64,000 nucleotides of DNA from Azolla caroliniana (taxonomy: Eukaryota > Plantae > Polypodiophyta), in assembly GCA_043228905.1 (NCBI GenBank), contig JBHGNT010000014.1:12338001-12402000 (forward strand), written 5' to 3'. The position numbers and the translations under genes were made by a program. Each line of letters begins with the position of its first letter. The first letter of the stretch is position 1. Below the pieces are notes generated by a model. That model did not search any database and was not told the origin of the DNA. It worked only from the letters and a program-made list of their open reading frames with translations. This document shows positions 1 through 64,000 of this stretch, piece after piece.

Positions 1-1684
1 GATTGGTCAAATTCCTAACGGTGCGAGCCAATCATGAAAGGAATCGAGATAGTCTCGGAGGCGAATCCTCGGATTTTTAGAGCGGACTATTGAAGCATGG
101 GGCACAAATAGTCCGAGCAATCACAAGACCCCACAAGAAAGAAGAGTGCGTGGATTGCAAGGAGAAGCAACATGTGTCACACCTAGTGGCGCATGTAAAC
201 TAGTACTACCCGACAAGAAGCACAAGCACCGGATACAAGAATTCGAGAAGATGCTGAAAGAAGAGAACATAATAGAAGAAGGAGAGTTCGTGACTCATAT
301 TATGGAAGAAGCCTCATTTCACGACACCATCGGCGAAATCGAGGATGTCGTGGACTTGAGCTATCTTCACAACCAACGCGTGATTTCGGTTAACTCCGTC
401 AACATGTACGCTATCATCGATGAATACCGTCGTGGCATCTCGATGAAGGAAGCTGACATCAACACGAAATATAAAACGATGGATAAGAAGATCAAGCCAG
501 TTGCGGTTCCGCTACCGGAAGATAGCTGGCAAAAGATGAAGGAAGTCGCTAATGATCCAAGCTTAAGAGATCCGAAGAAGATAGGTCATGTCTTCACCAA
601 AGAGACGAAGGGGAAGCTACGAGTTGGAAAGGAGGATTTCCTTCTCCCTGAAGAGGAGCGAATGTTTCGCGATATGCTTGAGAGACATGGGAAGGCTTTC
701 ACATTCTTCCCACGAGAAATTGGATGCGCCGACCCAAAGGTAATAGAGCCGATGGTGATCTTCACGGTGCCTCATGTGCCTTGGAATTTGAAACCGATAC
801 CGGTTTCGAGAACACACCTTCCGAAGCAGATCGAGCTCTTAAAGGAGAAGGTGAGTATGGGAATTCTGGAACCGTCGAATGCTCCTTATTCCAATAGGTG
901 GTTCACGGTGCCGAAGAAGAATGGATCATTGCGATTCATCCAAGATCTTCAACCCGTCAACAAGGTGACAATTCGAAATGCCGGAATCGGTCCGAGCGTG
1001 GACGAATTTGCCGAAGCGTTTGCGGGCCGGTCCATCTACTCCATTGGCGATCTCTACTCCGGATATGACCAATTCCAATTGGCGATCGATAGTCAGGACA
1101 TTACAACCATGAGGACTCCGATCGGGCTTGTGCGGATGTGTACCTTACCCCAAGGCGCAACGAACTCTGTGGCTCATATGGGGAATGCCATGAATAAAGT
1201 CTTGAAGGATTGCATCCCGAACATCACGATGCCATTCTTGGATGATATTCCGATAAAAGGATGTTCGGATGAGGAGAAAAATGAATCGAAAGATAAGGAA
1301 GGTTGTAGAAAGTTCATTGCGGATCATATGAAAGATTGCGAGAAGGTGCTTCAAAGGCTCGAAGATGCGAATTTGACATTTTCGGGAGAAAAATCCGCAT
1401 TCGGGCAACCGGAGATCTTGGTGGTACATCACTTGTGTGGAGCATACGGCTGGAAGCCCTCGCCATCCAAAGTGAACGCAATCCAAGACATGAAAGAAGA
1501 ATGCGTGCGAAGACCTGAAGAAGAAGCGCGAAAGATGATGGAGGCAGCCCGAGTAAAGAGCAAAGTTCGGTTCGACAACACGCATCGACTTCGTCCCGAG
1601 AAGATTGAAGAAGGGGATTGGGTTTTGGTTTACGACAACACTCTTGACAATCAACACAGTACAACAAGGAAGTTCGCAAGAAGA
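1..1684 (+). pseudogene. Ty3/Gypsy protease tail + RT fragment, internally deleted (RT fused to integrase C-terminus)
   Basis: ORF 146..1687 has RT motifs (RWFTVPKKNGSLRFIQDL, GDLYSGYDQF, LPQGATNS, PFLDD). Near 1505 it jumps to the integrase tail (RFDNTHRLRP..EGDWVLVYD), so RNase H and the integrase core are missing. Confidence 0.9.
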
Positions 1685-2039
1685 TGAAGCTGGTGAGACG
1701 ACGGCATCCGGCGGCAACCGGCGACGGATGCCGTCGCCGGTGAGACGACGGCATCCAGCGAGGCACCGGTAACCGACGACATCCGACGAACCGGCGTCCG
1801 GAGACTAGATAAATAAATATATAAATATATATACATATATACATATACAAGAAGGGCAAGGAAGGATTCGAACCTTGCACCTCCAAGTTAAGAATCAATT
1901 GGCTTACCATTAAGCCATGCTATTTAGTTGAAATTATATTTCTATCATTGGCTTAAGTTGTATTCCTCTTCCTCCTAGTCAAAAACCTCGGCAGTTCCCA
2001 CTCGACTCACGCAACGATCCGGAGCCGAAGGGCACGACA
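1685..2039 (+). repeat. Partial Gypsy LTR ending ...GGCACGACA (5' LTR of element A)
   Basis: The last ~88 bp match 11927-12014. A PBS follows 4 nt downstream. The left boundary is approximate. Confidence 0.75.
1853..1920 (-). promoter_or_regulatory. tRNA-like Pol III cassette (A box + B box) inside LTR
   Basis: Minus strand reads TGGCTTAATGG (A box, 1907-1917) ... GGTTCGAATCC (B box, 1864-1874), with T-arm AAGG-TTCGAAT-CCTT. No intact acceptor stem. Confidence 0.65.
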
Positions 2040-2043
2040 CAGT

Positions 2044-2061
2044 TGGTGAACCCGACGTGAA
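2044..2061 (+). promoter_or_regulatory. Primer-binding site complementary to tRNA-Trp 3' end
   Basis: TGGTGAACCCGACGTGAA is the complement of the plant tRNA-Trp 3' end (..TTCACGTCGGGTTCACCA). The same 18-mer is on the minus strand at 10807-10824 and 18006-18023. Confidence 0.85.
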
Positions 2062-2078
2062 AACCGGGTGGCAAGGAG

Positions 2079-3822
2079 ATGGAAAATCAACCGGAGGCTA
2101 GCAACATGATGATGATGTTCGAGCGCATGCTACAAGAACAACACGCGATGTCGGAGATAGCGGCATCAGTGGAGCGGCTCGTCCAACGAAACGGGCAATT
2201 CAACGGGAAAGACGTGTCGCGGTATCTTCGGGACAACAAGGCGGAGATGCTACGGTGCGGAATATCGGAAGGACTGCAAGTGACGTCCTTCAACCGGGTG
2301 GCGACCGACGCGCTTCAAGCAAGCATCCATGGGCTACGACAACAAAATCTGACATGGGAGGCATTTGAAGAAGAGCTAAAGAGGACGTTTGCCATCGAGG
2401 ATTCCTCCAAGGCGACGCGAAGGGGATTCGAAGATTGGGTGGAGACGCCGGACAAGGGATTGAAGGTCGTTGATGTGTTTTCGGCATTTGAAAGCCGGTT
2501 CGGGAGGTTGTCCGCGAGAGATCAAGCTATCCTCGTACCGGACAAGGTGATCATGTTCTTGCGAGCCGTGGACGTCCGGAACCGGAAAGATCTCGGAGTG
2601 CTCTTGGAGGACACGACCACGGAGAGTGACCTCACTGAAACATGGGAAAGCGTGCGGGATATCGTCGCGCGATACATGAAGAGGGGGCAATGGCTTGCCA
2701 ACGAGGAAAAGAGGGTTTTGGAACCGATTCCGAAACCGAGAACCGGATTGGAAGACCATCAACCGAGGGCTCGGGAGACTACAACCGAGAAGGGGATTGA
2801 TGCATCTACGATGGAGCAACTATTGAAGGAGATGGAGAATCTGAAGATCGCGATGGTGAAGAAGTCGGATGACCGCCCCACAAGCTCCAAGTATACGGAC
2901 CGACGGTGCATATGGTGCGATAGCGCCGAACACGATCGGAGGGATTGCGACGAGCATAAGGAGGTGCTACGGCAGGATCTCATCTACTACGAGGGAAACC
3001 GGATTCATTCGATGGACTCTCGGAAGCCACTCCGACCGAACTTCCGGAAAGGCGGCATGAAGAAGGTGCTCGAGGAGGAATTAGCAGCAAGAAGCAACTA
3101 TGCGACAACCGCGGGAATATGTGTTGGGGAGTCATCGAGAGCAAAGACGTCTTTTTGGCCGGAAGTTCTAGAAAACACCGAGAAAACCGACTCCAACGAG
3201 ATCCGAAGCACCGTGGAAGGCGTCCGAGAAGCTACGGGATGGGAGTGCCCTGTCGACAAGAATAGCGTATACGCCCTATGTCAATTGCATAAGGTGTATG
3301 TGGACGAGAAACGACAACGCATGGAGGATGCGGCCGGGCCATCGAAGATACCGGAAAGTTGGAACTCCGGAGGTAAGGGAAAAGAAAAGGCGACTCCGGC
3401 ATTCAAGCTCGCCTTGGACATAGAACAACAAACCGACTTGAAAAGAGTGTTCGAGGAAAGAATCATGGATAGCCGGGTAGATTTCTCGCTTCGGGAGCTA
3501 CACCAACCATGGATGGAAGATTCGGGCGGCCACCAAAGCAACGGAAGATCTATTTGTGGCTTGTCCGGATGTGACGGTGAAGATCGGGGATGTCGAGATT
3601 GACCAAAATTTATTCGTGCAAGATGAGGTTTCACATTCCGTCATCCTCGGCCAACCCTTTATCACGGCATCACGAATGGAGATGAATGTGCTCGATAGCA
3701 GTGCGGCTTTTGCGTGAATTCGGAGCCAAAACAGTGGGAAATCCGTCCAATTCCTAATGGTGCCGGCGAATCATGAAAGGAACAAGAGGGAACTCTTGTC
3801 CCAAGTGAGAATGGATTTTTAA
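2079..3822 (+). pseudogene. Gag(-protease) ORF1 of element A, disrupted
   Basis: Capsid-like region (FNGKDVSRYL), zinc knuckle CIWCDSAEHDRRDC. A deletion near 3500 removes the protease active site. The frame ends GAT TTT TAA. Confidence 0.8.
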
Positions 3823-6800
3823 AGAGGACTGTTGCGGAGTGGGGAAGTGATAGTCCGAGAAGCCCTGATACCCCACAAAGGAAGAAAACTCTCGGAGCAA
3901 AACATGTACGAATCGGTTCGGATGGGGAATCTACGTACATGACCGTAACCGGAGGTTTGAAGAAAGGATACCGACAACTGGAGGATAAGTTGCGGTCGGC
4001 ATCAATAATAAAAGAAGATGAAGAAATCATGGGGAGAGTCGAAGAAGTGTTCTATGGGAGCATGCTACAACGACTTGAAGAGCTTGCGGAAGATAAAAGC
4101 CAAGGAACCGGGTAGTCCCGGTGGAATCGGTCGAGATGTACGAGATCATTGCGAAAATGGAGCCGGATACGCTCCGCAAAGAAGAAGCAATGGTAAGTAC
4201 GAAATACAGGACCGTGGAGAAGAAGGTGAAACCGGCCGCGGGACCACTACCCGCCGATAGCGAACAAAAGAGGAAAGAAGTCTCGGGAGATCCGACACTT
4301 CGGAAGTCCGTGGATATCGGACATGCCTTCATCGATGAGACCCGGAAGAAACTTCGGATCGGTGGAGGTGGGTTCCTATTACAAAAAGAAGAAGAACGGT
4401 TTCACGAGATGTTGGAGCAACACGGCAAAGCGTTTGCATTTACATCAAGGGAGATAGGGTGCGTCGATCCGAGAATAGTGGAGCCGATGGTGATCTTCAC
4501 GATTGACCATGTACCGTGGAACCTGAAGCCGATTTCGGTGCCACGAGCGCATATTCTGAAAGTCATTGACTTGCTCAAGGAGAAGGTGGCGATGGGGATT
4601 CTAGAGCCATCAACTGCTCCGTACTCAAATCGATGGTTTACGGTTCCGAAGAAGAATGGGTCACTCCGATTTATCCAAGACTTGCAACCGGTGAATAAGG
4701 TCACGATCCGGAACTCGGGAGTCGGTCCGATAGTGGACGAATTTGCGGAAGCTTTTGCCGGTCGTGCGATATACTCCATCGGAGACCTATACTCGGGGTA
4801 TGAACAATTCCAACTAGCCGTGGAGAGCCGAGACATCACAACCATGCGAACACCTATAGGATTAGTCCGAATGTGCACACTAGCACAAGGAGCGACAAAC
4901 TCGGTTGCTCATATGATGAACGCGATGAACAAGGTGCTTCGAGACTGCATTCCGGAGATAACGATGCCGTTCCTCGATGACATTCCGATGAAAGGATGCG
5001 CGGTAGAAGAAAAAGATGAGACTATGGATGATCCGGGATGCCGAAAGTTCGTGGTCGACCATATTCATGATTGCGAGAAAGTGTTGCGAAAGCTAGAAGA
5101 TGTGCACCTAACACTTTCCGGGGAGAAATCGGCATTCGGGCAAGAAGAAATATTGGTGGTCGGACATCTATGTGGGCCCTACGACCGAAGACCGTCACCA
5201 ACAAAGATCGATGCGATTCAAGCTATGGAGGAAGTATGCGAGTCAACATCCGAAGTCCGAAGGTTTCTCGGTGCATGTGCATTCTATCACATATGGATTC
5301 TGCACTACGCACATATAGCGGACCCGCTCTACCACTTGTTGCGGAAAGGTAAGAAATTCGAATGGAAACCGGAACACACCAAAGCCATGAAGAAATTGAA
5401 GAAGACACTTCGGAGGGCGGAAGCACTTAAGAAGCCAAGCTACGACCGACCGATCATAGTAACGGTTGATATAAGTCCAACCGGTATCGGGTGGGTCATC
5501 AATCAAGCCGACTCGGATGGTTCGCGGTATCCAATCCGATTCGGAGCAAAGGTTCTCAACGAAAGGCAACGTGGATATGCACAAGTCAAAAGAGAACTGT
5601 GGGGAGTCGTGTCGGCGATAAAATCGGATCGGGATTATTTGATCGGAGCTGAAGTGGTGATCGAGACGGATTGTCTTTCGATACTCAGGATGATGCGGTG
5701 TTGTACGATACCGGATGTAGATATGCTAAGGTGGGTTGCATATGTCAAGTCGCTTAATCTAGAGGTTCGACACATCTCGGGGAAGGACAACGCGGTAGCG
5801 GATATGTTATCAAGGGCTCGGTTCGGAGACGACATAACCGAATCGGATAATGAAGAAGTTTCCGAAGACTACTTCGCGTCGGAGCACATATGCCGAGTGA
5901 ATGTAATCCGAGAATTCCGTGAAGAAGAATACGAGGGAGAAAGCTTGATGATCGGAAAGATGTTACAAGAGGCCGAGGATTCAACAAACGATAAAGGATG
6001 AAGAGCCGAGATCCGAAGGAAGAAGAGGCAAGTCCAAAAGTTCTTCTTGGAAAACGGATTAATATGGAGGGCCCCGAAAAGACCGGATGGTATACCACTT
6101 CGAGTAGTCGGGACAAAAGAGCAACGAAACCGGATAATGTCCGAGTTTCACGAATCCGATTGGGCTGGACACCGAGGAACATGGGAAACATTTGTGAAGA
6201 TCAAGCAAAAATATTGGTGGAAGAAAATGTACAAAGATGTCGCGGAGTTCACGGAAAGCTGCGAGAAATGTCAAGTCTACTCCGGGGTTCGACATCGAGA
6301 TAAGTTACATCCGACATTCTCACCGACAATCAACTTCAAGTGGATGGTCGACATAGTGGCCATGCCGACCGGGATCGGACAAAAGAAATACTTGGTATTA
6401 GCTCGGGAAGATCTCACGAATCAAGTAGAAGGTCGAGCGCTTCAGAGGAAAATGTGTTCCGCGGTATGCCAATTTCTTTTGGAGGAAGTATTTTGCAGGT
6501 ACGGGTGCGTAGGACAAGTGATTGCGGACCGGGGAGAACTCGACTCGGACAAAGCTAGGGGATTCTTCGCCAAACACGGAGTTCGGTTATCGCTGACAAT
6601 GGCATACAATCCGGAGGCCAACGGGAAAATCGAACGTGGACATAGTCCGATCGTGAAAGCACTTGCGAAGGCATGCGATGGAAAGGTGAAGGACTGGCCG
6701 CAGATGCTTCCGTATGCACTATGGGCGGATCGGACGACGCATAGCTCCGTAACCGGTTACATGCCGGCAGAACTCATGACCGGACAAGCACCGGTAATGC

Positions 6801-7050
6801 CGACAGAAACTGCGATTGTAACATGGACAGTGCTACCATGGAAGGAAGAGATGAGCCGGGAAGAACTACTAGCAGTCCGGATACGACAACTAGAGGGGAA
6901 TGTACCGATTGTCCGAGTTGGAGGGAACAATACTACGAGTGCCTATAGCCGGGAAGCGGGTGAAGATTTTCAAGAGGCGGACCGACGACAAACCCTATGT
7001 GATCCAAGCCAAGGCCGACAACGAGGAGCAATCAGACGAAGACCACGGTG
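3813..7050 (+). pseudogene. Pol (RT-RNase H-integrase) of element A with frameshifts and a deletion
   Basis: ORF 4121..6001 has RT PFLDD and RH. ORF 6047..7051 has the HHCC finger and the integrase core (IADRGE, NGKIERGH). ORF 6900.. is the integrase tail. No chromodomain seen. Confidence 0.9.
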
Positions 7051-9652
7051 ATGCGGGAAGCGAAGAAAGTGAATTACAACTCATAGTCGACATAAGGGGA
7101 GAATCGGAGGAAGCTTTGGGTGAAGACGGATATGAGCAATCGAGAACTTCGGCACATACCGGAGGATGTGCGGGTTCGGAGGGGGCGAGTGTCGTAGTGT
7201 ATTCCACACACTACGTGAAAACCATAAAATAATATATCCGATTTTAGATACATATAAATAAATAAATAATATATCAAAACATTTATCACATGCTTAGGGC
7301 AAGATTCGAACCCTACACCTCGACGTAGATAAACCCCAACTTTACCATTATAATAACTTATCTTTAGTGTTATATATATAGATTTAATACGTATAAGACC
7401 TTTATTTACACATACCTTTATTAAAAGGTAAAAATCATGTATTCTTTAGGGTGTGAATATTTTATTTACACGTTGTCGCGTTGTTACGCGCGTGCGTGGG
7501 GAAAGGCGGGACCACGGGGGTCTTGGACTAGGGAGCGACGGAGCGTAGGAAGTCGCACTTCACCGTTTCCGGGGCATCCCAGAAGCACACCGGAAGCAAC
7601 CGAAGGGAGAGAGAGAGGGAGCGTGCTTAACACCGACTCACGCACACACACACACACACACGCACACACAGCCCAACCCGACTCACGCCTTATGTACAGA
7701 AAACGCAGGAAAGGGTAGGCACCCGACGCCAACAACGACGCGAATATACACAGACAAACGTATATATATATACATATAAAGGGAAGAATACATTCCCGGC
7801 GACGAGCCGGACTGAGGTAGGTTACAGTAGTTGTCTGCTACCAAGCCGCCGTCGGGAAGCTCTCAGCTCGTCGCGCCGAGCGGGGTCTTGCACAGGAGGC
7901 CGAACCCAAGCCAACCCTAAGCGAACACGAAGGGGGAGAAGAAGAAGAAGAAACTAACTCTAAACCTAACGGTATACCCTCTAATGCAAAATGGGCAACC
8001 CTTACACAAAGTGCGTTCCCTTCCTTTTATAGAACAAGGAAAGGGGTGCGTTACAATGTGGGACAAAATCTCGACTTACATGGGATCGTCTGTCCCGACT
8101 TGACTACTCTTCGGCGCCATAAAGGCACCCTCGATATTCACACTAAATGTACACGGGTGCGTACACACGCTGCACCCTGCCGATGTAGCCAATGTTTCCC
8201 AGTTTCCGCCTCTGGCCGAAATTCTTCACGACATCCACCCCCACCTAACTGCACGTCCACCGGTACGTGCCAAATCTGGATGAAGGGTGAGAGATTTCGG
8301 CCGGCGAGAAACCGGTCTTCCGTGATCCGCATCCCGGCTCGCTGCCGGTTTGATCCGTCGGCTTCGATTCTTCCTTCGCGCTTACCTCCCCGTAGGCTCG
8401 TCCGACCCGTCGATGGGTCCTCTGCCGCGATCTCCATAGTACGCGTACTTCCGTTGGCCCTTGTTCGGCCGTATGAACACCCCGCTTCCCGCCGTATGCC
8501 CGATGTCCTCCGTTTGAGGAACGCCCATAGCGGCCCGCTCGGCCTCCGTTGATCATTCGCGTCGTCCTGATTGCCGTCCCATTGTCGTTTCGTGTTGCCC
8601 TCGTCCTCTCGCCGCCACCTTCCTTCTCCATAGTCTTACATCGCTGCGTCGGCTCGAACCGCCATGGTCTCCGAAACGGTGTGGGGATCCCTTTCCGGTC
8701 TTCTCCGCGATACCTTCGAACCGCGCAACCTATCTCCGCGCTCACTTTTCTGCTCCGGCACCTCCGTGTGCCATGTACCCTCGCCCGTTGTTTGGCACCG
8801 CCTATGTCGCACTCTGGTTTATTGCACGCCTTGTCGGCCCCCTTTTTAGCCAGATCGTGCATCATCGTTCACCCTCATACCGACGTCCTTTGCATCCGAG
8901 GAACACCACGTAATAGCCCGCTTGGCCTTTCCTGTCTTCGTGCTGCCGCGATAGGTCCTGAGTCTTCCGCTTGCCGTCGTCCCCTCGCCCCCCACCAGCT
9001 TGTCACCCCGGGCTTGCCGTGTTAGTCTTCGCTACTTCAACAGAGCTACCGAGATCTACGAAGCGAGTGTGGAGGATCCTCCTCCGGCCTCTCTTGCCAT
9101 CCCCTGACTCCGACCCTGTGCAGTCCACTAGGCACTTGTCACCTCGTTCCCGGCACCTCCCTTGGGCCGTCTTCCGCTTCCTTCGTTTGGCCCCGCCCGC
9201 GCCGAACACTATCCCGTAGACACGCTTTGATCCGGCCCGTGATGGCCCCTTGCGAGACTCTTATTCCGTCCAAGGTGTGCCTTTTCGGCTTGACACACCT
9301 CCCCGTGTTTGCCCCTGCCGGCTCCTTCCGAAACCTCGTGTCGTCGGGTCCCGTTCCCTGCCGCCACCTTCCTTCTCCCTCGGTCTTACGTTGCCACGTT
9401 GGCCGAACAGCCGGAGTCTTCGGATCGGTGTGAGGGTCCCATAGGACCGGACTCCGTTTCTATGCTTGCCGAAAGTCGGGTGCCTTTTGTTTGAGTCCCT
9501 CCCGGACTCTCCTCGTGTCTTCCGCGTAGTCGGGTTCCGTTTCCGCCGCCACCAACCTTCTCTCTCGGTCTCATGTTGCCACGTTGGCCGTACCGCCGGA
9601 GTCTCCGGTTAAGTGTGGGGATCCCGTAGGACCGGACTTTCTTACGCCCATA

Positions 9653-9874
9653 GCCTTCGTCACCTCGCCGCCACCGTCAGTATCATGGTCTTACGTCGAC
9701 CGCGTTGCCGACTGCCGAAGTCTCTAGAACCGGTGTGAAGGATCCTCCGTAGGCTTCCGATCCTTAGCCCTTGCCTTCGTCACCTCGCCGCCACCGTCAG
9801 TATCTTGGTCTCACATCGACCGCGTTGCCGACTGCCGAAGTCTCTAGGACCGGTGTGAAGGATCCTCCGTAGGC
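9653..9874. repeat. Two ~100-bp direct repeats (period 120) inside element B
   Basis: GCCTTCGTCACCTCGCCGCCACCGTCAGTATC...GATCCTCCGTAGGC at ~9653 and ~9773. Confidence 0.85.
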
Positions 9875-10791
9875 CCGCTGTTTTGGCTTCCCGACCCTGT
9901 CCCGGGTCGTCCTTTTCCGCAAGTCGAGAGGGCGATTTGTTCCGCACCCTCTCCCGTGGTACCGTGGTACCGATCTTCCGCCGTTGCGTGGCGCAAGTCC
10001 GTTTCCTCAGTCTCGGCTTGCGGCCTCCGTCTTTCCTCTTCCTCGATCATCACCTTGAGAGCTGCGTACGCCTCCGCAATCCTGGCCCCAGCGCCGACCC
10101 TTGCTGACTCTCTTTGCCGTTCGGCCTCTTCCCGCTGTGATGGCACGCCATCGCGTACCTTCCTCTTAGCCTTCTCGGCTCGCTCATCATCTAGCCGTTG
10201 GCACACCCTTCTGACCTTTGACCAGTCCTCCGTAAGCCCATTCGCTCCATCATCGTCTTCGAGCTCAATCCCGATGGCTTCCCGTTCCGCTCGGTCGATC
10301 GACCTGACTAACAAAAGGACTTTGTCCGCCCCCACCAAACCTTGTTCCCGCTCCGGGAGCCGAGCAAGCCGTCGCTCTAACTCTCGGAACGCCTTGGTCG
10401 CACCCCGGTGGGTCTTTGCCGATGCTACCCACTGGTCAAAGTCGTGTCGTCCCCGGCTCTTCCGCCATCCTCCGTATGCCTTCAGGAGCGCCTCTTCGAA
10501 GGCCTCCCACGAACTATGAGCCTCACGGAGCTCCTTTATTTCCGCATGCATCCGGACAGCCACGAACCGACAGAAGAACTCTAGCCTCAACGCCTCGTCT
10601 ACGCCACGCTCCTCCATTTCCGCGTTGTAGGCTTCCAAGTAAGATGGGACATTGTCCCCGTTGAAACGGCCGACACTTTCGACCACTCGCTCAACCGCTT
10701 GTTGCGCTGCTTCTCGCCTCATCACCACTCGTGCCGACTCCAACACCACTTCGGCCACCATCTCCGCAAGGTCGTCGTCTTCCGACTCCAT
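9844..10791 (-). CDS. Gag-like capsid protein of element B
   Basis: 315-aa ORF just after the PBS, homologous to element A Gag (GRFNGDNVPSYL vs GQFNGKDVSRYL; DKVLLLVRSID vs DKVIMFLRAVD). Confidence 0.8.
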   Translation of the reverse strand: MESEDDDLAEMVAEVVLESARVVMRREAAQQAVERVVESVGRFNGDNVPSYLEAYNAEMEERGVDEALRLEFFCRFVAVRMHAEIKELREAHSSWEAFEEALLKAYGGWRKSRGRHDFDQWVASAKTHRGATKAFRELERRLARLPEREQGLVGADKVLLLVRSIDRAEREAIGIELEDDDGANGLTEDWSKVRRVCQRLDDERAEKAKRKVRDGVPSQREEAERQRESARVGAGARIAEAYAALKVMIEEEERRRPQAETEETDLRHATAEDRYHGTTGEGAEQIALSTCGKGRPGTGSGSQNSGPTEDPSHRS

Positions 10792-12599
10792 CCTCCCTTG
10801 CCGCCTTTCACGTCGGGTTCACCAAATATGTCGCGTTGTTACGCGCGTGCATGGGGAAAGGCGGGACCACGGGGGTCTTGGAGTAGGGAGCGACGGAGCG
10901 TAGGAAGTCGCACTTCACCGTTTCCGGGGCATCCCAGAAGCACACCGGAAGCAACCGAAGGGAGAGAAAGAGAGAGCGTGCTTAACACCGACTCACGCAC
11001 ACACACCCACACACGCACGCACACACAGCCCAACCCGACTCACGCCTTATGTACAGAAAACGCAGGAAAGGGTAGGCACCCGACGCCAACAACGACGCGA
11101 ATATACACAGACAAACATATATATATATACTTATAAAGGGAAGAATACATTCCCGGCGTCGAGCCGGATTGAGGTAGGTTACAGTAGTCGTCTGCTGCCA
11201 AGCCGCTGTCGGGGAGCTCTCAGCTCGTCGCGCCGAGCGGGGTCTTGCATAGGAGGACGAACACAAGCCAACCCTAAGCGAACACGATGGGGGAGAAGAA
11301 GAAGAAGAAACTAACTCTAAACCTAACGGTATACCCTCTAATGCAAAATGGGCAACCCTTACACAAAGGGCGTTCCCTTCCTTTTATAGAACAAGGAAAG
11401 GGGTGCGTTACAATGTGGGACAAAATCCCGACTTACATGGGATTGTCTGTCCCGACTTGACTACTCTTCGGCGCCATAAAGGCGCCCTCGATATTCACAC
11501 TAAATGTACACGGGTGCGTACACACGCTGCACCCCGCCGATGTAGCCAATGTTTCCCGGTTTCCGCCTCTGGCCGAAATTCTTCACGACAACGTGACATT
11601 AAAAGTGACTCATGCACATCTAGCGTGCATGAGCCCTATACTTAGGAAATGACAAAGCATCACATGCACATTTAGTGTGCATGGACACAGTTGGTGAAAA
11701 AGCATGAAGCCATGCTTAGCCTCTTCCATCTTTATATAAGGAGGAGAGAAATACGTATAAGGTTGTTGATTAATATACAAGGATTGATCAATCTAATATA
11801 TTCGTGGGATTCACGAATTTTGCCATCTAAATTACTCTTATAATCTAAATATTGTTTTAAATACACTAAACTCGTCGGATTCACGAGTTTGCTATCTTAC
11901 TTCTCTTTCCACTATTCATAACTAGCCTTAAGTTGTATTCCTCTTCCTCCTAGTCAAAAACCTCGGCGGTTCCCACCCGACTCACGCAACGATCCGGAGG
12001 CGAAGGGCACGACAACACGAGCGGTTACAACCGAACAGGCCGGCGAACAGATGCCGATGCCTACTCGTCTGCGCACGAAAGGGGATAGGATGGAGGTGCT
12101 ACCGGAAGCACACGGGCGTTCCTCGAAGCAGCGCGAGCCTCCCGAAAACCTGCAGAGAAGAGCGATGGAGAACGAACAGAGGAGAAGCGTTCGGTTTCGG
12201 TCCGACAACACTTCGTCCTCAATAAAATTTTATATATCTGTCTCCTCGCATCTCCTTCTCTTTTATAGCTTCGAGAGGGGAGCCGTTTCCCTCATTAACT
12301 TCCTACATACCGAATCTAACTACCTAGGATATACCTTTGTACCCCATTCTCTATTATATACATTAAAGGGCGCGCACGCGTGAAGAGCCGGTTCACGCGC
12401 GCTATGCACCGATTACGCTAAGGGACGGTTTTCTTCACGACAGCGTAGTGGCGGATCTTCACGACAACGTGGAAGGAGCAAATGTAGTAGCGCTGGATTC
12501 GACACACAAGAACTTCCCGGTATGGGAACAAGGCGCAAGCAGAGTATTGTATTGTACCGATTACGCTAAGGGACGGTTTTCTTCACGACATCCGCCCCC

Positions 12600-15500
12600 A
12601 CCTAACCGCGCATCCACCGGTATGCGCCAAAATTGGGTTCTGGTTGGAGAAAACCGGTCTGGGTTCCGGTTCCTCGTCCAACGGTTCGTCCTCCGTTTCG
12701 GACTGTTCGTCGTCGCTGTCCAGGCCTCTTAGATCTGGTTTGCCGTCATGGCGCTTCTTGAACACTTTGATCCGCTTCCCTGCTACCGGTATCGCCATCC
12801 TCGTACCGTCGAGTTCCGCCAGGTGATACGTCCCGTTGTCGTTGGCGCTCGTCACCACGTAAGGTCCGAACCACCACTTGGCAAACTTCCGTGTTGCCCG
12901 GTGCTAGTTGTCGAGGCTGCTGTCGTAGACTAGCACCCAGTCGCCTTCCTCGATTTTCTTTGGTCGGAGCCGGTGCGTTCGGTCGAACCGGGCTTTGTTC
13001 CTCATCCTCGTCGTCCGAAGTCTCTCCGCCGCTCGTTCCACGTCCTCTGGCCTCTGCTCGAGCTGCCGTATACGTGCCGCTAGCAGTTCTTCCCAGCTCA
13101 TCTCGTCTCTCCAGTCCACTGTCGCCCAAGAGGAGATCGTCCGTTCTATCGGCATGATCGGCTTCTGTCCGAACATGAGCTCTGACGGCATGAACCCGGT
13201 TACCGAACTGTGCGTTGTCCGGTCCGCCCACAAGGCATAAGGTAACAGTCGTGGCCAGTTCCCGACCTAGCCTTCGCACGCCCGAACTAGCGCTTTGACG
13301 ATCGGTCCGTGTCCGCGCTCCACCTTCCCGTTCGCCTCCGGATTGTACGCTGTGGTGAGCGAGAGCTTGACCCCTAACCGGTCGAACAGCTCCTCGGCCT
13401 CTTTGGCGTCCAACTCCCCGCGGTCGGCCACGATCTTCCCGACACACCCGTACCGGCATATCACGTCCTCGATTAGGAACCGACACACGGCCGCGGTCGT
13501 TTTGTTCTGCAGGGTTTGTCCTTCCACCTGGTTCGTCAGGTCCTCCCGGGCCAACACCAGATATCGCATCTGCCCTATGCCCATTGGCATCGTCACCAAA
13601 TCTACCATCCATTTGAAGTGGATGGCCGGAGGGTATGTAGGGTGAAGCTCGTCCCGATGTCGGACTATGGAGTGTAACTGACAGCTCTCACAAGTTGTCA
13701 CGAACCGATGCATGTCCCGGTACAGTCCCGGCCACCAATACTTCCCCTTAAGTTTCTCGAACGTGGCCCACGTCCCACTGTGTCCAGCCAAGGGCTGTCG
13801 TGGTAGGCCTTCAACAACTCCTCCTGTTCCTCCTCCATCGCCACTACTCGGAGCGGGATGCCGTTTCTCTTCTTCGGGTGCTTCCACAGGTATCCGTCCC
13901 GGAGAAAGAATCGGTATGCTTTCCTCGTTCTTTGTCCATGACGCGTCCGGCGTCATCGTCCTCAAGAATCCCCCAATCTGAAGCCACTCCCCGTCGTACT
14001 TGCTCTCATTGAAATCGTTAAGTGCCGGAGTGCTCCCCCCCTTGGTTGTTACGTAAGCCGCCTCGAAGAAGTCCACGCCGACTTCCTCGTCCTCCGAAAC
14101 CATGCCGCCATTGTCGTCGAATCGCGCCCTCGAAAGCATGTCGGCCATGGCATTGTCTTTCCCGGAAATGTGTCGTATTTCCGGATCCAGGGACTTGATG
14201 TACGCTATCCACCTGAGCATCGCCAGGTCTGGGGTTGCGCATCCGGAAACCATGCCGAGAATCGGCAGGCAGTCAGTCTCTATAATCACCTCTGTCCCGA
14301 TTAGATAGTCTTTATCGGCCTTCACCGCCGGAACGATACCCCAGAGTTCGCGTTTAACCTGGGCGTATCCTCGCTGTCGCTCGCTGAGGACCTTCGCGCC
14401 GAACCAAATTGGGAACCGAATGCCGTCCTCATCTTCTTGGTTGACGACCCATCCGATCCCGGGCGGACTTGTATCTACCGTTATGTAGATGGGAGTGCCT
14501 TTCTCGTAGACAACCTTCCGGAGTGCCGGAGCTGCAGCAAGAGCCTCCTTCATCTTTCGGACCGACTCCGTATGCTCGTCTCGCCACTCGAATTTTCGCC
14601 CCTTTTTCAGCAACCCGTACAGCGGCTCGGCAACGTGGGCGTAATGCGGGATCCAAATGTGGTAGAACGCGCATGCTCCCGAGAACCTCCGCACCTCCGT
14701 GACCGAGTTACAGTCGGGCTTCATTGCGGAGATGGCTTCCACCTTAGCCGGAGACGGTTTCCGGCCATACGGTCCGCATAGATGTCCGACGACCATGATC
14801 TCTGATTTCCCGAAGGCCGATTTCTCCCCGGAGAAGGTGAGCCTCGCGTCCTCTAGCCTCTGCAGCACCCTCTCGCAGTCGTCAATGTGTGTCGCCACGA
14901 ATTTCTGGCATCCGTCCGGTCCGATCGTTTCGTCTTTTTCCTCCACCGGACATCCCTTGATCGAGATGTCGTCCAAGAATGGCATGGTGATGTCCGGGAT
15001 ACAATCCCTCAGCACCTTGTTCATCGCATTCACCATGTGGGCCACCGAGTTCGTCCCTCCTTGTGGCAGGGTACACATCTGCACTAGGCCGAGAGGAGTC
15101 CGCATCGTCGTAATGTCTCTGCTCTCCACGGCTAGTTGGAACTGATCGTACCCCCAGTACAGATCACCGATCGAGTAGATCGACCTTCCGGCGAAGGCCT
15201 CCGCGAACTCGTCTATCGTTGGTCCGATTCCTACGTTCCGAATGGTCACTCTGTTGACCAGTTGCAGGTCTTGAATGAAGCGCAACGTCCCGTTCTTCTT
15301 CGGTACGGTAAACCACCGGTTCGAGTACGGGGCACTCGACGGTTCGAGGATGCCCATATCGACTTTCTGCCTCAACAGCTCCATCAGCTCCGGGATGTGA
15401 GCTCTCGGTACCAGAATTGGTTTGAGATTCCATAGCACATGCGGTACAGTGAATATCACCATCGGCTTCACGACTGTCGGGTCTACGCACCCGATCTCTT

Positions 15501-16152
15501 CCGGTGAGAATGCGAAGGCTTTCCCGTGCCTTCCGAGCATTCTCTGAAACCGGTCTTCTTCCGCCGGCAGTAGGAACCCGCCCCCACCGATTTTGAGCTC
15601 CCGTAGCGTTTTGTCGGTGAAGGTGTGTCCTATGCAGGCCGGATCTCGTAAACTAGGGTCCGACTCGACCCCCTTGATTCGCAACTCGCTGCCCTCCGGT
15701 AAGGGTGCCGCGACTGGCCTTACCTTCTGGTCCACAGTTTTGTACTTCGTGTTAACTCGGGCCGTCCGATCCGACTGGAGCCCCCGACTGAAGTTTGCGA
15801 TGACTTCGTACATCTCTTCCGAACAAACCGGTATCGTCCGGTCCTCTTTAAGGCCCTCTCCGACCACCTCTCGCAATATTCCCAAGGTATCGTCGAAGGA
15901 GACCGCCTCCACGGCACCGTTGATTTCCTTGCTGGGCCCGAGAACTCCGCACGCCCGAAGTCGCTCTTTCGCCCTTGTCTTTTCTCGGCCAACGACGCCA
16001 ACTATCGTACACCCTCCGTTGTCGGAGAAACAAAACTTCCTACTTATGGTACAAGGTTTCTTCGGTTTCCCCTCTGTCGTACATTTCTGGGGTTTTCCCG
16101 AAGTGTTCGGACTATTGCGGCCCCACGCCTTGACAACCCTCTCTAAAAATCC
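12600..16152 (-). pseudogene. Pol (RT-RH-INT) of element C
   Basis: ORF 13267..16629 (RT PFLDD, RH, INT) plus downstream pieces 12904..13233 and 12583..12858, separated by stops and frameshifts. Confidence 0.9.
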
Positions 16153-18010
16153 TCTCGGTTCTCGCCATCGAGGGACTCGCGGTTTCGCTCGTGGTTCGGT
16201 CGCACCGTCAGGATCTGGACCGAATGACGCCCGTCTTGACTCTTGACCCTCGCGTAAGCCGACCCGTTGTCCAGCACCTTGGTCTCGATCCGTGCTGCCG
16301 TAATGTACGGTTCTCCCAGTATAACCAGGTGCGAGGACGTCTCCTGCACAAAGAAGTGCTGGTCTATCTCGACATCGCCGATCTTGACTTGCACGTTGGG
16401 GCAGGCCCCGTGTAGTTCCTCGGTGGCGCGCGTCGCTGCCCATATCTTCAACCCGTGCTTGGTGTTGATCGGTCATTTCCCCTTCTTGTAGAAGTCCATG
16501 GACATCAGGTTTATTTCCGAACTGTGGTCCACCAACGCCACCACCGGTTCCTGAACATCTCCGATCTTCACCGGGGTTTCCGTGGTCGCTTGGGCCTAGT
16601 GTGGCCTCGAATAGTGGCTCTTCGCCCACTCATCTTCCAGCGCCATGTCCTCTATGTGCGTCGTCCGCACCTCCACCGGCCTTTCTAGTTCTGTCTCCGT
16701 CGACAACCTCTTCCTCTTCACCAAGTCTACAATGGAGTTGTGGAACTCCTTCTTGGCGATCCCGAGCACCTTCCGCAACGACAAATCCACCTTGCTGTCG
16801 AGGATTCGTTCTTCCAGGACCTTTCGTAGGTCCGTGGTCCTTTCGATCTCCGTGCCCAACCGATATCCGCCCTTCTTGTGGTTATCCTGGGCACTGGTCT
16901 CGCCGGCCTCGTTCCGTTTCGGTCTGAATCGGGTTTCGTATCTCTGTGAGGGTCCGGCCCCTCCGGTTTTACCTACCCGTTTGTCTTCAACCAGAGCCTC
17001 GTAGTGCTGGCAAGCTGCTTCGATGAAACCCGTCTTTTCTTCGACCAGGTCACTCCACCCGGTTACCTCCTGGACCCACTTCTCCGCGCGGTCCGCCTCT
17101 TCTTTCCGTAGTCGGGCACCGGCGAGGCCTTCCAGCATCGTCGGCCAGAACCCGACTTTGCTCTCCTTCTGGGCCTCGCTGCCTTCGACCCGAATACCGG
17201 CTGACGCCGAGTAGTGGACGGTCTCCGCGTGCCGGGCCGCCGCCTCTTCCATAAGCCTTTTCATTCCTCCTCGCCCGTCGTTTCGGTTTAGGGCCCTCCG
17301 GGTATCACTGGCGTGCACCCGACCTTCCCATAGGTACAGTACCCGGCTTCTCAAAGCCTCCGCAAAGTCCCCGCAGTCTTTCCGGATGTGGCCGACCTAT
17401 TTCCTGCCGGAGGCCGTCGGTCACGAGCCTGTTCGCCGCCTTCCCTCCGAGCATGGGCGATCTGGAGATCCTTTACCGCCCGTGTCAACTCCTCCAAAGT
17501 TGTTCCCCCGGACGAGCCTCTGACCACGCCGGTCGAAGCCGAACCGGTTTCGAGCCACTCCCGGGTCTCTTCCCTTCGCGCCTGTGGTATCGGTTCGAGC
17601 TTCCTTGCCGCGACAGGACCCGCCCCGGTCGCCCCTGTATCAGCCCACTCCCACTGTTTGTCAAAACGGCCGCAGACTCTTTTTACCGCGGCCCAGTCGG
17701 CCGTCAGCCTGTCTTCGGTTTCCAATAAGGAGCCCACTTGCTCCCGATCCCGTGCGTCAACCGATTTGACAAACAGTAGGACACGACTTGTGTCTAGAAC
17801 GGTCCGATCGAGTGTCGAAAGGCACGCAAAGCGTTCCTCAAACTCCCAGAGGAGTACCGACGCATTTCTTCCTTTGTTGGGGGACTCCACCCACTCCATG
17901 AAGCCCCGCTTCGAAAGCCGAAGCGTGTCATCGAGCCCGTATTTCTCCAGGAGCCGTACCTCTGCAAGATCCGACCCCCTCATCTTCTGCTCCTCTGCCG
18001 CCTTGTTCAC
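16143..18010 (-). pseudogene. Gag-protease ORF1 of element C, disrupted
   Basis: ORFs 17351..18010, 16596..17354 and 16143..16451. Protease-like LVDHSSEIN near 16515-16540. The frame ends GAT TTT TAG. Confidence 0.8.
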
Positions 18011-18682
18011 GTCGGGTTCACCAAAGATGTCGCGTTGCTACGCGCGTGCGTGGAGAACGAGGCGGGACCACCGGGGTCTTGAACCAAAGAGCAGGTGATA
18101 GAAGGGGAAAGAGAAAGAGAGAGACGCCCGGTTACGTATGAGCAAAGAAACACAGGGACACGACCCTGTCAACGTAGAAGACACGAATGGACACAGAGAC
18201 AGAGAGACACGAATGTTTGTATATTAATGAATGACAAATAAACAATAGAGCACGCGAGCGGTTACAACCGAATAGGCCGGCGAACAGATGCCGATGCCTA
18301 CTCATCTGCGCACGAAAGGGGATAGGATGGAGGTGCTACCGGAAGCACACGGGCGTTCCTCGAAGCAGCGCGAGCCTCCCGAAAACCTGCAGAGAAGAGC
18401 GATGGAGAACGAACAGAGGAGAAGCGTTCGGTTTCGGTCCGACAACACTTCGTCCTCCTCAATAAAATTTTATATATCTGTCTCCCCGCGTCTCCCTCTC
18501 TTTTATAGCTTCAAGAGGGGAGCTGTTTCCCTCATTAACTTCCTACCTACCGAATCTAACTACCTAGGATATACCTTTGTACCCCATTCTCTATTGTATA
18601 CATTAAAGGGCGCGCACGCGTGAAGAGCCGGTTCACGCGCGCTATGCACCGATTACGCTAAGGGACGGTTTTCTTCACGACA

Positions 18683-18706
18683 GCGTAGTGGCGGATCTTC
18701 ACGACA
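18683..18706 (-). repeat. 24-bp LTR tip of a further Gypsy copy, into which element C inserted
   Basis: Reads TGTCGTGAAGATCCGCCACTACGC on the minus strand, the same TGTCGTGAAG terminus as B and C. It abuts Copia gag sequence. Confidence 0.6.
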
Positions 18707-19603
18707 ACGTGGAAGGAGCAAATGTAGTAGCGCTGGATTCGACACACAAGAACTTCCCGGTATGGGAACAAGGCGCAAGCAGAGTATTGTATTGTCTCGC
18801 ATTTTGTGTGCATGAACAGATGCTTGGCTACATGAAGGATGCAAAAACGCCGAAAGAGGCCTAGGAAAATCTCCGGATGATTTTCGCCGTAAGTACCATG
18901 GCTCAGAAGTTGCAACAGACGGAGGAGCCAACATGGAGAAACCGACGGTGGAGACGCGCCAAAGTCGCAACATCAAAGGAGTTGAGATGTGTCTTCTGAG
19001 CAGACAAGCCGACTGAGAAGGTCGAGATACACGGAACCGGACGGGTCGTGGAAAGTGGAACCGGACCGGACGAGGAGCGAGAGATAGGCAGGAGGACATG
19101 AGGGGGAGTGGAGGAGAGGACCGACTACCATAGACACAAACACAGATACTGTGACCAGACCTCAAGTTAAGCTTGAGGGGGAGTGTTGAGTGGACAAGCT
19201 CAACCAGATCTGGATCGGTTGAATAAGCTAGAGCCGGATCGGAGTCCAGAATGGAGAATCGGATCGGAGTCTAGAAGCAGGAGCCGTATCAGATTGGAAC
19301 CAATAGGCCGTTAGAGGCCTACGAATCTAACCTAGTACGTAGGCATAGTTTTAGGAGTAAGCATCAGTCGCTTGTATGAGCATTGAAGTACTTGTCAGTA
19401 CTTTTAAGGACTTGTATAAAAGTGCTCACTGAGCACATTGTATGTACAATGTTATTATTTTGAATTGAGTTTATGCTTTTTGCTCTCTCTGCCTATCATG
19501 TGTATTCTTTGTTCTTAAGCTTCCATTAAACCTTCACTCTGTCTTATTGTTGGAATTCGACTGAGACGGTTTGTCTACAAGCTTTCGCACGTTATTCTTA
19601 ACA
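18707..19603 (+). mobile_element. Deleted Ty1/Copia remnant with 3' LTR 19184-19603
   Basis: Gag fragment (WEQGASRVLYC) joined to the 3' region, PPT TTGAGGGGGAG, LTR TGTTGAG...AACA. Confidence 0.8.
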
Positions 19604-19676
19604 AAAAGGGACATGGAAAGCCTGTAAAAACTAATCTATAAAGAATCGGATGGATTTTGTGTAGTAGAAGAACTGT

Positions 19677-19697
19677 ATGTGTGTGTGTGTGTGTGTG

Positions 19698-19724
<27 letters not shown>
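19677..19724. repeat. (TG)n(GA)n compound microsatellite
   Basis: Direct reading. Confidence 0.9.
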
Positions 19725-19728
<4 letters not shown>

Positions 19729-22700
19729 CAGAAAAACAGAAAATTGTATTACAAGGAAGCAAGAATGACCAACATTACAAAGAGAAGGAGAAGGTGCTTA
19801 TGCAATCACCTTCTCTCTAGATTCTCTCACTAGAGACACCTCTTGAGAAAGAGATAGAGTCTTAACTACTTAAAGAATATGTGTCATAGGAGAAAGAAAG
19901 AAAGAAAGAAATATTAATGTCTTCTAAGGCCAAAATTGGCCCAAAAGACAATTGGTTTACGACAAAATGAGTATTTATCCAGTCATCATAACTATTTGTG
20001 TGTGTATGTGTGTAAGAGAGCGGAGAGGAGAGAAACACAAGTTAGATTAAATAGAATGAAAAAAAAAAAGAATGCTCAAGAAGAAGATGTATATTAACAA
20101 GGAATATGAGATACAAAAATGTAGCATTACTAGGGAGGACAACCAACCCTCTATGAAGTAAGAGGAGGGGGCTTTATATAAGGTCACCGCTCTCTTCATT
20201 AACTCACCACAACACCCACTCTCTCTTGGGGAATGTGGAGACTCATTAGTCATGGGGAATATGAAACTCATTAATTATATGTCATAGAATATGTTTATAT
20301 GACATAGTTAATGTGTAGAGAGTAGTGGTGTGACTTTTGACCTTTGAGTGCTCATAGATTCTCAAAGGGTATGTTCACACATAAAGTTGAGCTTGATTCT
20401 AAACACACCCCCTCAAGCTCAACTTGGTCGGCTCCTTTCGGTTGATGTTTGCTTTGGCTAATATCCGGTTCAGACGATATCCGGTGTCCACTGCGGCTGG
20501 TACCCGGTTCTCTCTTGTACTCTCCCTCAATTTGGCAAGTCAAGGATCGTCAATCCAAGGTTTGACATGAATTGTCGAAGCTTGTCAGCTCCTAAGGCTT
20601 TGGTGAAGATGTCGGCTGTCTAAAGATGTGTGCTAATGTGTTGAAGGTCGACATCACCTACGCAAACGTGCTCTCGAATGAATTGATAGTGCACTTCGAT
20701 ATGCTTCCTGCATGCGTGGAACACCGGGTTTTGAGCCAGTAGTGGGGAGTTAGATCCTTGACGGGAATGCCTAGATCCTTCAAAATCCTCTTGAGCCATA
20801 TGGCCTCATGTGCAACCACGACTGCATCACTGTATTCGGCCTCTATGCTTGAAAGTGCAACAGTCGGCTGCTTCTTGCTACTCCACGAAATCGCTCCGTA
20901 GCCGAGGGAGAAAATAAATCCGGAGGTCGATCGTCAATCGGCTCTGTAACTGGCCCAATTGGCATCTGTGTACCCTTCGAGTCTATTTGCTGTGGCCGAT
21001 TCGTAGAGAATACCACAATCCATTGTGCCAATCATGTATCGTAATACTCGCTTAACATAATCGAAGTGAATGTCTCGTGGTTTTTGCATGAATTGGCTGA
21101 GCAGACCGACTAGGTAGCTAAGGTTAGGTCAAGTGACCGTGAGATAGATGAGGCTCCTGATCAATTGTCAATACTGAGTCTGCTCGCACTCTTCTGTGTC
21201 AGAGTCGACATCAAGTTTGAGATTTCGGTCGAGAGGGGTCGCAACCGATTTACACTCAGTCATCCCGAACTTGTATAACAAGTTAAGGATGTAGTGTCGT
21301 TAAGAGTTCATAATGCCGGCTGGAGTCCGCATTACCTCGATGCCAAGGAAGTAATGGAGCTCCTTCATGTCTGTCATCTCGAATTTGCCAACGAGGAGGG
21401 ACTTGACCTTGTAGATGTCGACTAGATTTTCACCTCCAATGACCAAATCATCCACATATAGAATGATGACAATCGGACTTTCAGAATCACTTCTTATGTA
21501 GAGGGAGTTGTTGGATTTCAACATTCGGAAGCTAATTCGATGAAGATATTGTGTTATCTTCGAATGTCAAGCACCTGGTGCTTGCTTAAGGCCGTAGGGA
21601 GGCTTTCTGAGTTGGCATAAAACTTTCAGATGAATGTTGGATTCAAAGCCGGATGGGTGTACCATGTACACCTCTTCTAATTCGCCTTGAAGAAAGACAT
21701 TCTTGACGTCCATCTAATGGAGGTGCCACCTTTTCGCCAGTGCGAGTGCAGTGAGTGGGGGGCGAGATCCCATGTCTCATTCTTGCATAGTGTGTGCATC
21801 TCTTCGTTCATTGCTTCGACCTAGCATGGATCCTTGGCTACTTCGAAAAAACTTTCCGGTTCTCAAATTGTCGCCACCTTCATCATAAAGGCATAGTGGT
21901 ATGCCATATAATCATTGTAGCCGAATCGGTTAACAGGATTCTTCTCGCGGGTGGAGTGACGGAGTTAATCGTTTGCAGTGGCAATGGCTTTCTTTACACC
22001 AAGTGTCCTCATGATAGGTACATCGAAGCCACTGAACTCATTGTCAAGGGAGTGAGTTGATTTGTTGCTGTCAAATTGATTGTCTTCATATTCCGACATT
22101 TTCGCCTTGCCTTTGTCCATCATCGGACTAGGATGAGATGTGCTTTGGTCGCTCGGGAGCTCTTGTGGACGACTAAGCCTTATCGTAATTGGGATTTCTT
22201 TGAACATGTGTTCGAGTCGATCTCCATCTTCTATCTCTTGTTCGGCCGATTCCGGGTCGATTGGGGTTGGAGTCGGAATCGTCTCTGGTTTGTAATGATG
22301 TTGATTTGTCGAAAATGACATTCCGCCTCACTCGAACATTCCAAGTAGAGGGGTTGAAGTATTTGTACCCCTTTTGCTCCAATGAGTACCCTATGAAGAT
22401 ATATTTCTCCGACTTGGGATCTAGCTTTTGCCGCTTCTCTTCGGGGATGTGCACGTATGCAAGTGAGCCGAATATCCTAACATGGGGCAGATCCGGCTTC
22501 TTTCCATAGTACTTTTCGTGCGAGGTGACCTCCGGTTCATGAGGTAGACGACAATATTTGCTGCTTCGGCCCAATATGACTTTGGCATATTCTTTTTGTT
22601 CATCATGGCCCGTGCTACTTTCAGAATGTGTCGATTTTTGCATTCAACTACTCCTTTTTGTTGTGATGTATGTCAACACGAAAACTCTCATTGAATTCCT

Positions 22701-24004
22701 TCTTTCTAGAGAAATGCAAAAAATTCGTCAGAGAAGTACTTTTTTCCTCTGTCCGACTGAAGACATCTTACATGTCGACCTATTTCCTTTTGGACTCCAC
22801 TCTTGAATTTTTGGAAGTGTGAGAACACTTTACTCTTTTGTCGCATGGGGAAGATCCATGTATGCCTGGAGAAGTCGTCGATAAAGGTGACATAGTATCG
22901 ACATCCTCCGAATGTTGTCGTTTGAGATGGTCCCCATACATCGCAATGAATTACGTCAAGTACGTCTTTGCTCACGTTCCTCTCTTTCGGGAACGGGTGG
23001 CGATGTTGCTTGCCGAATTGGCAGGCTACACATACGCCTTCAATCTCGTTCTCTTTGAAGGTTGGGTGCCTGATGATGACTCCTTTCAATTGCATTGCCT
23101 TGAGTTTATTGAGATTGATGTGGCCAATCCTCTTGTGCCACAACTCTATGTCTGTGTCGGCTTTGGTGCCTTTTGCAAACATGGCCAATCCTCAAGAATG
23201 AACATTCAACCTTCCCTTTGATTGCGAGCGATGAGTCGACCCTATTTTTTGATGAAGCAACCGCCTTAGTTAAATCAAACTTTCATGCCTTGCTCCACAA
23301 TTTGGCCAACTGAGACCAAATTCTTCATGATGGTCAATACATGCAAGACATTCTTAACGTAAGTTAGGTTACCTTCTTTGCGGAATGGAACATTGCTGAT
23401 GTGCCAAATCAGATGAGTAATGTCATCTCCAGTTTCGACATTGTCGGGTCGATCCGGCTCTCGAAGTTCTCAAAACCATTCTTGATGTGACGTCATATGG
23501 TTCGAGGCACCGGAGTCGACAAACCATATATCTTCCGAACCAGAAGCACTAGTTGAAGTAAAGGCCTACATAGAAGTTTCTCTATGTCTCATCATGAACA
23601 TTCCGCCATGGTTGTCATAGTCGGAATTGGTGGTGTAATTAGTTAGTTTCGGCTAGTGGAAGTCGACTCACACATCTTCTTTCAACACTCTTCTTCGTGG
23701 TGGCCGATTTTGCCACAATATTTGCATTCGATCGAGTTTTGTTGGCTTGGACTGACATGGTGTCTCCCCCTTCTTCCGAAAGTTCCTTGATGGCTTCTGT
23801 CTTGTTGCCGAAATTGGGAGTTATTTTCGTGAATCAGACCTTGTCCACCTCTGTGCGAAATAGAGCTCGGCCACAACGGAGTCCCAATCACTTTATGGAA
23901 GAAAGCAGAAAAATTAGAAAGTAAGTCGGTTCTTCGAGTGTCATCTTCCGACTGATCTTTGTTGATCGACCCAGAGTTTGCAATCTTCTTCTCCGACTCC
24001 CAAC

Positions 24005-27000
24005 GAACAAGCTCAACCGGATCCGGATCGGTATACGAAAGTTCTTGTTAGTACTTTTGTCAGTTCTTGTATAAAAGTGCTCACTAAGCACATCCTATTT
24101 ACATAGTGTTATTAATTTGAATTGAGTTTATGCTTTCTGCTCAGTTTGTCTCTCCGATGTATTCTCTATTCTTTAGCTTCCATTAAAACTTCTTTCTCTG
24201 TTTTATTGTTGTTACCCGACTGGTCCGGTTTGTCTCTCAAGACAAACCCTAACCATTGGTAAAAGAATAGACCGAAAAAAGAAGGTATGGACAAAAGAAT
24301 GGCGAACTTGCTTCCAATAGAAAAGCTCGATTGGAGCAACTATGCGTCCTGGTCATATAAAATGCACCAATACTTGTTGGGGCATGGATACTGGAGCTAC
24401 GTGAAAGGAGCAAATGAAGCAGCGTCGGATTCGGCACACAAGGACTTCTCGGTTTGGGAACAAGGAGCGAGCAGGGTGTTGTACTGCCTCCCATCATATG
24501 TGCATGACCAGATGCTTGGCTACATCATAGATGCAAAATCACCAAAGGAGGCCTAGGAAAATCTCTGGAAGATTTTCACTGCAAGTACCACAACCCGAAA
24601 GTTGTAGCTCTTGCAAGAGCTCAACAACATTCGGAAAAGGGAAGTGTCGATCACCGACTACACCACCAAGATCAAGGAGATCTGCTACACGCTCAGTTCC
24701 ATCAATGTGACAATGGACAAGGATGAGATGGTCCATATCTGCCTCGGTGGTCTAGCACAACGGTACGGGCCAATCCGGAAGGCAATTTGCATCTGGGAGA
24801 AACCATCGTCCTTCTTCGACTTGAAATCGATGCCCATGGTCGAAGAAAACCACGCGAGTGGGTCAAGGACCACTCAATCGGACAACCGGATGTTGTACAC
24901 GGAGGCGGATCGGCCCCATGGGTGTGGAGGATGAGGTTTATCGGCAAGCAATGCAAGTGGCCGACAAGAGCAGAATCAGAGGCACAAAGATAGTGTTGAC
25001 AGCAGTTCCGGATCCGCCACAACCAGGGGGAGTCAAAGCAGCGCTGAAAATCGGCAATCAAAAGACGATACAAAATGTTGGTATTGTGGCAAGAAAGGCC
25101 ACCGAGAGAGCGAGTGCTGGAAGAAGCGCGCCGATTCGGACAGATCTAGATCCGGTAAGACCAGAAAAGGGAACCGTCAAAGCTCGCACTATGCTGAAGG
25201 ATCGGAAGGATCAAGAACCGGGAAGACCGAAAAAGGGCCAACCTTTGTGATGAGGCACAAGGCTAACTCGATGAAGAAGATCACTTCAAAATCGGACGAA
25301 GTGTGGTATGTCGACACCGGAGCTTCTAACCATATGAAGAGCCACGAAGAGTGGTTCTCGTTTTTGGAAAAGCCAGAGCAACCGGTAGTTGTCGAAACCG
25401 GAGACAACACTCCTCAACCGATCTTGCATGTCAGAGAAGTTCCCTTGAGTCATGTCGGACAAAAAGGGAAGCTTATGAACGTGCTTCACGTCCCGACAAT
25501 CACAAAGAACTTGGTATCGGTCGGGCCTATCGTCGACCAGGGGATGCAAGTGCGGTTTACGCACCTTGGGTGCTTCATCGAGGAAGAAGGTCAAATAATT
25601 GCGCAAGGGCGCCATGATGGGAGGATGTTCATCCCCAACACCAACGACATCGGCATCGCTATATTTGCAAAAGGAAAAAATATCATATCGGACATCGATC
25701 TCTAGCACAAGAGGATCGGCCACGTCAACTACCAGAGAGGCTTCAAGCCCTGCAATCGAAACAAGTTGCTTTCGGATTGCCAAAATTCAATGGCCGGAAG
25801 GCCCAAATATGTGAAGCCTGCCAACTCAGGAAGCAACACCGGTTTCCATTCCCCACCGAAAGAAACCGGAGCCTCCACAAGCTCGATCTAATACATTCGG
25901 ATGTATGGGAACCGACATAGAACGCTAGTCTTGGTGGGAGCCGATATTTCGTCTCCTTCATCGATGACTACAGCCAACTCACGTGGATCTACCTCATCGA
26001 GAAGAAAAGCGAAGTCTTCGATTGTTTCCAGAACCTGCAAAGTCTCATCGAACAGGAAACAAAGAGGAAGATTAAGTGCATGTGGTCGAATGGGGGAAAA
26101 GAATATTTTTCCAGCCAATTCAACAGTTATCTGCAACAAATGGGAATTTGGAGAGAATTCAGTTGCAAATACGCACCAGAACAAAATGGTGAGGCCGAAA
26201 GAAAGAACCGGTCAATTGTGGAGGTGACACGAGCAATGTTGGAAGAGAAAACCATGCCCAAGTTCCACTGGGCCAAAGCGGAATGGACGACCGTCTACAT
26301 CGAAAACCGAATCGGGGATAAGGTGTCAGCACATGAGTTGTATTTTGGGCGGAAGCCAAATTTAAGGCACCTTAGGATATTCGGTAGCATAGCATATGTG
26401 CATGTAGCGGATGAGAAGCGGAGAAAGTTGGACCCAAAGTCGGAGAAGTGCATCCTAGTCAGCTACTCACATGAGAAAAAGGGTTGTAAGTGCTATAACC
26501 CCCGAACAAAACAAGTTCGAGTGAGCCGAGATGTGGAATTTGATGAGTCGGCATCATGGTACTCTCTCTTGACCCCGATGTCCGACTTTGATCCGATTCC
26601 AGAGGATGAGGCCAGTGAGCCCGAAACGATTCGGGTAGAAGATGACGAAGGATTCAGTACTCTAGATGAGAGTCTGATCTCCTTTTGACTGAGTGGGCCG
26701 AATGAAGTGCTTAGTCCGAAGGACCACCAAGATGATGAGCCGACGAGCAGCGACGACTCGACTGTGCTCTCCCAGCGTAAGGAACCGGGAAGGCGGTTCA
26801 CACGCAAGGAAAAGGGGAAGAAGAAGATGCTGAAATACGCCACTGGCAGAGACGAGTCAGATCAGAGCGAATCCGACTTCGGACGGAACGAAGATAAACC
26901 TTCGGAAATGAAGTCCAAGTCGGCCAAGAGGGCCTTGCGATCGGCGAACGCGAAGTTATGCCGATGACCCGCCATAGGAACCCCATCAAAAGGTATAGAT

Positions 27001-27063
27001 ATAATGAGTACATGGCGCATCACTATGCGTATATGACGAAAGTGGCGGTAGTGTGTGAGCTGG
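24005..27063 (+). mobile_element. Degenerate Ty1/Copia element E (LTR remnant, gag, PR, INT); resumes briefly at 34434-34472
   Basis: KLDWSNYASWSYKMHQYLLG, WYVDTGASNHM, PEQNGEAERKNR. Reading EPE..YVEAEKDAN continues after the nested insertions. Confidence 0.85.
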
Positions 27064-28557
27064 TGTCGTGTGAATCTTCACACACTATGTAAAAAAATAA
27101 TGAAATAATTATTATAGATTAGATTAGTAGCTTACTATAGAAATATGGATATACTCAAGAGCTTCAAAACGTTTTTTACTATATACAAAATGGAGAAATA
27201 CATATCAAGTTATGTGAAAATAAACTTTGAGAAGATAGGGAAATTAGAACTATCCCACATAGATAGGAAAGTGAAAATAAAGTTTAAGAAGATAGGGAAA
27301 TTAGAACTATCCCATATAGATAGGAAAGTTAAGGCCTTGGCTATATAAGCACCTTGAGCTCCCTCATTTTTCATTTGTGCTAAGAGCACTTTGGCCACTT
27401 TGTCTTGATGGATGATGGTGGCCAAATTCCCTAAAATCGGAAACTGACCGGTAAACAAATCCGGAAACCGGTCCGGTAAGCAAATCCAGAAACCGGCCGG
27501 TATGCAAACCGGAAACAGGCCGGTAAGCAAAACCGGAACCGGAACCGGCAAACAAATTGGAACCAGAAACTGACCAGTATGCAAACCGGAACCGGAACCG
27601 GCCGACAAGCAAAACTGGAACCGGAACTGGAACCGGCTGGCAAGCAAAACCGGAATCCGGAAACTGGTTGGTAAGCAAAACCAGAAATTGGCCGGTAAGC
27701 AAAACCGCAACCGCAACCGGCAAGCAAACTGGAACTGGAATCGGTCGGCAAGCAAAATCGGAACCGGTCGGCAAGCAAAATGGAACCGGCCGACGAGGGA
27801 TTCGGTGATCGGGCGGAACTGGCTACCAGACGAGGTTGGACGCGGACGAACGGAAGATTGGATCATGCAACAAACTAAAGTAAAGTGAAGAGAACTAAAG
27901 TAAAGGCCATGTGGACGCAAGCAACTAAAGTTGGAGTGCATGCAAAAAGTAAAGGTCATGTGGACGGTCACATGCAACTAAACGAAAAAGTCATGCAACT
28001 AAAAATAGATGCAACTAAAAGAAAAAGCTAAACAACTAAAAGTAGAGGCCATGCAACAAAAAGTGGACATGCAGATGATCAAGGGGGAACTCCATATAAA
28101 ATTCCATTTTTTTTCCTACACTCAGGCTCTCTATATATATTATATTGTTTTTCTTTTCCTTCGGAGCTCCCCTATCTTATCGAAGCCATATCTCTCAAGT
28201 AAAACCCTAATTTCCTTACGAAAGCCATATCTTACTCATAACCCTAAATTTCCATACGGAAGCTATTCAACTCATAAAACCATAATCTCTTATCAAAGCC
28301 AAAAACCCTAATTTTCTATAGAATTTATATCTTAATTTCCTCTAATCTATTACTCTAGCCCTCTACATTAGCAAACTTTTTGTAATCCCAATCTTGGGAT
28401 TAATTGTAATCTTTCTTTCTACTTGTTAATGAAATTTGTTAATCTTTCTCATTTCGGTTAATTCTTAGTATATAAATACACGAATTTGATATCTTCTAGT
28501 CAAAGGCCCCGGGGTCTTGCCTTAACGTTCACGTATCCTCGTCGTATTTTCGCGACA
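27064..28557 (+). mobile_element. Gypsy-family solo LTR with internal tandem arrays
   Basis: Termini TGTCGTG...CGCGACA, flanked by CTGG / CCGG. TATA-like motif near 28130. Confidence 0.75.
27437..27800. repeat. AACCGG / GCAAAACCGG-rich imperfect tandem array
   Basis: Repeated CAAGCAAAACCGGAACCGG units. Confidence 0.85.
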
Positions 28558-28563
28558 CCGGAG

Positions 28564-31500
28564 TGTTGAGCAGCAAGCTCAACCGGATCCGGATTGACAT
28601 TCGAAAGGATGAAGCCGGATCGGCGAGTCGGTGACCAAGCGTGCCGGTGAGCTGGGGAGCCGGTTAGCTGGATCAAATAGTAACCGGAAGCCTAGTAGTA
28701 GCCTAGACTACTAGGTAGTTAATAGTCTCGTAGTTAGTGTTAGACGCTCGAGTGAGCATTGAAGTACACCGTACTTCTGGTAGTCCTCTCAAGACTTGTA
28801 TAAATAGTGCTATTGAGAACATTGTATATACAGAGAACTATTATTGTTTTGCAATAGAATATTTAACGTTCTGCTCTCTCTCTATCTCTCTCTCTTTGTC
28901 TCTCCCGCGTACACTCTGTGTGTTAATCTATCTCTCTCTCTATTGCTATCCACGAGGCTGGTTTTGTCTAACGCTTTCGCACATAATCTTTTTCATGGTA
29001 TCAGAGCGCGAGGGTTGAGAACCTCTGTAGCCGACATCAGCATCTGAAGACAAACCCTAAGACCCGGTAAGAACACAAAGAGAAGTGATGGATAGAGGAA
29101 TGGCTAGCTCACTCCCGGTGGAGAAGCTCGACAAATCCAACTACGCATCTTGGTCATACAAGATGCACCAATACCTGCTTGGGCATGGTTACTGGAGCTA
29201 TGTCGATGCAGCTAATGACACAACACCTGATGCGGCACACAAGGACTTCCCAGTGTGGGAACAAGCGGCAAGCAGAGTGATATACTGCTTTGCGTCTAGT
29301 GTCGGAGACAAGCTGCTGAGCCATGTCCGAGATGCCAAGACGCCAAAGGAAGTTTGGGGAAACCTGAAGAAGGTTTTCGTGGCAAGTACTATGGCCCGGA
29401 AGTTGCAACTCCAACAGGAGTTGAGCAATGTCTGACAGAAGGACATGTCGGTAGCCAATTACACAGCCCGAATCAAAGAGATCTGTGACTCACTTGCTTC
29501 TATCAACGTCACTGTAGAGGAAGATGAGATGGTGCAGATCTGTCTTGCGGACCTAGTGTCCAAGTTCAGAGCGTTCCTAACGGCGGTATGCACAAGGGAG
29601 AATACGCCGTCATTTTTTGACTTACAGTCGATGCTCCTTGTAGAGGAGAACCACGCCGGTGCATCAACAAGTGCACCCATCGACAACTGGATGCTGTACA
29701 CGGAGGCGGAAAGGCCCCGTGGGCATGGTGGACGAGGCGAGTCGGCTCACAATGGTAGCGGCCGGCAAGAGCAGGACCGAAGACACAGAGAACGTGTCGA
29801 TAGCAGTTCCAGACCCTTCACAAGTAGGGGGAGTCAAGGCGGTGCCGGAGGCCACCAAGCAAAGGCCGACAAGGAATGTTGGTACTATGGTAAAAAGGGC
29901 CATAGAGAAAGTGAGTGCTGGAAGAAGGGTGCCGATTCGGACAGATCCGGCAATACTCACACTACGCAGAAGGATTGGGAGGATCCAAAACTGAAGAAGC
30001 TGGTAAAGGGCCAGCCTGGGTGATGAAACATGAGGCTAACTCGATGAAGAAGACCACTTCCAAATCGGAGGAAGTGTGGTACGTTGATTCCGGTGCGTCG
30101 AATCACATGATGAGCCACGAAGAGTGCTTCTCTTTCTTAGAGAAACCGGAACAACCAGGAGTTGTTGAAACCAGAGACGACACTCCACACCTAATCGTGC
30201 ATGTCGGAGAAGTCCCTTTGAGCCATGTCGAATAGAGGAGGAAGCTAATGAACGTATTACACATTCCGACTATCATGAAGAACCTGGTGTCAGTTGGACA
30301 AATTGTCGACCAGGCGATGCAGGTGCGGTTTACGCACCTCGGGTGCTTCATTGAGGAAGAGGGCCAAATCATTGCGCAAGGGCGCAGAGACGGGAGGATG
30401 TTTATCCTCGACACCAATGACATCAGCACTGCTTTGTTCGCCAAAGGACAAAAGATTGAATTGGATATTGATCTCTGGCACAAGCGGATCGGCCACGTCA
30501 ATTACTGGAGGCTTCAAGACTTGCAAACGAAACAAGTTGTTTTCGGTTTGCCGAAGTTTAGTGGCCGGAAGGCCCAAGTATGTGAAGCTTGCCAACTTGG
30601 GAAGCAACACCGGCTTCCATTCCCCACTGAACGAAACCGTAGCCGTAACAAGCTCGATCTTATTCATTCGGATGTGTGGAGACCGACACAGAACATGAGT
30701 CTTGGCGGAAGTCGATATTTCGTCTCCTTCATCGACGACTATAGCCGGCACACGTGGATCTACCTCATCGAGCGGAAGAGTGAAGTCTTCGAGTGTTTCC
30801 GGAACCTCTGAAGTTTGGTTGAATGGGAAACGGAGAGGAGGATCAAGTGCCTACGGTCGGATGGCGGAAAAGAATATTTTTCCGGCCAATTCAACACACC
30901 GGAATTCAGCGAGAGTTCAGTTGCAGATACACACCGGAACAGAACGATGTAGCCGAGATGAAGAACCGGCTGATTATCGACACGGCAAGGGCGATGCTGG
31001 AGGAGAAGAGCATGCCCAAATTCTACTGGGTTGGGGCGGTCCGAACGGCCGTCTATATCCAAAACCGGATTGGTGACAAGGTGTCTACGCATGAGTTGTA
31101 TTTCGGGTGCAAGCCGAATTTGAGACATCTTCGGATATTCGGTAGCATTGCATATGTGCATGTGCCGGATGAGAAGCGGAGGAAGCTGGATGCAAACTTG
31201 GAGAAATGCATCCTGGTCGGTTACTCACATGAGCAAAAGGGGTATAAGTGTTATAGCCCCCGGACGAAGCAGATCTGAGTTAGCCGGGATGTTGAGTTTG
31301 ATGAGACGGCATCATGGTATGCCTTACCGGCTCCGACCTTCGACAACGACCCGATACCGGAGGATGAGGCTAGTGAGCATGAACCGGTCCAGTTAGAAGA
31401 TGAAGGGTTCGAGACTCTAGATGAGAGTCCGGAATCGTTTCGGTTGAGTGGGTTGAATGAGCGACTGGGTCTGATAGACCAGTTGGATGATGAACTGACC

Positions 31501-34428
31501 AGTAGTAGAGACTATACCGTGCTCTCCCCGCGCAAGGAACCGAGGAGACGGTTCACGCGCAAGGAGAAGGGGAAGAAGAAGATGCCCGAACACGAGCCCA
31601 ACAATGGTGACTAAGATTGGAGTGGATCCGACTCCAGTAAGGAAGAAGGCGGATCTTCGGGAACGAAGACCGAACCGGCCAAGAAGGGCCCCAAACCGGG
31701 TAACAACAAGTTACGCCGGTCTTCGCGCTAGAAGAACCCCGTGAAGCGGTACGGGTACAATGAGTACATGGCGCATCACTATGCATATATGACCAGGTGG
31801 CGGAAGTGCGTAAGTAGGAGAGCTACGCAGAAGCAGCAAAGGACGCAAATTGGCATGCCGCTATGGGGGAAGAAATGCGGGCACTTGATGCCAACGATAC
31901 ATGGGATGTAGTTAACCCTCCCCGACACTATAAACCGATCAGTTGTAAGTGGGTGTACAAGGTAAAGTACAATGCTTACGGTTTAGTTAACCGGTACAAC
32001 GCCCGGTTAGTGGGGAAGAGATACGCGCAGACCCACGTAATCAACTACGACGAGACCTTCGCTCCAGTAACGAAGATGACGACAGTTCGTGTGGTGCTGG
32101 CGGTTGGTGCGGCAAGGGGGTGGCATCTTCACCAGATGGATGTGAAGAATGCATTTCTTCAAGGCGACCTTGAAGAAAAGGTCCTTATGATCCAACCCCT
32201 CATTTTCCAGTTGGAGATGAACAAGTCGGTTGTATGCTAGTTGAAGAAGTCACTTTATGGCCTGAAGCAAGCCCCCCGAGCTTGGAATGTGAAGATCATG
32301 CACCGGTTGTGTAAGATGGGGTTTGCCGCCTCCAAGTCCGACTCTTCATTGTTCATCCGGCAAGGTCTAGACGGTTTGGTTTGCATCTTGTTGTATGTTG
32401 ATGATCTAGTCATCACCGGACCCAGACTCGATGAAATCAGTCGAGTCAAGTCCTAGCTGTCGGGCGCATGTGAGATGAAGGACCTGGGGGACCTTCCCTA
32501 TTTCCTTGGGATCGAGGTGATCTGAACCCCCGACAACATATTTCTCTCGTAAAGACACTATGTGTTGAATATGTTGTACAAGTTCGGCATGACAGAATGC
32601 CGACCGATCTCCACACCCCTGGACTGGAACCAGAAGCTCCGTCCCAACTCCGGACTGACATGCGATGAGAAATGGTTCCAAAAAATCGTTGGAAGCCTTA
32701 TATACTTGACAATCAGCCGACCCGACATCAGTCATCCGGTCGGACTGATGAGCTAATTCATGCAGAAGCCAACCGTGGAACACCTTCAGTGCGTGCATCG
32801 GATATTGTGATATGTGAGCGGTACGAAGGACCGGGGATTGTTATACCGGCATGGTATAATCGAAGAGCTTGTCGGCTACACCGATGCCGACTGGGCCAGT
32901 GATGCATTGGATCGCCGATCCACCTCCGGCTATATGTTTTCCCTTGGTAGCGCGACTGTTGCGTGGAGCAGCAAAAAGCAACCAACAATGGCCCTTTAGA
33001 GCACTGAGGCTAAATACTGGGGCGCTACCGTTGCTACCTGTGAAGCCATTTGGCTTCGGCGACTGGTGGAAGACCTGCGGATCGAGGTGCCGACCCCGAT
33101 CTTGATTTACGACGACAACATAAGCAACATGCAGCTCGCCAAGAACCCTGTATTCCATGCTCGCACAAAGCACATAGAAGTGCACTACCACTTCGTGCGT
33201 GAGCGCGTCCTAAGCGGTGGAGTCGAACTTTGGTATGCTCATACGGTTCGGCAAGTTGCCGACATCTTCACCAAACCGCTCGGATCGGACAAGTTGCAGC
33301 ACTTCACCGAAATGCTTGGTTTTTAGCATCTCGACGTGCCACACTTGAGGGGGAGAATGGGCAAAGACACTGGAACGGGCAAAGGAAAAAAAATTGCCGA
33401 TTGCTCTGGTGAGGGAAGAACCGATAAAGGGAGAGACAAGCAGAAGAAAGGAGCCGAGTCGACAAAGGAAGTTGACACATCCAAACAAGTTGGAACAAGC
33501 GGCAGCGATGGTAGAGTCGAGAAGGACAAAGCTGACCGAAAGAAGAAGGCCAAGACCTGGACATGGTCCGATGTGGTGAAGGGCCTGGAACCGGAAGACG
33601 AATTGGGAGCGACCGATTCGGATAAGAGCTAGAACGAGTCGGAGACAACCGACTCAGTGCAATAGACGGATTCGGAAGAACCTGATCAATTCAAGGCCAA
33701 GAGGACGAGAAGGCAACGAAAGTCGATGCCAACACAAAGGAATCGGTGAATCGGCAAGCACCGAAGTCACAGCAACGAGGGAGCTGAATTGGGCCTGTTG
33801 AGCAAACAAGCCGACCGAGGAGGTCGAGGTACGCAGAATCAGAAGGGTCGCAGAAAACAAGATCGGACCGGACGAGGAGCGCGATTGACGCGGAGTGATG
33901 CCAGAAGGAGTGGGTGGAAGGACCGGTTTCCATGGAGACTAACACTACGATCCGACCTCAAGTTGAGCTTGAGGGGGAGTGTTGAGCGGCAAGCTCAACC
34001 GGATCCGGATCGGTTGAATAAGCTTGAGCTGGATCGGCATCCAGAAGGATGAAGCCGGATCGGTGAGACGGATCGGCAAGCTGGAGTGCTGGGGAGCCGG
34101 TTAGCTGGATCAAATAGTAATCGGAAGCGTAGTAGTAGCCTAGACTACTAGGTAGTTAATAGTCTCGTAGTTAGTGTCAGACGCTCAAGTGAGCATTGAA
34201 GTACACCGTACTTCTGTTAGTCCTCTCAGGACTTGTATAAATAGTGTTGTTGAGCATGTTGTATATATAGAGAACTATTATTGTTTTGCAATAGAATATT
34301 TAATGTTCTGCTCTCTCTCTCTCTCTCTCTCTGTCTCTCCTGCGTACACTCTGTGTGTTAATCTATCTCTCTCTCTGTTGCTATCCGCGAGGCTGGTTTT
34401 GTCCGACTCTTCCACATAATCTTTTTCA
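28564..34428 (+). mobile_element. Full-length degenerate Ty1/Copia element F; LTRs 28564-28995 and 33980-34428
   Basis: Met-i PBS TGGTATCAGAGC 28996-29007. Order gag-PR-INT-RT-RH, PPT before 33980, TSD CGGAG/TGGAG. Many premature stops. Confidence 0.93.
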
Positions 34429-34999
34429 TGGAGAGATACGTAGAAGCGGAGAAGGACGCAAATCGACATGCCACGTCGGCGTAGAACACGACACAAGTGA
34501 ATGGGGTAGATCGAGCTACCAAATCACTCTAATACCATGTAAAAAATAGGATATGTGGCAGCAAAAGAGATGTGTGTTATGTGTGCATGTGTGTATGTGT
34601 GTAAGAGAGAGGAGAGGAGAGAAACACAAGTTAGATTAGATAGAATGAAAAAAAAAGATTTACTCAAGAAGAAGATGTATATTAACAAGGAATATGAGAT
34701 ACAAAAATATAGCATTACAAGGGAGGACAACCGACCCTCTATGAAGTAGGAAGGGAGCTTTATATAAGGTCACCCTCTCTCTTCATTAACTAACTACAAC
34801 AACCACTCTCTCTTGGGGAATGTGGAGTCTCATTAGTCATGGGGAATATGAAACTCATTAGTTATGTGTCATAGTATATGATTCTATGACACATAGTTAA
34901 TGTGTAGAGAGTAGTTCTATGACTCTTGACCTTTGAGTAATCATAGATTCTCAAAAGGTATGTTCACAGACAAGGCTAGGTTGAGCTTGATTCTCAACA

Positions 35000-35423
35000 A
35001 GAATTTATGTTCTTGGGGTTTCTCTTGGTTGTGTCGGTTTTGGCTGAATCGGCCTCTTCTTCCACGACCTTGTCCTCTTCCTCCATCGAAGTTCGAATAG
35101 AGCATTTGTCCTTCTTACGCATTGCTTCTTCTTCGAACATGTTTATTCTCAAACAATAGCATCGACTAGAGATCGAAGGAGGGAGGATTCTCCCTCGCGA
35201 GGACTGCCGACCGAATGGCTCCGAACTGAGGTGTTAAGCCTTCGAGGCAAATCTGCACCATTTCATTGTCGTTAATGCTAACATTGATTGACCCAAGGGC
35301 ATTGCAGAACTCCTTGACCTTCAAGGTATAACTGCCGATTGACATGTCCCTCTGTTGTATACCGTTCAAATCTTGGCGGAGTTGAAGCTTTCTTGCGGTC
35401 ATGTTGGCCGCGAAGATCTTCAT
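35000..35423 (-). pseudogene. Copia gag fragment
   Basis: ARKLQLRQDLN..EMVQICLEGL..RENPPSFDL, homologous to the gag of E, F and G. Confidence 0.75.
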
Positions 35424-37040
35424 GAGGTTTTACGTGATCAGCCAGAACAGCCATGAAACCGTCTCAGAATTTGTTATTCATTTCCAAAGTCTTCGGCTCC
35501 AGTTGACACCGCAGCCCCCGACAAACAAGGTCAAGGAGACCCTTTCAGCGACCCGTCACAAGCCCCTGCGAACAACCCTAACATTGGTTGATTTCACCGG
35601 GCAAACACTTGACAACGTCATTGATCGTGTCCTTCGCTTGGATAGTGCACAGACGAACGGTTCCATGAGGCCATCCAATGCACTGCATGTCTCAACCCGG
35701 GGCACTCTCGGGCACATACCGTAGAACAATGTGAATATAACCTCCTAAATCGGCCCATGGCACAGGTTCGGCGTATCGAACCACAAAACCTCGAACGATA
35801 GTCGGATGATCGATTTCGACAAGACGATCGATATAAGGATCAGGAGTGTCCCCGCTATAATGAACGACCCCGATAAGAAACATATCGGTATTGGGAAGAC
35901 CACGATCGCCAAGAAGACAACTATCGACACGAGGATTGCTATGATAATGGGCACTAAACCCGTTATGACAGTAGGCGACCTATGAACGACAAGGGTGGTC
36001 AAGTTGAACTTAGAAACCATGAAGGTGATCGGCAACCCCGAATTCTTGACCAATAGACGACAACCCTGATGACGAACAACGAAGGCCACCATGTAACAAC
36101 TGTCACGATAATCGTTGAAAGCCCCGTTATATGTGCCAATACCAATATAAACTGCGACCCTGGGATGAACCTGAACGGAAATTGGAGATAGTCGTTGTAC
36201 TGGCAATCGAAAGAGGCATATCGAGCATACATTGTTTTAATTGCCAACAACCGAGGCATTACGCAAGGGGCCAACTGGTCAAGCCAAGACATCAAAATGG
36301 GAGGTTTAGGATGAAATCCGGAAGGCGGCGAAGGTATGGGTCGAAAAAGAGAATGATGTGAATGTCAACCGAATGAGGCAAGAGAGCATAATCGTCGCGG
36401 CTGCTCTACCAGCTCTGATTGATATTGCAACAACGCATGAGGACCCCATTTGGCAGGCCCTTGTGGTCTGCCAAATCATGATGTTCATGCACAAATTGCT
36501 AAACCTAGTCCTGCGGTTTAGAGAGTCAGTGGAAACCAGAATAGTTAAGGAGGACCCAGAAGCCATTGTGACACACTTCACTAAGTCCACTACAGGGCCG
36601 ACGATTGTGGACCATCGTAAAGCTCATCGTCAAGGGGGAAGAATTATCAGGCTGCATAATTGATGGTGGGTTGAGGGTAAACGTCATAAGTAAAGATACC
36701 TGTAAGGGTTTGGGGATCTCAACTTGGCAAGCTTGCCCATTTTGGCTCCTCATGGCTAACACCCTATCAGTTCGGCCTTTGGGATTGCTGTCAAAACTAG
36801 GAATCGTGGTAGGTGGCCATGCTTTCAAAATTTCGGCGGTGTTCCTACCATAGGACACATCAGGAGTGTACCCCCTGCTATTAGGATGACCATGGTTGCG
36901 CTCAACGAATATCAAACAAAATTGGAAACATAATCAGATTAGCTTTCGTTGGGGCCAAACCAAAATTCGGGTGCCGACCCAAGAGAGGGTACCAGCAGCA
37001 AAAGAGTTGACCCTGCTATTTTCCGCCAAAGATGGACTAG
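35424..37040 (+). pseudogene. Old Gypsy gag/aspartic protease relic (continues at ~43700-43880 and ~44905-45180)
   Basis: ETVSEFVIHFQ gag-like segment, zinc-knuckle relic HCFNCQQPRHY, protease IIDGGLRVNVI. Confidence 0.65.
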
Positions 37041-37074
37041 TGAGAAACGAGGCAGGAATTAAGGCAGACTAGTG

Positions 37075-40000
37075 TGTGAAATGTTAAGTGTAGAAGCTAT
37101 ATAAAACACAGAATACTGACAGAGAAAAACAGGTTTAATGGAGAACTTAAGACACAACGTACGCAGGAGAGCCAGAGAGGGAAAAACACACAGAAAAAAA
37201 CTAAATTCAAAATAATGTGTAAAACTCTGTACATAGGATGTGCTCAGAGTGCACTTTTATACAAGTCCATACAGACTGACAGAAGTATTGACACGTACTT
37301 CAATGCTCATAACTGACCTCCTACACTAACTCCCAAATATATTCCCTCACGGAATATCTGTTCAAAGGCCTCCCGGTTTCCGCACCGATCCGGCCTGTTG
37401 TTGCGCACCAGTTTACGCATTGGTCTGGCCAATGTTGAGCTTGTATCTCAACACTCCCTCTCAAGCTCAACTTGAGGCTCTTCCGGTCCTTCACTCCGGT
37501 TTCTCTTGACTTCACGCCTTGCTCGCGCTCCTCGACCCATTCGATTTTGCGCGCCTCAACCCTTACAGTCAGCTTGTCTGCTCGTACAGCCTTCTCTAGC
37601 TCCCTTCCTATCACGGTGTTGGCGCCTCTTTTGCTACCCTTTCTTCCGCTTGTCCTTCAGTTGATTCGGCGTCTCCGAATCAAACATCCGAGCCGAATCG
37701 GCTGCCTCCGATTCGTCTCTGCTTTTGTCCGAATTGGTTGCTCCAATTCATCCTCAATCTTGTCCTTCTCGCCCTTGTTGGCTTCATCTCCCCCATGCTT
37801 GGCTGGCTCCAGCTCTTTCTTTTGGCTACTACCCTCTCGTCCACTTCTGGACTCTTCCGCGGATCCGCCTTCGCCTTCTTTAGCCGACCCTAAATCAAAT
37901 TCGTCATCTGATTTGGTGTCGCGGTCACTTCCGCTCCTTTCCTACTCCTTTCCGTGGTCTTGCGAGACTTTTCTTCCCCTCAAGTTCGGCACGTCAAGGT
38001 GCCGCAACCCAAGCGCACCCAAGAATTGCCGCAACTTGTCTAGAACAAGGGGCTTGGTGAAGATGTCGATGTTCTGCCGATCCGTCGAAACATATTGAAG
38101 TTCGACTTCACCAGAGAGGACACACTCGCAGACAAAGTGGTAGTGCACCTCAATGTGCTTAGTCCGGGCGTGAAAGATGGGGTTCTTCGCAAGTTGGATG
38201 CTGCTAAGGTTGTCACAATAGATTGTCATTGGACCAAACACCTCCACATGTAGATCCTTAAGTAGCCGCTTCAGCCATATGGCTTCACACGTTGCGACAA
38301 CCACTCCTCGATACTCGGCCTTTGTGCTCGACAGTGCAACTGTTGGCTGCTTCTTGCTACTCCACACGATCGCGGCGCTCCCAAGGGAGAACGCGAATCC
38401 AGATGTGGATTGGTCATCGCCGGCATTTCCGGCCCAATCAACATCTGTATAACCGACTAGCTACGCGACAATACTAATCCGATATAGTAGTCCCTGGTCC
38501 TTAGTGCGACTGACGTACGTGAGTACGCGTTGCGGGCACTGAAGGTGCTCCTTGGTTGGCCGCTCCATGAATTGTCTAATCAAACAAACCGGGTAACTGA
38601 GGTCCGGCCAGGTGATAGTCAAGTATATGAGGCTTCTGACAATCTATCGGATTCACCTTTTCAGGTTGCAGAACTTTCCGGAGTCGGGGTGAAGCTTCAT
38701 GGTTCTGTCCAAAGGAGTTGAGACGGACTTACAGTCTGCCATCCCGAACTTGAAGAGCATACTTAGCACGTAATGTCGTGGGTTGATCAGTATGCCTTTG
38801 GGGGTTCGGATCACTTCGATCCCGAGAAAGTAATGAAGGTCCCCTAGGTCCTTTATATCAAATGATGATGCAAGCTGGAGCTTTACGCGATCAATTTCAT
38901 CTACGTCGACGCCGGCGATGACCAAGTCATTAACATAAAGTAAAATACTAACCGGCCCAAGTCGACCTTGCCAGACGAACAATGAAGAGTCCGATTTGGA
39001 TGTCGCAAATCCCATCCGATGCAATCACTGCGTGATCTTCGTGTTCCAAGCACGTGGGGCTTGCTTTAGTCCGTAAAGGGACTTCTTCAACCGGCATACT
39101 GCCGAAGTGTTCGTTCCAGAGTGAAATCCGGGGGGTTGTACCATGTACACTTGTTCCTCAAGCTCACCTTGCAGGAACGCATTCTTTACATCCATCTGAT
39201 GTAAGTGCTACCCCTTTGCCACATCTACCGCAAGCAAAACACGGATGGTGGTCAACTTCACGACCGACGCAAACGTCTCATCGTAATCGATGCCGTGTTG
39301 TTGCGCGTAGCCTTTTGCTACTAATCGGGCCTTGTATCGGTTGACCAAGCCGTCGGTCTTGTACTTGACCTTGTACACCCACTTGCATCCAATCGGCTTT
39401 ACACCCTTGGGAGGAACGCATTCTTTACATCCATCTGATGTAAGTGCCACCCCTTCGCCACATCTACCGCAAGCAAAACACGGATGGTGGTCAGCTTCAC
39501 GACCGACGCAAACGTTTCATCGTAATCGATGCCGTGTTGTTGCGCGTAGCCTTTTGCTACTAATCGGGCCTTGTATCGGTTGACCAAGCCGTCGGTCTTG
39601 TACTTGACCTTGTACACCCACCTGCATCCAATCGGCTTTACACCCTTGGGAGGAACACATTCTTTACATCCATCTGATGTAAGTTCCACCCCTTCGCCAC
39701 ATCTACCGCAAGCAAAACACGGATGGTGGTCAACTTCACGACCGGCGGAAACGTCTCATCGTAATCGATGCCGTGTTGTTGCGCGTAGCCTTTTGCTACT
39801 AATCGGGCCTTGTATTGGTTGACCAAGCCATCGGTCTTGTACTTGACCTTGTACACCCACCTGCATCCAATTGGCTTTACACCCTTGGGGGCGTCAACCA
39901 GGTCCCAGGTCTCATTCTCTGCAAGTGCGTTCATCTCTTCTTCCATGGCAACACACCAATTTGCGCCCTTTCTGCTTCTACGTAGCTCTCTGGCTCACGC

Positions 40001-43000
40001 ACTTCTGCTACACATGTCATGTATGCATAGTGATGTGCCATGTACTCGTTGTATCCGAACCACACAACAGGGTTCTTTTGGCAAGTAGATCGGCGTAATT
40101 GCTCATTAGCCGATGTTGAGGTCGTTCTGGCCGACGCGTGCTTCGTTCTTGAAGGCTCGTCATTGCTCTTCTCGGAGTCGGATTCACGTCGATCCAACTC
40201 GTCCCTATCCATGCCATACTCCGGCATCTTCTTCTTTCCCTTTTCTTTGCACGTAAGTTGTCTCTTCGGCTTCCCACGCGGGGAATGCACAACCAAGTGT
40301 GCACTACTCGTCGGCTCTTCATCTGACTGGTCAAACCGACTCAGTCGCTCATTAGGTCCACTTAGCTGAAATGAGATCGAACTCTCTTCAAGAGTTCCGA
40401 CTTCGCGTTCATCATGAGGCATCTTAGCCTCTTAGACCTCATCTTCAGAACTCGGATTGGAGTTGAGGTCCGGAGTCAGAGGCAAATACTAAGACGCGGA
40501 CTCATCGAACACAACATTGCAACTTACGTGACCTTATTTGGTTCAGGGGTAATAACACTTATAACCCTTCTGTTCCTCCGAGTAGCCGACCAAGATACAC
40601 TTCTCGGCTTTCACGTCCAGCTTCCTCCGCTTCTCCTTCGGCACATACACACACGCGATGCTACCAAAAAGCCTCAAGTGTCATAGATTTGGCTTCCTTC
40701 CGAAATACAACTCATGTGCCGACACTTTTTCTCCAATCCGATTCTGGATGTAGACCACGGTTTGGACTACTTCGGCCCAATAGAACTTGGGCATGCTCTT
40801 TTCTTCCAGCATTGCCCGCACTACTTCCACAACTGACCGATTCTTCCTTTCAGCTATGCCGTTTTGCTCTGGCGTATACTTGCAACTGAATTCGCGTTGA
40901 ATTCCCATTGGTTGCAAATAACTGTTGAATTGGCCGGAAAAGTACTCTTTTTCACCATCCCACTGCAGGCACTTGATCTTCCTCCCTATTTCCCTTTCGG
41001 CAAGATTTTTGAGGTTCCGGAAACAATCGAAGACTTCACTCTTCTTTACGATGAGGTAGATCCATGTGTGTCGGGTGTAATCATCGATAAAGGAGACGAA
41101 ATATCGACTCCCGCCAAGACTCACGTTCTGTGCCAATCCCCATACATCTGAATGTATCAAGTCGATCTTATTTCAGCTCCGATTACGCTCGTTTGGGAAA
41201 GGAAGTTGGTGTTGCTTCCCTAGCTGGCAGGCTTCACAAATTTGGGCCCTTCGACCACCGAATTCCAGCAATCCGAACACAACTTGTTTCGATTGCAGGT
41301 CCTGAAGCCTTTGGTAGTTGATGTGGCCTATCCACTTATGCCACAAGTCGATATTCGACTCGACTTTTTGTCCTTTTGTGAACATGGTGGTGCCTACGTC
41401 ATTGGTGTCAAGGATGAACATCCTCCCATCTTTGCGCCCTTGTGCAATAACTTGGCCTTCTTCCTCGATGAAGCACCCGAGATGCGTGAACCGGACTTGC
41501 ATCCCTTGGTCGACGATTTGTCCGATCGACACTAGATTCTTCTTAATTGTCGAGACGTGTAACACGTTCATTAGCTTCCCTTTCTACCTGATGTGGCTGA
41601 CGGGAACTTAACCGACATGTACGATCGGATGCGGAGTGTCGTCTCCTATTGCAACTACTCCTAGTTGTTCCGGTTTTTCTAGATATGAGAACCACTCATT
41701 ATGGTTCATCATATGGTTTGAAGCTCCGTAGTCAACGTACCACACTTCATCTGATTTCGGGGTGGTCTTCTCCATAGAGTTCGCTTCGTGTCTTGTCACG
41801 AAGGCTTCCCCCTTTCCGACTTTTTTGGATACTTCGATGTAGTGCGTCCGTTGCTGATTTCCTTGTTCGGTCGGTCCAGATCCAAATCCGGTTTTCTCCG
41901 AATTGGCGTGCTTCTTCTAGCACTCACTTTCCTTGTGGCCTTTCTTGCCACAATACCGGCATTCTGCAACGTGTTTCCCTTGCCAATTCTCGTCGCCTCC
42001 TTGATTCCCCTTGCTTCCGGAGGGTCCGGAATTTCTGTTGGCATCACCACAATGCCTTCTTCCTTGCTCCCGTCGGCTGCCTCCATTGCGCGCTGACTCG
42101 CCTCGTTCGCCACGACCACGAGGCCTATTTCCCTCTGTGTACAACATCTTGTTGTCGGCGTGCGTACTCGTCTCAACGCACCCGCGTGATTCTCCTCTAC
42201 AAGGAGCATCAACTGCAAGTCGAAAAACGACGATGTATTCTCCCTTATACAAATAGCAAATTGGAATGCTCCGAACTTTAACACCAATCCTCCAAGGCAG
42301 ATCTGCACCATTTCACCCTCCTCAACGTTCACATCGATGGAGGTGAGGGAATCACAGATATCCTTTATCTTGGAGGTGTAGTTAGCCACATTCATGTTCC
42401 GTTGATGCACATTGCTCAACTCTTGTCGGAGTTGGAGCTTCTTGGCTATGGTGCTTGTGGCGAAAATCTTTTTCAGATTTCCCCAAGCATCCTTCGGCGT
42501 TCTTGCATCCCGAATGTAGCTCAAGAGTTGTTCGCTCACATAGGACACAAAGTAGTAGAGAACTCTGCTTGTCGACTGTTCCCAGGCTGGGAAGTCTTTG
42601 TATGTCGATTCGGGTGCTACATCATTTGCTCCATCGACATAGCTCCAGTATCCATGTCCGAGCAGGTACTGGTGCATCTTGTACGACCAAGATGTATAGT
42701 TACTTCTGTCGAGCTTCTCAATTGGAAGTGAACTAGTCATACCTCTATCCATTTTTTTTTCTTTTCATTCTTCACCGAGATTAGGTTTTTTCTGTTGTTT
42801 CGAACTGAAGTCGGCTGCAGAGGTTCTCAACCCTCGCGCTCTGATACCATGTGAAATGTTAAGTGCGGAAGCTATACGAAACACAGAATACCGACAGAGA
42901 AAAACAGGTTTAATGGAGATCTTAAGACACAATGTATGCGGGAGAGATAGAGAGGGAAAAACACATAGAAAAAAACTAAATTCAAAATAATGTGTAAAAC

Positions 43001-43240
43001 TCTTTACATAGGATGTGCTCAGAGAGCACTTTTATACAAGTCCATACGGACTGACAAAAGTGTTGACACGTACTTCAATGCTCATAACTGAGCTCCTACA
43101 CTAACTCCCAAATATATTCCCTCATGGAATATCTATTCAAAAACCTCCTGGTTTCCACACCGATCTGGCCTCTTGTTGCGCATCGGTTTGCACACCGGTT
43201 TACAGACCGATCTGGCCAATGTTCAGCTTGTATCTCAACA
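37075..43240 (-). mobile_element. Full-length degenerate Ty1/Copia element G; LTRs 37075-37453 and 42850-43240
   Basis: TSD TAGTG (37070-37074 / 43241-43245), Met-i PBS 42838-42849, PPT ~37454-37465, all pol domains present. Confidence 0.93.
39174..39890. repeat. Triple tandem repeat of a 239-bp RT segment
   Basis: GGAAC(G/A)CATTCTTTACATCC starts at 39174, 39413 and 39652. Confidence 0.92.
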
Positions 43241-43880
43241 TAGTGTATAAGCGTAGCCGTGTAATGATGGAGTTGTTAGAAAGTAGAAATGCATGTAACG
43301 TTTCACGCACTAAGCGTAACCGTCTATGTCTTGTATATATAAAGGGCATAGGTACATTGTAAAGAGGAAGTGTAGTTTTTTCTATAACCCGTTTAATATA
43401 ATCTTACTGTCTTTCTGAACTCTGTGTTTATTCACAAGTGTATCTGTTACATATGGTAAGTAAGCGCATCTGTGTAAAAAGTGATGCACGACGAGAAGGA
43501 GCTAAATTATAGTTGTCTCCTGTTAAGCACCCTGCCGTAGAGGGCACCCCGTGACGTACCGCCTATTTGTGATTGTCTAAGATTAGGCATACTACGCTCT
43601 CCATTCCCTATACCACAATCCCCTTGAGTCGTACCCCATAGGACTAAGGGTAGGCCGTGTTTTCTAGAGGGATAACACCCGTTGTATTAAGAAGAAATCT
43701 ACATACTAGAAGGATTAGACGATGAAGAAGCGGATCAATACCTTGAAGAAAACTTGCGTCTTGTACGCCTATTCGAAATAGGAACGACCGACGCGCACAT
43801 CAAACTGACAAGGGTCGAGCCAGATGTTTGTGAGCCAGACATGGAGGCGGTCACAAAGCTTCGACGAGCATAGGAAGCGT

Positions 43881-44904
43881 TGTCGTGAAGTACGAAAGCT
43901 TCACATTAAAAGTCTACAATAAGATAAATATGTAACAAAAATAAAGTAAACCTTTATAATGTTTTATACATAAAGATAATATTAATAACAGACTATGATA
44001 ATATTATACAATATATGTAGAGGCAAAAATATATATTATATTACATGGACAAAAGAGGACTTGAACCATTAAACCCTAGCTTATAACACTCAAAGGTTAC
44101 CATTTAACCTATACTTATAATTTATAAAATATATAAAACCATGTAATATAATACATGCACACCATATAGCAAATTACATGGGCAAAAGAGGACTTGAACC
44201 AACAACCTTAAACTTACAACATTCAAATCTTACCATTTAGACTATGCTTGTAATGTGTATAAATATGTGTCTTCTTTTTATTTGAAGTAATATTATATGG
44301 TTTAAACCATCAAACGAGCTACATGTGCACCATATAGCACACATGCAAGAGGCTCTCTGTATGTGCGCCACATGGCCCACATGTAGAACCATCTCTTCCC
44401 TATAAAAGGAGAAGGAAGTATAGACAAAAGAAACCAAGAAATAAGATGGAAATGATTATATTGGATCTAGAGAAAGATATATTGTAATAGAGAAAGAGAG
44501 AGAGAAAGGTATTTTTAAAAGAGAAAAGAAGAACTAGCTTGGTGGTGGTGGTCCTCAACTCGCAACGGAAGGGCAGCGATTCAAGTCTTATACTTCTCGA
44601 GAGATTGAAGGGAAGACTATGGTCTACCATCAAGAAAGAGAAGAGTGATTATGTTATGAAACAAAGCTCGAAGGTTCAACGATGCTCGCAATCATTTTGT
44701 GACTCATTCATCAAATAATTATAAGTTTCTTTCATTCCTTCAAATATCATTCTATATCCCATCTTGTCATATCTTGTTGATCTCTATTTACTCTATCTCT
44801 ACTCTTTCGTCTCTTCCATCCATAATCCCAGTGATTCCTTCCTCACTTTCACGATATCTTTTGTCTACACAACGGTATGCTTCTAGGTGAGCCACGCCAC
44901 GACC
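43881..44904 (+). mobile_element. Probable Gypsy-family solo LTR with two tRNA-like cassettes
   Basis: Starts TGTCGTGAAG, ends CCACGACC, TATAAAA at 44401. The flanking pol-like reading (..EA|FDREMEIS) rejoins across it. Confidence 0.65.
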
Positions 44905-45499
44905 ATGTTCGACCGTGAAATGGAGATCTCCCGGTGAGTCAGAGCTTCGACATTAGACGAAATCAATTTCGGGACATGGATGTATTTGACTGGTCGCACG
45001 GTGATATGAAGGGGCTCAACCCGAAATTTTACCAACATCAAATACATCTATCAATGGATGCCAAGCATGTCCAATAGCACCGGCTACATTTCAAAGGATA
45101 TGGATGTATTTAACCCTAAATCAAGGCGATAATCAATTTCGAGACTCAATTTCAGAACATGGATGTATTTTCCTGGTAATGATGGGGGTGAAACCATGCG
45201 AGTGGGAACAATTAGCTATGTCCTTGACATAGCTAATTAGCTATGCAAAAAGCTACCATTGATAAATAGTCATTTTTGCAAAAAACTACCAATGATAAAT
45301 TAGCTATGCAAAAAGCTACCATTGAAAATAGTAGAGAGTTTTAATTATATAAACGAGCACCATAAATGTGCAACATAAACGTGCAACATAAATTGATATG
45401 TGCACCATAAATTATATACCGAATTCCTAGGTCCATTATGCATGATCCTTTGACACATCACGTGGGCCATCTTTGGTTGAATATTCTAGCTTAGATTAC

Positions 45500-46640
45500 T
45501 ACCACTATTGCTAAACCCTATTGAGTCCACTCCTCAATTGCCACCATTCTACACTCAATTACCGACATTGTGCGGTCCAAGTATCATCTTCCACTGTTCG
45601 ATCCGACAGAGTTCACTCCTCCATTGCCGCCATTCTACACTCAGTTGTCGCCACTGTTTAGTCCAAGCATCATTTGCCAAGTTCACTCCTCCATTGCCGC
45701 CACTCTACACTCAGTTCTCACTAATGTGAAGGTCGTATATTGCTGCCACTTTTCGATCTGACGGAGTTAACTCCTCCACTACTGTTACGGGCATGACCAT
45801 TTAATGTCCTGTGGTGAGAATTTACCGTAGTATTCTATACACGTGGATAAGTGTGAGGGTTAAACGAGAGTGTAAAGAAGGGGAGGATTACTTTTAATCC
45901 TCGGGATTGAGACAACCCATTAGGTCAAGTGTGAACTTGCCTGGGGGCCTTGGGTATCGTTATAAATAAGAGGCCTAGCTACCCTCATTGGATCATCTTT
46001 TGACTACATCGAGACTCTACTCTTGTGGTGGGTGAACTCTTGTAGCGAGCGCGCCAGCACCAAGTACGACTCGACGCCACGGCGGTGGTATGGGACGCCG
46101 ATCGAGGCTCGAGTCCGTCTCGATCCCTTCGCTCGGGAGTGGTCGGGTGGATCGGCACCCTTCTTTCTCTTTCTCCTTTCTATCTATCATTACTTTATCC
46201 TTATCTTAAGCTTACTTTAGTACCTAGATCTCTAATAACTACCACCATTCTACTCTCATTTGCCGTCACTGTGCGTTCCAAGCCTCATCTGCCACTGTTC
46301 GATCTGAAGGAGTTCATTCCTCCATTGCCATCATTCTACACTTAGTTGCCGCTACTGTTCAGTCATGTATTACTGCCACTTTTCGATCCGAGGGAGTTCA
46401 CTCCTTCACCACTACCACCATTGTACTCTCAGTTACCGTCATTGTGCGTTCCAAGCATCATCTGCCACTGTTCGATCCAACAGAATTCACTCCTCCATTG
46501 CCATCATTCTACACTTAGTTGCCGCCATTGTTCGGTCCTGGATTGCCAAAATTGTTCTATCAAACAGAGTTCACTCCTCCACTGCCGCCATTCTACACTC
46601 AGTTGCCGCCACTATTCGGCCTTGTATTACCACCATTGTT
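45500..46640. repeat. ~65-bp imperfect tandem repeats (CTGCCACTGTTCGATCCGACAGAGTTCACTCCTCCATTGCCGCCATTCTACACTCAGTTG)
   Basis: About nine diverged copies, interrupted by a solo LTR. Confidence 0.8.
45783..46237 (+). mobile_element. Solo LTR with 5-bp TSD ACTAC
   Basis: TGTTA...TAATA termini, ACTAC at 45778-45782 and 46238-46242, TATAAATA at 45961. Confidence 0.8.
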
Positions 46641-46926
46641 CGGTCTTGGATTTCAATAACTATTCTATCTATTGATTATCTTGTGTATTGTTGTGTATAA
46701 TCTTGTGTATTGCGGAATATTTTTGTGTATTATTGTTACCCATAGCCATCTTTAATACATCTCTTTTTTTCGGGAAAATTAGGGTTTAAACCCGTCAAGC
46801 CAAATGGAAGGGGAAGGAGGGTGTTTAGAATTACCTCTCAATGATCATCAGGATAGGGATGATGCTATTAGGACACAACAAGTGATATGATAGTATAGGG
46901 CAGAAAAAGAAAAGAAAACATCGTCA

Positions 46927-47350
46927 ATTGTTGAAGGATACGAAAGCCACACTCACTAAAGGTAAAAATAGTATTGGTTGCGATATAGGTCTAAATATCA
47001 CTGAGAATGGAAGTAATGAAACTACTATCATAGAGAGAAAGGTTGTAGACTATTTCAATGTTCAAACCAAGCACATCAACAATGAAGGTAGTACTTTATG
47101 GAATATTAAATGATCCATCGATAAAGGAGTTAGTTGATTGTTGAAGGATACGAAAGCCACACTCACTAAAGGTAAAAATAGTATTGGTTGCGATATAGGT
47201 CTAAATATCACTGAGAATGGAAGTAATGAAACTACTATCATAGAGAGAAAGGTTGTAGACTATTTCAATGTTCAAACCAAGCACATCAGCAATGAAGGTA
47301 GTACTTTATGGAATATTAAATGATCCATCGATAAAGGAGTTAGTTGATTG
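46927..47350. repeat. 210-bp tandem duplication in the transposase 5' coding region
   Basis: Two copies (46927, 47137) differing at about one base. Confidence 0.92.
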
Positions 47351-47809
47351 TGATGGTGTTAATGTAAACATAACATTTGTACCAGTAAATAATCTTCGTA
47401 ATAGTTTCGTATACATGAGCAAGTCAAAAGATGATATTGTCTTAAAAATGTCTGGTCTAATGATGTTACTTAATAGTGATGTTGACGATATTAACATTAG
47501 TGTGCTATCTAAGGTAATTGGTGTTAGTAGAAAAATTGTGTACAATACATTGAACCGGATAGTTTCCTCGGGTGAAGGAACCAGTCTGCTAAAGCTAACA
47601 ATAAAAGGTAAGCCAATGACACCCATAAAATCAAAAATCAAGGATATAATCACAATATTGTGGACTAATGAGAGTAGGGTTTCACCCAATAAGAAGGATT
47701 TATGCAAGAAACGTGTTGGAAGGAGTCAATACGAGGAGCATCCCATTCATCTTCTTGATGTACCTTAAGTATTTACATTTATCTCAACATTTGTTTTGAC
47801 TTTTGAGCT

Positions 47810-48972
47810 TAGTTAGTTAGCTTATTAGCTACCTCCGAATATGACCATACCAGAATAGTTATTTACCTACCTCAGAATATGACCATAGCTAACTAGCTAC
47901 CAGAATATCTAATTAGCTCCCGTAGAATATGACCATAGCTAACTAGCTACCAATAATAGCTAATTAGCTACAAGAAAAGCTAATTAGCTACCTCAGAATA
48001 TGACCATAGCTAACTAGCTACTAGTAATAGCTTAATAGTGATTGCCAATAGCTAATTTAGCTATTACCAACTAATTCGCTACCATAATAGTTAATTAACT
48101 ACCTAAGAATATCGAACATAGCTATTTAGCTACCAAAATAGATAATTAGCTACCAATCATAGCTATTTAGCTACCAAAATAGCTAATTAGCTACCTATGA
48201 CAATAGCTAATTAGCTTCTTATGACTATAGCAAATTAGCTACTAGAATAGCTAATCCCCTATTAGAATAGCTAATTAGCTACCTAAGAATATGAGCATAG
48301 CTATTTACCTACCTGAATAGCTAATAAACTGTGTATGACTATAGCTAATTAGCTACCAGAATAGCTAACTAGCTATTCTTAATAGCTAATTTAGTTATTA
48401 CCAGCTAATTAGATACTAGGATAGCTAATTAGCTACTAGAATAGCTAATTAGCTACCAATCATAGCAAATTAGCTAGCACTCTCGGCTAATTAGCTACCA
48501 GAATAGCTAATTAGCTACCTAAGAATATGAGCATAGCTATTTAGCTACCAGAATAGCTAATTAGCTACTTAAGAATATGAGCATAGCTATTTAGTTACCA
48601 GAATAGCTGTGTATGACTAGCTAATTAGCTACTAGAATAGTTAACTAGCTAACTAGTTAATTAGCTCGATATGACTATAGCTAATTAGATACCAAATTAG
48701 GTAACTAGTTATTCGCAATAGCTAATTTAGTTATTACCAGCTAATTAGTTGTAAGGATAGCTAATTAGCCACCAAACATAGCTAACTAACTATTCCCAAT
48801 AGCTAATTTAGCTATTAACAACTATTTAACTACCAAGATAGCTAATTAGTATATTCCCAATAGCTAATTTAGTTATTACCTAGCTAATTAGCTACCAAAA
48901 TGGCTAATTAGCTACCAGAATAGCTTATTAGCTACTATAACAGGTTTGGAGTATAGCTAATAAGCTAATTAG
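47810..48972. repeat. AGCTAATTAGCT-based low-complexity satellite
   Basis: Dozens of GAATAGCTAATTAGCTAC-like units. Confidence 0.92.
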
Positions 48973-51900
48973 TATGTCCATTTTATTACGCAAGTCAATT
49001 TATTTATTAGGTTCAAGCGAATGCATCCAAATATCAAAGTTCAACTACGAACATTCGAGTCTCTTAAGCCACACTTTGTGAGACGCTTGAAGGATCGATA
49101 CACATGTTGTTGCATTTACCATGTACAAATGGGTTTTCTCAAGGACTCTGTTAATCTACTACGTCACCATAGCGCCTCCCTAACTAATACAGTTTGCACT
49201 TGTGAGTGCCCAATTTGTCGATCGAGCCCGCAAGAGCACTGTAAATCATTTGAGCATGTTATCTCTTCCATGAGTTGTCTTTTAGATTCAGTATTGTGTC
49301 CGAGAGAAACTTAGGCCATCTTTCACAGTCATAAATGTGTCATAGGTTTATGTCAAGATTGTGGCCCTAGTAGATTTAGGTGGTTCCCAAATCAATTGAA
49401 TAGTGAAATATTAATCTCTGTCAAGTTATTGGAGTCAGTTGACACCAATTTCGAAGGAAAGGTGTGTAAAAGAAAGGATTTAGTTAGGAAGTCGCTTAAA
49501 CCAAGGGATTTGGCGTCTCTATTTGTAGTATCCCTTGGAAAGTTCATTAAACACAACTTCATTTATTCATAGCAAGCCCATCAATTTAAGACTTGCATAT
49601 CTGATTTTCCAAATGATGTAGTAGTCTCAATAGTAGATTTCGTAGAGAATTATACTTTCAAGCAGCTAAATGAAATTCAATCTATACATTGGTGTTCAAC
49701 GCAAGTAACCATTTTTGTGCAGATAACATATTTTCGAGTTTTTGGTGATGTTAAAAAAGTAAATTCGTTTTTTTATTTCTGATGATAAGAAACATGATAC
49801 CTTGTCCATCCAACATTGTTTTAACTTACATTGGCAATGGTTATTAGCTAAACGTTTGGAGCTTACTCAACATTGGGTCTAGTCTGTTGGAGCTGCGTCA
49901 CAATTTCAAGGCTAGAGGTCCATTTTATTTTGTGGGGAGATATCCTGCTATAACAGGTTTGGAGATGAGATGGATTTTTTTGAGTTTGACCATGGTAAAG
50001 GTGAACATGATGGTGCAGGTGTTGTTATAAAGCGGGCACTTACCCATTAACAACTAAAGGCAGATGGTGTGCAGATGAATTGTGCAGCACATGTAGTTGA
50101 ATTTTTAAGAGCTAATATGTCAACGACTGCAACTTGTGTTTATTCCTTGCAGGTCCAAGATATCAAACGTGAATTTTGGGAAGTGAAGATAGATGAAGTA
50201 AATAGGGAGAAGACCTGGGAGTGCCAAGGAAATCCCGAATTGCAATCTCTCCATGTTGTTCGCAGTTATTCTAGGTTGGATGGTCATTGTATTGTGGTTA
50301 GAGAATTAACTTGTTTTTGTTTCCAATGTGTGTAGGGAAATTGGAGGTATTGTTTAAACAAAGCATATATTCAGAATTGGGAGTATCATACATTGAATGA
50401 TAAGGAAGCAGTTGATGGAGAAACAAAAAAGAATGCTAACTTCGCATATCAAGGACGTGGAGATACTCTGAGTGATGTCTTGAATGTTGGGGATAATTTC
50501 ATTGTAAATGTAGAAGAAGGAAATTCAAAGGGTGCCTACTTCTATATATTGAAGTGCACGATTAGTAAACAGTGTGCAACGCAGAATATATTAGATGCTT
50601 GGGGAAATGTTGTATCTACCGGGACATTCTACATCGAAGGTATTTTTTATGCAAGACTAGATGATTACGATTATGTGTATTGGCTATTAGAAGACAAACC
50701 AATGGCATACATGTACTCTCATTTGGTCAGGTGCATCACCCAATGTTGCAATACAATAGCTGCTCAGGTTTATACACAGTTAGTGCTAATGTGTATGAAT
50801 GTATTTACAACAGTATGCCATGGAATTTGTAGCTACAAGTAGCAATTGCCAGTTTTTTTGTAAAACAAACAAAGCACATGTATTGCAAATAAACAGTTTA
50901 ATGGACCTGTTTGGGAGTTTCTTTTTTTATATACAGTCTGCTTTTTGTGCTTCTTTCTCAATAAAATCGTGTGTCTTTTTCATATACAGTCTTCTTTCTT
51001 AAAAACCAGTTTAATAATATCGTTTAGGATTCTTCTTTCTGAGATACAGATTTACTCAAGTGAACCATGTACAAGTTTAAATAGTTTACATAATTTTAAG
51101 AAAAAAGCACTATCATGAAATCAGCAATCCTAAACATTCTCTTAAAATTACACAGTAGATAAGTTACTCAAAACAAGCAATTTAATTCTTCATTGATTAA
51201 TCTGTCATCAAATTACATATTTATAACATCCCATTGCCAATGTCTTCAAATCGCCTATAAATGGCTAAGCTCTTGCTGGTCAATGGAACTTCTCTACATA
51301 TATGATCTGCATACCGAGCTCGGTATGGAGTCCACAACCATGCAGTTAGTTGCCAGCTCACTGTTTTCACCAAGTAGTGTTCATGCATTTCATCGAGTAG
51401 AATGAGACAACATTTGCGAATGTTGAAGTAATGCCGAAAATGTTCTGTATCTAGAATCAACGTATTGTGAGCATTATAATCTAGCCAAGTGGCCCAAAAA
51501 TCAGAAAATCTTTTGAATCTTGGAACATCCTTCTACTCACAATTCTCTCATGTCCATTGACCCTTGAAATGTTGTCACCACTTTGGGAAGAATCTTTCTA
51601 CACACTTCCACACATCTGTACATGGTTTTTCACTCCAAATAAACAAATCAAAGTATTGCACAACCCACTCCAGAAATTGATTTGCGTCCCTCCTTGGTGT
51701 CATATATCGCACACTCATCAGGACTTTATCAAGCTCCAAGATCAAGGCTCTTCTTTCGACTTCTAATGGTTTAGGTTTCCATTCCTGTAACTAAGCCTCT
51801 ATTACACCAATTACTAGTAGCACACGATCAATTTCAATCAACTCAGGTTCTATCCGCACAATTGGTGTCCTTTTCCTCTTCAAACCCCTGGTTGACTATG

Positions 51901-52439
51901 TTGGGCCTGGCTTCACATTCTTGTGCTCTTGTGTTGTCGACCTAGTCATTGGCTTGGTGCATGTAGATATTGATCTGGTCGATATTAGCCCACTAGTATC
52001 ACATGTTGCATCTACCTACAACATCAAATCATCTATGCAACATGCTTGATCAACTTGCGTGACTAGATCATTTGTGTCAGTTGCTACATCTACTTTCAAG
52101 ATGTGGCCCTCTAAACACGCAACAACATCAACAGTTTCCACACTGCCATCGGCTTTAAGAGCAATAGATTCAAACCCTTTAAACTCTACAACATCAAAAA
52201 ACACCAACATATTCACACTCACAAAGTAACAAACAATCTCACAAAACAACATAATGAACATGAAATATTTTCCATCTTAGAACAACATGAGCATAATTAT
52301 CTTGGAGAAACATCATAGAGTTCCATTACATAATGTGGATCAAGCAACAACCAATCTGAGGTTTTACTTGTCCAAATAGATCATTGTAAAACTTCATAAA
52401 ACCCTAGGATAATCGCTAACAATCATATCCCACTAATAA

Positions 52440-54830
52440 GTATTTCGCTCCAATTCAAGAGCCCCTTGACCGAGTAACTATTCTTGTCCCCAATCGTGCC
52501 CCTTCTTCAGCCTTTTTCTAGCTCGTTGCCCATTTAGCAAGTTGTTCGGCTACACTGGTACGGTACAGCAACCCCCTATCCTTTGTGCCGCTTACATATC
52601 ACAGGATTCTGTGCACGCACTGAAGTTGCTCCACGGTCGGATGCGCCATAAATTGACTGATCAATACGACCAGATAATTGAGGTCCGGTCGAAGATAGAT
52701 AAGGCTTATGACTATCTGTCGAAACCTTTTCGGGTCCCATGTCGTTCCGGAGTCATGGCGAAGCTTCACATTCTAGTCCAGAGGGGTTGGGACGGATTTG
52801 CAATCCATCATACCAAATTCAAGAGCATACTCGGTACATAATGTCGTTGACTGATCAGTATGCCCTCTGGGGTGCGGATCACTTCGATCCCGAGGAAGTA
52901 ATGAAGGTCCCCAATATCCTTCATTTCGAACAATGCCGCATGTTGGGACTTGATGCGGCTGATTTCATCCAAGTCGGCGCCGGCGATGACCAAATCATCA
53001 ACATAAAGTAAAATACTAACTGACTCATTCCGACCTTGCCGAATGTAGAGAGAAGAGTCTGATTTCGACGAAGAAAACCCCATCCGACACGGTCTCTACA
53101 TGATCTTCGTGTTCCATGTATGCAAGGCTTGCTTGAGTCCGTAGAGGGACTTCTTCAATCGGCACACTGCCGATGTATTAATGTCGAACTGAAATCCGGG
53201 GGGTTAAACCATATACACCTATTCCTGAAGATCGCCTTGCAGGAACATGTTCTTTACATCCATCTAATGTAGATGTTGCCCCTTCGCTGCTACCACCGCA
53301 AGCAAGACACAAACGGTCGTCATCTTTGCGACCTGCACGAACGTCTCATCGTAGTTGATGTCGTGTTGTTGCGCGTAGCCCTTTGCCACTAATCGGGCCT
53401 TGTACCAACTCGGACTTCTCTTCCGAAGGTCCATCTTCGATCTGTCCAACTCATCAAATTCGGCTCACTCAAATTTGTTTTGTTCGGGGGTTATAGCACT
53501 TATAACCCTTTTGCTCATATGAGTAGCCGACAAGGATGCACTTCTCCGACTTCAAGTCCAGATTTCTCTACTTCTCATCCAGCACATGCACATATGCAAT
53601 GCTACTGAATATCTTAAGGTGCCTTAAATTCAGCTTCCGCCCGAAGTACAACTCATGGGTTGACACATTATCCCCGATCTGGTTTTGGATGTAGACAATC
53701 GTCTTGACCGCTTCGGCCTAATAGAACTTGGGCATGCTCTTCTCTTACAGCATTGTTTGTGTTGCGCCGACGATCGACCGGTTCTTCCTTTTGGCCACAC
53801 CGTTTTGTTCTGGTGTGTAGCGGTAGCTGAATTCTCTCTTAATTCCTTTCTGCCACAGATAACTATTGCATTGGCCGGAAAAATATTATTTTCTGCCAAT
53901 CGACCATAGGCACTTGATCTTCCTCTCCATTTCCCGTTCCATGAGACTTTGCAGGTTTCAGAAACAGTCAAAGACATCAATTTTCTTCTTGATGAGGTAG
54001 ATCCATGTGTGCCGGCTATAGTCATCGATGAAGGAGATGAAATATCGACTCCCGCCAAGACTAACGTTCTCTGTCGGTCCCCGTACATCCGAATATATTA
54101 GATTGAGGTTGTAGAGGCTCCGGTTTCTTTCGGTGGGGAACGGAAGCTAGTGTTGCTTCCTGAGCTGGCAGGCTTCACAAATTTGGGCCTTCCGGCCACT
54201 AAATTTTGGCAATCCGAAAACAACTTGTTTCGATTGCAGGTCTAGAAGCCTCTTGTAGTTGATGTGGCTGATCCGCTTGTGCCACAAGTCGATATCTGAC
54301 TCGACTTTCTATCCTTTTGCGAACATAGCGGAGCCAACGTCATTGGTGTTGAGGATGAACATCCTCTTGTCCCTGCGCCCTTGCGCGATTACCAAGCCTT
54401 CTTCCTCTATGAAGCACCCAAGGTGCATGAACCGCACCGGCATCCCCAAGTCAACAATCTGTTCAACCAACACTAGGTTCTTTGTTATTTTCGGAACATA
54501 TAGTACGTGCATTAGCTTTCCATTTTGTTCAACATGGCTTAAAGGGACTTCCCCGACATACACAATCGAGTGAGGAGTGTCATCTCCAGTTTTAACATTC
54601 CTTGTTGTTCTGGTTTTCCAAAAATGAGAACCACTCTTCATGGCTCGTCATGTGGTTTGATGCTCCAAAGTCAACGTACCACACTTCCTCCGATCCGGAA
54701 GTTGTCTTCTTCATCGAGTTCGTCGTGTGCTTCATCACAAAGGTTGGCCCTTTTCCGGTCTTTTCGGTTCCGGATCCTTCCGATTCATCTGTGTAGTGCG
54801 AGCTTTGTCGGTTCCCTTGTCCGCTCAACA
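52440..54830 (-). mobile_element. Multiply deleted Copia element H (E/F/G family)
   Basis: PR (WYVDFGASNHM), INT and RT (YVDD) relics. LTR tip TGTTGAGCGGACAAG at the right end is fused to the gag C-terminus. Confidence 0.8.
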
Positions 54831-54839
54831 CCTTTCAAC

Positions 54840-56430
54840 ATCACCAATACTGCTAAAGTTTACTTAAGAACTCCATCTCGCATCATCACAACTAGGCCCT
54901 TAGATTCAAGAGCCCCCAAGGAGATGAGATTCTTACTCAACTTTGGCACGTACCGCACATCCCTCAAAATTCTTGTGGTTCCGTCATGGTCCAACAGCTT
55001 GATTGAACCTATCCCGGCTATTTTACATGGATGATCATTACCCATGTAAACAACCCCACCATCGACTTCTTGAAATTCAAAAAACCACTCTCGAATAGGA
55101 CACGTATGATAGGTACAACCTGAATCCAAAATCCGCTCATTTGGATGTGTTGACACTGAAGGCATAATCACTAAGGAAATATCAGATTCTGCATCACTGT
55201 AGTCTGCAACATTTGCATCTTGTGGACGCTTTCCTTTCCTCTTCAACTTCAGACAGTCTTTCTTCCAATGCCCTTTCTCATGACAGAAAGCACATTCATC
55301 TTTGGCAATGCCTCGACCTTTTGATTTGGACCTTCTTCTTCTCCCCTTTGTATGGCTTTGTTGATGGCCTCTTGCCACCAATGCTTCTTCTGATGTCGTT
55401 GATTTGGTTATCATCTTATCCTACTTTCTCAATTCATAACAATATAAAGCAGAACAAACAACATCTAACGACGCATACTCTTTCCCGTGAAGTAATGTAG
55501 TTTCTAAATGTTCAAACTCATTGGGAAGAGATGATAACAACATCAAAGCTAGATCCTCATCCTCAAATTTAACATCTAAACTCAATAGGTCTGCTACCAA
55601 TTGACTAAACATGGTGATGTGATCATTCATAGTAGTACTTGGTCTATAGTCAAATCGAAATAACCTCTTCTTCATTAGGATCTTATTTTGACCAATTTTT
55701 TCAGAAATTTGCCCTGCAATGCCTTCCATAATTTGTGTGCAGAAGTCTCATTCTTGAAAGCATATTTCTGCTCTCTAGACAGGCATGATCGAATTGTTCC
55801 GCATGCCAACCAGTTAATGACGATCCAATCTTTATTGTCTACCTCTTCTTGTTTATCTTCTTCAATGGCAATATCAAGACCTTGTAGAAAAAGAGAATCT
55901 AAAACCTCTCCTTGCCACATGCCGAAATGGCCGGTACCATCAAATATTTCTACAGCGAACTCGATGTTCCCAGTGGAATCTTTGAGACTGTATTCTTTCC
56001 TTTTTCATCTCTTGATGCCATTATAAACTTAATAAACAGTGTTCAATATTATAGCTAACAACAACCCTATGTTTCAAAAGGACCAAAGCAAATATTTTCT
56101 GATGTGGAAGATCAGACAAAGCTGCAACCATAGAGCATACTCAGACAAAACCTGGCTCTGATACCAATTGTTGTGGAAGCGTGGAAATAACAATATATAA
56201 CCAGAAGTAAAACTATTATATAGAGTAAGAAGAAAATATCAAATAACACCAGAATTACCGAGGTTTGGCCAATCAGCCTACATCCTCCAAAGCAGCATGC
56301 TCTATTACGATTTGGGAGAGAAGAATACAGATTGAGAATATCAAACTACGAGGTAGAGGAGCCTATTTATAACTCCCAAACCATCTCCCTCAACTATGTG
56401 GGATAAATAATGGGCCAAAAAGCTAAAAGA
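54840..56430 (-). mobile_element. 5' part of a Tnt1/Tork-like Copia element (LTR, PBS, gag, PR)
   Basis: PBS 56155-56166, VEIFDGTGHFGMWQGEVLD, CAFCHEKGHWKKDC, ILDSGCTYH, VRYVPKLSKNLISLG. Confidence 0.8.
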
Positions 56431-56439
56431 GGGTATGTC

Positions 56440-57859
56440 GTCACTATCGGATTCACTTTGATCCAACACCTCTGTATTGTTGCTGGATTGAAGCATTTTT
56501 TGCATCCCTTTATCACAGTCAATTCCTCTTCACTCATCGGCTAGTCATATGTTGGCTCAACTCTTCTTGCGGCCTACGTAGTTGAAGTGACATCAGACAT
56601 TCTTCCTGTGGTCCAAGGTTCACCTCAAAATAGTCAGCTATATTGTCCTCATCATCAGAATTTGGTTGAGTGCACAGGAGGGCCACCAATCGGAGTTGAG
56701 TACCATGAGGCTTCTTCGTAAAAAACAACATCGCTACTCACACGTACCTCTCGGGTTTGGGGGTTGTTGCACTTACACCCCTTCTGTGCATGTGAGTAGA
56801 CGATTAGTATGCACTTTTTGTCTTTTGCGTTGAGTTTCTTTCTTTTCTCTTTTGGCACATGCACGTATACAATGTTGACGAAGACCCTTATGTGTGTCAT
56901 ATTCGGCTTGCACCCAAATTACAGTTCATGTGGAGTCACTTGTGCACTCCCCCAGCCAATGTCCGTCAGCAAATAAACCGCAGTGCTAATCACTTCGGCC
57001 CAATGGTTTTTCAGCATATACTTTTCTTCAAGCATTGTTCGTCCCGCTTCAGCTATAGTACGGTTCTTCCTCTCAGCCACACCATTCTATTGTGGTGTAT
57101 ACTTGCACGAGAATTCCCTTTTGTTGGCCACTGGTTTCGGCTTTGTCTGATGTTATTGAGCTCCTACCTAAGTTGTAGTTACCTGGTCGTAGTGCCGATG
57201 GCAAAAATCTTCTTCAGATTTTCCCAAGCTGCTTTTGGTGTCTTTGAATCTCTGATGTAGCCCAACATGTGATCATGCACAAAGGATGCAAGGCAGTAAA
57301 GCACTCTACTTGCTGCTTGTTCCCAAGCCGGGAAGTCCTCGTGTGTTGCCTCTAGTGCTACTTCATTCACTCCTTCATTATAACTCCAATATCCATGCCC
57401 GAGCAAATACTGGTGCATCTTGTGTGCATCTTGTATTGCCAAGATGCGTAGTTGCAACACTCCAACTTCTTAGTCGGTGGTGTGCTTCCCATGTTCCTCT
57501 CCATCTTCTTGTTGTTGGTCGTTTACTTGTTTTTTTTGTGTCTAACAAAGTTGGTTGCAGAGGATCAGACTTTACCCTCACGATCTGATATCATCTAAAG
57601 AATGCGGAAGTCATGATACACAATTGGCCTTAATTGAAGAGAACCACAACAATGGAAAACCAAAGATGGAAAGAGCAAACACAAAGATGGTGACTTAGAG
57701 AGAGAGAGAGAGAGAACACCAAAGACAAGAACTGTATTACCAAAAGTTAATCCGTCAGTTACACATTGCTCTTTGAGCATATTATATACTTAACCTAAAA
57801 TACCCTAATAAGATAGTGGGCTTTCGTATGTACAAGGGGTTGAGCTTGCTATCTCAACA
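56440..57859 (-). mobile_element. Deleted Copia remnant with LTR ~57594-57859
   Basis: Gag (KMHQYLLGHGYWSY) fused to the integrase C-terminal part. Decayed PBS at ~57584. Confidence 0.75.
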
Positions 57860-59770
57860 ATGTAGTGATCACTATCGACTAGAAAAAGCACAAATGTTAT
57901 CCACATGAGTAGATATGTATACATATTGACTAGAAAAAAGCCAAGTAGCTTTAAAGTGACAGATATACTTATTGTTTGAATTGTAGGATAGATATATATC
58001 GAGAAGAAAAGTAGACTCCCTTAAAAAAAACAAGTCATATATAGAGAAAAAAAATCACTCCATATATGTAAATATTGGGAGCCATATATTTAAAGTATGA
58101 TGTTGTTATCTCTTGGATATCCCACCGAAAAACCATAGCTTATTAGTTCCTAATACGCGAGGTAGTTCTCATCAAACATAGCTTGATGCGAAAAACTAAC
58201 CAAATTGTTCGAGGTGCTAAAAAATATGGATGCAAAACGCAACAAGTTTAGAGCACAAAGAACACACATAGAATTATAAGATAGTTGTAACACAATCAAA
58301 GAGAATATATGATGAGAAAGAAGGGAAGAGATTTCTTTTTATAAATACGTTCATGCTCCATTTGTTCTCAGATCGAGAGGTTGTGCCTCGTTTGATGCTC
58401 TAGGGATCACCGAAAAACAAGTGAAAACGTGAAAAAAATTAGAATGCACCAACATCAACTATTAGAGTCAAACTAATTAGTTAAACACAAAATAAGGACT
58501 TAAAGAAAGGCAATAGGCATGCCAAACCACCCGGCCACCCCATAGCGACCACATGATACAAACCTGAACCTCCTCGATGCCCTATACCATCGAGGGTTGA
58601 TGTGAGTCATACCTTGGTTCCTACGAGGATCACACATGCTTTGCTAACATGAGCCATAGCCACATTGTCATAGTCTCAACATAAGTTAAGCCTCTCGTGA
58701 TAAGAAGGTTGCTAGTCTCCTTATATGTGCAAAAACCCTAGGCCCTAGTGTTCACACTTGACTACTTTACATGCTGAGGCCCTAGTGTTCCCACATAGTA
58801 GAATTGAATATTACCATTTACACCCTCATTTCTTTTACAATTAACCTACAAATACTCATAATAATATTAAGGAAAACTACAAAAAACCTATCTTATGATT
58901 AGTTATCATTATGCTCGTCACAATAACCAACCCAATTTCGGAAAGCAAAATATATCCACCAATGTTGTAGTTGCCAATACGGTATTCAACAATTTGTTTT
59001 GTTTTTGTTCATTCATGACTTCATTGTAGTCTCACAGGCATCCCATGCATTGGTCATGCAAATAGTTGTAATAAGGGCATGGTATAATTTCTAATGAACT
59101 GACTGTAATCTTTGCCCCAACATGAGTTAGATTCAACCTATCTCCCTCCTTGTCAAAATATTATATAAACAAACACCTAACTAAACAAGTCCTTGCAAAT
59201 ATTTCTATCCATACAACAAATAGCAAGCTATGCCTTTTCGTACATTTACTAGCTCATCTTCAATTTCATATGAAAGAAGGGGGGGGGGGGAATCCTCACA
59301 TATAAATAAACCTAGTAGCTTGTTTCAAACTCACTCATAAATCTTTCACTAACATTTCCAAAGAATTGCATTCACTCACAAATCTTTCACTTTATATTCA
59401 CTGATTAGCAATTCAAAGAGCAGCATGGTATACCTTATTATTTACATGTCTAGAACATTTCATTGGCATACCATTTGTATTTGGATATCAAAGCTCCAAC
59501 TTCAACAGTATCTCAAGGAATGAATTTAAAAACATCAAATCAACACAAATGCAGTTACGCATCATCTTGTTGACATACCATCCATTCATTTCTGGCATTG
59601 AGTAGAATGAACGCTCATTTCTCAAAAGATGAATTTATACTAGAGATTTAACATCACCCATAAATAATGAGCATGGTGAAGATTTTAAAATGAATTCTCA
59701 GAGGGAGGAATTCTCAAAATGAATATCCAGGATATATTTGAATTGTCCAGACCCTGGACTATTAAATTAT

Positions 59771-60099
59771 TTATGATCTCATTCTTGCTGTGATCCACTG
59801 GTTCAAATCTGCAAGTTCGTCAGGGCTGATGTTATGCTGTAATCCAGGATATGCCTACAACAGAGAAAAATAAGGTTTAACATGGAAACACCAATGCAAA
59901 GGAATGTAGAAACAAGTTTACAAAAAAGTTTTAATTAACTAGATCCGCAAAACACTGCTTCTATTTTCAAAATCCAGTAACACCCAATGTAAAGACATGT
60001 AAGGACAAGGGGAAACTCACAAAACACTTATTTTGACTTGTCAAGTTTCCCATTCTATTATCGTCTTCAGAGGTCAAATATGACATATGAGACAATAAT

Positions 60100-60164
<65 letters not shown>

Positions 60165-61929
60165 CCATCCCATCCCATTGTCTGCCATTTGAACCCTTGC
60201 TTCCATGCAACTTAGCTCAAACACACTGCAATGTGAGACGGGACGTTGGAGCACAAGTGATGAGAGTAGCCGACTCTTCACATTTGAACCCTTGCTTCCA
60301 TGCAACTTAGCTCAAACACTGCGATGTGAGACGGGACGTTGGAGCACAAGTGATGAGAGTAGCCGACTCTTCACACTTTGCCCGAAACAAGTTTGGGAGT
60401 CTAAGTATCATACTTTGATACAACGTTTTGCCTTTGATCACATTCAACTATACTTTCCACACATCTTCAACCAAACCCAATCATTGCACGAATTTCTCTC
60501 ACAGTCACAATGTGCACTCTCGATTGCAACATTCATTGGTAAAATTCATCAAAACATAGGAGTGTTTTGGTAAAATTCATGAAAACACAGGGAAATGCAT
60601 ACAACATACAAGACATTGGAAGTGATCATCACCTTGAATTCACAATGAATTCCATGATTGGAAAGCAATGGTGGAGCTACTTGCCCGGCTTTGAAATGAA
60701 CCACTGGATCATCTATACCATGTAGCCAAAGTAATGGTGTCTGTGGTAAAAAATCATATGATATATATTCAAAGTTAAAATCAATTTTGGAAGAATGATA
60801 AAACAGATAATAGTTGCACTTCTAAAAAGAAAAACTGATAATTACCATAACTTCATATCTGTTTTCAGGTGTAATCATCATCTCACACATTATACATCAT
60901 TGTTTATGTGTGTAATTTCACTTTACAACTTGTGGCTTCTTAACAAAATTGCACATTTTGATAACACAAGAAACAGTGGATAATAGAACTTCTTGCTGAT
61001 TGTCAACGTTACCTGTTTTCCTTCTTTATTCCCTCTTTCGAGAAAAGTTGCATTGAAAGGAACCCATCCACTAAAAATTGCTGCTCCTGCCAACCTTCTA
61101 GAATAAGACAATGCACTTGCTAGAGTTAATGCACCTGATTCATAACAGGAGCACAATTCTCATTAAATTAGCATTACTTGAAAACAGGCAAAACAACAAA
61201 TTAACCTAAACTTGTTGGGCATGCATTAGAATATCATAAGTTTCAAAATGTACAAGTAGCACAAATATAATGCCGCAAAAGTGGGTTCACTAAGGCATTT
61301 ATATATAGAACATGTTATTCGGAGAAAAAAGAGCACAAAAATATCCTCCACTTTTCAGCAACTTACTGCAATACCTCTACACTGCTTTCAATTACAAGAA
61401 TACCTCTGACTTATTTTGAACCTACCAAAGTCCAACTATTTAATTAAATCAGATCACCCGTAATGAGGCTTGTGATAGTGATTAGTTATGGTTAATTAGG
61501 AAATCATAAGCCATGTAATAACATATTATTGCTTTGGTAAAATCTAAAAGACCTAGGGGTATTCTGGTTATTTAAAAAACATGAAGAGGGATTCTCATAT
61601 AAGTTAAAAATTTAGGGGTATTTCAGTGCTTTGCACTGTTAGTAGAAAAACTTGCCTCCTTGGCTAAAGCCACACAGAAAGATTTTATCAGCACTGATGC
61701 CAGTGTTAACTTGTTTGTCGAGCATTTCATGAATTTTTTTTACAGCAACTAATAAATCTTCCTCATTGTTGGGAGAATCCTGAGACAAATATGTGTGTTA
61801 ATAATTTCTATACTGTAAATTATGCTCACCGGAGAAAAGAATTCCAGCAAAGCTGCACCTTTTACTGAGTACTTACAGCTTTGATCGGTATTTCTGGTAT
61901 ATCAAACCATGATGGCATAATTGCTCCAT
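59771..61929 (-). CDS. Alpha/beta-hydrolase, phospholipase/carboxylesterase (acyl-protein thioesterase / SOBER1-like), last five exons: 61877-61929, 61656-61779, 61013-61134, 60633-60740, 59771-59854
   Basis: Exons splice in frame to GAIMPSWFDIPEIPIKA-DSPNNEED...FLCGFSQGG-ALTLAS...FSGWVP...TPLLWLHGIDDPVV...AYPGLQHNIS...RS*. The Ser-Asp-His triad is intact. The 5' exons were not found and probably lie beyond the window. Confidence 0.92.
60103..60159. repeat. (CT)n microsatellite in intron
   Basis: Direct reading. Confidence 0.95.
60185..60545 (+). mobile_element. LINE ORF2 3'-end relic in the last intron, with ~94-bp tandem duplication
   Basis: TLRCETGRW..SRLFTLCPKQVWESKYHTLI resembles the C-terminal Cys/His region of LINE ORF2. 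CATTTGAACCCTTGCTTCC occurs at ~60186 and 60281. Confidence 0.55.
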
Positions 61930-62486
61930 CTGCAGTGAAATATTATAAAACAATTCAACATAATTCAACACGATGTTAGTTACAAAAGTCATGAATAGAT
62001 ACATTCAAATACTAGTCTTTCAAAACTTCTGGAAAATCAATTTATACAGTGGTGTTCTTTTATATGAGACAATCTACCTATGTCATCAGCAATGTGTAGT
62101 GGATGTGAATTAAAAGACTTTCAGCATGGGCAGTAGCAAATATAATACAAGCTTCTCCATCTTATCACATTTCTCAGTTAGAGGAATAGAAAAAGAAAAA
62201 TAATCAATGATGGCATAGTTCCTAGGGAAAAACTCTGAAATGCCCCTCCCTTTTTTTCCCAAACACTCTTGAGGTTTGTGTTATTTCTCCAAATACCCCA
62301 TTGAACCTCTGAAATAGAGAGAGGCCTGTAACTGCTGAAATAGCACATAAAGATGCCAAAGAGGTGAGTTACCAGAGGGATTTATGTCAATAAAGAAAAG
62401 GTTGGGTAATTTGGGGATTTCCCCTAATTTCTATAATTCCATGAACATATGCCTCAGAGAGAGAAATAACCTGACACTCAGCAGCT

Positions 62487-64000
62487 TGTTGGGATTAAAG
62501 GCCCTTTACGTTTCTCTAACTAAACTAGAAAAAAGTTTGTATATCATTTAAAATTTTCTAATTTTTGTTAAATTTTTACAGTCTCATTTTCAGAACTATA
62601 CTACAACTTCTAAAAGAATATTTTGTACTTTGAATGGGATCCTTGGACAAGATTCCCACTCAGCATTTAAAGCTCTTCTTTTAAGAGCATATTCTATGTA
62701 TCTTGGATAGCACATATACATATACATATGTGTGTGTGCACTCCTACCCTGTATAATTTTGAAGTTGTACGCTTTTGTTTCGCATAACTGCTTCTACTTC
62801 TTTAATCCCTCCTATGTGTTAAACCCCATAATTGTTTTTAGTTTTTATATCTCTTCCTTTAGATATTTCAGAAAACTGTCATTCTATCCTCTACTTCATT
62901 ACAACTAGTATCAGACTGAGTGTTGCATCCTTTCAGGATCTCCATCTCTTAGTCTTCCACCTTGAATAAGTGGGAGTTTTTCTTTCATATTTATTCTGTA
63001 TTCCTTCTTTCACCATGGCAAATACATCAGCCAATGTTGGGGTAGAATTCAGGAAATTTGATGAGCACTAGATTTGACTTATGGAAAGTTAGAATGGAAA
63101 GCACACTTTACTTACATGGATGTGCAGAAGCATTGGAGGAAAACCAATCAGCTGGTATGGATGATGTAACTTAAAAACTGCTCAATCATAAGGCAGTTAC
63201 CCACATTTACATGGCAGTATCAGATGAAGTTTTAGGAAATATCAAGGGGCTGACTAGTGGTCATGAGGTATGGAGTCAACTATCCCAGTGAATCAAGTTA
63301 ACTTGATGAGAAGGCTCATCATTGCACGACTTGAAGATGCCAAGTCTGCAGCTTAACTCATTTCCACATTCAATGGTCTACTAAATCAACTTCAAGATGT
63401 GATTTGTTCCAAGGATTAAGAAGAGCTTTTATCTGTGGGATAGCTTGATTTACAAGGCTATTCTACAATCTTCACAAGTGAAGCATGGAAGATTGTACGT
63501 GGAACAAGACTTGTTGCCTGAGAAAGCAACAGAGGTACACTCTATTGCCTTTTAGGTTGAGCTCTTTCTGTCAATTCATTACAGTTGCGGAAGCAAAAAA
63601 TGGATTAGAATTGTGGCACAAAAGATTATGTCATATGAGCCAAAAGGGCTTGGCCATTCTACTCTCTTCTCAGAAGCTAGTGATCAAAAGTAATAAACGT
63701 GAGTTTTTTGCAATGATTACCTTTATAGAAAACAAGTAAGGGTTCTTATAATATTGGTTCTTCAGGAAAACATCACCACTTGAGATCATATACTCTTATT
63801 TATGAGCTACACCTACTAAATCCTTAGGATACTTCTTACATTTTGTAACTTTCATTGATTATTACTCCAAAAAGTGTTGAGCATATTGGCTAAAGGATAA
63901 GACAGAAGTGTTTGTTGTTTTCAGAAACCTTCATGCCTTTATCACTACTCCAATAGGTTTGAAACTGAAATGTCTAAGGACAAGCAATGGAGGAGAGTAT
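62487..64000 (+). mobile_element. Degenerate Copia element inside an intron of the hydrolase gene
   Basis: LTR ~62487-62903, decayed PBS TAGTATCAGA, gag relic from ~63017, LWHKRLCHMSQKGL, YFVTFIDYYSK. Confidence 0.78.

What the first reader, a model, noticed from the sequence alone, without database searches (positions are those of the whole stretch)
7470..11594. Gypsy family with 4-bp target duplications centred on CpG
Seen: element B has TSD ACGT/ACGT. Solo LTR 27064-28557 has CTGG/CCGG. Solo LTR 43881-44904 has GCGT/ATGT (degenerate). One-sided junctions are GCGT (18683), ACGT (18707) and ACAC (12015), where the sister LTR reads ACGC. All six sites are NCGN or a deaminated form of it. Copia and other insertions here have ordinary 5-bp TSDs (TAGTG, ACTAC, CGGAG). 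Established: plant LTR elements usually make 5-bp TSDs with weak sequence preference. Inference: the integrase prefers CpG, possibly methylated, which would steer insertion into existing transposons without a chromodomain.
Basis: partly seen in the sequence, partly recalled or inferred. Interest (0 to 1): 0.8.

Follow-up and report, generated by a model that had tools for sequence, protein, structure and literature searches.

The report
Known CpG-targeting plant retrotransposon lineage
These jumping genes insert at a CG pair and duplicate four host bases, a habit already published for the moss Phygy lineage, to which they likely belong; whether they sense DNA methylation is untested.

Summary
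Element B (7474-11590) has an ACGT/ACGT duplication, and contigs from 4 of 4 sequencing runs span the empty site with exactly 4 shared bases. Of 66 distinct outer junctions of the B/C families in metagenome contigs, 60 are NCGN and the other 6 are NTGN or NCAN; CG is 3.6% of flank dinucleotides. Neumann et al. 2019 already list the non-chromovirus Phygy clade as '4 bp (100%) (NCGN)' with a tRNA-Trp primer site. These elements match on duplication, motif, no chromodomain, no archaeal RNase H and, from recall, the primer tRNA. They are about 1 kb shorter, and I had no Phygy reference sequence for a tree. What this adds is a finer motif: ACGT is favoured (26 of 60), and T first or A last is avoided. 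Nothing tested here shows a preference for methylated CpG or steering into transposons. The scan earlier filed such elements under Phygy in this genome and saw NCGN sites in a likely fungal genome.

The parts
7474..11590 (-). Element B, 4117 bp, gag only (non-autonomous); 3' LTR 7474-8233 and 5' LTR 10829-11590, 96.7% identical; nested in the 3' LTR of element A
   Evidence: tblastn finds only a gag match inside; B gag is 35% identical to A gag
7470..7473 (.). B left target duplication ACGT
11591..11594 (.). B right target duplication ACGT
10808..10824 (-). B primer-binding site TGGTGAACCCGACGTGA, 4 nt from the 5' LTR; the same 17 nt occur in A and C; tRNA-Trp by recall
   Evidence: tRNA identity not confirmed
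8234..8249 (-). B polypurine tract next to the 3' LTR
9844..10818 (-). B gag reading frame (stop to stop)
1952..12014 (+). Element A: 5' LTR remnant 1952-2039, PBS 2044-2060, gag 2061-3602, broken pol to about 7229, 3' LTR 7190-7473 plus 11595-12014 (split by B)
12015..12018 (.). A outer junction ACAC; the sister LTR of C reads ACGC at 18252-18255
12015..18682 (-). Element C: visible part of the 3' LTR 12015-12590, pol about 12703-16629, gag to about 18037, PBS 18007-18023, 5' LTR 18028-18682; its 3' outer junction is not in the window
18683..18706 (-). 24-bp stub of another B/C-like LTR end (element D); it begins with GCGT, which is C's outer junction
18707..18710 (.). D outer junction ACGT, in a copia gag
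27064..28557 (+). Solo LTR S27, TGTCGTG...CGCGACA, flanks CTGG (27060-27063) and CCGG (28558-28561), in a copia pol; lineage assigned from termini and flanks only
43881..44904 (+). Solo LTR S43, TGTCGTG...CACGACC, flanks GCGT (43877-43880) and ATGT (44905-44908); lineage assigned from termini and flanks only
53..1687 (+). Pol fragment of a third related element (Z), internally deleted; no junction visible

Best explanation
These are non-chromovirus Ty3/gypsy retrotransposons, likely of the published Phygy lineage, whose insertions sit on a central CG with a 4-bp duplication, likely because the integrase itself reads that sequence regardless of methylation. Shown: 4-bp duplication; central CG; ACGT favoured, T first and A last avoided; integrase with zinc finger, catalytic core and a weak SH3-like end, and no chromodomain or methyl-binding domain match. 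Inferred: the two active sites cut 4 bp apart, which needs a sharp bend at the central step. A flexible pyrimidine-purine step allows the bend, and base contacts narrow the choice to CG, since TA is never used. Also inferred: after insertion the site is methylated with the element and decays to TG or CA, and gag-only B was moved by pol from relatives such as A or C.
For: Empty-site joint with 4 shared letters. 60 of 66 outer junctions NCGN, 6 of 66 NTGN or NCAN, 0 other. Centres: CG 60, CA 3, TG 3, TA 0, against backgrounds of 0.037, 0.069, 0.069 and 0.064, so bendability alone does not explain it. Among the 60: T first 1 (background 0.336), A last 0 (0.335), ACGT 26 (0.061). Phygy row of Neumann 2019: 186 elements, 4 bp (100%) (NCGN), tRNA-Trp 81%, no extra domain. 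Intact relatives, one 96% identical to A, show RT-RH-INT with no chromodomain, MBD or second RNase H match in Pfam at E<=1 (8 of 8 proteins). A model of a related integrase best matches foamy-virus and Ty3 integrases. Central YR enrichment is strongest for short duplications in retroviruses (PMC4422553, abstract). CG-centred 4-bp targets also occur in Ginger1 and in the Drosophila ZAM group; that Drosophila has almost no CpG methylation is recalled.
Against: No Phygy reference sequence was available, so clade membership is not shown by a tree; none of the hits listed is named Physcomitrium. A and C are about 6.6-6.8 kb, below the Phygy range of 7.7-10.0 kb. The tRNA-Trp assignment is recalled. 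TatI shares 4 bp and tRNA-Trp and is excluded only by the missing archaeal RNase H. Only 2 of 6 two-sided solo LTRs in the loci have perfect duplications; 2 have one mismatch and 2 have two. Indifference to methylation is assumed, not tested. The 66 junctions come from the B/C families only and mostly from one set of related assemblies.
Confidence: 0.78

Rival explanations
1. The integrase, or a host partner, prefers methylated CpG, which would aim insertions at already silenced transposon DNA without a chromodomain.
For: All six window sites lie in transposon-derived DNA. CpG here is evidently methylated: 9 of 16 transitions between B's LTRs are at CpG. A 1992 paper on an effect of CpG methylation on retroviral integration in vitro exists (title only, in the reference list shown).
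Against: No methyl-binding or chromo domain match. The window is mostly transposon, so nesting is expected. Only 27 of 66 flanks hit a repeat, with a small library and no baseline. Flank CpG is only mildly depleted (o/e 0.84). Site decay (6 of 66) is similar to CpG decay between B's LTRs (9 of about 60 sites over two copies), so methylation after insertion is enough. The ZAM group targets CGCG in a host recalled to lack CpG methylation.
Confidence: 0.13
2. A host bZIP or bHLH factor bound at ACGT-core boxes tethers the integrase, which would explain the ACGT bias.
For: ACGT is 26 of 60, a pyrimidine precedes the site in 39 of 60 (background 0.50, p 0.028), and B's target is CACGTG. That these factors bind ACGT cores is recalled.
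Against: 34 of 60 sites are other NCGN words. A factor bound on the site would be expected to block it rather than expose it (inference). No protein evidence.
Confidence: 0.04
3. The elements belong to a separate 4-bp, CG-targeting lineage that is not Phygy (for example TatI-like, or a fungus-related clade).
For: Shorter than Phygy. The nearest named outgroups are fungal (Smittium, 43-45% in the RT region). Phygy was defined as specific to P. patens.
Against: Five listed Phygy traits agree. No archaeal RNase H, which 100% of TatI carry. Named relatives at 67-73% RT identity occur in Riccia and Adiantum, and Phygy is reported from a liverwort.
Confidence: 0.12

Closest known systems
Phygy clade, non-chromovirus Ty3/gypsy (Neumann et al. 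2019, PMC6317226; passages, section 9 and Additional file 5 read; Additional files 1 and 3 too large to read)
   Same: 4-bp duplication, NCGN motif, no chromodomain, no archaeal RNase H, compact internal region, and a primer site recalled as tRNA-Trp.
   Different: About 1 kb shorter than the listed range. The host is probably not P. patens (inference). The finer VCGB/ACGT bias and a gag-only derivative are not in the passages read.
4-bp class in Jedlicka et al. 2019 (PMC6911290; passages read)
   Same: 4-bp duplications with a GC-rich central dinucleotide; Phygy nested in other elements.
   Different: Pooled across lineages; the word CpG does not occur in the main text.
TatI and Selgy clades (Neumann 2019, Additional file 5)
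   Same: 4-bp duplications; TatI uses tRNA-Trp.
   Different: TatI carries an archaeal RNase H, Selgy uses tRNA-Ala, and neither is listed with NCGN.
Ginger1 DNA transposons (Bao et al. 2010, PMC2836005; passages read)
   Same: Gypsy-like integrase, TGT termini, 4-bp CG-centred duplications (CCGG 75%, CCGT/ACGG 24%).
   Different: DNA transposons with inverted repeats. They favour CCGG, whereas here ACGT dominates and CCGG is at background (3 seen, 3.7 expected).
Drosophila errantiviruses of the ZAM group (PMC5408687; passages read)
   Same: Ty3/gypsy integrases with a palindromic CG-centred target (CGCG).
   Different: Insect elements with a different motif; the review calls sequence specificity exclusive to errantiviruses.
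Prototype foamy virus and Ty3 integrases (PDB matches; PMC4422553, abstract read)
   Same: Same domain layout; central flexible pyrimidine-purine step tied to a short stagger.
   Different: Their sequence preference is weak; here the central CG is nearly strict.

Membership tests
Phygy | 4-bp target duplication | tested here: met
   (joint with 4 shared letters); L058 and L070 perfect 4-mers, 2 of 6 two-sided loci
Phygy | NCGN target motif | tested here: met
   60 of 66, the rest deamination forms
Phygy | tRNA-Trp primer-binding site | tested here: inconclusive
   The same 17-nt site in A, B and C fits the plant tRNA-Trp 3' end by recall. No tRNA gene was found to confirm it. The only Rfam hit was weak: RSV_PBS, E 2.3.
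Phygy | No chromodomain or other extra pol domain | tested here: met
   Pfam on 8 intact relatives; the model ends in a small beta domain and a disordered tail
Phygy | Polyprotein region spans nearly the whole interior, no extra ORFs | tested here: met
   A and C interiors (5150 and 5437 bp) are covered by gag and pol matches
Phygy | Element length 7.7-10.0 kb (descriptive; the paper calls size of little value for classification) | tested here: not met
   A about 6.6 kb with a small integrase deletion, C about 6.7 kb, B 4.1 kb non-autonomous
Phygy | Falls in the Phygy clade in RT/RH/INT trees (the primary definition) | not testable with these tools
   Reference FASTA too large to read; no listed homologue named P. 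patens. A quick tree groups A, C and Z with Riccia and Adiantum elements.
TatI (OTA/Tat) | Archaeal RNase H domain | tested here: not met
   only the canonical RT-linked RNase H was found
Selgy | tRNA-Ala primer site | tested here: inconclusive
   site recalled as Trp rather than Ala; not confirmed by a tool
Chromovirus (Tcn1, Galadriel) | Chromodomain after the integrase | tested here: not met

The most novel reading that the evidence does not exclude
Phygy-type integrases are readers of methylated CpG: they prefer methylated VCGB sites and so home to silenced transposon DNA with no chromodomain. The trait may be shared with fungal relatives and Ginger1 as an old integrase lineage that uses the host's silencing mark as its address.
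Probability: 0.13. Interest if true: 0.72.

Novelty: new member of a known kind. Interest (0 to 1): 0.22.

Why it matters
As it stands, it extends a published oddity, the one sequence-specific plant LTR lineage in Neumann et al. 2019, to another non-seed plant (likely) and sharpens its motif. That helps annotation, because such elements need a 4-bp duplication setting and their sites decay to TG or CA. A nearly strict CG-centred plant integrase is also a good substrate for testing methylation sensing, which I did not find tested in 10 literature searches (four were on other points). If sensing were shown, it would be a chromodomain-free route to heterochromatin targeting.

Tried and rejected
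No whole genome is held, so the genome-wide histogram could not be made; metagenome junctions replaced it. A protein scan of viral contigs found no relative. To identify the primer tRNA I scanned viral contigs for the site: 31 matches, 0 tRNA genes; two paper searches that included the site as a term listed no paper with it. The single-sequence fold was unusable (pLDDT 33.5), so the alignment-based fold was used (75.0). The ESM Atlas gave only generic RT-RH clusters. The careful tree did not finish, so the quick tree is reported (69 of 252 eligible rows; no starred set of up to half the rows holds the window sequences). A comparison of CpG decay in LTR bodies across loci kept only 3 of 66 loci and is uninformative. 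Rejected: a 5-bp duplication for B (5-mers differ; the joint shares 4). Rejected: pure bendability (TA 0 of 66). Rejected: the pattern biasing the flanks (the search pattern lies wholly inside the LTR). Rows dropped before the count of 66: 14 primer-side junctions, 5 bacterial-looking chance matches and 4 duplicates, of 89. L074 (TTGT) was kept although it lacks LTR continuation; without it the count is 60 of 65. The exact-match pattern holds four CpGs, so the set is biased to young copies. The host was not identified.
Full report
Setting. The window is a transposon-dense stretch with no genome held. Its left third is a nest of Ty3/gypsy elements. Gag-only element B (7474-11590, minus strand, LTRs 96.7% identical) sits in the 3' LTR of element A (plus strand), which sits in the 3' LTR of element C (minus strand). 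C sits in a 24-bp stub of another LTR end (D), which sits in a copia gag. Two solo LTRs, S27 and S43, share only the TGTCG...CGAC termini. A, B and C carry the same 17-nt primer site 4 nt behind the 5' LTR and a purine tract before the 3' LTR. Pfam gives RT, RNase H, integrase zinc finger and core in gypsy order. The best named homologues are from Riccia (about 60% over pol) and Adiantum, then the fungus Smittium. The host is therefore likely a non-seed land plant; earlier scan notes say fern, which I did not test.

Observation. All six junctions read as stated. For B the duplication length is settled independently: contigs from 4 of 4 runs (at most 3 samples) join 7469 to 11591 with 4 letters shared. 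S43 is the weakest site (GCGT/ATGT, end CGACC), but other copies end at the same places and their pooled flanks read CCGG before and A+CCGT after (low agreement as expected for mixed flanks). The comparison duplications are 5 bp: TAGTG is perfect, 'CGGAG' is CGGAG/TGGAG, and the ACTAC element was not examined. 'Family' overstates it: these are at least five LTR families.

Outside test. A scan of metagenome contigs for the 19-nt terminus shared by B and C gave 89 loci. Fourteen were primer-side, 5 were chance matches and 4 were duplicates, leaving 66 distinct outer junctions. Sixty are NCGN and six are NTGN or NCAN; none is anything else. CG makes up 3.6% of flank dinucleotides (p 3e-79), and CG at other offsets from -8 to -2 occurs 0-5 times. 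At the opposite LTR end, 13 outer junctions seen give 9 NCGN, 3 deaminated and 1 other (AAGG, whose partner is ACGG); one of the nine is the same junction as L023 above. Of 6 two-sided solo LTRs, 2 have perfect 4-bp duplications, 2 one mismatch and 2 two mismatches. Decay, recombination between copies or chimeric assembly could explain the latter. The motif is finer than NCGN: among the 60, T first 1 (expected share 0.336), A last 0 (0.335), ACGT 26 (0.061), and a weak pyrimidine at -5 (39 of 60, p 0.028). The set covers two families, young copies, and mostly one group of assemblies.

What is known. Neumann et al. [quoted passage not shown] Their table gives Phygy as 186 elements, 4 bp (100%) (NCGN), 7656-9968 bp, tRNA-Trp 81%, no extra domain. 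Jedlicka et al. 2019 report GC-rich centres in 4-bp duplications and Phygy nested in Tcn1. Phygy was defined from P. patens and has since been annotated in a liverwort (two passages). The headline claim is therefore published. On membership: duplication, motif, domain content and compact interior agree; the primer tRNA agrees by recall only; length is about 1 kb short; and the defining tree could not be run because the reference file was unreadable and no P. patens-named homologue was listed. A quick tree places A, C and Z among unnamed close relatives, near Riccia and Adiantum elements, with fungal sequences outside. TatI shares 4 bp and tRNA-Trp but carries an archaeal RNase H, absent here. 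I put membership at about 0.85.

Mechanism. Intact relatives, one 96% identical to A, have no chromodomain or methyl-binding match and end in a weak SH3-like match plus an acidic tail. A model of a related integrase (P0339, 79% identical to A's; pLDDT 75) best matches foamy-virus and Ty3 integrases (low TM-scores, so domain-level likeness only). In retroviruses a short stagger goes with a flexible central pyrimidine-purine step plus base contacts by integrase (PMC4422553, abstract). Here the centre is CG 60, CA 3, TG 3, TA 0, so flexibility alone is not enough and direct readout of CG is the likely cause. Gypsy-type integrases have reached CG-centred 4-bp targets elsewhere: Ginger1 CCGG and the Drosophila ZAM group CGCG. 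The latter host is recalled to lack CpG methylation, so methylation is not needed for such a preference.

Methylation. CpG in these elements is evidently methylated (9 of 16 transitions between B's LTRs), and the target CpG decays at a similar rate (6 of 66). Both fit methylation after insertion and say nothing about the state of the target beforehand. Twenty-seven of 66 flanks match a repeat in my small library; without a genome baseline this neither supports nor refutes steering. The idea stays open at about 0.13; there is a precedent in retroviral biochemistry that I saw only as a title.

Earlier scan notes. e1-10618240 filed nested elements in this genome under Phygy, and e1-10582392 reported NCGN duplications in a likely fungal genome and pointed me to Ginger1. 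I had reached Phygy from the paper before reading them.

Verdict. A real, strong pattern and a correct reading of the target sequence, but an already described trait. New member of a known kind, interest 0.22.

Noticed in passing
window 12443-12590 and 18683-18795: C's 3' LTR holds a 113-bp copy of the DNA outside its 5' LTR (stub D plus copia gag), preceded on the element's strand by a second 38-bp copy of the LTR start. Flank acquired at insertion appears inside the other LTR; unexplained, perhaps gene conversion after insertion.
   Followed up: partly
window 2040-2043, 10825-10828, 18024-18027: A 4-nt spacer (CAGT, TATT, TCTT) separates the 5' LTR from the primer site in all three elements and in most primer-side loci; longer than the 2 nt recalled as usual, so the cDNA end may need a longer trim.
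   Followed up: no
L023, L055, L061; window 18683-18706: Insertions into or beside the end of a related LTR: head-to-tail sharing ACGT (L023), or at GCGT about 20 bp inside the CpG-rich terminus (L061, probably L055, and C in stub D). The termini supply their own target motif.
   Followed up: partly
window 28558-28563 and 34429-34433: The right duplication of solo LTR S27 (CCGG) overlaps the left 5-bp duplication of a copia (CGGAG/TGGAG): two insertions 1 bp apart, order not decidable.
   Followed up: partly
window 7474-11590: Gag-only element B belongs to a high-copy non-autonomous family: its whole interior is deeply covered in all four runs laid.
   Followed up: partly
window 45500-49050: Arrays of short repeats (units near 84-86 bp and 20-50 bp) between ACTAC-TG at 45778 and CA-ACTAC at 49044; element type not determined.
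   Followed up: no
window 39173-39889: Three tandem 239-bp copies (96-98% alike) inside a copia pol region.
   Followed up: no
window 1690-1800: A short GC-rich repeated and partly palindromic stretch joins the deleted pol of element Z to AT-rich DNA before the truncated 5' LTR of A.
   Followed up: no
window 43560-43880 and 44905-45100: The host of S43 looks like a decayed pol of a different gypsy-type element (from translation by eye).
   Followed up: no
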